Positions 1 to 43,839 of a DNA stretch of 43,839 nt are shown piece by piece; within the stretch, counting starts at the first letter, position 1; the number at the start of each line of letters is the position of its first letter. A program made the translations under genes and the position numbers. Source of the DNA: Nemertoderma westbladi. Taxonomy: Eukaryota > Animalia > Xenacoelomorpha. The notes beneath the pieces are model-generated. The model was not told the origin of the DNA. It saw nothing but the letters and a program-made list of their open reading frames with translations, and ran no database searches. The stretch is taken from assembly GCA_032718475.1 (NCBI GenBank), contig JAUCBJ010000171.1, positions 1 through 43,839 of the forward strand, written 5' to 3'.

Positions 1-523
1 CAGACTACCACTAAGCCTAAACAAACTACTGTATGTGCAGATTCTGAAACTGTTAGTTAGTATGCGTGCTAATACGGTAGTACGACTTATTCTTTAAGAG
101 GGGATTGTCCTTACAGCGATGGCTGCCCCAACTTACTAACGGCACTTTATCAGACTTACTCTACACACGTAGCAATTCCTTCAGACCCAACAACAGCTAG
201 GCAACAATCCAGCCCACAAAATATCTGAATAATATTACGGTATCTGAACAGACTATACAAACAATACAGGATAAACGCTGACGGACTACTATCAAGCCTA
301 AATAACCACAGTATATGCAGATTCCGAAACTTGTTAGTGAGTATGCGTGCTAATAAGGTAGCGCGGCTTATTCTTTATGGGGGTTGACCTTACAACTTAC
401 GAGTTGCCCCAACTTACTAACTGGCACCTATCAGACTCTCTACACACGCTGTAATCTTCAAGCCTAACAACAGTCAGACAACAGTCCAGCCTACAATGAT
501 CTGAACAATCTGAGCAGACTTAC
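1..523. repeat. Diverged ~281-bp tandem duplication (2 copies visible, may continue left of the window)
   Basis: Blocks such as GTATGCGTGCTAATA, CTTATTCTTTA, TGCCCCAACTTACTAAC and CTCTACACACG recur in the same order at ~1-255 and ~282-523. Confidence 0.85.
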
Positions 524-677
524 ACGTCTTCAGCTCAATATTAACTTACTAGGAAATAAAACTGACAGAAATAAACCTAAGTAAAATCCCAATAAAAACC
601 AGGCGTCCCCGATTTAGTATCAAGACCTACCGGTATACAATAATCAAAATCGAATAATACTAATGTACTTGCACAGC

Positions 678-753
678 AGTACCGGTTATGACAGTTGGGC
701 CTACGGACCTACGGTAGTAGTACCGGTTATGACAGTTGGGCCTACTGACCTAC
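678..753. repeat. 41-bp-period direct repeat, 2 copies
   Basis: AGTACCGGTTATGACAGTTGGGCCTAC(G/T)GACCTAC at 678-712 and 719-753. Confidence 0.9.
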
Positions 754-2035
754 TGGAGTGCCGGTATTTTCAATCTTATTGCTTACCGCAAATAAGATCG
801 ATAGCTATTATTGTACGCGCTTTTATAGACCTTCAGCAGTTTAACCTGCCGAAATTTATATGTCTTTATTGATAATCTGCCTTTTGTAAGATGATAAGAT
901 TTAATACAAAACAAACCAAAACATTAGCCGAAGCCAGTCCATGCGCGTCCAAATGACCCGTTTATAACACCGGGAGACTGGATTCGTGGGCTTAAATTTA
1001 TTTGCGGTCAAGCCTACTGTATTATTCGATTGATTATTAATATATAATCTCTGACAAATATTATTCACTTTAGGGAAATATTAGCAGTTCCTTTTAGGAC
1101 GTGGCGCTCTACCTATGTAAACAGAGTTATGACTGATACTACACACAACTATATGGCTTAAATTTCAAGCATAGGGCGCATTCTTTAGGAATGCTTTATT
1201 ATCAGATCCAATCAATTTACAATCACGTAAGCTACCGGTAACGCACAACACTGCTCACTGATATGCCGACAGTTACTGACTTTGATCAGGTATAAAGAGA
1301 TATGCACTGGACTCAGGTAGTGTCTGTCAAACAACATTAGATTCACTACAAACACAATAATAAAGTCGCCATTGTTGTACATAACCCTTCTCTCTAACCT
1401 GTAGTGTATCAAGGATATTGGGAAAATGTGGGTTGATTATTGATATTCTTCAACTAATAACATCCAATTATACTGATACAAAATTACAAACAGTAAAAGC
1501 AGTATGACGGTAGGTTAAGATACAATTAGATTGCAAGTGATGAGATCAATGAATTAAAATGAGTTGATAATTCATAAGATGAGATAATAGCTATGCTTTC
1601 TATAATTTAGCCTACTAATGTTCTTACAAAAAGGCAGAAAACATTTCGCTATCTCAAAACGGTCTTAAAACACTGATAATAAAGTCTTAAAATCATAACC
1701 AAAGTCCCGTGACTTTAGCTCTCTTATTTTCCAAGAATCCCGTTCAACACATGTAATCAGCAGTGAGACAGGATAATTTCAGTTCAGTAGCTCGGGATTG
1801 GTCGAAATCAGAACTAACTCAACGCAGGGCTATGGGTAACTGGGGCAACCTTCCCAAGCCGGCTGTCCAATCGAACAGCTCAGATCCCTCCTAAAGGATT
1901 CCAACGCCTTGGAGGGGGGAACTGGTTAGCAAAGAAAACAAATCAGTCATATCCCAGAAAAACCTTTACAGTAGGTTTCAGAGTATTTTAGCGTATGGGG
2001 GAAAAACTGGGTTGCGGGGCGAAGGGCCAGTTACA

Positions 2036-3117
2036 TCCCACAGAAGCTTTTACACTAGCTGACGAAATAAAAAACGCTATCACTACATTAAGATCTATTG
2101 GACAACTCGATTACGGGAACACCCCTACAGTCCTATTAAAAATCATAGGAAGACTCCACCATCGACTTCGTCGGGAGTGGAGGAAGATCGAATACCAGCG
2201 GGAAGAAAGGGGTGGATTTTTGAAATTAGAGGATGTGTACCTATTAATATCCAGGGAAGCGGTGGTGGAGACCCGATCCAACTACACCGACCAACACATT
2301 GTAGCAGAAGGAATCACCTTACCATCCTCAAACCGACAAAAAACCCCAGACAACATCCACCAAGACAGCCACTTACGCCACACCGACAGATACCCGACAA
2401 TTTTCGGACGGTAGTAGAGTATCCGCACCTATTGGGATCAAACAGACCAGACAGCAATTGAGTGCAGACTTTAGCGGTTGCCAATACTGCGAGCAGTTAG
2501 GCAAGCGGCATACCAGTCACAAGCTAAGAGGTTGTCGGCTGTTTCGCGAGTTAAACTCGGAAGAACGAAGACTACAGATATGGCCATTGGATTCTTGTTG
2601 GCGGTGTACTCAACACGGACACGTCCGCAAAGATTGCCCAAATACGGACACCTGTCCATCCTGTGGACGCAACCATGATGGTTTGCTCCATACCGACAGT
2701 CATACGCTGACAAAACGCTTCACTAGGGAACACCCAGAAGCAGTAGCGAAATGTAATACGGCATATAAGAATCGAGAATCAAGAACAACTCCAACTTTCG
2801 TGACACATATTCGGGATTGTTTCCCAGAGCAATCCGGGTCTTCTGATGAGGAAACCGAGGACGACGACATATACTCAGATGGAGACGAACAACCATCGAT
2901 TGCGCTTCTGACGCCTGACCAACTAAAAGGTTTTAGCGTAATTCCTGTCAAGATTACTGGCACAAAAGGGAGCAAACGAATCTACGCTATCCTGGATTCA
3001 GCCTCATCTCACAGCTATGTGGATGAGAAGGTAGCTGATGTCGTGACGGATCTCCGACAAGGTAAGAACGTCAAATACACTGTAAGTAGTATGCGTGGAC
3101 AATGTGCAATCCAGTGA
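2036..3117 (+). pseudogene. gag: Element A gag C-terminus, three Pao-type zinc knuckles and aspartic protease N-terminal half
   Basis: LADEIKNAITTLRSIG...LRREWRK...LEDVYLLISREA aligns with element B FANKVEKALIVLKTLD...LRNKWRK...LEEMSSFLNYEA. Knuckles CQYC..H....C, CWRCTQHGHVRKDC, CPSCGRNHDGLLH. Protease YAILDSASSHSYV. Frameshift at the A6 run 2338-2343 and another near 3110. Confidence 0.88.
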
Positions 3118-6100
3118 CACGAGTTAAGTTGAACTTAGACACTCTTCTTCCGAAATCGCAACATAGCGAAAAGGAGAGGTCTTTGTTACCCTTTAAGGAT
3201 TTAACCTTTGCAGCCACAAAGGACTTTAGTAACCTACTGGGTCCAGTGCCGGAACAATCCTTAGAGGACCGTAAGTATTTCAGACACCTTGGTGTACCTG
3301 AATGTCCTGTTAACTATAGATCAGTAGCAATGCTGATCGGGACAGATCAATTCAACTTACATCAAGTGTTGGAAACCAGACCATCGGTAGTCGTAGCAGG
3401 AAATGCATACGCCTGTCGAACTCCGATAGGTTGGTATACTGGAGCGCCTGTGCGCACACTAGATATAAGTGATGAGGAAGACGATGTACAAAGTACATGT
3501 AGTTTATTAACTACAACTTCAACTCATTCCTTTTCACACGACAAAGACTATACTACACTACGCTCGACAAAACACAACAACGTTACAAGTACGACGTGTG
3601 TAGCGAGTACGATAAGTCACAAAGAGCAGCCAATCCACAAGGTTAGTGTAGAGATTGAGAAGGAGCGGAGTCAGGCAGAGGTTCCATCAACGATAGATGA
3701 TAACGCCGGAAGGCTTGCGAGTCTACCTCAACCAATAACCTTAACAATGCCCGTTGATGACGATGCGTTAAGAAATCATCAAGTGGAACAAGCCGCGCTA
3801 GACAAAGAATTAACAGAGAAAACTATCAAGTGGTTGGAACAAGATACAGCCGAGCCTGGTAGTTACGAACCATGTATGTCGGAACAAGAGAAACAATCTT
3901 TAAAGATCATGGAAGATACTATCCGCCAGACGAAAGACGGACATTATGAGGTAGGGATGCTATGGCGTAACCAACGTCCTAAACTTATAAATAATTATCC
4001 GCTAGCCTTAAGACGTTTAAATTCAATATGACAACGTTTGTTGAAGGACGAGAAAGCCCATCTGCAGTATAATACTCAGATGGAGACGTATTTGACAAAA
4101 GGATACGCTATCAAAATGACAAACCCAGAGATTGTAACAGACCAGACATACTACTTGCCACATCACTACGTGAGACACCCCGATAAACCAGATAAAGTAC
4201 GTATAGTTAATGACTGCGCGGCTCTGTTTGAGGGAATGTCTCTCAATAGTGAGTTGATGGATGGACCAAACATGAATAATTATCTCATGGGGGTGATTAT
4301 GTGCTTCCGTCAGCGCCAAGTAGCATTTACTTGCGACGTTGAAGCCATGTTTCACCAAGTGCGAGCGTTAGAGCGAGACAGAGACAGTTTGAGGTTCCTC
4401 TGGTACCCGGATGGAGACTTAAGTCAACCACCGGCAACTTACCAAATGAAAGTTCGCGTATTCGGTGCCAGGGACAGCCCAAACTGCACTATGTACGCCC
4501 TAAAGCAAACCGCTAGGGATCAGAAACATAAATATGACCCAGAGGTAATCCAGATCGTAGAACGAGATTTTTATGTGGACGATGGATTACAAAGTTGTGA
4601 CATAGTAGAACGTGCTATCACAGTAGCACATCAATTACGGGACTGTTTAGCAGGCGGAGGTTTTAACCTCACCAAGTTTGCTTCAAACAGTGCCGAATTA
4701 GTAAATTCATTCGAAACGACTGAACGTGGGGGTGGTGAGATTGACTTAGAGTTTGAACCACAACCGACGACAAAGGTGTTGGGACTATTTTGGGACCCGA
4801 ACACAGACAACTTTCGAGTGAAAGTAAGACTGGACGCTCAAGGGGATTCTCTGACAAAGAGGTCTTGCTTGTCGAAACTAAGCAGACTGTTCGATCCATT
4901 AGGTTTCATCAGCCCAATAATACTGCAAGCAAGAATATATATGCGCAGTATTTGGAAAGATGGACTGACATGGGACGAACCGATCTCATCCGAACAAGTG
5001 GACTTATGGAAGACTTGGGAGGCGCAATTATCTTCACTAGAGGATTATTCCATACCCCGGGTGTACTTTCCATTACAGACGACATTTCCTGACAACTTAG
5101 AATTACATTGTTTTTCCGACGCCAGTGACAACCGCTTTGGAGTGACAGCGTATTTGCGCAGACAAGTAGACTCAGATGAGTTTGATGTTTCGCTCATTAC
5201 TTCTAAGGCTAAAACCATGCCTACTAAGTACATGACAACACCACGCGCTGAGCTACAAGCCGCAACTCTGTCAACGACAATTGTAAACCTCATACAGACT
5301 GAACTACAATCAAGTTTACAGATATTTTATTGGACTGACGCGACGTTAGTTTTATTTTATATAAACAATGACACACTTGAATTTAAGACATTTGTAGCCA
5401 ACCGTCGCGCAGAAATTCTAGACCGTTCAATAAAGGAAGATTGGCGACATTGTCCCGGACCACAAAATCCAGCTGATATTGCATCACGAGGAATGATGCC
5501 TGAGGAATTCTGTAAACCAGAAAACAAGGAATTTTGGCAACACGGACCACAATTCTTACAAAGAGCAACACAACATTGGCCGCCACTATACGATAACAAG
5601 TCTAACACTATTCCTAAGGACGCCGAAATTAAAAAACCAAAGAAAGGTAAAACAAAGAAAAAGACAACGGCGAAACTTAAGAAGAAACCAAAGGCGAAAT
5701 GGAAGAATATAACTCACAAAATTAAGGCAGGAAGACTTGCGAGCCTTTCTCAACCAGACGTATCGCCAGACGGTCAACCAGACATGTTACCAGACGTATC
5801 GCCAGACGCTCAACCAGACACGTTACCAGACAGTCAACCAGACATTTTGCCAGACATGTCACTAGACGTTTCGCCGGATGTTCCGCGAAACATTTTACCA
5901 GACATTTCACAAGATGTTCTACCAGACACTAGTAACATACTAACACATAGTAAAGCCGCAGTTTCCCTATTGGAGCAGCCTTCTATTGACAAACCACCAA
6001 ACTTGACACCCTTGAGTAACCATAAGTACAGTGAAACCTCATGTATTACAGATGTGGGTAGTACCTACGCAAATGTAAATACAGGTGTTACTTTACGCTC

Positions 6101-6143
6101 AAGAGACATACCAACCTTACAACCTTACGAGACCTGGGATTAA
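3102..6143 (+). pseudogene. pol: Element A pol: protease C-terminal half, reverse transcriptase and RNase H (Pao peptidase-A17 region)
   Basis: MLIGTD, RTPIGW, GHYEVGMLW, YYLPHH, KVRIVND, DVEAMFHQV, FGARDSP, FYVDDGL, FDPLGFISP, LHCFSDAS, PRAELQAA, YWTD, WRHCPGPQNPADIASRG. ORFs 3102-4031 and 4038-6143 are in one frame, split by TGA 4029-4031 (probably CGA>TGA). Confidence 0.95.
5753..5927 (+). repeat. 12-bp coding minisatellite (PDxx tetrapeptides) in the RNase H-integrase linker
   Basis: Recurrent CCAGAC; peptide PDVSPDGQPDMLPDVSPDAQPDTLPDSQPDILPDMS... Confidence 0.85.
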
Positions 6144-7896
6144 TATCGGCAGAAAATTAAATTTACCGAAACCCAGTGATCCCATAGAATTTAAACCACC
6201 ATTAGGAATCGACACACAAAGTACTGACAATCAAGGTAAGAAGACGAAGAAGGACAAATTACTTGTAGACCCGGACGGATCAACAGTCAAGAAGGGAATA
6301 CTTACCGGCGGACTCGTGGGCCCATCTAGTAAATCAAAACCTTCCAAATTCTCCATTGACTTACCTGATGACGTCATAAATACTTACGTCGACCGTATTG
6401 TAAATTTGACAGATTCTTGGACAAACGCGTGCCGAAAATTAGCGTGGATTGTACCTTTTGTACAATACGTTAAAGACAAACGCAACTTTACACGTCGACT
6501 CACATTGACTGAGATTGACAGATGTGAAATTAAATTAATTCGCCATTACCAATTGCGATATTTCGCACGCGAATTCACATCTATAAGTCAAGGTCAACCA
6601 ATCAAGTCGTCACCAATATTGAGTTGGAGTCCGATAATTTATAATGGCTTAATTTGTCATAAATCTCGGCTTCAAAACATCGACTTTAATACTGATTTTA
6701 GATACCCGATAATAATACCGCAACATCATGAATTACAACGTGCAATGATACTGGACGCACATTTACATCTGAAACACGCTGGAAGACACCACTGTCTTTC
6801 TTATTTACGTACAAGATTTGTATTAATTAGACCCAGTAAAGCGCTAAGTTCAGTGACACGTATGTGTATTATTTGTAAGAAGGTACATTCTAGAATAAGT
6901 ACCCAAGAAATGAGTGAACTTCCACAAGCAAGACTACAGGCATTCAGACCACCTTTCACAGAGACTGGAATTGACTGCTTTGGTCCCATACATACGAAAC
7001 GTGGACATATACTAGTAAAACGCTGGGGACTGATTTTCACATGTATGTCCAGTAGGGCAGTTCATATAGAACGTGTGATGGATCTTTCCACCAATGCTTT
7101 TATACTAGCACTGCGGCGATTTATCGCTAGACGCGGGCTAGTAAAATGCTTGTACTCAGACCAAGGTACAAACTTTGTTGGTGCTCGAAATGAAATTGCT
7201 AGAGCCTTTAAGAAATTAGATCATGATCAAATCTCAAACGAACTACGTCCTTACAAGATTGTTTGGAAGTTTAATCCTCCAGATAGTCCATGGAGAGGCG
7301 GAGTCTGGGAGAGATTGATTAGATCTATAAAAACAGCCATGGCAAAAGTAATTCCAGTAAACCACATCTTGACAGACGACCAACTGACCACATTGTTTGT
7401 TGAAATCGAGGCAATACTAAATACTAGACCAATAGTATTAGTACCCGATGACAAACAATCCCAGTTTGCTTTAACACCTGCACACCTGCTAATGCAGGCA
7501 CCGACTACATTAATGCCTATTTCGATTCCAACAGAAAGCGATAGCTACGGTAGAAAAGCGTGGAAAATCACGCAACTACTAGCTAACAAATTCTGGGAAA
7601 TATGGCAAAACCATTATTTGCCCTCTATTTCTGCCAGAACAACCTGGTACAACAATACTCGCGCTTTAAAGCCGGGAGATCACGTGCTGTTAGCAGAAGT
7701 GAATTTAAAAAGACGCTTCTGGATAACAGGTGTAATTTTAGACACACATCCATCTATGGATGGAGTGACAAGAACCGTGACGGTATGGACAATTGACGGT
7801 CGTACAGTAGACAGACCGACTCAACGTCTCGTACTTCTTGAAGAGACGCGAAACAAGTCTGGAGATTACAAGTCTCCAACAAATGTTAGTAAATAG
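6085..7896 (+). pseudogene. int: Element A integrase (HHCC + DDE + Pao C-terminal domain), frameshifted from the upstream pol
   Basis: HLHLKHAG...CIIC, GIDCFGP, RAVHIE, YSDQGTNFVGA, PWRGGVWERLI, EIEAILNTRP, LTPAHLL, FWEIWQNHYLP. Confidence 0.95.
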
Positions 7897-8557
7897 TAAG
7901 GAGTTTACAAATAGATTTCCACTTACCTGTACGCTGTAGTAAAGACAGCGGTAGAATTCCATTGTCTTTATATGCGAACATTGAGGGTAGTACCCTTATG
8001 TGTCACATAGGAGCGGGATTTGTAGGTATAAGAAATGGAATTCTACTTGGAACTCACAATATTGAGACATTTTCGAAATTTTAGACAATCCATTTGGATT
8101 TGAAAATTTTTTAAAATTTTCTCCAGTGAATAGATTTCAGGGTACAGTCGGGTGGAACTTAAAATTAGAGAAACAAGAGAATGGAAGACTCGCGAGCCTT
8201 TCTTAAATTTTAATAAAATTTACACGGTCTTGTTTCAATAAGTTACGTCGAATAATATACTTCCCTATATTTATTACTAATTCTTGATTGCTTATTTTCT
8301 GATAATAGTTTGGGAGCAAAAAGTGAGTATTTTAGACTCACAGCCAGTTTAGCCCAAAATCGTTTTTATTTCGGCAAAAATTTTAGATAAGAAACAGCGT
8401 GTCATTAAAGAAACCCTAGATCTTAGGCTATGGGTAGGAGGTTAGAGCGTTGTCGAGCCAAAAGGGCAGACGAAAACTCTCACATCTCCTCACAACTAAC
8501 AATAAACTCTGTTGTATTCCCTCTAGTAGTAATGATTATGTAACCATACCTCTAATA

Positions 8558-11500
8558 ATGGCGAAGGGGATACATGGAGAGCCGAGATAGGGATATGATA
8601 TCCAAGAGGAAGCAGCAGCGCCATTCGAACGATTTGGAGCTAAGGATTACACCATATTTGGAATAAAGGATTTATCAGAAAGTACAGCGAAACTCGCAAA
8701 GACTAAATATGACTCGAATGTATTAAAGAGAAGGCAAAACGCATTAAATGAAAGAATCGAAAGTTTACGCAAAACCTTCAATGAACTTTACCCGTACGAC
8801 GCTTTATGTGATACGGGAGATATTAGCGAAGATCCCGATACCGAAATTAGTCGTTTGTATCATACCATGCAATACCTGAAGGCGCATGAACCTATGCCCG
8901 CGGTACGCGATGAATTCGATGGAATGCATCTTTACAGACGAACTCGAGGGGACGATAGAGAAACGAAGGAAGCATTTTCAGTTTATAAACTTTATTATCA
9001 ATGTGGTGCTTGTATGCACGAACAACGAAATGCGATTCCGATGCGTTTGAATAAGGAAAATCCCGAACCGATATTGGCGAGGTGTTCGAACCATCAACAA
9101 CTACGCTACCAGGAAGGAGGGTATCCTTTATCGAATCCATATCATTCATTCGCTATGTGTGGACCAAAGGCGGGAGAAATTGTCGTTTACCCATCTAAGG
9201 TTGTTGAACCCGATGCATTTGAACTTACGCTGGACGAGGCGACTCAGTCAACCCGCGAAAAGAAGGAAGTTCTTAGCCTATACAGAGCCTACAAGGCTTT
9301 CGAGAAAGGTGAGATGGAAGAATGGGGCGGAAGACTCGCGAGCCTACCTTACCATTGGACGTCACACGATCAAACTTCAGCTAAGGAGATGACACCGGAA
9401 GTTTTCGAGAGTATAAACTTTGCTCAAAACGTTATTCAGAGACTACAGATTGCATCTCCGGAAAGGACAAGAGAAATGCAACCGTATAGTACTTCGACTA
9501 CGAAACCATTGAGTACGACACTCAATTTCCCTATTAGTATACCAGTTCGACAAGATACGACGTATGAAATACCTATTGTGGATCATCCGGAAATCATTTC
9601 GAACTTAGAGTTTCTTCCTGCAGTCGTTCTAAGCGATATGGTTAAGATATATGATTTACGTAGACATATTACGTAAAAGGTCGTGCATAATGTTCCGCCT
9701 CATATTCAAGACTTTAGGGAACTGGATAGAGCTGGCGCTGATATAGCTCCGAGTAACCTGAAAGGATATTTAACCAGAACAATTCGCTTATGGATTGGAA
9801 CAGGAACCTTTGAGTCGGATACAGATATCGCTGCGGACTGGCAAGGTAAAGTCATTCGTTTCGAAGACGAAAAGGACATAGAGAAGATTTGGCAACCTTC
9901 GGAAGAATTACTGGACGAATGGAATAGGACGTTTAGATCGTTTCAGGAAAACGGTTACATGTTTTATGACAACGAGGGCGGCAGCCATCAGCAGAGTCTG
10001 ACCTCCAAGACTATACAAATTAGAGCGGCAGATGGAGTTTTGCACGTTTTCAGTAGACAAAGGAGCGACAAGCGAATGCCGATTCCTCCAGAAAGTACCA
10101 AGCGGCACCATTTCATCACTAATATAGTAAAGAAGATGGACCAGGCTTGCAATATCGATGCTAGAATGTTACCAAAGATGGTGAGAAATATGATTTTAGA
10201 TAAAACCGTTGTAAAGATTGGATCAGGAGTGAGAGAGGACTTAATTAGCGACTTCGCCGGCATGTCGGACAGTGACGACCGATTACCGACACCTTACGTC
10301 GACACTCGACCTCTTATACTGTGGTCTATAGAACAAGGATACTTCCGTGAGTATGATACTCAGAAAACCGGAACTGGATACATTTCCTACCTGATGTTTA
10401 ATTGGGATTACAAGGAAAGTAAAAGAACAAAGAATATCGAAACGTATGGAGAAGGTGATACTCCGGATATAAATGAGTTTGAATCACAGCTCAAATGGAG
10501 AGGATGCGTATATTGGGCTATTACTTCACCTCCAAGAGCGGTACTACAATATTATTTAGCGATAGAGTCATCAGTGAATGTTTGCTTAGTCGCCGACATT
10601 GTGTCTCGGACTCTTAAAAGACATCCACTTTGCCTCGGAGAAGATCATACATTCTACGTGGAAGGGAGAATTCATACCGACGTGTTTAGACGATTTCTCG
10701 AACCCTTCTACAATTCCGACGCTCAGTGTAATTCCTTCACTCGAGCAGGATTTAGTATATTTCGAGACGTGTATCTTCGCTGTGCGGGATCTCTTATCGA
10801 AAGACCATCTATGTTTACATTGTTACCCTATGAAGGAGAACGTATCGTGGAGCTTACGGACGAATCACGGCAGACGCGCGCGCCTATCGGTCACTTAGGT
10901 GATGATTTCGAAGTAACAACGATCATTGACGATCCTTTAGAGGAACTTCTTGAGATTGAAAGGAACCTCCCGAAGAAATCTCAGACGGAGATTCGACAAC
11001 TAGAAGCAACAGATGCTGTAGTTTGCATACAACCTTCTGAAAGATACCAACCTATCGATCCAGACGATTATGATTATAGTGTGGGAGGAAGCGCTCGACC
11101 CATTGAAGATCTTATATATGAACGAGTGTGGTACCCTGCTAATACAATGTGTGGTAAATGTGGCGTCACTGGACATCATTCGACAAAGTGCAGTGGAAAG
11201 CACATTACTACGACTCAACTAATCTGTGGATGGTGTGGAGATCAAGGGTCCCATACATTTTATACTTGCTGGAGATTTATGGCTCAATGCACATACTGCA
11301 ATATAAAGGGACATCGAGCATCTGAATGCCAATTGCGAGACATACCTTACTAACACGAATCTGTAAAACTCGTGCGAAAACTATTTGATGATTGGGAAGA
11401 TTTAGCTGACGAACATGTATCGGCGCAAAGAAGACAGTTCCCGATGAGAGCGCATCTTGGATTTTGGGCGGTAAATCCCCAAACGATGATGTCGGAAGGA

Positions 11501-12280
11501 TATATCTCCGCTATGCCACAATATGACGAACTCATCGAGGTAGTTGATATTTTGCCTCACGATAGTGGATTTCGAGTTGTGCGCGAATACTTGTTACAGA
11601 TACACCCTGACAATAAGAATACATGGAATTTCCAGAAAGTCGTTAATCGTATCACGTATGGTGAATTTGATCGTTTCCGAATGGAAAAGCGGAACAAGGA
11701 AGCTTGGTTAACCGTCGCATGGGCGTACCGAGCCGCGTTCTACCATAAACATATACGAGCGAGCGTATTCGAGGAAGAGGAGGTCCTAGAGGCGACCAAC
11801 ATACCAGCTACTCCGGTCGCGCCGTCTGCACGTCACCCTCGGGAGGACGGACAGCATAGGATCATAAGGGTTCAGAAAGTGGGCCAACAATTAAAGAAAA
11901 CTATCAATGTTGAAGAACGAAGGGGATACGAACCGACTATTCGAATTACACGGGATACGGTTTCGCTTCCCAGAGAACCGCAAGGAGGATCGGGACATAT
12001 ACCAGCTGATCAAAAGGGGGCGCAAGCTTCTCTTGGGTCTGCGTCGCCCGCTTCCCGTGCGTTCCCAGACGTTTTACCAGCGGTAGACACAACCGATCGG
12101 TCACGAGGAATTGGACGAGGATTTGGGATAACTAAGAGACGAATATGTGAGGAAATGGTCGTACCATCTCCCAACGTCCATAGTAAACCAGTGACTCGCC
12201 CCACAAGTCCTATATCACGAGCTAAATCACCGATACGCAGTTTTCGAGGACGCGGCAGAGCGCGATCAGCTAAGCGATAA
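8558..12280 (+). pseudogene. Element A extra ORF (~1240 codons): Cys/His-rich N-terminus + DEDDy-like 3'-5' exonuclease + 3 CCHC knuckles + basic tail
   Basis: ATG 8558 and track ORFs 8855-9676, 9683-11353 and 11372-12280 share one frame, split only by TAG 8588-8590, TAA 9674-9676 and TAA 11351-11353. Exo I GYMFYDNEG (9953-9979), Exo II VVKIGSGVRED, Exo III YLAIE (10553-10567). Knuckles at 11150-11329. Confidence 0.8.
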
Positions 12281-12376
12281 ATAAAGTGTTATATTTAAAA
12301 GGACTAATTATTCCGAACTTGCAAAACTTTATAAAGTGGGAAGGAAAGAGTGGACGGAAGACTCGTGAGCCTTTCT

Positions 12377-12830
12377 TTGTATTGTTTATGCAAATTGTAT
12401 TGTTTATGCAAATTGTATTGTTTATGCAAATTGTATTGTTTACGTAAATTGAATTGTTTATGTAATTTGTATTGTTTACGTAAATTGAATTGTTTATGTA
12501 ATTTGTATTGTTTACGTAAATTGAATTGTTTATGTAATTTGTATTGTTTACGTAAATTGAATTGTTTATGTAATTTGTATTGTTTAAAATTTATATTGCT
12601 CTAAATTTATGCAATTTATATTATTCTAAATTTATGCAATTTACATTGTTCTAAACTTATGTATTTGTATTGTTCCAATTTTGAAATTCAGAAGGTTTTA
12701 TATTTAGAAGGAATTTATATTTGAAAGATTTATATTTGAGATGCAAAAGAGTTTATATTGTTCTAAACTTATGCAGTTTATATTGTTCTAAACTTATGCA
12801 GTTTATATTGTTCTAAACTTATGCAGTGTA
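12377..12830. repeat. AT-rich 18/36-bp then ~25-bp tandem repeats in the 3' non-coding region of element A
   Basis: TTGTATTGTTTATGCAAA units, then 36-bp TTGTATTGTTTACGTAAATTGAATTGTTTATGTAAT units, then TTATATTGTTCTAAACTTATGCAGT units. Confidence 0.9.
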
Positions 12831-13343
12831 TATCTATATTTAGTAAAGATTTACATTTAGAAAGATTTATATTTAGAAAGTGCTATATTTGTAGTCATTC
12901 CAAACTTACGCAATTTATTGTTTCGAATATTATGCAATTTATATTTTATAAAGAAGCAGTATTTGTATTCGCAGTAAATAGAAGGCAAGAGCAGACGGAA
13001 GACTTGTGAGCCTTTCTTGTGATTTATTCCGAACTTATGCAATTTGTTTTATATTTAAGTAGTATTTGTATTTGTGATTGTTTGAATTTATGCAATATTT
13101 GAGATGCAATAGATTTATTTTGGTGAATTTAATTTAGATTTATATTGTACTTACTTAATAAAGCCTTAAATACGTAAAGTTTGAATTTGTAATTATTTTT
13201 GTATCGAATTATTATGTAGAGGTATTATTGTTGAGATTTAATTTGTAAATATGTAAGTACGTCCCAAGTATTCCATAATTTGATTTAGTATTGGTGAAAA
13301 ACGTATATTTTATGCACGATAATATCCTGTTTTCATGGAGCGG

Positions 13344-13975
13344 TATAGAATTATATTCTCATAAATGCCGTGGATTTTCAAAATTTTATTTTGTTCGAAT
13401 TAACTTTGCTATAAAGATTACATTAAGTCCTCATTTGCATTTACCATATCTATTTGTATAACATTGTTCAAGTGGTTCAGTAGCTCAGTCGGTTAAGCGT
13501 TGGAAATTCGTGTAGTAGGTATCGAGTTCGAATCCTAGTAAGTGTGAATTATTTTTTGTGCTGAGTTTCAACTCATTTAAATTAACCGCTACAAATTAAA
13601 TTGCATTTGCTCAAGGTAGATTAACCAATAGGATTGCAGTTATTAGATAGTAACCAATGTCGTGCAAGATACGTGTTCGCTGGACCAATGGTTATCTTTA
13701 AAAACCTATTAGAACTCATAGAACAATCTAGATTTATCTCGATTGATTGCAGCACAAATTTGCTATAAAAGGTGCGATTTTGTTCATTAGTTACCAGATT
13801 ATCACTTATTAGTTATCTATCTCATTAGTTTCTTGTTACGTTTATTGTATATTAGTTTTGTAATAAAAGTTAGAAATACTTGTTACATCTGTTTTTTACT
13901 ATGTTTCACCACGGTGAACCCAACTGAGGGACAGATGGCTGGCTAAACATAGGACCGCGGCGATAGACGGGAACA
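13344..13975 (+). repeat. Putative 3' LTR of element A
   Basis: Follows an imperfect hairpin and GGAGCGG (13337-13343). Contains CCAAT at 13625, 13654 and 13685, TATAAAA 13764-13770, AGTTATC/TCATT initiator-like repeats resembling those in element B's LTR, and AATAAA 13862-13867. Candidate end GGGAACA 13975. It starts TA rather than TG and there is no second copy, so the limits are uncertain. Confidence 0.5.
13474..13557 (+). ncRNA. tRNA-like Pol III unit (pseudo-tRNA or SINE head)
   Basis: A box TAGCTCAGTCGG 13481-13492, B box GAGTTCGAATCC 13524-13535, T6 run 13552-13557. Acceptor and anticodon stems do not pair, so not a functional tRNA. Confidence 0.6.
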
Positions 13976-15205
13976 TCAGAGGAATGTAGGAAGGAGACAA
14001 CCCGCAATATCTATTCTTAAGTTATTCGCCCATCGCCTGAAAGGTTAGACAGCGTTCAATGCCTTGCTACCTAAGTGTAAGACCAAAGATCAAAGGTAGA
14101 GGTAGTGACACGCTGTGCGCTAAAATTACATCTAGGGACCGTACTGTCTTAATTCAGAGAAAAACCCGCAGTAGACCTTCACATTCCTACGGGGGGAGAG
14201 CAGGCAGAAAGATACTAGTACACAGGTGGGACGCAGGCACACCAGTACAAGGCATACACATTGGTAGGGTGCAGCAAACTGTACGCCTAACTCTTGCTAA
14301 GTATAGGTGCGTCGGTGACTGTTTGTAGTACAACGGTGTCCATTGCATTAGAACTTGTAGGCTAGAAGGGTTACTGTGTTTTACCTGAATTAGGATTGTA
14401 CCGTTCAGGCGGTAGGGCAGTTTACCACTAGGCGCAAATAAATTGAGGCTATTTAGGGATACTAACATCTACCGTGTCCCCGCCGACATTCTGTTAGGAA
14501 GTTGCCGTGCCCATCTAGGCAACCAAAATTCTAGATAAGAACGCCAGGCTAGCTATTTGTAACAGTACGCCTACTGTAGTAAACTAACACATTTCTTCTT
14601 AGTATTAGGGACCTGGTAAATTAAATTGCCGAATTCTGGGCGTAGTATTAACCTTATGCCTGAATTTGAGTCCTGGAAATACACAAAAGGGGAAGGAGCC
14701 TTATCATTCGTGAGTATTGGACCTACAAGTTACAAAATTAGAATATTTGTAAAATGTACACCGGACCCAGTAATTATATATGTGAAGGATCAAAACTGAT
14801 TTTGACTGTTAAAATCAATACACGCACGCGTTAGAAATTATTTACACCTCAAAATATATAAAATAATTTTTGTCCGTACTGCGCTTTGCCCACTAGTTAG
14901 ACCTTTCTGCACCTAGCTAGCGTCTCTTTATCCCAACCATATAAATCACACCGCGGCAAAGTATACGAGCGCCCTTAGTCCGTCAGTGAGTCAGCCCGAT
15001 TTTAGGATTCGCTGCGCGGGATTTTGTTTTATCGAAGTTTGTCCGTTCGTAGACTGTTTTCTGCCTCACCGGTTATAAGAGACCGATACTGCAATATATA
15101 TTCGCTTACTTAGAGTTTACTGTTTTGGTGAGAAGGCCGGATTTATGATTTGATTCACAGACTTTACAGTAGGATATTGCAGGTATTAGGTACGTCTCTT
15201 CGAAT

Positions 15206-15940
15206 ATGCATAAACTCAAAGATTAGTTAACTGAGGAATGATTCTTAGTTCAAATACATACTTCTATGCTTCCCACTACTATCACCCTAAAGCATTAATA
15301 ACACTCCTGCCCTCCAGGTTTCATACATTACATTAATACAGTGCACTAATGTAATCGCCATTATAATGGTAAAGTATGGGACAATTTTCAATTGGCCACC
15401 ATGATATTTCTGAGGGAGTAGATTATGAAACTACGGGTAATTGTTTCTTAAGATGAAGCAACACAAACGTGCTTTGCATTCCACTGGGTGATTGGGCTGA
15501 GTTAGATTACTTCTCTGTGTATAAATTAAAATTTCACTATTTTTTGGTAAAGTATGGGACTTTACATGCATAAACCCAAAGATTTCTTGACAGAGGAATG
15601 ATCTCAGATCAAATATAGACTCCTATTCTTACGGCCGACTATGACCTTAGAGTATTATAACACTCATGGCTTCACATATTACATTAATACAGTGCACTAA
15701 TATAATCGCCATTTTGATGGTAAAGTATGGGACAATTTTCAATTGGCCGCCATGATATTTCTGAGGGAGTGAAGATGAAACTAATTGTTTTATACGATGA
15801 CGCAACACAAACGTGCTTTGCATTCCACTGGGTGATTAGGCTGAGTTACATCTCTGTGAATAAACTAAAAATTTCACTATTTTTGGTAAAGTATGGGACA
15901 TCACAAGATTAACTTTATCGATTTCATTACAGAGGAATGA
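15206..15940. repeat. ~360-bp tandem duplication (2 copies plus a trace of a third)
   Basis: ATGCATAAAC(T/C)CAAAGATT at 15206 and 15566; shared TTACATTAATACAGTGCACTAAT, GGTAAAGTATGGGACAATTTTCAATTGGCC and GCAACACAAACGTGCTTTGCATTCCACTGGGTGATT. Confidence 0.9.
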
Positions 15941-17307
15941 AACACTGGTGAAATTAAATAAAACCTAAAAAATTCGAAAATGGGTTTGTTTTTGATTTGG
16001 TACATGCTCAGAAATGTTAATTTATTGGTCATAGAAAGTGCCTACAGGAAACGAAACTTTTGCACACTTTTATTCACATTTTGTGCAGAGCAGGTGCATA
16101 ATTTGTAATTCGACTATTTTTGATAAACCACCTGTGTTGATACAATTTTTAGCACTGAATTCAGGAAGTACGATAAATTTTGACCTAAAATAAGTATAAA
16201 TTCAAAGCTACATCTCAATTTTAGAAATTAGTGGGGAGGTTGACCTTTTCATGGAATGAGCCATTAATGATATCCCTACGCTAAGGCTCACCTTACTTCG
16301 TGGCTCGCCCCACAATGGTAGTTATTTAATTTATTTATATCAATATCTGATTTTATTATAAAGAACTATTTAATTAAAATTAATTTAAAAAATGGAGATT
16401 TTTCATCTGTATACCAATGATATACAATTAGTAGTAGTATACTGTAGGAGTAAATAATTAATTTGATGCAAGTGCTATATGAAGAATGGCCAAATAAGTA
16501 ATCCCAAACTCAACTCAAACTCACACTAACCAGACATTGTATGGGTGTAGTTATGTTATATGTATAGTTGTATATGTGTAGTTATACTTAGCCTATTGGT
16601 TACCATAGTTACCTTAGTCACTCTCATATAAATACATAAGTAATTAATTATATACTTAATTATTTATATCGCACGCGATGCGACTTCACATTTCCTCCAT
16701 TGATTGATTGAGGTGAGAAAATCTGAACGGCCTGTTTCCCCTAGATCGTAGGTATTCTTATGACGATTAAATGGAAGAACCGGAGTACCACGATCAGGAA
16801 AATCGTAAAAACCTTTGAAATGGTTGAGCCTCTCGCAGTCTCGAGAGATTCTTCCCCATTTGTTATTATTTACTATTTTTTTATTATTAGGGCCTACATT
16901 ATTATTTGTTCGTTGTTAAGGAATCTCATCAGAAACTGTTCCTCGGTAGCGATGTATGGCCGGGATATGCCGACTCCATAAGCGCAGGAGTGATATTGCC
17001 TCTTGCAACAAATAGGTGCTGCACAGATCCCTCTTATACTGTATTATAAATACTGTGTTGAAATAATTTTATGTATTGTTTTTATATTTATATTTTTTTA
17101 TTGTTTATAATAATCTAATCAAGGAAAAGTTAAATTTTAAGATTTTTAAACAACAATTATTTTTAGTTCGTATATAATTTATCCAGTTGTTTTACGTATT
17201 TTTTTCCTCTTTCGTCATGGAATCTGATTCACATTTCACATTCAGACATTCCACTTTTCGTATGTTCTACAACTGAGCTTCTTAAATTCTATAGATGTGA
17301 GGTATTT

Positions 17308-17531
17308 AGCGGGTGTAAACACTAAGCCGACAAATGACACCTGATAACCACTGCCGACAACGACAAATACGAAACAGTAGCCTATAATAATGGCACTCGT
17401 TTATTGTTTTGGTAAGAACAGCATTCCATTGTAACCTGTTCCATTACCTTAATTGATAATTAACAATAATTTGTTTCAATAATGATGGTCGGTTTTGATT
17501 GTCGGTTGTCGGCGTAGCGTTTACAACTGTA
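17308..17531. mobile_element. Small MITE-like element with imperfect terminal inverted repeats
   Basis: TGTAAACACTAAGCCGACAA (17314-17333) vs TTGTCGGCGTAGCGTTTACA (17506-17525): 18/20 inverted match; internal CCGACAA/TTGTCGG subrepeats. Confidence 0.5.
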
Positions 17532-17547
17532 TTTAGCTTGAAGTTAG

Positions 17548-18106
17548 TGTTAGCTTATTCAATTCCGCTAACACAAACCCATAAAGTAAGCCGTTAAGCA
17601 ATATTGGGGGCCACGAGGTTGATTACCCAATCTCGTGCCACCCCAATAAAATGGGAAGGAGAAACACACAATAAGGGTCAGGGGCCACACCCCTGACCGA
17701 GAGAGAATAGTAGGAGTGAAGGGAAACACTCCAAAGGGCGCCAACAGAGACATTAGCCAATGGGAGGGAGGCACCGGCTAGGTAGAGTAACAAGGCCATC
17801 CCGTGCAATATAACCAGTTTACAGTAATCAGTTATCTCAGTTATCTCATTGTGTTGGTCGGTTTAGCTAGGGTAGAACCGGTACTTCAATTACCGTCGTC
17901 GTACCTACCGTATCTGAGACTTCATCATTGTATATTCCAGTTACCTCATTTATACCATTATCTATTGAACTTATGCAACTATACTATTATACCTGAGAAC
18001 TTTGTACAGCGAACAATAACTCTTTACCTTTTACACACACACGGCGGGGACGCGACGCGTGAATCGAAAACCGGATAAACCGGGATCCTCTCTGGATCCC
18101 GTCACA
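17548..18106 (+). repeat. 5' LTR of element B
   Basis: TGTTAGC...CGTCACA; matches 31112-31670 except at 17567, 17785, 17799 and 17993. CCAAT 17757, TATAA 17809, TCAGTT 17828 and 17837, 8-bp hairpin CGGGATCC/GGATCCCG 18081-18101. Confidence 0.98.
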
Positions 18107-18417
18107 GTAATTGAAACCTAGCAGCTACCCTAATAGTAATTGAAGTCTAGAACTCCAACCATACCGATCTAAAGAGGAGATGAGTGACGTAACGCCAACG
18201 CGGACCCCGGAGGAAGAACCAACGATCTGCGAGGCCGTAACCAGACGGTATAGGCCCACGACGCCGGACCCATCGGTAATGGGTCATCCGGCAGATCAGG
18301 ATGAAGGGGGCCGTCTGGAGCCAGAGATCGAGCCGAGAGGAGCGGGAGCCGAGTTGGGAGAAGGAGAGGGCGAGAGGGACGGAGAAGAAGACGAGTCGAC
18401 ACGGAACGAGGGTCGAC

Positions 18418-18639
18418 GTACCGATGTCGCCGGCCAGCCACAGGCCGAGGGCGACGAACGGCCCACCGAAACGGCGACGGTGGGGCCGACGGTATGATGC
18501 CGGACCCGGAGAGATGGGGGAGATGTCGGTACCGATGTTGCCGGCCAGCCACAGGCCGAGGGCGACGAACGGCCCACCGGAACGGCGACAGTGGGGCCGC
18601 CGGTACGACGTCGGACCCGGAGAGACGGAGGAGAGGTCG
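18418..18639 (+). repeat. 111-bp (37-codon) tandem duplication in gag
   Basis: GTACCGATGT(C/T)GCCGGCCAGCCACAGGCCGAGGGCGACGAACGG at 18418 and 18529. Confidence 0.95.
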
Positions 18640-19298
18640 GCAACGAGGACGTCGGGGTTTCTGATCGACTTCGACGGGCCTACAACGCGACCCGGAAGCT
18701 ACTCAAGGAGGCCAAGGAGGGGGCGAAGATAGATGAGGTAAAGTTAACAACAGGACTAGGTGAGTCGGATAGACATTTTAATTATCTAATGCGCTTTGGG
18801 CAGAGAGAACTGGCCAAGGAGAGAGCGAGAGGGGTTGCAGAGGAACTGTGTGATTTATGGCGGTGTAGGGGTATGCAACCTATTGCAGTGTACGTAGGGC
18901 CATACTTAGCCGATGCCCGGGGTATAAAATTTGTGGGTTGGAGGAGACCTGAGGAGGGTGAATCCGAGGTTGACCCCGAGGATTCGGTCTCGTCGGTTGG
19001 AAGGAATTCCAGTTCCGGGAGGCGGGGGAAAGTTAGTAGATCGGGAGGGCGGAGGGAATCCGTCACAACCGATAAGTCTGCTACATCCTCCGTAAAAGAA
19101 AGACGGGTGAGAGAGATATATGCCGCGTACCATTTCGACCTGATAGCGCAAGGTCAGAGAGAAATAAATAGACGGTTTGAGGAGGGGAGAATGCTGCTGG
19201 ACAAGGAAATGGAACTGATTAGAGAAACCGGAGAGAGGGCCGAAAGGGCCGCGAAAAGCCTTAGGGACTGTGAGGAAATAGGGAGGAAGGAGCAAGAG

Positions 19299-19497
19299 GA
19301 GCGTGAGGCGAGAGAGCAGAGCGAACGCAAGGAGCGTGAGGCGAGAGAGCAGAGCGAACGCAAGGAGCGTGAGGCGAGAGAGGAAAGCGAACGCAAAGAG
19401 CGTGAGGCGGAACGTAAGGAACGTGAGGCGAGAGAGAAAAGTGAACGCAAAGAGCGTGAGACGAGGGAGGAAAGTGAATGCAAAGAGCGTGAGGCGA
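19299..19497 (+). repeat. 33-bp repeats encoding a charged coiled coil (EREAREQSERK)n
   Basis: GAGCGTGAGGCGAGAGAGCAGAGCGAACGCAAG, about 6 copies. Confidence 0.9.
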
Positions 19498-20157
19498 GGC
19501 GAAGGGAGGGAGCTAGGAGAGAGGCGGAATTGGCCAACCAGAACGCACGGGAGTGTCGGGAGAGAATAGCAAGAGAGAAGCTTGAGCGGAAAGAATTGGA
19601 AAAACGCCAAAAGTGAGCTTATAGAGTACAAAGCTAGACACACGTGCTAACTAGAACTGGCGCGGGTAGGGGCATCTGAGAGCGGGACTGGCTCGAATAT
19701 TTTCGAGGAGCCAAGGGCCGTGGATACATTTATTAATACCCCACTTACAGGGACCGCACGACAGACACGAAACTGTTGTGACCATACGGGCGGGGGGGGG
19801 GGGGGGGGTAATAATAATAATACAGTAGACGACGTTATTATTAATAGTACCGTATTAGATAACCCTAACCAAGCCTTTATTGCAGGAAATACTTTACCTA
19901 GTAGCAGTAATTTAAATTTAAATACAAATAATAATTTCAATTTAAACGTGCAAAATAATCCGAATAATAATTTAAATTTAGAAAATAATAATAATTCAAA
20001 TAATTTAAATAATGATCCAAGCCCGAATTTACAAAATAATTTAAATAGTGTAGTCGCGCAAAATAATCCAAATGATTCTGTTTCGAACGAACAAAATAAT
20101 TCCGTTTCTAATATAGGTGCTATTAACGCGAACTCGTCGGACGTGTATAGCCTGACA

Positions 20158-20337
20158 GACGGCGGCCTGGTAGGCCACGTAGTTGGTAGGTAGGAGGTGG
20201 TGGGGTTGAGTCGACCCGACGGCGGCCTGGTAGGCCACGTAGTTAGTAGGCAAGAGGTGGCGGGGTTGAGTCGAGCCGACGGCGGCCTGGTAGGCCATGT
20301 AGTTAGTAGGCAGGGGGTGGCGGGGTTGAGCCAACCC
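20158..20337 (+). repeat. 60-bp x3 repeat in gag (DGGLVGHVVSRQEVAGLSRP)
   Basis: GACGGCGGCCTGGTAGGCCA at 20158, 20218 and 20278. Confidence 0.95.
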
Positions 20338-22644
20338 GGAGTAGGCCCGATCGGCCAAGTACTAGTGGAGGGAGAGGCAGGGGTAAGTGAACCCAGCCGC
20401 AGTGAAAATGTTGTGTCGACTGGAGAGGGGTGTAGAAGAGAAGTAAGAGGTAGCGGTAAAATATGTGGCGAAAGGGGGGGGGGGCTACAGGAGCCCCACA
20501 ACGAGAAGTTGGTGGCGAGAGGGGGGGGGGGGGCAGAGAGTGTCCCACAGGCGTCGGCGGATAATGCGCGGGCCGAATCAGGTAAACCGCAACACCCGGC
20601 GACGGAGAGTAATAGGGGGATTGCGAGTATCCCCAGCGGCGTGCGATCGACCAGAGAGAGGCAGGTTGACGTCGCGAGAGGGCAGACGAAGCGTCGAGCC
20701 CGATCAGAAGAGGGAAGAAGAACAGTGGGGTTTAACCGGGAGGTCGACGAGAGATCTCAAGAGCGGGAATACTGCACTGAAGGGAGAAGAAGAGAAGACA
20801 GCAGAAGAAGTATTGCCGCGAACGACAGGAGAGTGAGGACGGATAGTGAGCCGTTGGTAGTCGAGATGGAAAGAGAGAGTCGGTGGGGTCGAACTTCGGG
20901 AGATTGCCGTCGTCCCGGAGAGACGCGACCTGACGAGACGCGTTACGCGTCGAGAGAGGGGTACACGATGTACCGGCACGAAGACGAGAATAGTAGAGGG
21001 GGTCGAAGAGAAACTTTCCGACGGGATATACCTACAGATCGAGAGTACGGTAGCTGCGGGGAGGATTATTCGAGAAGAATAAACTTCGATCCCGAGCAAT
21101 ACATACAGACTGTAGGACATACTATAGGCCTTACTGCACATACCATAGGCCATGCTGACAGAAATAATGTAGGCGATAGGATAGCGCGGACAACGGAATT
21201 AAACCCGGAAGTCGCGGAGTACATACCGGCAGGTAGGCCAGAAACTGATAGGCCTATACCGGTACCAGTACAGCAGTATGACTACAGCATGCAAGGACAT
21301 AACATATACCCAGGGGAGGGGGGAATTATTGCGGATAGATGCATGGGCCCCAATATATTAACATCAACCCCAGTACCAAACATACCGGTGGGGGGGGGGG
21401 GGGGACAGGGTGACATTCCCCCATCGCAATATCAACAATATACCCCGATAGGAGCAAGAACAACGAGACCCTTGGATGGAAATAGGTCATGTGACACAGA
21501 AATATGGAGGGGGCCGCTACCCCCAATGATATACCCAAGCCAAAGAAAGGCAGGAAATATGACGGGCGGACCACACCCAACAGGATAAATTATACAACAT
21601 CCATCGAATCCATTGGAAGCGCAGGCGATGGGGATGACCACGTTGATCGATGCATTAAAAACAAGGATCGAATTACCACCCGTGGAACCATTCAAATTCG
21701 ATGGGAGTAGGCCGGAAGAATATCTCCAGTTTCGGCGTATGTATAGTAACGAAATACTAACAAAGAACTTGACACAGGCGGAGTGCCTAAAGTATCTGCA
21801 AGTATACACAGGAGGCCCAGCATACGACATCGTGAGGCAATATCAGGGCATAGAGGGCGGTTTCACGACGGCATGGCGGGCACTGGACAGGGAATACGGG
21901 CACCCGGCCAAGATCATCAGGCAGACCCTGAGAGGCATAACATCGGGTGGCCTACAGGATAATCCCGTTAGCATTAAGACATTCGCGAACAAGGTCGAGA
22001 AGGCGCTAATCGTGTTAAAGACGCTAGACGCGCCATATGAACTCAACGCGTCCAACAACATCACCACGATAGCGCAGGCACTACCGATGTGGTTGCGCAA
22101 CAAGTGGAGGAAAATCGCTTTCTCCACTCGAGATAGGAAGGGTGCGGAACCGGGTTTAGAAGAAATGTCAAGCTTCTTAAACTACGAAGCTGAACTAATA
22201 ACCGACCCAGTCTATAGCGAAGATAGCCTGGGAAAGGGACCGAAGACGGATTACCATAGACCGAAACCAGAGCACAATATGTCAAACGCATTACCGAAGC
22301 TCAGGCAATCACTGCCATATGCAGCAACGCAGGGGACTGCAAGTCCACAGGTAGCCGAAGGAAAGACCACACCATGGAATGGACAGGGGAATAACAACAA
22401 CACGAACAAATATAATCCCAGTACGTCCAGTAGGCCGAACCCAAACAATAAGAATAGTAGGGACTTTGGTACAAACGCAGCTGCGATACGCAATGCACTG
22501 TACAAGGACGGCTACGACCCAAAGAGCAAATGCCAGCTACATACAAATGCGCTTCATCAAACCATGAACTGCAGGTACTGGCAAGCGCTACCCAGGGAAG
22601 ATCAGGTAGAATACGCGGCGAGGAATGAGATCTGCTCATGATGT

Positions 22645-24880
22645 GTGATGAGCGGACATAGAGCTAGGCAATGCAAGGAGACGCCGGTCAAGTTCGGTCA
22701 AAGGAAAGGCCAAACGATAGCAACGAGCACAGTAGGGGCGAGGAAGAGAGGAACGGTGCTACTTGGGGTAGTGCCTATGCGAGTGATTGGAGAAGGCAAT
22801 CGATCAGTAACAACACTAATGCTGGTCGATAGTGGAGCTGCCTTCACACTAGTCGAGGATTGGGTGGCCGAAGAAATAGGATTGAGAACGAGGCCAAGTA
22901 GAATGGCGGTAACAACCATCTCCAGTAAAGATGAGGTCCTGGAGATGAGAACCGGACGGTGCACCATCGCAGCAATAGCACCAGGATGCGATTATGGGGC
23001 GAGCATCGACCCCATCCAAGTGATAGAGTCAATAAACATCAATGCCAGACGGCCAACCAACATCGAGGTCGAACAATATAAATTGCTGGATGATAATCGA
23101 CTTCTCAATCCCAGAGGCGGACGTTAGGAAGGTATCCATCATAGTAGGAATGGACTGCCCAACGGCCCACGAAAGAATGCAAACGGTCTTCGGCGAAGAC
23201 AAGCAGTGTGACCCGGTGGCGATACTGACACCATTCGGGTGGACGCTGAGTGGCCCAATCAAGAGTAAAATACCATTTAGGATGTCGGAGACATCAGGAT
23301 GCATGTTCGCGGGAACTATGCAGGAAATGGGTGACGAGAGAGCAGAGGAGCAGCTTAAGAGACTGCTCAGACAGGATTTTGAAGGATTAAAGGAGATCGG
23401 GGTCGGGACCTCGGTAGAAGACAAGCAGGCTCTACAGAGCGTAGAGGAGTCTATGAGGTGTGATGAGGGGCGGTATACCATAGGGATGGTATGGAAGCTA
23501 CCAAAGCTACCGCTATCCGATAATAGAGGGATGGTACTCACGAGGCTTCGTAAGTTGAAGCAGACACTAAAACGGAGCCCCGAGAAGAATGAGTACATCC
23601 ACAGAACGATTAAGAAGTACGTCGAGAAAGGATGGGCCGTGGAGTTACCGGTCGACGAACCAAACACAGATAGGACGTATTACCTACCACTCCACGTGGC
23701 TTTAGACCTGAAGAAAGGTAAACTGCGGATGGTAGTTGACGCATCGGCAAAGACCAACGGAAAATGCTTAAACGACTATCTACTAGAAGGTCCGAACATA
23801 TACAACTCAGGGATAGAGGTCCTACTTAGATTTAGAGATGGGAAACACGCCTTCACGTGTGACATAGAAGGCATGTTCAACCAAGTCCGTGTAGCGGAGG
23901 AAGATAGCGACAGTCAACGCTTCTTATGGTACAACGGAGACGAAGAACCGTCGATAATACCGACGCACAAGATGGTAGTACAGAACATGGGAGCCAAGTC
24001 GTCTTCATTTACGACGACTATGGCAGTAAGAGATACAGTGAAGGGGAAGGAGGATAGATACAGCACTAGGGCCGTCGATATGATTCGAAGCGGCTTCTAC
24101 GTAGACGACGGAATGGAGTCTGGAAATACGGTTAAGGAGATACTGGACACAGGGCGCGAGGTTCACGACATCCTGAAAGGATCCGGCTTTAACCTGACCA
24201 AATTCCAATCCAGTTCGGAGGAATTTATCAAGGCGATAGGGGACGAGAGACCAGAATCGACTATGGATAATCCCACAACAGCCAAAGGGCAGGACATGGC
24301 AAACAAGAGGACAGAGTCTCAACAGAAGGCACTGGGAATCGTGTGGGACAGAGAGACAGATGAACTGAAGTACCAGCTGAGCCAGGAGGGCACAGACGTC
24401 CACACAAAGAGAGGCTATGTGTCATACATAGCAAGAATATACGATCCCCTAGGTCTAGCATCCCCACTATTAGTCACGGGGAAACAGATACTCAAGAGAG
24501 TATACAAACTGAAGGATGAGTGGGACGTAGAGGTACCAGAGGAGATCAAGAAACAGTGGTGTAAGTGGACAGAAGATTTAGAGAAGATGGGAACATACAA
24601 CATAGCGCGAGTGTATTTTCCGGATGGGAACATGACGAATCTGGACCTACACATGTTCTCCGATGCGTCGTTGGAGGCATACGGAGTGGCACTCTATTTA
24701 GTACAACGAGAGGGGGCTCACAAGCCCAGACTGGCCTTTAGCAAAGCAAAGTCAACGCCGCCAGATTCAGCATCATTTCCCAAACTAGAATTGACAGCTG
24801 CCAGACTAGGAGTTAGGGCCACAGCCTACCTAGTGGATACTATTCCCAACATACACACTACTGGACGGATTCCATGGTAG
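22645..24880 (+). pseudogene. pol: Element B pol: protease, reverse transcriptase, RNase H
   Basis: LMLVDSGAAFTLV, IIVGMD, LTPFGWTLSGP, YYLPLH, KLRMVVDAS, DIEGMFNQV, FYVDDGM, YDPLGLASP, LHMFSDAS, PKLELTAA. Frameshifts near 23090 and near 24860 (HYWTDS continues in the next frame). Confidence 0.95.
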
Positions 24881-26736
24881 TGCTTGGCTGGCTACATAAC
24901 GAAAAGACGAGATACCCTATATTCGTCGCGAATAGGGTGGACGAAATAAGGGCGACCACAGAATTGGAAAGGTGGCACTACTGCCCAACGGACGAGAACC
25001 CAGCGGACTTGTTATCGAGGGGCGTGGCACGCCACACTTTCTTGAAGAAGGAAGTATTCTGGCAACACGGGCCACAGTTTCTGAGCGACAAGGAGGCCTG
25101 GCCGCCGATGAGAAAGGTTGACCCGGGCTCAGGAGAGGTAGTGTCAGAAGGAGAAGAGGGAGATTCAGAGGGAGAAGAGATATACTCCCAGATGGTGAGG
25201 GAGATAAGGGACGTGCAACCTAAACCAGAAGAACTGTGCGATAACCCGACGGATAAACTCCTCAACTACAGCTCTAGTTGGTATAAGACCAAGAAATTAG
25301 TGGCGTACTGGAGAGCCTTCAGGAATTTCCTTGCGGGAGTTGGCAAAGGCAAGAAGATCAGGGCAACAATAGATCTGGAAGAAGCGGCCAAAGCAGTAAT
25401 CCGCTATGAACAACGGAAGAGCTATGGCGACGAGGTGGAACGCGTCGGTAAACAACAGCATCTCCGACGGGATAGCGAGTTGATCACGCTGTCACCACAA
25501 CTTAATGACGACGGGATTCTAGTAATGAATTCTAGGGTGGGATACAACAACAGCATAGTCGTACCACCGAAACCCATCATCATTCCCACAGGATCGCCAA
25601 TAGTCCACCAGATTATCTGGGACTCCCACAAGTCGATATTGCACGGGGGCACCAACCGAACCCTTACGGAGATACGGAGGACCTTTTGGGTCAAGCAGTT
25701 GAGGAAGAAGGTAAAAGCAGTAGTGGGGCAGTGCCAGACCTGCCGACGAGCGAAGAAGGAGCGAGCCATACAAGAGATGGCACCACTACCAGCGAGTAGA
25801 GTAAGACAGCACGACCCACCATTTACACATTGCGGTGTGGACATGTTCGGGCCGATAAAGATCAAGGTGATGCGGCACACGGAGAAACGCTACGGTATTA
25901 TCTTCGTATGTAACAACACGCGGGCGGTAGGGATAGAACTCGCCCAAGATGCAACCGCATCAGCATTTATTAATGCATTAGAAAGGTTCAGAGACCGCAA
26001 AGGTGGGACAATCGCAGTAATGTACTCCGACAGTGGAACCAACTTTGTGGGAGCAGAGAATGAGATGGCAGAGGCCTTGGACATCTTGGAAGGGGAAGAA
26101 GTCAGGGCAGCCATGAGACGACGACAAGTAAAGTGGGAGAGAAGGACGCCGTATGCACCACATACACTAGGATGCATCGAGATACTAGTGGGCAGTTCGA
26201 AGCGTCTCATGACGAAGTTAATGAACACCCACATGGTCACGGAGGACATCTTGAGAACAGTACTTGCGAAGTGCGAGGGTATCATTAATAGCAGACCGCT
26301 ATATCCGGAGAATGATGACCCTGAGTCATTAGATGTGCTGACGCCCAGCCATTTTCTAATGGAAAGGCCAGCGACCATCGATATGCGGGGTGTAGACCCA
26401 GATGACATACACTCCCGCCAGAGTTGGAAGGTCGCTAAAGCGATAAGCGCAGAGTACTGGAGAAGGTGGGTTGAGGAATACCTACCCATGCTTCACAAAA
26501 GAAGCAAGTGGAGGAAGTCGAATAGGGAGTTAAGAGAGGGAGATCTCGTAATCGTTATGGATGATACTATCATCAACAACCAGTGGCGGTTGGCAAGAGT
26601 TGTAGGCACTTACTCCGATGAGGACGGAAGAGTCCGATCGGTAGAAGTGCGGATAGGTGGCAAGATAGGTGCGAAAGACAGAAAACCCTACAGGAGAGCT
26701 GTAGGGAAATGCTGTCTATTAGAAGGGGCACCTTAG
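24874..26736 (+). pseudogene. int: Element B RNase H C-terminus and integrase
   Basis: FVANRV, WHYCPTDENPADLLSRG, HKSILHGG...CQTC, GVDMFGP, YSDSGTNFVGA, EGIINSRPL, LTPSHFL, YWRRWVEEYLP, DGRVRSVEV. Confidence 0.95.
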
Positions 26737-26845
26737 ATCGTTTGTTAGAGAAGAGTTTAGTCGTCCAAGTTTTGGACTGAGGGGGGTGGGATTGAGGGCG
26801 AGACGCCCTTCCCACACATAAAAATAAAAATAAAATGAATAAAAA

Positions 26846-27385
26846 TTAGAGTTAGTTAGTTAGGAGTCAGTTAGAAGGTACGTAGTACCTATAATTAGAA
26901 TTAGTTAGTTAGGAGTCAGTTAGAAGGTACGTAGTACCTAGAGTTAGTTAGTTAGTTAGTTAGGAGTCAGTTATAAGGTACGTAGTACCTAGAGTTAGTT
27001 AGTTAGTTAGTTAGTTAGGAGTCAGTTAGTTAGAGGTGTTAGAGAAGTAGTAAGAGGGTACGTAGTACCGGTGGTTAGTAGAGTTAGAGGTTAGTAAGAG
27101 GGTACGTAGTACCGGTTAGTAAGAGTAGAGCTGGAAGTTAGTAAGAGGGTACGTAGTACCGATAGTTAGTGGAGTTAAGAGTAGTAAGAGGGTACATAGT
27201 ACCATTAGTTAGTGGAGTTAGTTAGAGGGTACGTAGTACCATTAGTGGAGTTAGAGTAAGAGTTAGAGGGTACGTAGTACCGCTAGTTAGGGAGAGAGAG
27301 AGTAAGAGTTAGAGGGTACGTAGTACCGCTAGTTAGTTAGAGGTTAGTAAGAGGATACGTAGTACCGATTAGTAAGAGAGAGAGG
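26846..27385. repeat. Tandem array of 11 GGTACGTAGTACC hairpin motifs in (AGTT/AGAG)-rich spacers
   Basis: Motif starts at about 26877, 26926, 26977, 27057, 27101, 27148, 27191 (variant), 27228, 27269, 27315 and 27354 (variant). Confidence 0.92.
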
Positions 27386-27850
27386 TAGAAGGGTATATAT
27401 AGTATATATATTAGTCAGTAGTTAGTAGCGAGAGGGGGGCATATGAGTACAGTTGGATAGATCGTGTAGGCCACACGACATATACTGCTGTACTGCACAG
27501 GCCCATAGAGTAGGTCAGAATGCGGATTATGGAATAGAATAATCCATAAACAGTAAAGTAATAGAATTAAGTTAAATCAAAATAAATAGAATAAATAGGG
27601 CTAAAATTACAGATTATGGTAACAGCAGGGAAACTATTCTGGAACATACTTAAAGCAACGGACAGAAATTGTAAATTAGGGTACATTTCTTAGCTACAGA
27701 ATTAAGTAATAGAAATTTAGGCTAAAAGGCGTAGTTAGATAGGAAATAGGCCATTCTCGAACTGTGCAGACCATCAGAAACTAATCACTCATCTGTATTG
27801 CGCCTTGGTAAGGCACCACCTCTACAGGTGAGCGAGTGAGAGTGTTCGGA

Positions 27851-30408
27851 ATGGCGGGAAAACTGATCAGAAAGAGAAAGGCGGAGCAAGGAGGAAAGGA
27901 GATACTGGTGGATTTCACCAAGAGGCATCCGGAAGAGAAGACGAGAGGATACTACGAGAGGTTGGAAAAGGGTCACGCGGCACGCAGGACCACTTCCGGG
28001 AGATGCACGAACAGTGGCTGGTCGGGACATACGGGACGCCGTCGCTGGACAACGCGATCTTCCAACACTTCCACTACGTGGTGAAAGGGGACGAGGCGAA
28101 GTTCGGGATTCCGAAGTACCTGAGGGAGTCGCCGAAGAAGGATTGGAAGAGGTTTATAGAGTCCGTCAACAGGGGAGGATATATGATCCTAGACGACGAG
28201 GGAACCATGGAAGACTAGGAGGGTTCGAGACGAGGATCAGCAGGGTCGGCCAGGACCATACTCCTACATTTGGCCGCGCCAAATGGGGACATTTTCTTAT
28301 TCGACCTAGGAACGTATTGGAAAAAGGACGGGCCAAAATTAAACCGGTTGCCGAAAGCGGTGCAAGTCCTGGTAAGAGAGAAGTCGACGACGAAAGTGGG
28401 ATCGGCGATTCATGAGGACGCGGAGAGAATCATCGGTCCGGACGCCACCAACCTCCTGGATATGCAGAAGGTCTTCATGGCTATGACAGCACCAGACGGG
28501 TTGGGAGTAGTCGGGAACACAGGTCAACGCGGAGCGGTGGCAATGGGCCAGCTATTGGGGCTCGTATGCCACAAACCGATGGACTGGGGGAAGTTCAGGG
28601 AGGAATACGGAGCAGAACTAGCGAACTCGCTAAAGTGGGGAGCGAGACCAGGAAGGCAAGAGGTATATCAATTCCGCAGAGGAGCGATAAAGGTATATCA
28701 GAAGCGATATATCCTGCAGGAAGATTGGATAATGATAAGTTTGCTCAACTTATTCATGACCGTGGTTATCGAGAGGGAACCAGCGGCATTTCTGTTATCG
28801 GGATCACCCCTAAGCTACAGGAGAGCCTTTAAGACGGCCTTCGACGGTCTGGTAGACCACCCGGGGCTGAAGGGCGAGTCGGTGTACTACAACAGCCGAC
28901 ATCTGATAGACGGGGAGATAGATACGCCGTATCAGAGATGGGAGCAGCTAGAGACGGATAGACGAGAGGCAAAGCGACTGGAAGAAGTCGCGAGACGGGA
29001 GAGGATAGAAGCAGAGGAGAGGGAGGAGGAGGCCAGGACGCAGAGTTACGGCTTCGAGGAACAGGCAGGCTTAGACGAACTTCGTTGGACTTCATCAGGG
29101 AGTTCGGGGGAGTCTCTAGGGCGAGAACTGGGATGGACGGTGGGATCGCCGAAACAGTCGACGTTGGGGTTGCAAGCGATGCCCATACCAGCGGGCGCCG
29201 AAGGCGACCAACCGCTAAGGAAGTTGAGGGAGCTAGAGGGATGGAGAGCTACGGGCGAGAGCCAAGGCGGGAAGGGACATAGTGGATCCATCGGGATACC
29301 GGGGTTGGAGCCACTGCCAGAGGAGGACGAAGACGACGATGAGTTCGGAGAGATGCCGCCCATCGAGAGGATTGGCCACTCGGACACGGACTGGGTTGGC
29401 GGGAGGGTGGTGACGGCCAGTGGGGCGAGGGCCTTCTGGGATAGACCCGGCAAGCCGGCCTGGGTGCACGAGGAGCCGGCGATGGATTTCGCGGGGAGCA
29501 CTATCAGGTTGGGTGAACAACCGGGGACGGCACCACGGGTAGTATTCGGGGAGACGATGCCCGAGAGGGGCGAGGAGATCGACGTAGACAGGGACACTAA
29601 CGTGCAGAAGTTCGCCTACCAGCGACTCCACAGACCGCGGAGATCGCTTGGGACGAAAGACGACGTGGGGCGGGAGACATTGGTACTCGGTTGCGATTAC
29701 TGTGGGAGACAGACCCACCAGGAAAGGAGCTGTTTGTACCGATTCCAAAAGGGGACCTTTTGTCTCTACTGCCGCGAGTCGAGCCACAGGATGGGGGCGT
29801 GTCCACGGTTGCATAACCGATGTCCGAAGTGTAACTTTCGGGGACACTACGGATGCCAGTGCGACTGGATGGACGACGAAGAGAAGTTCAGAACCTTCGA
29901 GGAGTGGGCCGACGTCGGGGCCATGATGCGCCAGCGCATGAAGGCCCAGGAGTTCAAGTGGGGTTTCTTCCTTATCAATCAGGAGGCTCACTTGGAAATC
30001 ATAAAGCGGAGGTTACCGTTTACCTATCAAGAGGTAGCAACGGCGGCGTCGTATGCCGGAGTGATAAATACACAAAGGTATTTGGACAGGTGGACGCCAC
30101 AGAACCAAGGGGAGTTTAGGGATTTCCTGGCGGAGCACGTGCCGCGGGCAATGAAGATGATCTTATGGGATGCCACCACGGGGAGACAACAGGGCCACTT
30201 GGAGGGGCCACCTGCGAAGCGATATCGGGAGCTGATAACACCAGCACCCAAGGAGCCAACGACCGGGATCAGTAAGGAGGTGGCGGCGAGGGTCCGAAGA
30301 CAGAAAGCGGATCCCAGAGGAGCGGTAGTGACCAGGAAACGACCCAGGGAGGAGGACGGCAAAGGGAAAGACTTGAGGTGGTTCCCAAAGTCAGGGGGGA
30401 TGAACTGA
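27851..30408 (+). pseudogene. Element B extra ORF: DEDDy-like 3'-5' exonuclease + acidic linker + 3 CCHC knuckles + basic tail
   Basis: ORFs 28003-28218 and 28270-30408 are in frame across TAG 28216-28218. Exo I GYMILDDEG (28177-28203), LHLAAPNGDIFLFD, Exo II TTKVGSAIHED, Exo III YILQE (28708-28722). Knuckles at 29692-29862. Start uncertain (ATG 27851 needs a frameshift; alternatively ATG 28003 or splicing). Confidence 0.82.
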
Positions 30409-31073
30409 GACTTCGATGTGGAACGCCTGGAAGGTGCCACGTGAGACGTGCGAACTATTAAGTACAAATTCAAAATGATGCAAATAATTAAATAAGTGCA
30501 ATTTGTATGTACGTACGTAGTAATCAGTAGTTTAGTTATGAAATATATGTTCGAAGTGAGTACTATAGTCATTCAACCTTTCTCAATTAGCTACTGGGAC
30601 TGGGGGGCTAACTGACTATGGTACTATGGACGAGACACTAGACAATTTCACACTTCTTGAGTGCGACGGCACAGGAGGGGGGGGTGAGATTCGTCAGAAG
30701 GGATGAGGTAGTCAAAGAGGGGTCGAGTAAAGGTGATAGTGCGGAGTGCGGAGAGAGTGCGAATGCAATTCAAGTGTGTGGGAGGAATAAGAGGCTGAGT
30801 GAGGGACAGGGAAGTCCGAGAGTTAGAGCGGTAGTGAGGAGAAGTAGAGGAGAGTCAGGGTGAGAACAGAGTGGAGTTAAAGTGGCAAAGTGTTGGGGAA
30901 ACAAAAATCGTGTGAGAGGAGCGCACGATCGGCCCGACATGGGACGCCAGGCAAACCGGGTAGCGATATCATACCCATAGGGGGCGGTCTGGAAAACCGG
31001 CTCTGAAAAATAGTTCCACCCCACACCCGATAATAGATCGGGATCCAGCGGAATTGTAGCGCACTTTAGGTGG

Positions 31074-31111
31074 ATGCTATCTTCTCACCGGGAAGATAGC
31101 ATGGGGGGGAG
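31074..31111 (+). promoter_or_regulatory. Hairpin plus polypurine tract of element B
   Basis: Perfect 11-bp stem ATGCTATCTTC (31074-31084)/GAAGATAGCAT (31092-31102), then GGGGGGGAG directly before the LTR TG. Confidence 0.9.
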
Positions 31112-31670
31112 TGTTAGCTTATTCAATTCCACTAACACAAACCCATAAAGTAAGCCGTTAAGCAATATTGGGGGCCACGAGGTTGATTACCCAATCTCGT
31201 GCCACCCCAATAAAATGGGAAGGAGAAACACACAATAAGGGTCAGGGGCCACACCCCTGACCGAGAGAGAATAGTAGGAGTGAAGGGAAACACTCCAAAG
31301 GGCGCCAACAGAGACATTAGCCAATGGGAGGGAGGCACCGGCTAGGTACAGTAACAAGGCCAACCCGTGCAATATAACCAGTTTACAGTAATCAGTTATC
31401 TCAGTTATCTCATTGTGTTGGTCGGTTTAGCTAGGGTAGAACCGGTACTTCAATTACCGTCGTCGTACCTACCGTATCTGAGACTTCATCATTGTATATT
31501 CCAGTTACCTCATTTATACCATTATCTATTGAACTTATGCAACTATACTATTATACGTGAGAACTTTGTACAGCGAACAATAACTCTTTACCTTTTACAC
31601 ACACACGGCGGGGACGCGACGCGTGAATCGAAAACCGGATAAACCGGGATCCTCTCTGGATCCCGTCACA
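31112..31670 (+). repeat. 3' LTR of element B
   Basis: 555/559 identical to the 5' LTR; followed by TSD GTTAG. Confidence 0.98.
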
Positions 31671-33049
31671 GTTAGATTAATGTAGGGGCAGTACAGATGT
31701 CAATCAGAGAGGTAACACCTGCTTCTTATAATAATAATTTCCCTTAGACACAGCTTAGCAAATGGGAGTCATTGATTGCCGATTGCTAAGCTGCGCCCAA
31801 CTAAAATCACAATAATATATGAAACCACTGATTCACACACAATACCAATACGAATTAAAGAAAGATATTGCATTTATTAACATAAAACAGAGGCATCTAA
31901 GAAAAGCTGTTGCAGGTGTGTAGAACAAGATATTGTGCGTAAAGCGCGATTTAGTGCGCGAGGATATTTTTACGATATTATAAGAAATAAGTAGTATCAC
32001 TAACTATTTACATCATTGTGTGAAAAGCATTACTTTCCAGCGTTATGACCCGCGTCGGAGTATATTAATGTAACGAAAGAGCACAGCGAGGAAGGCTTAC
32101 ATAAATATACGAAGCCTTTGTGCACATACTGAAATCCATAGGGAGGCTACCGGTACCAATTAAATCTTCATTTAAAAAAAGGACTTCAAAATCTTAGTTT
32201 CAGTCCCAAATAAATTTAAAAGTTCATCAACATATGCAACACCAGAAATTGAGGTGTGCAAGTTGGTGAAGATAGAATTGTTTTGATGGTGCGATCTCTT
32301 GGTGAAAATTAATTGCATATCGGTCGGTCTACATCCCTCGTACACAAGGAAATGTGATACGATGAAAATACCATTTTGAATACTGTCTCTCAATTCAAGT
32401 AAGCGAAACATCTAACATTATTTCCGTATGAGAGCAATAATCAGAATTTTCATTTTCTATTAAACGTAATTTTCTATCACATTTATTGCAACGTTATCGA
32501 TTTTTAAATGATTAAATGATTTAGACAAAGAAACATAAACACACAGGATTATGAGAGATTTCACTTTTCAATGAGAAATAACTGTTAGAGTTCGAAAAGA
32601 AGTGTCATTACACACTTAATTAGAACATTAGGAAACGGCTACTGATTAAAAACTGAATATGAATCATTTGTGGTGGAAAAAAATTTACACAACTGTTGTT
32701 GGAATTTCAAAAACTATATAATAATAAAATATATAGGAATTGATGATATTTCACAAATTTTATAACTCTTCTGACAAATTGTTGGTAGACATCCAGCTGT
32801 ATTAGAATATTCCTTTAAATAGTTGAAGTGGTGAACTAATTGAAAATATTTAGGCCCCCTAATTTGTAATTTTGTAAATAATATCCATGAAAAAATACAG
32901 CTCAAGGAATTATGAGAGACCACCAGTTAAATATCAAGACTACCACCAGTTTGATGAGGAATAACAACCAGATTGTCGCAACTGTGAGGGATGCCATGCC
33001 CCAAGAACGTAACTCAATCAACTTCCTGACTGGACAGAAACAACAACAA

Positions 33050-33262
33050 TAATGAGTGAATGTTGGGGGGCGAGTGACGCGGTGAATTAAATATATAATG
33101 TAAATAGGACAATATGATAATGCTCTCCATAGCGAAAAATATCAACCGGCCCTATTGGGGTTCGATTGAAACATAGGTACCGGGTTCGAGCCCCAATAGG
33201 GCCGGTTGATATTTTTCACTATGGAGAGCATTATCATATTGTCCTATTTACATTATATATTG
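33050..33262 (+). mobile_element. 213-bp tRNA-SINE-like insertion containing a 76-bp fold-back
   Basis: Flanked by 14-bp direct repeat AGAAACAACAACAA (33036-33049, 33263-33276). Arms 33090-33165 and 33186-33261 with 2 mismatches. A-box-like GAGTGACGCGGTG and B box GGGTTCGAGCCC. Confidence 0.7.
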
Positions 33263-33769
33263 AGAAACAACAACAAGGTTAAGGCAGAATCACCAACCGA
33301 TCGCCTCAGTAATTGGAAGGCCCACTTTGAAAAGCTCCTCAATAATGACAGGGTATTGCCCGATAACTTCATAGAAGTAAAAGTGTCTGAGTCTGTACTC
33401 CCAGATATTCCCATTGGCGATATCTCTTTTGCTGAAGTGAAGGCTTCTTCAAAGGGCATTAAGACCAATCGTACCAGTGGAGTAGATTGTGTCCCCCCTG
33501 AGGTATTTAAAATATCTGAGTGTTTGAAGCAGAATAGATCTGAAAGATTGAAGAACAGAATTATATTAAATGCATCAGGGATCCCATTGAGAGACTGCTC
33601 CGTGGAAATCAGAAGGATAATTGAAATTCATAATAATTTTGGTTGACTATGTTCTACACCTGTCCTTAGATCATCATAATGATGATGGGGTGATGGTAAC
33701 TCCACCTACTGGCTCCATAGAAGTCGAGGAAATCTTGCTAAGTTCATAACTGATCTAGAATTTGTTGAT

Positions 33770-36464
33770 AGATAGATTTATTTATACTGTACATTATGTA
33801 AAAACAATAACAAATACACCAAACAATGTACCGGTATAAAGGTATTGTCCAACATAACATATAGGATTACCCCTAAAGCTTTGCAGCTTATTTCCAAGGG
33901 GGCCCTTTATGTTACTTGGTTACAAATACAATATTACACTACGCTAACCTAAAACCAATATAAAACGTAATTACACTATGTACATGTACAACTTTACCGA
34001 GAGCGTGACAATGTCCAACTCAACGATATAATGTACACAACAATTTATTATAAAACGTAATTACAGTATAAATAGTAAATAATTAATAAACTAATAACTT
34101 ACTGTACGACTATTGTACCTATTTTTACATTGCACACGGAGATGAGATTTAACTGCAGATTTAAAAGAATGTTGATTATCTAGGTTTTTAATTTCATTTG
34201 GTAGAGCGTTCCAATTTTTAATGCCGTTAAAAAAGAAAGTATCAGATTCGAAGGATTTACAATTCGGGAGGTAGAAGTTTGAAGCACTAGCTCTGGTACT
34301 GTAAGAGTGTGTATCGCGTACTCTGTTGAATTTTTGTTTTAGGTAATTGGGACATTTACCATTATACACTTTATGCACATGGTTACGGCGTAGCTGCTTA
34401 ACTCTACTATCTAAGTTAAGTATAAGTAGTCCAGATTCAGAAAAGTCATCTGGAGTTAGGTGGTGCCTAGGTTTGTAGTCTTTAATAAATCGTACTACTT
34501 TATTCTGAGCTACTTGTAATTTACATTTAAGCTGTTTGGTTAAGCCTTCATACCAAGAAGAGCACGCATAGTCCATGTGACACTGTATTAAAGAAGAGCA
34601 AAGTAACTTGCGGGAGTCGGTATTTAAACTATTTTTATTTCTGTATAGAAACCAAAGCCTACTGTTAACTTTCTTTCGAGAAAATATTTTTCACTGTGTT
34701 TTCTCCTGATAAGCAGTTATCCAATGTGGCGCCTAAATATTTAACTTCCTTTTTATTTTCAATCTTATGTCCATTACTAGTGACTTCAAACTTAGTTACC
34801 TTCTTTAACTTTCTTTTGGAACCAAACAAAATACTTTCAGTCTTACCGTAGTGAATGGATAGCTTATTATCAACCAACCACTCATTACAGGATTCTAGAA
34901 CTGCACTTAACTTTTGGGAAATATGGATAGGATCTTTATGAGAGAAAATAAAAGCACTGTCGTCGGCATATAAAATGAGTTTAAAATCGGGATCTATACT
35001 ACTTATCATATCATTTACATAGCATACAAAAAGCAGAGGACCTAATATACTACCTTGCGGTACACCACAGGTAATCTCATGTACAGTAGACTGCGATTTG
35101 CTAATGACTACAGTTTGACCTCTGTCTGACAGATAGGACTTGAACCAGTCTATAGAACCTACACCCATCAGGCCTAACTCACCAAGCATAATTTCGTGAT
35201 CTACAGTATCGAAAGCCTTTTGTAGGTCCAACATTACCATACCAGTATATAAACCCTTTGTGTTATTACATCTAATTGTATCAGTTAAGTTAATAAGGCA
35301 GGTGTCTGTAGAATATGATTTACGAAAGCCGGACTGAAGTTCATAGATCAGATTTAGCCTACTAAGATGTGATTCCAGCTGTAGAAAAACAGAACGTTCT
35401 AGAATTTTAGATACAATACTTAAGATACTAACAGGTCTGTTATTACAGGGTTCTACTTTACTATTCTTTTTATACAGAGGAACAACCTTAGCTAATTTCA
35501 GTTCGTCTGGTACTACATTATCTACGATAGAGTAATTAATAATAAAAGTAATAGGCACTTTAAGTACTACAGCACCATCCTTAAGAAAACGGGCAGGTAT
35601 TAGGTCTAGACCGGTACTTTTTGAGGTTGATAGGCTAAGTAGATTTTGAAAAACGAAATCCTCAGAAACGGGTTTTAAAAATAACTTTTCTAAATTTTGT
35701 AACTTTTCTAAATAAAAATTATTTAGAGTTTCGGACCCTATACTATATTTATTACTTGATAACGGTAACTTCTTAACTAAATTAGAAGCAACATTAGTAA
35801 AATAATTATTAAATAAATTACTAACTAGAGTATGATCATGTACCAGCTCACCGTTATCTTGCAGAACAATATTCGATTTAGATTTAAGGTTTTTATAACC
35901 TAAAGATTTTAGGGTAGACCATAGACTTTTAGGATTATCTTTATTCTCACTTATTTTGTTGTACAAATATTCAGATTTCGCTTTTCTTATTTCCCGTTGG
36001 ACAAGGTTTCTATATTTGCAGTAATTTTTATAATCAGCTAAAACACGGTATTTCCTAAATTTATACAAATAGTTATCTCTTTCTCTGATATTACTAAGAA
36101 TACCCGAGGTCATCCAGGGCTCAGTGCGTTGTTTAAGACTAATTTCTTTAATTGGTGCTACAGTATTAAGTGCCTTTAAAAATATATCTTTAAAAACAGT
36201 GTACGCAAGTTTAATGTCAGCGGCCTTAAAACGGGGTTCCCAGTCTGAATTAACTAACAAACTTAAACTGTAATTTTTCATAGACCTAACAGTTACTGTT
36301 TTATGATCCCCGAAAAAAGATTTTTGTGTCTTTCTTGTGCAAAAAACTATAAAATGATCGCTTAGACCTATAGGTAAAACCCCAGATTGAGAAATAATAT
36401 CGGTATTATTACAAAGGATGTGATCTAGTAAAGTAGAAGTTTTACTGGTAATTCTGGTAGAATC
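33770..36464 (-). mobile_element. 5'-truncated CR1/L2-group LINE
   Basis: Ends in an AATAAA/TCTATC-type tail near 33770; 4-bp TGAT at both junctions; carries the ORF2 below. Confidence 0.9.
34091..36464 (-). pseudogene. LINE ORF2: end of APE endonuclease and reverse transcriptase
   Basis: [14 protein letters not shown]...GLSDH; [63 protein letters not shown]; frameshift near 34670; C-terminal DYACSSWY, HSYSTR, WNALP. Confidence 0.93.
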
Positions 36465-37458
36465 TGATGACTTAGGAGTACTCTCAGAATTACTACATGG
36501 AGCCCAACAGCTCCTCAGCTGATTATAACAGGTTGCTTCTAGTGTGAAGATGCGGATAGTATCACGAAAGTCATGGGGGATAGGGAGTTGTGGCGGTACA
36601 ACTTTGTTGACACGCCTTCATAGGATTCTTAATGCACGCTGCATTGGGCTTGCCCATTGTAAATTGCATGGTGGTGACATAATGGTTTTGTTAAGCCGGC
36701 ATAGCATCTCCATGTTCAGTATCAATGCAGCAGGCCGATTATAGTAGTAGTAGTAATATTATGCCCCAAGAAGGACCAACACATGGCAGCGATTGCTTCC
36801 TTCATCTGAGAGGACGGAACCATTTTAGCAGTCATCTGCATGTTCTAAACCAGAACACAGTATTCAAGACCATAACACAGAAGATGATGTAAATAACACA
36901 ATATACTATTCCGAAACGGCTATGGCTCCAATATTTAGTATACAGGTGACGTAATTGCTCATTGGTCTGTTCAGACCGCACACATGATCTACATGATTTC
37001 CCCAGTGGGAAAACTCAAAAGCAGGATTGAAGATTCAAAGTGATTCAAAGTCAAGATCGATAAATAATGGAGTACCCTCAATGGAAATGCTTCGCACAAA
37101 CTACAGCTATATTTCAAATTACCTTGAATCAAATACAAAGGAACCTATTGAGCAGATGACCCAGAATTCAATGGAATAGCAGATATTTTATGGAACACAT
37201 CCAATACTATATTAAACTAAAGAGCACAGAAAAGGCCTGACAAAATGATGCTTGCTAAAGGAAATCAAAAAGTCTTCATGAACGATAAAAAGAATGTACA
37301 GCCATGCAAAATCTTATCAGGGAACCAGGCTTTACTTTGGCAACAACAAACAAATTATAATCTACTATCAATGCACTGACCCAATACCCAATATGGTCAC
37401 AAAATTGATTGGCCAACATATAAAACGAAGTCAGAAATGGAAGCTAATAAATACCAAA

Positions 37459-40050
37459 CTAATTACAATAACCTGGATCAACGCAGTACCGAATACAGTA
37501 TGGACTCCCGTAGAGGAGTACTCGAACTACTGCTGCTCTAAATAATCGGACCTTAAGTTTCCGATTAAATCTCGGTGACTTCCAAATCCTGGAAAGCCTA
37601 TTCAAGGCTGCCCATGCCTTTCCCTTACGTATTCGAAGGTCCTCACCTGACTTCCGGATCCATGATCCCAGGTAACAGAAGTCGTCCACATGCTCAAGCA
37701 TACCATCCTTTGAGCTTATGCTCATCCGATCAGAGACTTGCTGAGGACTTTCAAAGTTAACTGTCAAAATTTTGGTCTTTCTGGAGTTAATAAAAAGACC
37801 AACACTAGAAGCAGCATGTTCTAATGAGCTGAGGAGCCGTTGGGCTCCCTCTAATGATTCTGAGAGTACTCCTAAGTCTAGATCAGTTAGGTACTTGGCA
37901 GGATTTCCTCGACTTCTGGAGCCAGTAGGTGGAGTTATCATCACCCCATCATCATTATGATGATCTAAGGACATGCGTAGAACATAGTCAACCACAATTA
38001 TGAACAAGAATGGTGCAAGTGTGTCTTCCTGAAGGACGCCCCATAACACTTCAAACTATATGTCATCATTATGAGGCTGAGTACACCATCAGCTCATTGA
38101 TCTCATATAAATAAGATAGCACACATATTTTGTGATCCCACTAGCCAAGTGACAAGACAGCCAGGATGATCCTGATGATGATGTGTTGTGATGAATGCAG
38201 GGATGCATTTGACCTAAATCATGAGCTGATCAATGCACTTCTAGAATGTTACTTTATACTGTACCTGGAGTGGAAATGTGTGTCTCCTTGGAGGACGCCC
38301 CATAACACTTCAAATGGTTCTGTGTCACCGTCAACAGTAGACACAAATGTTGTCGAACCATCGTATACTGATCTGATTGCTGCAATAATTTCATCAGGAA
38401 TCCCATATAATGAAAGTATGCTGAACATACGTGAGCGAGAGACTGAATCAAAGGCCTTAAAGAAGTCAACAAAGATAACAACCAGATGTCTGTCTTTCTT
38501 TTTTGATAATTCTTCAATTATCCTTCTAAGTGCCAAAATGGGCTCCATGGTCCCACGACCTTTACGGAACCCATTCTGATTTCCACGGAGCAGTCTCTCA
38601 GTGGGATCCCTGATGCGATTTAATAGAATCCTATTGTATAGCTTTGCATCAATCGAGATCAATGAGATTCCCCAAAAAGAACCAAGAGTGTTAGGTTGCC
38701 CTTCTTGGGAACTGGCACGAACTTATTTGTTTTCATTTCTTGTGGGACTCTTGTTGTTCGGTACATGTCTACTATGATGGGATAGATGAGCTTTAAACAC
38801 TCAGGTATTTTAAAGACCTCATGGGGAACACCATCTACTCCACTGGCACGATTGGTCTTAATGCTCTTTGCAGCAGCCTTCACTTCTGCAAAGGAGATAT
38901 CGCCAATGGGAATATCTGGGAGTACAGACTCAGACACTTTTACTTCTATAAAGTTATCAGGCAATACCCTGTCATTATTGGGGAGCTTTTCAAAGAGGGC
39001 TTTCCAACCATTGAGGCGATCGGCTGGTGATTCAGCCTTAACCTTGGTGGTTGGCTGGCTTTTCCGCCCAGTAAGCAAATTGATTGATTTCCATGCTTGG
39101 GATGATTGCCTGCTGTCGTCAGCATCATTGATGGCATCAACCTGTTGGTTTATTAGCTCCTGTAGATTAACAGAGTACTGCCTGTTCAGGGACCTAGATG
39201 CAGCCTTAACTGCATTCTTGGCTGCTGTAGTCTGTTTGAGTCGGGACTCTTTCTGCACCTTATGAAGGTCATTTCGGCACTTCTGAATTTTGTTGTCAGT
39301 CCAGGGGGCCCTTTTCCTGTTTCGAGGTTATACAGGAACTGTTTCTGCAGCTGCTAACTTACTGCTTATGTAAAGGCAGTATAGCCCTCACAGTGATCTG
39401 CCGCCTCAGAGGCAAGAGCCTCATACCTGTTGCTCAGCTGTAGTGTGAAGCTGGATCTCACACTTGGCTGTTGCAACAGAGAGGACCAGTCATGCTGCGG
39501 CAAGGCAAATTTCGTTGTTCTGCTAGCACGCAGACTAAGTCTTACCTTGGCCACAATAAGGCGGTGATCACTGGAGAAGGGTCGAAGGGTAAATGCATTA
39601 CAGTCTTGTATAGAGCTCCTGTATTTCCTACGAAACAGAATATAGTCTATCTGGGACTTGTGACTACTGGGTCCACTATGAGTCCATAGCTTTCCAGTTC
39701 GCTTCTTGAACTGGGTTCCAGCCGAAAACAATCCATTTCCAGAGATAAAATCCTGAAGATGTACAGAATTTCGGTTAACACTATTGCTATAGACCTAGGT
39801 GATTGAGATGTAGGTGATTGATCAGACTTGCATTAAAGTCTCCCAGGAATGTTAAGAATGCATGCTAATCCACTCCATCAGTAGCTGCTTGTAGATTGTG
39901 GTAGAAATTTTCCACCTCCTCTACAGGGGCAGCACTAGTTGGAGAGTAGCACACAATCAGAACCACCTTAGGAAACTTCTTAGCCAGTCTTCCAGAACAT
40001 GAAAAGTGGCAACGGATGATGCGGTTAGAGATTCGGGACACTGTTAATAG
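37459..40050 (-). mobile_element. Decayed RTE-like LINE (endonuclease + RT fragments)
   Basis: SQIDYIL...SSDHRLI (39366-39731), ASGVDGVP...VPKKGNL (38659-39258), NQNGFRKGR...FVDFFKAFDSV...GVLQGDT (38249-38662), LAPFLFIIVVDY...DFCYLGSWI (37459-38049). Confidence 0.9.
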
Positions 40051-40369
40051 AATGTTAGTATAAAATAAATATCGGGCGACTTTAATTAACTCCCAGGAAT
40101 GAAATTATGTATAGAAACAGGGTGAAAGGTTCTGTGGTTGCTGTGAAGGTACAGGTGTAAAAGGTGTCTCTGACGATATTGCACCAGTCACACCACAGTT
40201 AATCTGCAACCTTATAGAGATTTGTTGGTAATGTTAGAAAGCTGGCCGTATGCCAGAATTCCAAATATCTAGGCCTAACACAATGTGAATTTCGTCGTAA
40301 AATAGCTGATTCAAAAGCTGGCGCGTTCAAAAGTTGCATGGTTTTGCATCTGTGCGAAGCTATTTGATT

Positions 40370-40514
40370 CTATTTAATAAATTCACCATTATTCTGGAAC
40401 ATTTTGATTATCCCAAAACGTAGCTGGGCAACAACGCAATACCTCTTTAATCATACTCTATTACGTAGCTTTTCATACGTAAAAAAATGTTCCAGAATAT
40501 GGTGTATTAAATAG
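40370..40514. mobile_element. Very small MITE-like palindromic element
   Basis: CACCATTATTCTGGAACATTTT (40384-40405) vs AAAATGTTCCAGAATATGGTG (40484-40504), with CTATTTAATA/TATTAAATAG outside. Confidence 0.55.
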
Positions 40515-42820
40515 CCTTTCGCAGGTGCAAAACCATGCACGAACAGTTACAGTATATATCAGCTATCGACGGAGACACTTTTTTTAATCGCTTGTTGCTA
40601 AAAATTGAGAGCAAACATAAAAATTCTGTCTCACCCGCGAAGGAGGAGTTGCGTGAAATTCTACCTACTGTATTTCTAATTTCATGCAAATTCATTAAGA
40701 TTGGTAGACAATTTGGGGGGGGGGGGGGGGGGCATGTACCAGAATAATTTCAGGACATGATGTATACCCGTACCTACAGTATGTTAAAGCCTCGCTCACG
40801 TGGACTTACGGGCTGGCCCGTAACTGCTTTAACGTTCATTACTGCATGTAAAATTGGGGCCTTTCCGAGAACATTACAAATTGGTGTGACTTTTTGGGGA
40901 CCCCCAACTATGTCATGGAACTCATAAATATAGCATTTTTATTCTTTGTTGAGAACTGCCATACCACATATTTGTAGTTCAGATTGGAATTTTATTCGAT
41001 TCAGCTAAATTGAAAACCACTACAGAAATGTTTATTATATTTTAATATAATTTATATAAAATTTAACATCCTATTTTGTGGATAAAAACCCATAAGCAAA
41101 TATTTAAATTTAAAATTTTGTGGGTCACATCGTATTTTAGGTGAACCCTAAATGTAGCCCAATATTTATTTTGAATTTCGATAAATTTTTGGTATTGCGT
41201 TGCATATAGTTTAGAGCAATTACTAAGTTTGAGATGCCCTCTGCTAATTAATTGAGAAAGGTTAAATAAATTAGGACCTACTCTAAGCTGAAATTCTGTA
41301 AACGGTATAACCACCTCGTGTGCGGAATTTGTTAAGCCTTCCTTATTAGTTTTTACCACCAACATTAGGCTATTCTACTGGAGTCGGCCATCTTCCGTCT
41401 TGAATTTAATCTCAATAATAATATTTCTTCAGTTGCAACAAACAACTAGTGTTTGGCAGCTGGAGCTTTGTAAATGATAGGTAAAAATGATAGGGAGGTG
41501 GTGAAACTCGACGCAAATTCTTTCTCGGTGAAAAATTTCTCGTCTCAATGGTAAATTATCAATTAAGGGAAAATGGTAGGTTAAAGTGACACGTTGATAT
41601 TTTTTTAACCAACACAATAAACGAAAGTCAATAGAACAGATTACAGATATATTTCTAGGATTAATCAGCTGTTATGTGCGTCGATTTTCCACTGGAAAGG
41701 GATGAATTTTGAATCCCCCCCCTAACATTTCCATTACCCCATGACCTAAAATAACCTTAATTGTACATAATAGAATTCTACATACCGGTACTTATCGGGG
41801 AATGTTGTCAACCTTTGGCCAGCTCAGCAGTGAGACTACAAATACAGTAATCTGACTGGAGAACGTACCATATGCAATAATTCTGTTTACATGAAACGAA
41901 TTACTTTTATTTACACTTTTAACTTGTCATACGATGTAAATCTTATTAGAATACGAGTTCGAAGGAGATGAATCACGCTGCTTATAACTCGTCCCTTTCA
42001 TTTTCAAACAACCTAAATGACAAAAATGACTTTTCCTGTAAAACGGCATTTTTGATTCTAATTTTGTTTGAAAGTAATATTTCCGGATTGTGGTCTTATT
42101 TACTTTTAAATCCATTAAATGTAACGATTTTAAACAAAAACAGTTACGGAATGTTGGAATTATGTAACATATTAGGTAGGAAACAATGTATAGGGATATA
42201 GGTTGTTTCAAAAAAAAATATTACATTATTTACAATGATTACTCAAAAAGCATTAAAACCCTTAAGACAAATTCGATTATTAAGTTTTAAAAATATAAAA
42301 CAAATCTCCCCCTATCATAATGAACAACAATTCTACCTCCTGACTCGTTGTTTCCTATTTTATATCAACGTTTCCTGGCCTTACCTTATTTATAATAGTA
42401 AAAATGTATTATATAGGTTGTTTTAAAAAAATAATTCTTTATCATGCGGTCTATGCAAAACTGGCATATAGGGTAGGTGGTTTTGAAACGTTAAATATCT
42501 CCGTTATACGTGGGAGTATGGCCTTCTAAGTGAGTTAATCGGATTCAGAATACATTTTAACATAATGAAATGCAGCAATCACCATTTTGGCAAAAATGGC
42601 ATATAGGTGGTTTCAAAATGAAAGGGACGAACTATAGTCATAATACAATAATGAGTGGAACTACACATGGAAGGTTAAATTTAATTAACATTTATAATAA
42701 ATTTGTACTGAATTTTAAGTAAAACTAAACCTCTACTTATCATTCATTACTTGTGTTTGTATTTTGTTTACCTTACTCAATATTATAATATGCATTTGAA
42801 TTATTCCTTATTTTTTTTTA

Positions 42821-42904
42821 TATTACATTAAACTTATTACATTAAACTTATTACATTAAACTTATTACATTAAACTTATTACATTAAACTTATTACATTA
42901 AACT
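42821..42904. repeat. 14-bp minisatellite (TATTACATTAAACT) x6
   Basis: Direct inspection. Confidence 0.95.
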
Positions 42905-43179
42905 GTATATATTATTAGACATTTTATTATCATTTGAAGAGACAGGGGGGGGGGGGGGGGGGAACTCGACGAAAATCCCAATGGACCCGTTTTTTGGCGA
43001 CTAATGGTCGCACCCAGTCGGCAGGTCGCGGCCTATTACAAGCCTTCTTGTCTAATTAACTATATAACTCATCACGTTTTAGGCAATATGATTGGTGTAA
43101 TGCGTATTGCACGGTTAAATAATAATTTCTTAATAAAGTACTAAATGTACTTTATATACTGTTCAGTAATACAATTTAT

Positions 43180-43680
43180 ATGATGATATGAACTGCCGAC
43201 CACTTGCGACTTACCCTCAGTTCACTGGGTCGAATAGTTGCCTTTATACACGGCCCAAGAGGTGGTCGGAAGAGTCGAATTGGTCTGCAAAGTCGGCTCC
43301 ATCTATAGTCTACATATAGAGTTTTGCGACTTTTAGCGACCCTCCATATAGTCTATTGTAGGCCTATGATGATATATGTAAGCCGACCACTTGCGACTTA
43401 CTCTCAGTTCACTGAGTCGAATAGTCGCCTTTATACATGACCCAAGAGTGGTTGGAACTTGGCCCAACCTAAGTACTTCCTATGTAAACTAGCCGACTTC
43501 TAGCGATCCTCCATAAGTCACATGTGCGTGGTCGGCTGGTCGGCTGGTCGGCTGGTCGGCTGGTCGGCTGGTCGGCTGGTCGGCTGGTCGGCTGGTCGGC
43601 TGGTCGGCTGGTCGGCTGGTCGGCTGGTCGGCTGGTCGGCTGGTCGGCTGGTCGGCTGGTCGGCTTTCATATATAATAGT
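43180..43680. mobile_element. Fold-back/MITE-like element with ~187-bp internal duplication
   Basis: GCCGACCACTTGCGACTTAC...GTCGAATAG...CCCAAGAG near 43195 and 43382; right end GGTCGGCTTTCATATAT is the inverse of the left ATATG..GCCGACC. Confidence 0.5.
43529..43664. repeat. 8-bp tandem repeat (TGGTCGGC) x17
   Basis: Direct inspection. Confidence 0.97.
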
Positions 43681-43839
43681 TAACACATACACAATAATTC
43701 AAATAGACATTAAATATATAATTAATAGTAAATAGTAATAACTGGCCAACTATTATATTTAGTACGTAGTATACCAATTAACCAATCAAATGCTGTACAT
43801 GATAATGAGGGACAGTAATTAGGGTAGACGCATTGTTAT

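Follow-up and report, generated by a model that had tools for sequence, protein, structure and literature searches.

The dispersed repeats of element A, a decayed BEL/Pao LTR retrotransposon with an extra open reading frame (ORF3) 3' of pol, appear to be conserved as a 20-nt hairpin and not as a GRLASL peptide or a CTCGCGAG DNA site. The assignment is made because three newly found copies keep the stem via two-sided changes, one of them in another reading frame and one within the integrase domain. Element A lies in a window of 43,839 nucleotides (the whole stretch of DNA analyzed, Nemertoderma westbladi contig JAUCBJ010000171.1), in which a second element, B, has a dispersed, covarying hairpin of its own, with 8 copies distributed over 6 sites.

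The gag and pol genes of element A occupy positions 1992..7896 of the plus strand and are split into several pieces, interrupted by stops and frame changes. The gag is 5'-truncated, and its knuckle region matches zf-CCHC (E=0.004). The pol comprises PR, RT, RH and IN, with matches to Peptidase_A17 (1e-42), Integrase_H2C2 (7e-4) and DUF5641 (2e-20). ORF3 (8549..12280, plus strand) contains three in-frame stops and is followed by an LTR-like end of the form TG...CA (13465..13888, plus strand, boundaries uncertain), in which CCAAT, TATA and AATAAA words were identified by eye. No 5' LTR of element A was found in the window and the 5' leader is also missing, giving a length of at least 11.9 kb. 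The CpG observed/expected ratio is 0.98 in gag-pol and 1.28 in ORF3, that is, there is no CpG depletion. The closest Pol relatives found share at most 44% identity, the viral contigs searched yielded no relative of element A, and a tRNA search found none. An Rfam covariance-model search over positions 1900-14000 returned a single match (E=1.9), away from the hairpins.

Six copies of a 21-nt motif had been claimed by the first-pass annotation. All six are present on the plus strand, with 0 mismatches to the pattern first given, and none of 100 dinucleotide shuffles of the window matched that pattern, even at 3 mismatches. They lie in the PR-RT linker (3708..3728), in the RH-IN linker directly 5' of a 12-nt tandem repeat (5730..5750), in the pol-ORF3 spacer (8183..8203), in the N-terminal part of ORF3 (9329..9349) and twice in the 3' UTR (12356..12376, directly 5' of an 18-nt tandem repeat, and 12997..13017). 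The set was incomplete, however, as element A holds nine copies, all in the same orientation, six coding and three non-coding. The additional copies are at 6307..6327 (reading GGLVGP), at 6781..6801 in the H2C2 (zinc-binding) domain of the integrase and at 10869..10889 in the ORF3 linker 5' of the knuckles, the last in a different codon phase and reading QTRAPI. GRLASL, which had been ascribed to every coding copy, is thus encoded by the three first coding copies and not by the wider family. The placement of these three in variable linkers and the extra ORF was confirmed, both pol linkers being expanded: the PR-RT linker measures 175 aa, compared with 54-115 aa in 22 relatives, and in 27 relatives the RH-IN linker has 45-56 aa, compared with about 290 aa here. 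The extra flanking pairing reported for the non-coding copies is visible in the sequence, but the 12356 and 12997 copies are not independent because they are parts of one 38-nt duplicate (12340-12377 and 12981-13018, 89%). Seven of the 21 positions are invariant across the nine copies, and the loop is YGYG in eight of them (UGCG in two). The copy at 6781, the weakest by sequence and the one without loop guanines, has loop CCAC and all 8 of its 8 pairs. Four A copies are preceded by 15 bases of which 12-13 are purines, which holds neither for the remaining A copies nor for those of element B; a role as internal polypurine tract was rejected on this distribution.

Conservation of the stem was assessed with a profile built on sequence alone from the six first copies, taking plus-strand matches above 8 bits in element A. 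Four further matches were obtained, three of which keep all six stem pairs, each with a two-sided change. In 1000 Markov simulations there were 132 matches of at least 10 bits, 2 with all pairs and 0 with a two-sided change as well; two matches of 16 bits occurred in 0 of 1000. Changes in the stem include G.U in place of A.C, altered on both sides, at positions 6-15 (3708), G-C for A-U at 4-17 together with U.G at 8-13 (6307), and G-C for U-A at 8-13 (10869). Over the nine copies 61 of 72 stem cells are paired, on the plus and on the minus strand alike, with a covariation score of 0.233 versus 0.114 (1/500 shuffles). A profile match at 5008 was dropped, with 3/6 pairs only, as was a candidate at 2148. 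Two residues of the 6781 copy that supply stem pairs were unseen in 58 relatives; since 29 of 255 conserved IN columns are unseen in any case, they are suggestive and were not counted as independent evidence.

Element B (17548..31670, plus strand) is a full-length BEL/Pao element of 14.1 kb with two near-identical LTRs of about 560 bp each, a 5-bp target duplication and an ORF3 (about 27900-30408, plus strand) homologous to that of element A; the reverse transcriptases of the two are 36% identical. Its hairpins, all on the plus strand, comprise three in gag (20161..20299, starts 20161, 20221 and 20281) that lie in a 60-nt tandem repeat and count as one independent site, one in RNase H just 3' of the NPAD..SRG motif (25018..25036), one upstream of ORF3 (27799..27817), two within ORF3 (28843..28861 and, in a different codon phase, 30042..30060) and one in the 3' UTR (30983..31001), with one stem mismatch on the plus strand. 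The loops are of 3 nt (GGU, GGC, CGU, GGA), have a central G in every copy and lack a CpG core. Both sides vary in 3 of the 5 stem pairs; the pairing counts of B are partly circular because the set was first chosen as hairpins. When sites were held out singly and scored without regard to pairing, they ranked 1, 4, 2, 1, 1 and 1 of 12,715 positions. A B-type skeleton match at 20882 was left out, as it pairs only via two G.U. Neither family's model finds the copies of the other. In both families codon phase differs between copies, and some copies lie within conserved domains (IN in A, RH in B), where relatives align straight through the hairpin sites.

ORF3 of element A contains a DnaQ/DEDD-like domain (about 9840-10630, plus strand, weakly supported) and three CCHC-like candidate zinc knuckles (about 11140-11340, plus strand). 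D-x-E and a later D, candidates for the acidic ExoI-III motifs, align between elements A and B. An NCBIfam Pol III epsilon match (E=0.0038, far below cut-off) covers the ExoI part of element A only. Searches of Pfam, PHROGs and PDB with the exonuclease-like domain returned nothing relevant, and its structure models reached pLDDT 31 and 36. No match to envelope families was found for ORF3, and no homologue of either ORF3 among near-length proteins; a search of 50% representatives gave only two matches, both to the knuckle region.

De novo hairpin clustering gave a family size of 8 in element A and 5 in element B, a size of 5 being reached in 0 of 600 shuffles of either element. In 80 control BEL/Pao loci the family size was 1 (44 loci), 2 (35) or 3 (1), and neither a hairpin family of at least four nor the extra ORF was present in any of them; these loci were picked by likeness to element A, include near-duplicates and are often partial (49 of 80 are at least 6 kb long). 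One locus, L051, has a 3-mismatch match. A pattern scan of metagenomes gave 0 matches, and the one viral match, on an unrelated contig where a run of T follows a perfect hairpin, was taken as chance. In a quick tree of 45 of the 80 loci (unbroken match of at least 330 residues) and 13 named proteins, elements A and B group together (SH-aLRT 93, both long branches), so the link of hairpins with ORF3 is one observation and not two, A and B being the sole carriers. Both have gag knuckles followed by PR-RT-RH-IN with Pao-type Pfam domains, as in Belpaoviridae. That family is defined by two LTRs of 0.2-1.2 kb, a length of 4.2-10 kb and an env-like third gene (PMC8742986); elements A and B exceed this length and have no env-like third gene, and are a Belpaoviridae variant, not typical members.

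The first-pass annotation had proposed a family-specific cis signal, and this is upheld by the covariation in the new copies, by the absence of the motif from element B, the flanks (both borne out by a window scan) and the 80 loci, and by the second family in B. Among the candidates it named, an RNA hairpin is supported and the double-stranded-DNA readings are not. With about even confidence, the hairpins are explained as RNA tags specific to each family, to which knuckle proteins encoded by the element itself would bind. A small RNA stem-loop is the predicted fold of each covarying 19-21-mer, and it would serve as a self-recognition tag for the zinc knuckles of the Gag nucleocapsid and/or ORF3, and such binding would gather the element's own RNA into particles. 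The knuckles may read the loop guanines, that is, the YGYG of A and the central G of B, together with a kept wobble or A.C position. Many weak sites, about 0.5-2 kb apart in element A, would act jointly in particle assembly and tell the element's RNA apart from that of neighboring families. The observed basis consists of the copies themselves, their one orientation, the two-sided changes, the difference in spelling between A and B and the absence at 80 loci. A bolder version is fairly unlikely: a lock-and-key system in a deep BEL/Pao lineage, with hairpin barcodes even in catalytic domains read by an exonuclease-plus-knuckle protein, barcoded RNA being protected or packaged and other RNA excluded or destroyed.

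Selection on a single-stranded structure is very probable, and the genomic (plus) RNA is somewhat favored as the working strand. A function in the minus strand, be it antisense RNA or the single-stranded minus cDNA of reverse transcription, or in cruciforms is unlikely; there the hairpins would mark sites of pausing, protection or recognition for RT/RNase H or the exonuclease-like domain of ORF3. The A.C position reads G.U in the minus strand, so that the 6-bp stem is uninterrupted there; for 7 of the 9 A copies the isolated hairpin is more stable as minus-strand RNA (mean -4.0 versus -3.0 kcal/mol for plus), and in element B the minus strand pairs 34 of 36 cells and the plus strand 31. Structured RNA and single-stranded DNA can be substrates of DEDDy exonucleases (PMC5408684), but the exonuclease assignment of ORF3 is weak. 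Folded with DNA parameters, the A hairpins have little stability in either strand (mean -1.4 and -0.8 kcal/mol), and the changes at 3708 (6-15), 6307 (8-13) and 30042 keep pairing on the plus strand only. With 30-nt flanks, eight of the nine A copies have a plus-strand stem probability below 0.1, and for the six first copies 51-nt windows show no folding advantage over shuffles (z -1.4 to +0.6), so the tag model needs protein-assisted folding.

Somewhat more doubtful is a role as dimer-linkage points, at which the same sites of two genomes would pair by a kissing loop and then an extended duplex, aligning the RNAs lengthwise. The YGYG loops are self- and cross-complementary with G.U allowed, two-sided changes preserve a self-duplex as well as a hairpin, and the available text of PMC7599994 describes precedents in retroviral DIS pseudopalindromes and the two-base-pair kissing dimer of MoMuLV SL-D. 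The dimer signals described there sit in the 5' leader, however, and neither the 3-nt loops of B nor the 6781 loop of A is self-complementary.

Recognition as double-stranded DNA by a dimeric protein, either a VANC-like anti-silencing factor encoded by the element or a BANP-like methyl-sensitive host factor, is improbable. In its favor, the six first copies come close to being palindromes and have a CGCG core, and template switching can introduce symmetric changes into palindromes. In both elements, however, the arms change with complementarity kept, which a base-reading site does not need; the orientation is fixed, and the B family is without a CpG core. The TCTCGCGAGA 10-mer that the first-pass annotation quoted for a BANP-type site is absent from the window, and only two of the nine copies contain CTCGCGAG. 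The CpG deamination invoked for the loop variants is a poor account of them, the eight YGYG loops having 6 T-for-C and no A-for-G changes in an element that is not CpG-depleted. Motif and ORF3 both differ by family, as do VANC motifs and proteins in the available text of PMC5735166, but the VANC analogy was not sustained: VANC motifs are described there as 8-9 bases in non-coding tandem repeats, and the A copies are dispersed, covarying and in 6 of 9 cases coding.

That the copies have no function, having multiplied within the element through RT template switching or slippage and been tolerated where linkers are expanded, is a still poorer explanation: the expanded pol linkers, the two copies adjoining tandem repeats, the plain duplicate at 12356/12997 and the few flanking bases that 3708 and 5730 have in common speak for it, but it leaves unexplained the two-sided changes with a kept mismatch, the second family in B and the copies in conserved IN and RH domains. 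Selection for a peptide (A/G)GRLASL, such as a protease cleavage site between Pol domains, is largely refuted and very improbable, for although the three first coding copies are in frame, between domains and have only silent differences in the first 18 bases, three copies lie outside coding sequence, the remaining three coding copies encode different peptides or are in another phase, codon choice is constrained well beyond what the peptide requires (about 5e-9 under element A codon usage) and GRLASL occurs in 0 of 120 relatives.

BEL/Pao replication is 'poorly understood' according to the ICTV profile (PMC8742986), and how LTR retrotransposons pick their own RNA out of that of the many families sharing a genome has yet to be explained. 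Two neighboring families with different short hairpins and homologous knuckle proteins offer a direct cross-binding comparison with 20-nt RNAs. If the tag model is true, dispersed packaging signals extend to animal retrotransposons, and a role is suggested for unexplained exonuclease-like extra ORFs. A literature search, mostly outside subscription journals, found no description of dispersed hairpins in BEL/Pao elements; neither 'hairpin' nor 'exonuclease' occurs in PMC3118150.

Dispersed packaging signals are known in MS2, picornaviruses and HBV from the available text of PMC6281560, which describes many short stem-loops with a common motif and varying sequence in coding and non-coding regions. 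Multiple stem-loops with a common motif across the genome are likewise predicted in A and B. Here, in contrast, the putative signals are carried by an LTR retrotransposon, sequence conservation among the copies is far higher, two neighboring families differ in spelling, and protein binding is a proposal. The RSV psi SL-C hairpin is similarly short with a pyrimidine-G-pyrimidine-G loop, and the RSV nucleocapsid knuckle binds the guanines of its UGCG tetraloop; elements A and B also encode CCHC knuckles. In the available text of PMC5035970, such a loop is present once in RSV, as part of a 5' leader structure, versus nine copies along element A; a UGCG-to-GAGA change did not lower Gag specificity, nor did a loop change lower packaging, and both results count against the RNA-tag model. 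HIV-1 DIS and MoMuLV SL-B/C/D share with the A and B copies a quasi-palindrome that could form a hairpin or an extended duplex, but the copies here are dispersed and the B loops not self-complementary (PMC7599994, available text). VANC motifs of VANDAL transposons are alike in being family-specific repeats beside an element-encoded accessory protein, and differ as double-stranded DNA motifs from covarying hairpins (PMC5735166, available text). The bdelloid Juno and Vesta LTR retrotransposons also have a DEDDy-exonuclease ORF3 downstream of pol, but they are not BEL/Pao and no triple knuckle or dispersed hairpins are described for them (PMC5408684). In Egalitarian a 3'-5' exonuclease-like domain can bind RNA stem-loops, the I-factor signal included, without use of its catalytic residues (PMC13186709, available text); this is a host protein with additional LOTUS-like domains.

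Two BEL/Pao LTR retrotransposons were recognized in the window by the Pfam domains Peptidase_A17, DUF5641 and Integrase_H2C2. Element A (about 1992-13888) is cut off at its 5' end and carries stops and frame changes; element B (17548-31670) is full length; its LTRs are nearly identical and it has a 5-bp target duplication. The two RT regions share 36% identity, and a quick tree of 60 rows groups the elements (SH-aLRT 93), both on long branches, with long-branch attraction possible. The known host range of BEL/Pao elements and the named relatives suggest an animal host. Downstream of the 5' LTR of element B, at 18107-18130, no primer-binding site of the TGG type is apparent. At the start of the LTR-like end of element A, tRNA-like A and B boxes can be seen by eye at 13465-13545, a stretch in which ARAGORN called no tRNA and which may represent either a SINE head or a piece of the LTR. 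Tandem repeats of 18 and 25 nt in the 3' UTR of element A (12377-13100) hold 17 of the 25 plus-strand TTAYGYAA words of the window, which resemble PAR-bZIP/C-EBP sites. Minus-strand fragments of non-LTR retrotransposons occupy 33090-39800, along with an inverted duplicate of 260 nt and a near-perfect inverted repeat of 76 nt; in contrast to elements A and B, this stretch is CpG-depleted (0.42-0.71). An 8-nt microsatellite array is located at 43521-43665.

The first-pass annotation had described a 21-nt quasi-palindromic motif repeated six times in element A (starts 3708, 5730, 8183, 9329, 12356 and 12997), an observation that is confirmed and extended here. The six copies are exact, with a chance counterpart in 0 of 100 shuffles, and within the window the motif is restricted to element A, being found neither in element B nor in the flanks; the GRLASL reading of three coding copies, the linker locations and the flank pairings are all as described. 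Among 80 other BEL/Pao loci used as controls (496 kb), the sole match had 3 mismatches, the best E-value of the A covariance model was 1.5, and 0 of the 80 contained a dispersed set of three 20-mers with no more than 3 mismatches. The exact 22-nt form was not found in metagenome contigs.

The hairpin reading is supported by two-sided, pair-keeping changes in three further copies. The profile used to find them was built from the sequence of the first six copies without pairing information, so the test of pair retention is not circular. On the plus strand of element A it gave four extra matches above 8 bits, three of which, at 10869 (18.1 bits), 6307 (17.0 bits) and 6781 (11.4 bits), retain every one of the six pairs common to the original copies (hairpin positions 1-20, 2-19, 4-17, 5-16, 7-14 and 8-13). 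Each of the three pairs by way of a two-sided change, from A-U to G-C at 4-17 or from U-A to G-C or A-U at 8-13. In 1000 third-order Markov copies of element A, 132 matches reached 10 bits; all pairs were kept in 2 and a two-sided change was present in 0. When all nine copies are taken together, 61 of 72 cells are paired on each strand, and covariation is 0.233 (1 of 500 shuffles; the tool's caveat on relatedness applies). At position 6-15 seven copies have A.C, one has G.U and one A-U; position 3-18 is broken in four of the nine, and the loop is YGYG in eight. The covariance model matches only its nine building copies and their reverse strands, the next match scoring 9.3 bits. For most copies, unaided folding is not predicted in their sequence context.

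Motif-blind de novo clustering of hairpins re-found the A family (8 sites) and yielded a distinct family in element B (5 sites), with a 3-nt loop containing a central G and a 5-bp stem closed by U-A; a sixth site was found by profile, and the six together start at 20161/20221/20281, 25018, 27799, 28843, 30042 and 30983. A five-site family arose in 0 of 600 shuffles of element B, and the largest hairpin family among the control loci has three sites, in 1 of the 80. Two-sided variation affects 3 of the 5 stem pairs, and 34 of 35 cells are paired, this in a set chosen as hairpins beforehand. As an independent check, each of the six sites was held out and was ranked 1 to 4 of 12,715 positions by sequence only. 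Neither the A nor the B model matches copies of the other family. In sequence, the A copy at 6307 is nevertheless similar to the B copies at 20161-20281, and both read GGLVG, with different stem registers, a likeness that may hint at a shared ancestry of the two families. In the literature searched, which included PMC3118150, BEL/Pao elements are not described as carrying dispersed covarying hairpins, and the available text of bioRxiv 10.64898/2026.03.22.711591 does not mention 'hairpin' or 'stem-loop'.

An extra ORF (ORF3) follows pol in both elements, and the two are mutually homologous, sharing the knuckle region (E=5e-6) and an LPK..KV/IGS..ED block. In element A the domain upstream of the knuckles has a weak NCBIfam DnaQ-type match (E=0.0038), which faintly suggests an exonuclease-like domain; nothing was returned for it by Pfam, PHROGs, PDB or two structure models. 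Exonuclease-like extra ORFs are already known from the rotifer Juno and Vesta elements (PMC5408684), and three knuckles are a hallmark of belpaovirus nucleocapsids (bioRxiv 10.64898/2026.03.22.711591). No homologue of ORF3 was found in the 80 control loci (tblastn E 0.01), many of which are partial and some near-duplicates. Plus-strand ORFs of 649-1194 aa lie downstream of the integrase match in L012, L035, L042 and L064; they are unlike ORF3 of either element and may be neighbouring elements or other extra ORFs. ORF3 of element A contains TLNFPIS (about 9510-9540), which matches the HIV-1 PR/RT cleavage site; the match is probably due to chance, or else a retropepsin site.

We give about an even chance to the hairpins being a family-specific RNA tag read by the CCHC knuckles of Gag and/or ORF3. 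Copies of the hairpin recur every 0.5-2 kb in element A; knuckles of one or both proteins would read the tag, and many weak knuckle-tag contacts would bring the RNA of the element itself into particles.

A signal in the minus strand or cDNA is unlikely. On the question of strand, though, the evidence points both ways. Folding energies favour the minus strand in seven of the nine A copies, and the counts of paired cells tie in A and lean to the minus strand in B (34 of 36 vs 31 of 36 on the plus strand); any A.C on one strand of the A hairpins is a G.U on the opposite strand. The plus strand is favoured by one-sided loop variants (six T-for-C, no A-for-G), by three copies with changes that pair on that strand only, and by the prior that genomic RNA is the chief single-stranded form. 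Dimer linkage, with a precedent in PMC7599994, is a quite doubtful role for the hairpins. A role as a VANC-like (PMC5735166) or BANP-like site in double-stranded DNA is improbable, and the proposed origin of the motif variants by CpG decay is weakened, as element A is without CpG depletion. The pol-ORF3 spacer of element B (26874-27370) contains eleven near-identical perfect mini-hairpins in tandem, with a 5-bp stem and a GTA loop, one loop change and one stem change, in a register unlike that of B's dispersed family; a VANC-like or enhancer-array reading suits this array better than it suits the dispersed hairpins. Neutral duplication is a very improbable source of the copies. A protease site is hardly credible. 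The 10869 copy uses a different codon phase and that at 6781 sits within the integrase zinc-binding domain, so that the conserved unit is not the peptide; codon choice is constrained well past what GRLASL would require (about 5e-9), and GRLASL occurs in 0 of 120 relatives.

With regard to the favoured RNA tag, the A-hairpin loop resembles the UGCG knuckle site of RSV described in PMC5035970, according to which a change of the UGCG loop left Gag specificity undiminished. The proposed tag would act much as dispersed packaging signals do in ssRNA viruses and HBV (PMC6281560).

Follow-up and report, generated by a model that had tools for sequence, protein, structure and literature searches.

The question raised by this locus is why two BEL/Pao retrotransposons carry a long additional open reading frame downstream of integrase, and what sort of protein it encodes. 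The window, the whole stretch of DNA analysed, comprises 43,839 nt of Nemertoderma westbladi (GCA_032718475.1, contig JAUCBJ010000171.1, positions 1-43,839, forward strand) and contains two such elements, here A and B, whose additional frame (ORF3) is very probably an old accessory nuclease gene maintained by selection.

Elements A and B and their third ORF

2305..7896, forward strand: element A remnant of gag, together with protease, RT/RNase H plus integrase; BEL/Pao, broken
8495..8526, forward strand: element A candidate splice acceptor before ORF3, with branch-point-like ACTAAC, pyrimidine tract and AG; predicted from sequence
8558..12280, forward strand: element A ORF3, 1240 codons in a single frame, ATG at 8558; in-frame stops at 8588, 9674 and 11351
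17548..18106, forward strand: element B 5' LTR of 559 bp with TG..CA ends; GTTAG target duplication at 17543-17547
18180..26736, forward strand: element B gag, protease, RT/RNase H plus integrase; BEL/Pao, with stops and frame breaks at several places
27780..27827, forward strand: element B candidate branch-point- and acceptor-like signals before ORF3, weaker than those of A; predicted
27851..30408, forward strand: element B ORF3, ATG at 27851; frame broken near 27970-27985, with a stop at 28216
31112..31670, forward strand: element B 3' LTR, differing from the 5' LTR at 4 positions, with a purine tract before it; GTTAG again at 31671-31675

Both elements have a Pao-type RT/RNase H and integrase in the order PR-RT-RH-IN, and the genes upstream of ORF3 match the Pfam family Peptidase_A17 (E 1e-42 in A and 1e-37 in B), with DUF5641 above its cut-off in both and DUF1759 in B alone. 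Element B, at 14.1 kb, is bounded by two LTRs that are 99.3% identical and flanked by a 5-bp target duplication, whereas for element A a 5' LTR, an LTR pair and a primer site were absent from the window searched. A scan of the window for tRNA genes and Rfam families found none. Each element also contains a multi-copy palindromic motif, a candidate binding site.

In keeping with the sequence-only reading, which had described a long ORF after integrase in both elements, the coordinates and architecture hold: ORF3 is the third ORF, lies 3' of integrase in A and B, and in B is enclosed by the LTR pair. Both copies in the window are broken, the frame break in B having escaped that reading; in A two of the three in-frame stops are private to the window copy, and the exonuclease-plus-knuckle stretch at 9677-11350 is free of stops. 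About 400 N-terminal residues of the A protein have no match, the N-terminal 361 having none in Pfam or the PDB. That ORF3 is not an env gene, as had been proposed, is borne out by the absence of a signal peptide, of a transmembrane segment and of a fusion-protein fold in A and B, the hydropathy maximum over a 19-residue window being 1.39 in A and 1.44 in B (it exceeds 1.9 in 4 of the 46 rows of the family alignment described below).

An exonuclease domain joined to zinc knuckles

9887..10640, forward strand: exonuclease domain of A, with codons for the ligands D 9968, E 9974, D 10238, Y 10553, E 10565
11144..11600, forward strand: A three Cys/His knuckles, from C 11150 to C 11327, and conserved helical extension
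28144..28791, forward strand: exonuclease domain of B, with codons for the ligands D 28192, E 28198, D 28417, Y 28708, E 28720
29689..30033, forward strand: B three knuckles and helical extension

The two proteins do align, as had been claimed, and the similarity is weak but real: BLASTP gives E 1e-6 for the zinc region and 5e-5 for the exonuclease region, and local alignment scores of 76 and 94 compare with maxima of 51 and 56 from 300 shuffles each. An alignment of 46 rows, consisting of A, B and 44 relatives, allowed the proposed pairing of blocks to be judged. Exo I, strand-2/3, Exo II, Exo III, the knuckles and the FE..AD/GF block stand; the pairing of LWIGT with WLVGT, which is no family motif, is unsupported, as is that of LKWRG with LKWGA, which occupy separate columns. 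When profiles were built from the 44 relatives alone, leaving out A and B, the exonuclease profile found A (E 6e-20) and B (E 2e-25) and nowhere else in the window, and the zinc profile found A (E 2e-15), B (E 4e-22) and, weakly, the Gag Cys-His box of B (E 1e-3).

The family profile and a structural model both indicate that the first domain has a DnaQ/RNase H-like fold of the DEDDy class, which agrees with the earlier assignment. Against the PDB the profile matched EXD2 (E 1.8e-16), trypanosome RNase D (1.7e-8), WRN (1e-5) and Egalitarian (7e-5), with trypanosome RNase D matched by both domains. An AlphaFold model has a pLDDT of about 80-94 across the core blocks of both domains, which are joined by a long low-confidence linker, and Foldseek with this model placed EXD2 first (E 5e-4); prediction from a single sequence reached a pLDDT of 31. 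The top rows of a further structure search (VIA), spanning residues 41-337 alone, were diDNase/NrnC, Nibbler, WRN and RNase D (Z 10-11.5, rmsd 3.7-5.5, 150-204 residues aligned), and in the Atlas the feature similarity to a WRN-like cluster, 38% of whose members carry PF01612, was 0.93. Fold neighbours include Egalitarian and EXD1, as well as polymerase proofreading domains, WRN, diDNase and TREX1. A viral-structure search gave nothing at E<=0.001 and NCBIfam no meaningful family. The match to Pfam DNA_pol_A_exo1 (PF01612) that might have been anticipated was found in neither A nor B at the curated cut-off; weak matches occur in 3 of the 46 rows, the best at 23.3 bits against a cut-off of 23.6. 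At its cut-offs Pfam does not detect the family, and this accounts for how it would have been overlooked.

Although identity between rows is only roughly 20-35%, the Exo I DxE, the Exo II D and the Exo III Y are conserved in 40, 42, 43 and 44 of the 46 rows and are present in A and B, and 39 of the 42 rows that have all five positions carry acidic residues at each of the four metal ligands (31 DEDyD, 6 DEDyE). The active site of both A and B reads DEDyE. The final Exo III ligand (YxxxD) is Asp in 39 of the 46 rows and Glu in A, B and four others, a substitution that the sequence-only reading had not remarked upon and that could lower nuclease activity. All twelve Cys/His ligands of the knuckles are nearly invariant, and the zinc module resembles the knuckles of Lin28, AIR2 and nucleocapsid proteins.

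A divergent family and its known counterparts

A profile of the two ORF3s matches 105 unnamed proteins, a large family of which there was no sign in the sequence-only reading. The exonuclease is followed by the zinc module in 54 of these; a further 47 have the zinc module alone, many being fragments or unrelated knuckle proteins and several being long with the full module. Certain relatives have a decayed exonuclease, and members in which it is decayed or absent retain the zinc module. Given these decayed relatives and the zinc-only matches, the protein may have its core function in the zinc module. The one relative of the 105 with flanking DNA, L001, has a decayed active site and, behind an LTR-like stretch, a motif of the TGG type; its element type is not evident from the flanks, and the role of ORF3 in defining a BEL lineage, put forward in the sequence-only reading, is putative. 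Searches of genomic context returned one locus in metagenomes and none in viral contigs or prokaryote genomes. Word-seeded homologue searches with A and B were blank and are uninformative, since the 46-row alignment missed its own members in that collection.

Both families are multicopy, with ORF3 covered along with the rest of each family in 4 of 4 runs, and one contig of the A family spans 8617-10503 with 159 differing letters and no gap. Among copies of B all eight listed polymorphic differences are synonymous against 0.33 expected, and all lie within the exonuclease, whilst in A one of four polymorphic rows is synonymous and all four fall in the unconserved tail; these counts come from 12 tool-chosen rows out of more than 2000, with the threshold set afterwards. 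The synonymous excess in B, together with the retention of ligands at such low identity, upholds the earlier view of an old, selected gene.

The closest counterparts among retrotransposons are Juno, Vesta and Athena/Terminons of bdelloid rotifers (Rodriguez et al. 2017, PMC5408684), which as described there likewise carry a separate DEDDy ORF3 after pol with no transmembrane segment, its ligands intact with one Asp-to-Glu change resembling that in A and B, and its function untested. Compared by description, A and B differ in having BEL/Pao hosts, a best match to EXD2/WRN and a fused module of three knuckles and helical extension; the account of the rotifer elements writes the motif as DEED, mentions only a Cys-His-Cys motif, and states that DEDDy exonucleases were previously unreported in retrotransposons (PMC5408684). 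A DEDD exonuclease followed by CCHC knuckles has moreover been solved in trypanosome RNase D (TbRND; PDB 7C42/7C45, PMC7797062), according to which TbRND is a cellular mitochondrial protein with four knuckles and a short linker, rather than a retrotransposon protein with three knuckles, a helical extension and a long linker, and the two architectures are probably convergent. The finding is therefore not categorically new, as DEDDy ORF3s and exonuclease-knuckle fusions have each been published, and the novelty originally claimed was overstated.

Of cellular proteins, the EXD2/WRN/Nibbler (mut-7)/Egalitarian group shares the fold and Exo I-III, with EXD2 the best match by both sequence profile and Foldseek; ORF3 differs from this group in its ~15% identity, in lacking a membrane anchor, helicase or HRDC, in an insertion of ~40-50 residues before Exo III and in the added zinc module. 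That ORF3 is simply an EXD2 orthologue was rejected, because A and B have no hydrophobic N-terminal anchor and it is a multicopy element gene rather than a single-copy cellular one. Malik and colleagues may in 2000 have mentioned a region resembling an exonuclease in the Cer elements of nematodes. The env-bearing BEL/Pao elements (Belpaoviridae; Tas, Cer7) belong to the same superfamily and use the same slot after integrase, but for a fusion glycoprotein rather than a soluble nuclease (PMC554778, PMC3118150); element B is also longer than the usual 4.2-10 kb. The portions consulted of the literature, including PMC3118150, PMC2774666, PMC8556966, PMC554778, PMC11662393, PMC6338049, PMC6431247 and PMC5718144, with Repbase, Dfam, GyDB and subscription papers outside this scope, mention no exonuclease ORF in BEL/Pao.

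What the nuclease may do

Our tentative reading, which we hold at somewhat less than an even chance and which draws on analogy, is that ORF3 encodes a knuckle-guided 3'-to-5' RNA trimmer that would degrade host small silencing RNAs. An ancestral element would have captured the exonuclease from an EXD2/WRN-type cellular gene, and ORF3 would be expressed from the env slot by a spliced message using the predicted acceptors. The knuckles would grip single-stranded RNA whilst the DnaQ/DEDDy domain trimmed it. RNA is suggested as substrate by trypanosome RNase D, whose knuckles are reported to provide RNA binding and whose overexpression depletes small guide RNAs (PMC7797062). The putative targets would be unmethylated precursors or tRNA fragments in preference to mature Piwi-bound piRNAs. 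Mature piRNAs are 2'-O-methylated and protein-bound, which blocks such trimmers and counts against the reading.

Alternatively the exonuclease may mature the RNA of the element itself, above all a self-primer, by trimming an RNA end back to a duplex between leader and LTR. This is unlikely, yet element B has features that were not picked up by the sequence-only reading and that fit it:

17868..17893, forward strand: candidate self-primer of element B, an LTR segment that can pair with the leader; complement exact over its last 9 bases
18107..18146, forward strand: element B primer-site position; exact complements of this LTR segment at 18107-18115 and 18136-18146

The TGG of a tRNA-type primer site is absent from the 60 bases after the LTR of B, which has a complement to its own LTR and no tRNA site, and the 3' end of the LTR segment would meet the LTR boundary exactly. 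The exact 9-base complement occurred in 25 of 5000 shuffles and the extended 18-of-27 match in none of 5000, with a second exact complement of 11 bases at 18136; the pairing was found post hoc, however, and its duplex energy is modest, 9 of 500 shuffles being equally low and GC-rich control 30-mers pairing more strongly. As the segment lies ~45-55 bases beyond TATA/initiator-like motifs (17809-17846), the 3' end of a self-primer would have to arise within the RNA, and these motifs suggest that the candidate primer of B is internal rather than the 5' end of the transcript. Self-priming of the Tf1 type uses RNase H. Tf1/Tj1, like B, have a primer site complementary to their own LTR, but they are Ty3/gypsy elements primed by the RNA 5' end, and self-priming is described there without any extra gene (PMC4600332). 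The decay of the active site in L001, together with its TGG-type motif, would fit a priming role, although the comparison is of one case with one case. The primer site of A is not in the window. Rotifer Terminons are described as carrying DEDDy ORFs yet having no LTR-type primer site (PMC5408684), so a shared use is probably unrelated to priming.

It would seem improbable that ORF3 is mainly an RNA-binding adaptor which packages, shields or transports element RNA with the zinc module as its working part. Egalitarian and EXD1 are among the fold neighbours, the zinc module outlasts the exonuclease in some members and the palindromic motifs offer candidate binding sites, but a dead fold has no need of the acidic ligands kept in 39 of 42 rows. 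More improbable is action on DNA, whether proofreading of reverse transcription, trimming of cDNA ends or removal of cDNA that would alert the host; the fold is common to proofreading domains, WRN, diDNase and TREX1, and EXD2 is reported to cleave DNA besides RNA depending on the metal (PMC6648332), against which ORF3 is separate rather than fused to Pol, the knuckles resemble RNA-binding modules and copies of both elements are highly variable. Proofreading and RNP transport are the weaker of the roles suggested earlier. The notion that the ORF3s are captured passengers or host genes useless to the elements is largely refuted and very improbable: both window copies are broken and context is lacking for 104 of the 105 relatives, but ORF3 lies within the LTR pair of B, is covered together with the remaining parts of both multicopy families and has conserved ligands, and its third-position GC follows that of its own pol (0.39 against 0.34-0.41 in A, 0.67 against 0.57-0.58 in B), which counts against a passenger or host gene.

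Returning to the RNA-trimming reading, it is conceivable, if rather doubtful, that a widespread and unrecognised BEL/Pao lineage has long carried an EXD2-derived, knuckle-guided RNase directed against host small silencing RNAs (an anti-piRNA role) or making a tRNA-free primer. The means by which animal LTR retrotransposons evade small-RNA silencing are mostly unsettled, and what the DEDDy ORF3s of rotifers are for has awaited a test since 2017; accessory genes other than env now extend to BEL/Pao. The family offers proteins by the dozen that diverge widely, are intact in nature and share a conserved active site, along with active-looking and decayed sub-groups, and these, with the stop-free stretch of A, make substrate and role directly testable. 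Finally, some copies of A have lost the exonuclease (joints 8703-10730 and 8717-10842) and some copies of B the knuckles (joints 29663-30418 and 29858-30393).

The two elements and their third ORF

Two BEL/Pao elements, A and B, lie in the window, both plus-strand; a Pfam search placed Peptidase_A17 and DUF5641 above cut-off in each, with DUF1759 also above cut-off in B. The two are 36-38% identical in their RT/RNase H regions and 30% identical in their integrases. B is a complete element with LTRs, a purine tract and a GTTAG target duplication, and no LTR pair was detectable for A within the window. The features concerned are:

8558-12280, + strand, ORF3 of A, a long ORF after integrase with three in-frame stops
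27851-30408, + strand, ORF3 of B, a long ORF after integrase, interrupted by a single frame break and a single stop
17548-18106, + strand, 5' LTR of B, 4 mismatches to the 3' LTR
31112-31670, + strand, 3' LTR of B, 4 mismatches to the 5' LTR

B carries many stops and frame breaks, yet its LTRs differ at just 4 of 559 bases (17548-31670), for which we propose either that a defective copy was moved in trans or that the LTRs were converted.

It had been claimed from sequence alone that the two ORF3s are homologous and are not env; their similarity is indeed beyond chance, and neither contains a membrane segment. Branch-point- and acceptor-like signals lie 5' of both ORF3 ATGs, more clearly in A, and splicing of ORF3 is predicted in both elements. 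ORF3 of A has ~400 additional N-terminal residues (8558-9770) that include a few Cys/His; these residues are absent from B and have no match in Pfam or the PDB.

An exonuclease and a zinc module in the env slot

ORF3 occupies the env slot as an accessory gene, with a DnaQ fold, metal ligands kept over great divergence and a fused zinc module. A profile of 46 rows (ORF3 of A, of B and 44 relatives) matches EXD2 (E 1.8e-16), WRN (1e-5) and Egalitarian (7e-5), and it matches trypanosome RNase D (E 1.7e-8) over both domains. The model of A 9770-11632 has a mean pLDDT of 66.7, with two confident domains joined by a low-confidence linker (residues 319-455). Foldseek placed EXD2 top, as the sole match at E<=0.001, followed by NrnC, Egalitarian, WRN and Nibbler; the VIA structure list is filled by DnaQ-fold proteins (best Z 11.5, rmsd 4.3, 171 aligned), and Atlas gave a WRN-like cluster at 0.93. 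The DEDDy assignment of the sequence-only reading thus stands by profile, Foldseek and VIA, whilst the Pfam exonuclease family matches only weakly, in 3 of 46 rows and at cut-off in none.

All four ligands are acidic in 39 of the 42 rows that have all five positions, 31 being DEDyD and 6, A and B among them, DEDyE. In the zinc module ten ligand positions are invariant in 46/46 rows, one is kept in 45 and one in 41, and the helical extension is conserved. The module weakly resembles Lin28, AIR2 and nucleocapsid knuckles (E 1e-4 at best). It is unlike the BEL Gag box, where His is the last ligand of the third finger (PMC554778).

A search of 1.84 billion cluster representatives with a two-sequence profile of A and B found 105 matches at E<=0.001. 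In 54 of them the exonuclease precedes the zinc module, 1 has the exonuclease alone, 47 the zinc module alone and 3 neither, according to domain profiles built from 44 of the 105, which makes the assignment partly circular for these members. A and B are strongly recovered by profiles that leave out the window's rows. The exonuclease-knuckle ORF3 is real, and is backed by a large undescribed family; among 30 members checked, which derive from short ENA, NCBI, JGI and Logan contigs, 29 are nameless and one is a 'hypothetical protein'. A and B fall within a seven-row group that holds all six rows with Glu at Exo III, its SH-aLRT of 92 not being decisive in a quick tree with long branches. The zinc-plus-helix module is a portable, unnamed domain, since four long proteins (P0062, P0078, P0083, P0084) carry it in full with no detectable exonuclease.

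The genomic context of relatives comes from one contig, L001, alone. There the relative's ORF (P0003, 124-2025) combines a decayed exonuclease with a tandem pair of zinc modules; 3' of it follow, in this order, an LTR-like stretch, a TGG motif near 2963, which resembles a tRNA-Arg site, and the beginning of an acidic ORF that has no Pfam match. This layout fits a collapsed LTR element, the type of which it does not name. The family may, as the sequence-only reading proposed, mark a single BEL lineage.

The sequence-only reading had treated the architecture as unreported. In the passages of open literature searched, no such ORF is described for BEL/Pao; the fusion itself is known, an exonuclease plus CCHC architecture having been solved for Trypanosoma brucei RNase D (PMC7797062), and DEDDy ORF3s are published for the rotifer elements Juno, Vesta and Terminons, where they are called the first in retrotransposons (PMC5408684).

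What the predicted nuclease may act on

The ORF3 protein would be a two-metal 3'-5' trimmer, the knuckles of which may grip single-stranded RNA by analogy with trypanosome RNase D, where the knuckles raise both binding and cleavage, and guide RNAs are depleted when the enzyme is overexpressed (PMC7797062). We tentatively favour host small RNAs as the target, since nucleases of this kind occur on elements that prime in different ways (PMC5408684) and because small-RNA trimmers are among the fold neighbours. The main rival, somewhat doubtful in our estimation, is that the exonuclease serves priming, with B a candidate self-primer: B has no tRNA-type primer site, its leader (18107-18146) pairs twice with its own LTR (17868-17893), and the would-be primer end meets the LTR boundary. 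The exact 9-mer of this pairing arose in 25 of 5000 shuffles and the extended match in 0 of 5000, but in a duplex energy test, a less striking result, 9 of 500 shuffles scored as low. It seems unlikely that ORF3 is an adaptor, a little more so that its enzyme is directed at DNA, and very improbable that it is a passenger.

Other copies and other features of the window

Four DNA runs, drawn from 3 studies and no more than 3 samples (one of them possibly the source), cover all 30 bins of A and of B, ORF3 included, and contain variant contigs by the thousand. At two of the three stops in A ORF3, among the variants listed, no read depth in any of the four runs carries the stop codon, and these stops are therefore private to the window copy; the frame break in B ORF3 differs in length in some contigs. 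One A contig runs ungapped across 8617-10503, where it shows 159 differences. Among tool-chosen subsets of variants, the 12 listed for B ORF3 are synonymous in 8/8 that vary among copies and non-synonymous in 4/4 near-fixed, and the 13 for A, omitting 2 at stops, are synonymous in 1/4 varying and 4/9 near-fixed. Other copies have lost the exonuclease or the zinc module through internal deletions (8703-10842, 9432-11645, 29663-30418).

Copies of a near-palindromic 15-base motif are scattered over A, within genes and between them (3709, 5731, 8184, 9330, 12357, 12998), with 11 matches at <=3 mismatches, both strands counted, against 0.53 expected; it is possibly a cis-acting binding site. A tRNA-like stretch at 13470-13550, in what is likely the 3' LTR region of A, was recognised by neither ARAGORN nor Rfam. 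In B, a purine-rich array lying between integrase and ORF3 (26844-27384) repeats a 13-base hairpin-like motif eleven times. Finally, the minus strand at 33200-39800 holds pieces of a broken non-LTR retrotransposon (RVT_1, E 2e-34, at 34668-36617), and a partial copy in inverted orientation lies near 33271-33762.

Follow-up and report, generated by a model that had tools for sequence, protein, structure and literature searches.

Element B, an LTR retrotransposon of the BEL/Pao type found in a 43,839-nucleotide window (the whole stretch of Nemertoderma westbladi DNA that was analysed), has no tRNA-type primer-binding site, and it likely primes minus-strand DNA synthesis with its own RNA in a Tf1-like manner by using an internal primer. 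Fold-back self-priming in a BEL element was the central claim of the original prediction, and it stands as the best-supported reading, with which 8 of 10 testable relatives agree; the transcription start that it employs was placed from sequence motifs, and its steps are ones that we infer.

Element B is a young BEL/Pao retrotransposon

Self-alignment of the window places element B at positions 17548–31670 (14,123 bp; all of its features given here are on the forward strand), bounded by a 5′ LTR at 17548–18106 and a 3′ LTR at 31112–31670. Each LTR is 559 bp long and runs from TG to CA, and the two copies differ by four substitutions (99.3% identity). The 5-bp target-site duplication GTTAG is present on the left (17543–17547) and on the right (31671–31675), and a polypurine tract (31103–31111) lies directly before the 3′ LTR. 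Element B is a young, or recently inserted, LTR retrotransposon. Its gag-pol region (18180–26736) is of the BEL/Pao type and encodes DUF1759, an aspartic protease, RT, Peptidase_A17, integrase, and DUF5641; several stops and frame changes break the coding sequence of this copy. Pfam E values are 2e-11 for DUF1759, 5e-6 for the protease, 1e-37 for Peptidase_A17, and 2e-24 for DUF5641, and the domain order is gag, PR, RT, RH, IN, as in BEL/Pao. The nearest integrase homologs, which have the same domains, are 30–36% identical.

Element B belongs to BEL/Pao by its proteins only. It has the paired LTRs, target-site duplication, polypurine tract, and domain order of that group, but it departs from the ICTV profile, which gives a tRNA-Arg or tRNA-Gly site of 18 nt and a length of 4.2–10 kb and describes replication as poorly understood (PMC8742986). 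The departures concern the tRNA primer site and the length (14,123 bp versus 4.2–10 kb), and the first of these is shared by element B and most of its testable relatives.

Five DNA runs of one organism contain parts of the window, and contigs from four DNA runs reveal that the element B family is multi-copy and has two LTR subfamilies. The second subfamily (runs X1–X3; 17846–18091) aligns over 17846–17896, after which a different segment replaces 17897–17978, and this break falls just 3′ of the candidate primer described below. A repeat array with units of 37–90 nt and a palindromic GGTACGTAGTACC-type core occupies 26850–27400, between the integrase and the accessory ORF. No relatives of element B were found in viral contigs.

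The primer-site position is complementary to the LTR

The internal region begins at 18107, directly after the 5′ LTR. As predicted, no TGG follows the LTR at this point: the first occurs at 18280, past the first ATG at 18180, which precludes binding of an intact tRNA by its 3′ end at the post-LTR position. Instead, the bases at the primer-binding-site position (18107–18115) are the exact complement of 17885–17893 within the LTR, a candidate self-primer that ends in AC and is followed by C. The predicted distal helix likewise holds, with 18125–18132 being the exact complement of 17868–17875, and 18136–18146, which begins 29 nt from the LTR end, is an 11/11 complement of 17883–17893. Three separate leader stretches consequently pair with one 26-nt part of the LTR; the copy at 18136–18146 is a duplication and is not independent of the first complement. 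That the duplex ends exactly at the LTR boundary is borne out by the LTR pair and the target-site duplication, both of which fix 18107 as the first internal base. Promoter-like motifs are located at 17757–17842, namely CCAAT at 17757, the anticipated TATAA at 17809 and initiator-like TCAGTT at 17837, and an additional TCAGTT at 17828.

To gauge these matches, we compared them with LTR sequences shuffled by dinucleotides. Offset 0 yields a 9-nt complement in 82 of 20000 shuffles, and offsets 0–3 do so in 225 of 20000. When offsets 0–4 are allowed the count is 36 of 2000, and it rises to 111 of 2000 in the widest search, in which a spliced route is also allowed. The trinucleotide ACC accounts for 17 of 557 in the LTR. 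Matches of at least 9 nt to the LTR begin at 25 of approximately 12980 internal positions, and therefore it is the position of the site, not the length of the match, that is unusual. The second helix is weak evidence by itself, as a helix of at least 8 bp arises in 2165 of 20000 shuffles. The primer-site complement of element B is a real feature; considered without the relatives, it is modest evidence for self-priming.

A further exact complement of 7 nt exists between 17777–17783 and post-LTR bases 10–16 (18116–18122). It would lengthen the 9-nt match to 16 nt, lies approximately 100 nt upstream of the candidate primer and upstream of the inferred start, and has no splice-type ends.

Among the best 12 of 144 matches, all with short overlaps, contigs from other runs show no insertion where the LTR gives way to the internal region, and their first internal bases are those of this copy. 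One family contig aligns up to 18115 and resumes at 18195, with under 31 letters flanking the LTR end on either side; this short overlap may be taken as a weak hint that the 9-mer has been retained while the remainder of the leader varies. In the contigs of the four DNA runs, no piece spans the LTR end with as many as 31 letters to its left and to its right.

RNA folding predicts a clamped duplex at the LTR boundary

Folding of 17839–18180, which had been proposed as a check, yields minimum-energy and centroid structures that both hold the two helices. For RNA starts from 17548 to 17860, the predicted pair probability is approximately 0.6 for the proximal helix (17885–17893 with 18107–18115) and approximately 0.85–0.9 for the distal 8-bp helix (17868–17875 with 18125–18132). 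The symmetric 9×9 internal loop of the original prediction was counted correctly, but folding fills part of it with three further pairs (17880–17882 with 18116–18118) beyond a 2-nt bulge. An 8-bp hairpin at the LTR end (U5; 18081–18101) adjoins the primer site with a pair probability of 1.0, and this predicted stem-loop can be set beside the one at the LTR end that Tf1 reportedly needs. Over its full 342 nt, the region is only marginally more stable than its shuffles (z −1.67). The 9-bp duplex has −7.3 kcal/mol, and none of the other eight duplexes in the comparison is as short or as weak (−9.2 to −12.1 kcal/mol in the relatives).

The choice of RNA start affects which complement is predicted to pair. 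For every start upstream of 17868, the second copy (18136–18146) has a pair probability of 0.0 with the LTR partner. An RNA starting at 17883, by contrast, is predicted to place the partner on the second copy (0.97 versus 0.02 for the primer site). Because that copy lies 29 nt away from the end of the LTR, a start at the primer as in Tf1 agrees poorly with the modeled structures, which are compatible with a start farther upstream and a distal helix that acts as a clamp. The second copy, which is also changed at three positions in one contig of the element B family, is probably not a working site.

Most testable relatives carry self-complementary primer sites

A scan of metagenome contigs returned 80 BEL/Pao loci that are 30–39% identical to element B in integrase, 56 of which span at least 4.5 kb; a long-range direct repeat is present in 29 of these 56. 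The test set comprised 10 elements from other genomes whose LTR end is fixed by two copies, although the second copy of L067 stops at the contig end and the copies of L053 are 74% alike. Excluded were L065 (of the same family as L067 and likewise grouped among the LTR-intron cases), L047 (whose repeat lies in coding sequence), 9 collapsed contigs, and 8 loci with unfixed ends that were tallied separately.

Eight of the 10 relatives have a self-complementary primer site of 10–12 nt at offsets 0–4, and the letters differ in each. The LTR complement is contiguous in L014, L037, and L053, whereas in L033, L064, L067, L073, and L075 it exists only across a GT–AG intron of 71–164 nt within the LTR. 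With either route allowed, the shuffle counts are 7 of 1000 for L014 and, for 400 shuffles each, 12 (L037), 11 (L053), 3 (L033), 1 (L064), 1 (L067), 2 (L073), and 13 (L075). The remaining two elements have TGG sites without a self-match, as reflected by shuffle counts of 396 of 400 for L007 and 249 of 400 for L023. L064 also has a TGG at +2, and given this it may be tRNA-primed. The splice donor is GTAAG in four of the five intron cases under a script that required GT and AG alone. In L033, the partner begins approximately 30 nt after a TATA box, so that the spliced RNA may start with it, as Tf1 RNA does with its primer. Among the eight loci with unfixed ends, four (L003, L030, L038, and L050) beat all 12 shuffles, L010 and L016 tie the best shuffle, and L069 and L074 are within the shuffle range.

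The partner ends in AC in element B and in seven of the eight self-complementary relatives, and the next base is C in element B and in six of the eight. An AC end followed by C recalls the end of a tRNA, and it could be a signal for cutting or what remains of a TGG-type site. The presence of a self-complement in 8 of 10 relatives makes a stronger case for the signal of element B than its own sequence affords.

The phylogenetic setting was examined with two FastTree trees, one for integrase (76 sequences, 358 columns) and one for RT plus integrase (50 sequences, 752 columns), both midpoint-rooted and without named reference elements. The named BEL/Pao clades are Pao, Sinbad, BEL, Tas, Suzu, Flow, and Dan. 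In both trees, the TGG elements L007 and L023 share one clade that does not include element B. Element B forms a long branch, which lies between the TGG and self-complementary clades in the integrase tree and beside element A, L005, and L033 in the RT plus integrase tree. Given integrase identities of 30–39% and a tree position that differs between the two trees, likeness does not establish that the signal is homologous between element B and its relatives.

A model for self-priming by element B

In the proposed mechanism, transcription would start near 17830–17839, as suggested by the CCAAT, TATAA, and initiator-like motifs; the usual spacing of promoter motifs gives a start at 17830 or 17839. 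The resulting RNA is predicted to fold back on itself, with the primer duplex held in register by the three further pairs, the 8-bp distal helix, and the U5 hairpin. A nuclease, which by analogy with Tf1 might be the element's own RNase H, would then cut after 17893. The 5′ fragment of 55–64 nt would remain paired, and its 3′ end would be extended from the last LTR base, yielding a strong-stop DNA of approximately 213 nt that would transfer to the 3′ repeat. The model would require an RNA end downstream of the cut. AATAAA or ATTAAA is present downstream of the primer in the LTRs of six of the eight relatives; neither is present downstream of the primer in the element B LTR, which has only AATAAC at 18015.

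A broader proposal, on which we are evenly balanced, is that much of BEL/Pao is tRNA-independent and uses an internal RNA primer that ends in AC and is often spliced from an LTR intron, with element B representing a deep, exonuclease-carrying lineage whose primer is unspliced and helix-clamped. How BEL/Pao elements begin reverse transcription rests on assumption. If the self-priming reading is true, this mode of initiation would reach a third LTR superfamily, with an internal primer, a shared AC end, and a construction that is often based on splicing. It would presumably make these elements independent of host tRNA and of tRNA-fragment silencing, would explain why primer sites are missed by annotation tools, and predicts RNA ends at 17893/17894.

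Alternative explanations for the complementarity

If the site were instead to bind part of a host tRNA, either a half or an internal fragment, or some other RNA of the host, the LTR match would reflect coincidence or regulatory cover, which we regard as unlikely. Seven of the nine partner bases (17885–17893) resemble what we take to be a tRNA T-loop motif, a likeness that we count in favor of tRNA-fragment binding. Precedents are offered by half-tRNA primers in Ty1/copia lineages (excerpts of PMC6317226) and by an internal tRNA-Lys match reported for FunCo1 (excerpts of PMC5445492), and ICTV gives BEL/Pao as tRNA-primed (PMC8742986). However, the eight relatives would need eight different fragments, and each site matches its own LTR, in five cases only across a splice junction.

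It is improbable to a similar degree that the pairing, as a genuine RNA structure, serves a different function, such as packaging, dimerization, or translation control, and that priming proceeds by another route. Three leader stretches directed to the same 26 LTR nucleotides exceed the needs of a primer, and conserved hairpins with no known mechanism occur at the primer-site position in fungal GalEa (excerpts of PMC5445492). Against a role of this kind, the duplex is at the LTR boundary in element B and 0–4 bases off in all eight relatives, and the AC end is shared, which is the geometry of a primer.

We consider it less probable still that the match arose by chance and that a deletion removed the tRNA site of this copy. 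The coding regions of the copy are defective, and the widest search reaches a match in 111 of 2000 shuffles. Its LTRs are nevertheless 99.3% identical and its target duplication is intact, contigs from other runs show the same post-LTR bases among the matches listed (the best 12 of 144, with short overlaps), and the AC|C end is common to element B and its relatives.

Finally, a 16-nt primer joined with unusual ends from LTR segments 17777–17783 and 17885–17893, comparable with the splice-built primers of five of the eight relatives and drawing on an exact complement of post-LTR bases 10–16 that overlaps AG|GT, is very doubtful, because both the TATA and the initiator motifs are located downstream of the 7-mer, such a match among approximately 340 upstream positions has a chance of about 2% by simple arithmetic, and neither LTR has a GT–AG or GC–AG intron of at least 20 nt with a junction match of at least 8 nt. 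A splice-built primer for element B was rejected on the same absence of an intron; the best junction match, of 6 nt, is reached in 1468 of 2000 shuffles.

The accessory ORF and neighboring elements

Element B carries an accessory ORF (27997–30408) with CCHC knuckles and an in-frame stop at 28216–28218. The family of this ORF is likely a DEDDy 3′–5′ exonuclease, as judged from profile comparisons: a profile of 19 sequences, elements A and B included, matches EXD2 (E 1.2e-10), a CCHC-containing nuclease-like chain, and WRN, and the accessory domain of element A resembles WRN-like clusters with a score of 0.93. Relatives of the element B ORF number 57 and are linked mostly by zinc knuckles. Pfam returned no match for the exonuclease-like piece of element B alone, and a word-index protein search with the accessory ORF gave no matches. 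The suggestion that this exonuclease trims the primer is not supported, as the distance from integrase to the 3′ LTR is 80–387 bases in the eight self-complementary relatives, which leaves no gene room after integrase, compared with 4376 bases in element B. An exonuclease requirement for the self-complement signature is rejected on the same gene space downstream of integrase.

Another BEL/Pao element in the window, element A (approximately 1700–12280), is highly divergent and has an ORF at 8591–12280 that contains an exonuclease-like domain and CCHC knuckles. Elements A and B group in the RT plus integrase tree with a value of 0.996 and long branches. No paired LTRs were found for element A in the window, and two LTR-like ends chosen by eye gave matches of 5–6 nt only. 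Unpaired LTR-like stretches (TATA, AATAAA, ending CA) were noted by eye at approximately 13600–13887 and at 1140–1381. A tRNA-like (SINE-like) stretch, also identified by eye, lies at 13472–13545 and has no ARAGORN or Rfam match; no tRNA genes were found in the window, and a search of 13000–18400 with Rfam gave 0 matches. LINE-type reverse transcriptase pieces are present on the minus strand at 34091–39327, with inverted partial copies at 33271–33762.

Comparison with known systems

No report of BEL/Pao self-priming was found in the literature searched, a scope in which the slash form of the name is unsearchable and which lies outside subscription journals and Repbase notes. It is absent from the excerpted text of PMC4600332, PMC5341516, PMC5445492, PMC6934838, PMC5443660, PMC3601003, and PMC8220671 and from the reference list of PMC11042837, and the words primer, PBS, and tRNA are absent from the main text of a BEL/Pao survey (PMC3118150). 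A literature search for a DEDDy exonuclease in LTR/Pao retrotransposons gave PMC5408684 as the sole match.

Element B resembles BEL/Pao (Belpaoviridae, Semotivirus) in its LTRs, polypurine tract, gag-PR-RT-RH-IN order, and specific Pfam domains. Unlike the elements described by ICTV, it is 14.1 kb long, has no tRNA site, and carries an accessory ORF of exonuclease-like character instead of env. A DEDDy-type 3′–5′ exonuclease is likewise encoded as an extra ORF of an LTR element by ORF3 of bdelloid Juno and Vesta (PMC5408684, in the available excerpt), but those elements belong to other lineages and the element B ORF adds CCHC knuckles. The conserved hairpin site of fungal GalEa similarly lacks a tRNA site and has a 9-bp inverted repeat at that place; both arms of the GalEa repeat are internal, with no LTR complement found in the excerpted account (PMC5445492), whereas the partner in element B resides in the LTR.

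The groups listed as self-priming in excerpts of PMC6317226 are Tf1/sushi, Tcn1, and TAR. As in the TAR lineage (Houba as well as Osr-1; Ty1/copia), self-priming of element B is predicted from sequence and falls outside the Tf1 group (PMC6317226, as excerpted), but TAR elements are plant copia elements of another superfamily with another domain order. The closest parallel in arrangement is with Tf1 and Tf2 of Schizosaccharomyces pombe, Tj1 of S. japonicus, Tf1/sushi, and Tcn1, Ty3/gypsy elements that also have no tRNA site and a post-LTR complement to their own LTR (excerpts of PMC7175516, PMC4600332, PMC5341516, and PMC6317226). The Tf1 group primes with a cut piece of its own RNA, and for Tf1 this has been shown by experiment, with RNase H cutting between bases 11 and 12 of the RNA and thereby freeing the primer (PMC7175516, in excerpt), whereas for element B it is predicted only. 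Element B also differs in being BEL/Pao and not having a Ty3/gypsy chromovirus-type polyprotein. Its complement is 9 nt, followed by a predicted 2-nt bulge and three pairs, in place of the perfect 11-nt complement of Tf1, and its 11-nt match is that of the second copy. The Tf1 primer comprises the RNA's first 11 bases, whereas that of element B would be internal and would end at +55 to +64 if transcription starts at 17830–17839. By analogy, then, element B would work like Tf1 in its self-priming, but it is not a member of Tf1/sushi.

Follow-up and report, generated by a model that had tools for sequence, protein, structure and literature searches.

A DEDDy-type exonuclease is encoded by ORF3 of the rotifer LTR retrotransposons Juno and Vesta, and this ORF3 is common to the Athena/Terminon elements (PMC5408684; related accounts in PMC6431247 and PMC6338049). 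The accessible part of the rotifer report gives no activity data for this cargo and no sign of selection on it. DEDDy domains are also carried by the Dada DNA transposons (PMC3706591; also related in PMC6431247 and PMC6338049), where the domain is inserted in the transposase and has four canonical catalytic residues. For the BEL/Pao superfamily, env is the sole extra gene mentioned in the available portions of PMC3118150 and PMC554778, and the word 'exonuclease' has 0 occurrences in PMC3118150. An exonuclease in BEL/Pao is not reported by title or abstract in the literature searched, Repbase, subscription papers and supplements aside.

Here we describe a nuclease-like gene of this kind in a BEL/Pao element, element B, of the xenacoelomorph Nemertoderma westbladi. 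The window, that is, the whole stretch of DNA analysed, is 43,839 nt long (contig JAUCBJ010000171.1). Like the rotifer ORF3s (PMC5408684, as far as its accessible text goes), the gene is a separate third reading frame behind pol, with a DEDDy-type fold, here a predicted one, and no transmembrane or env features. Unlike them, it has a BEL/Pao host, and its nuclease is followed by three CCHC knuckles and a further shared motif, the rotifer proteins being compared by description. The altered acidic residue is the fourth one here (Y-x3-E), whereas the rotifer paper reports DEED; copies here show a third-position bias, whereas that study, in the part available, is without a selection signal. The element resembles the BEL/Pao (Belpaoviridae) members Tas and Cer7 (PMC554778 and PMC3118150, in their available portions) in its gag-PR-RT-RH-IN order, its Pao-type domains, its 5-bp target-site duplication and an extra gene before the 3' LTR; in contrast to their env in third position, the extra gene is nuclease-like and lacks a transmembrane stretch, and the element reaches 14.1 kb. 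As in Dada (PMC3706591, in part), a mobile element carries a DEDDy 3'-5' exonuclease, but here as a predicted product of a separate retrotransposon gene. Among cellular proteins, Trypanosoma brucei RNase D (TbRND; PDB 7c42, 7c45), EXD2, EXD1, Nibbler and Egalitarian have the DEDDy fold predicted for ORF3, and TbRND also has CCHC knuckles behind the nuclease. These are cellular genes, however, at 12-19% identity, and the likeness to TbRND is one of architecture rather than shown orthology, because the knuckle match reaches only E 0.36.

ORF3 is a resident and likely selected cargo of a BEL/Pao family, and the gene is dead in this copy. A nuclease as ORF3 cargo is already known from rotifers; new are the superfamily, the architecture of nuclease plus knuckles, and the selection signal. 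The cargo occurs here in two lineages that are 35% identical in integrase and in an abundant family with a codon-position bias; thus its selection, expression and activity are directly testable in one organism.

Element B and the residency of ORF3

Element B spans 17548-31670 (14,123 nt). Its features given below lie on the plus strand. Two LTRs of 559 nt with TG...CA ends (17548-18106 and 31112-31670) differ by 4 mismatches (555/559), and they are flanked by perfect GTTAG target-site duplications at 17543-17547 and 31671-31675. The 5' LTR holds a candidate core promoter (TATAA at 17809, TCAGT at 17828 and 17837). The leader, 18107-18147, contains two GTAATTGAA motifs, at 18107 and 18136, which are complementary to LTR positions 17883-17893 (11 nt exact) and also donor-like. 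A tRNA-type primer-binding site after the 5' LTR is usual for LTR elements and is not diagnostic of BEL/Pao; no TGG-type site lies within 53 nt 3' of the 5' LTR of element B. The gag region is very long (18180-22641), with a DUF1759 capsid-type domain near 21700-22110. It is followed by an aspartic protease (22642-23127; Asp_protease_2, E 5e-06), a reverse transcriptase (RT) and Pao-type RNase H region (23036-24880; Peptidase_A17, E 1.3e-37), and the RNase H end with the integrase (24817-26736; Integrase_H2C2, E 1e-12; DUF5641, E 1.7e-24). Because this Pfam set, with the Pao-type domains DUF1759, Peptidase_A17 and DUF5641, stands in gag-PR-RT-RH-IN order, we assign the element to BEL/Pao. The Gag of this superfamily has a triple Cys-His box (PMC554778, in its available part); two such boxes are found near 22530-22680, one of them cut by a stop, and no third was seen in this copy. 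Between the pol stop at 26736 and the polypurine tract at 31092-31111 lies ORF3, preceded by a tandem array (26844-27384) of units of about 45-50 nt, in which a short hairpin-like core occurs 11 times.

None of the three genes is intact in this recently inserted copy. Gag and pol together have four stops and three frame changes: gag is interrupted at 18495, 20191, 21586 and 22639 and changes frame near 19616-19651, the protease breaks into the RT frame, and a further break lies near 24853. ORF3 itself is a pseudogene whose start differs from the one first claimed. The first-pass annotation had placed an open reading frame at 28003-30408, but this range is not one open frame: the main frame, 27984-30408, carries an in-frame TAG at 28216-28218 (codon 72 of the claimed range), just behind the first nuclease motif. 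Nor does the claimed start at ATG 28003 hold up, as the position differs in 59% of the depth of run X2, 2% of X1 and 10% of X3. An upstream frame (27812-28084), with ATG 27851 as its start, does not run in step with the main one, the break being near 27983, where other copies have an indel (41% of X2 depth and 20% of X3; loose ends only in X1). Because other copies differ by this indel and at ATG 28003, the family's ORF3 likely starts at ATG 27851, and 27851-27983 would be its 5' end, encoding a basic N-terminus that in this copy is out of frame with the remainder.

The same annotation had argued that the gene is long-resident cargo that moved with the element, and this part of it stands. The position of ORF3 between pol and the polypurine tract and 3' LTR checks out, as do the LTR match and the target-site duplication. 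ORF3 has the purine-rich plus strand of element B (purine fraction 0.62, against 0.60-0.63 in B gag-pol and 0.53-0.56 in element A, the second BEL/Pao copy of the window), and its codon usage correlates with B pol (r=0.67) and not with A pol (-0.21) or a LINE in the window (-0.53); the ORF3 of element A correspondingly follows the style of A (correlation with A pol 0.54). Enclosure by LTRs and target-site duplication, multiple copies, the third-position bias and a homolog in A all agree with residency, and ORF3 shows no termini of its own. A transposon in its own right was considered and rejected, with 0 terminal inverted repeat pairs found in 27400-31111. A direct match of 13/15 exists between 27409 and 30518.

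Other copies were read from contigs of four public DNA runs, which represent at most three samples, one of them possibly the source of the window. The ratio of ORF3 to pol is 0.74, 0.94, 0.84 and 0.77 in the four runs, and ORF3 exceeds the first flank bin 309- to 753-fold in the three runs with flank depth, both being ratios of summed contig depth, which is not copy number. ORF3 is multi-copy at about the level of pol. We infer the linkage of pol and ORF3 in these copies, since no contig spans from one to the other. Among the joints listed (15 of 92), none removes the whole gene, and three are partial deletions.

The stop at 28216 is private to this copy, being absent from 99.5%, 99.4% and 99.8% of the depth in three of three runs. 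For the pattern of variation, 40 of 54 places were listed, and 39 were used after one upstream of ATG 27851 was dropped. Among these, 29 places vary among copies, with 18 at third, 8 at first and 3 at second codon positions (p=0.0014 for an expected share of one third), and in the nuclease core the third position accounts for 8 of 10. Among the places private to this copy, it accounts for only 4/10, as neutral decay predicts. The upstream 44 codons alone give a small sample (third position at 4/8), and among the ORF3 variant rows listed in the contig comparison 8/11 are third-position, the remaining 3 near-private. A bias among copies that is missing from private sites points to a gene maintained in the family and decaying in this copy, and, judged from these codon positions, ORF3 is with good confidence under purifying selection in the family. 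Mobilisation in trans from a dead template was also considered, from an excess of private differences (10 in 620 nt against 4 in 2x559, p=0.007); it is not claimed, because 6/10 of the private changes are of CpG type and the excess is not significant in either stratum (p=0.12 and 0.23).

Several side observations concern the element as a whole. The gag N-terminal extension (18180-21600) exceeds 1000 codons and includes repeats of 111, 60 and 33 nt, a run that resembles a coiled coil and a stretch rich in both Asn and AT; two tested pieces of it gave no Pfam match. The tandem array 26844-27384 is strongly variable in length among copies, and three AATAAA (26823-26843) lie upstream of it, directly 3' of pol. 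G runs resembling the polypurine tract occur at 26779-26790, just after pol, and at 30673-30686 in the 3' spacer, possibly as a relic or a second plus-strand primer site. A 2458-nt contig of run X3 aligns with the right flank from 31670 on but lacks the LTR, like an empty site, and one contig of X2 extends 30 nt from the right flank into the LTR; the insertion of element B may be polymorphic.

Candidate routes of ORF3 expression

Upstream of ORF3, a branch-point-like CTAAT (27781) is followed by an acceptor-like CAG (27825-27827), and ATG 27851 is the first ATG after it, none lying between the acceptor-like AG at 27826-27827 and this start. The ORF3 of element A is preceded by a similar arrangement (CTAAC at 8496, TAG at 8524-8526), so that in both elements a CTAAY and then a YAG precede an ATG-GC start, the YAG by 24-34 nt; A has two short upstream ATGs in between. 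We propose that ORF3 is expressed in the manner of an env gene, with a transcript from the 5' LTR spliced via the acceptor at 27827 to ATG 27851, a model that the sequence motifs make reasonably probable.

It is also possible, with a clearly lower probability, that the resident ORF3 owes its transcript to an internal promoter located within the tandem array or behind it, whether or not a short intron is involved. The first-pass annotation had named a TATA-like run (27394-27410) and a TCAGT (27415) as candidates for this. Both exist and form a weak promoter candidate at 27394-27419, the AATAAA signals stand just after pol, and a strong donor behind the 5' LTR was not identified. Against this, four ATGs lie between TCAGT 27415 and ATG 27851, TCAGT occurs 4 more times inside the array, the spacing from TATA to initiator is about 24 nt, and a few contigs skip 27291-27418 or 27337-27418. 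On these motifs, splicing from the LTR leader seems the better guess.

The ORF3 protein and its counterpart in element A

The ORF3 protein of element B is built as follows. A DEDDy-like 3'-5' exonuclease domain (28170-28782) shows Asp 28192, Glu 28198, Asp 28417, the Trp of LKW at 28636, Tyr 28708 and Glu 28720; behind a charged helical linker come three CX2CX4HX4C zinc knuckles (29692-29862) and then a motif pair FEEWAD ... WGFF (29896-29970), with WEDLAD ... LGFW as its counterpart in element A. An env gene would have a signal peptide and a transmembrane anchor, and ORF3 does not have this pair: no transmembrane stretch or env anchor was found, the highest 19-residue hydropathy being 1.44 in B and 1.39 in A. 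Both ends of the protein have basic runs, which we take to resemble nuclear localisation signals.

The label 'exonuclease' given by the first reading survives on five lines of remote evidence, and for B it finds no counterpart in direct sequence comparison. In the ESM Atlas, PF01612 comes first for B (0.92; 175/256 features; 26 of 30 hits), at a recognition value of 2177, below the 2300 mark; for A, PF01612 clusters reach 0.94-0.95 (24 of 30 hits). For the A protein, DNA polymerase III epsilon is recovered at E 0.0038. Compared with 70 bacterial DEDDy domains, a profile built from A and B gives a weak match, E 0.006 with a probability of 6%; 1 of 100 shuffles does equally well, and the controls (integrase, knuckle, reversed) score far lower. 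When 49 of these 70 domains are aligned with A and B (51 sequences), five columns are invariant, namely both ExoI acids (Asp and Glu), the ExoII Asp, a Lys, and the Trp that precedes ExoIII; ExoI D-x-E and the ExoII Asp are thus present in both proteins. A single-sequence fold of the B domain, unguided, has pLDDT 33. A model guided by this alignment has pLDDT 68 and is partly circular; at the top of its PDB matches stand EXD2, trypanosome RNase D, EXD1, Nibbler and Egalitarian (E 6e-4 to 1e-2, TM 0.33-0.47), with E. coli RNase D behind them (E 0.024), though the bacterial type guided the model. Giant-virus exonucleases are among its matches to viral models (best E 0.002).

Pfam gives no exonuclease (PF01612) match for B ORF3 even at E<=10, and we therefore file the domain as DEDDy-like and not as a PF01612 member. 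NCBIfam and PHROGs give no match for B, and PDB sequences only unrelated rows at E>=0.12. For 28219-29118, no sequence homolog was found at E<=0.001 among 1.84 billion representatives, and word searches of protein collections and the locus searches were also empty. No ORF3 homolog was found in phages, plasmids give 5 rows at E 5, and 16/151 genomes searched have a match at E<=1, the best being 0.038. The pol of the element was not found in viral contigs. Since the large collections covered here yield no homolog of ORF3, repeat and gene annotation probably overlooks genes of this kind. On motifs and the guided model, we consider it very probable that the domain has an exonuclease fold of the WRN/EXD-type DEDDy group.

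Whether this fold cuts RNA is less certain, because in A as well as B the ExoIII motif is Y-x3-E instead of the expected Y-x3-D; in B this Glu is followed one residue on by an Asp, which MAFFT aligns to the family Asp. From the same motifs and model, activity on RNA seems slightly the better bet. Alternatively, the domain would be a pseudo-nuclease, bound to the RNA of the element so as to route or shield it, in the way that Egalitarian and EXD1 use their inactive DEDD folds. The altered fourth acidic residue in both proteins fits this, as do the three knuckles and charged helical linker behind the domain, and EXD1 and Egalitarian (including a complex with I-factor RNA) are among the fold matches of the guided model; inactive DEDD derivatives are also raised in the Discussion of the rotifer paper (PMC5408684, consulted in part). 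We nevertheless find it unlikely, as the remaining three acidic residues are conserved, together with the Tyr, between two proteins of only about 24% identity, no variant at these codons occurs among the 40 of 54 places listed, and the one variant listed for the Glu codon of ExoIII is a transition at the third position.

The homologous ORF3 of element A (8558-12280, plus strand) has about 1240 codons, with stops at 8588, 9674 and 11351. It shares with B the exonuclease motifs, the three knuckles and the motif pair behind them, and has a longer N-terminus of about 450 extra residues; the identity with B is about 24% in both conserved parts. Elsewhere the identity between A and B is 36% in RT/RNase H and 35% in integrase, and neither is nearer to the other than to unrelated BEL/Pao loci. 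The integrase tree covered A, B and 26 metagenome BEL/Pao loci, with 13/39 loci dropped as short. It does not bear out A and B as sister lineages: B groups with locus L004 (97/90), and A is unresolved. As the two are not sisters and their ORF3s nevertheless align at about 24%, the gene would be either old and often lost, or exchanged between lineages. Exchange between lineages has been proposed for the rotifer ORF3s (PMC5408684, in its accessible part). ORF3 profiles found nothing at E<0.1 in the 39 metagenome BEL/Pao integrase loci; this is not absence of ORF3, because most have little sequence downstream. In one of them (L003:2709-3773) a second gag lies about 1 kb after the integrase, in tandem, with no room for ORF3. 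Element A itself (1992-13888) has no matching 5' LTR in the window, and its ORF3 is followed by an AT-rich 18/25-nt array (12341-12950).

Proposed function and competing explanations

We propose that ORF3 is the family's own selected accessory gene, a DEDDy nuclease with three knuckles that is made from a spliced mRNA and trims RNA 3' ends, and we give this reading as a whole a probability of about 0.6. The protein would be made separately, from a spliced subgenomic mRNA; its three zinc knuckles would grip single-stranded RNA, and the DEDDy-like nuclease would then shorten the RNA 3' end. Trimming of RNA 3' ends is the most likely activity because the protein is separate and non-membrane and combines a DEDDy fold with RNA-binding knuckles. 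Among cellular proteins of this fold, Nibbler/Mut-7 and EXD1 function in pathways of small RNAs, and Egalitarian is an RNA carrier. The targets may be small RNAs with which the host silences the element, or the precursors of such RNAs, which is the favoured choice among targets and a tentative one. If small RNAs are indeed its substrate, ORF3 would represent a new type of counter-defence by a transposon.

A bolder version, which we regard as rather doubtful, is that an ancient and so far unrecorded family of zinc-knuckle DEDDy nucleases is common to deeply diverged BEL/Pao lineages, and that these nucleases are anti-silencing enzymes which trim host small guide RNAs and thereby aid a very high copy number. 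If true, a retrotransposon counter-defence would be built on the fold that the host uses to mature piRNA ends.

Less probable still is a role in reverse transcription, in which the nuclease would trim an RNA 3' end as minus-strand primer, or proofread or clean the cDNA ends of an unusually long genome. The 5' LTR is not followed by a TGG tRNA primer site, and in a predicted fold the leader pairs with LTR 17867-17893; this pairing is weak against controls, however, with 13/500 shuffles and 72/463 internal 28-mers as good and a fold z of -1.41. The element, at 14,123 nt, exceeds the usual 4.2-10 kb (PMC3118150, in its available part), and Dada transposons are proposed to use their DEDDy domain on their own ends (PMC3706591, likewise), but BEL/Pao loci with little room after the integrase exist without ORF3, and a separate gene is not co-packaged by fusion.

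That ORF3 is carried along neutrally or was inserted later, without being maintained by the element, is very improbable: the gene is broken in both copies of the window, and the cloned rotifer ORF3s show no departure from neutrality within genomes (PMC5408684, in its accessible part), but gag and pol are equally broken in the same copies, the stop is private to this copy, third positions prevail among the variants of other copies, and the gene lacks termini of its own and has homologs in two lineages with codon usage matching that of the host element.

The reading that we prefer remains that of a likely selected accessory gene whose product would trim RNA. Beyond the two BEL/Pao elements, the window contains a LINE-type RT fragment (34665-36281, minus strand; RVT_1, E 1.7e-34), which is nested (33090-39049) among inverted fragments of another RT-like repeat that are 85-98% complementary. 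Local tandem duplications and satellites lie at 15206-15940, 1-509, 42807-42918 and 43505-43689, with periods of about 345, 281, 14 and 8 nt.
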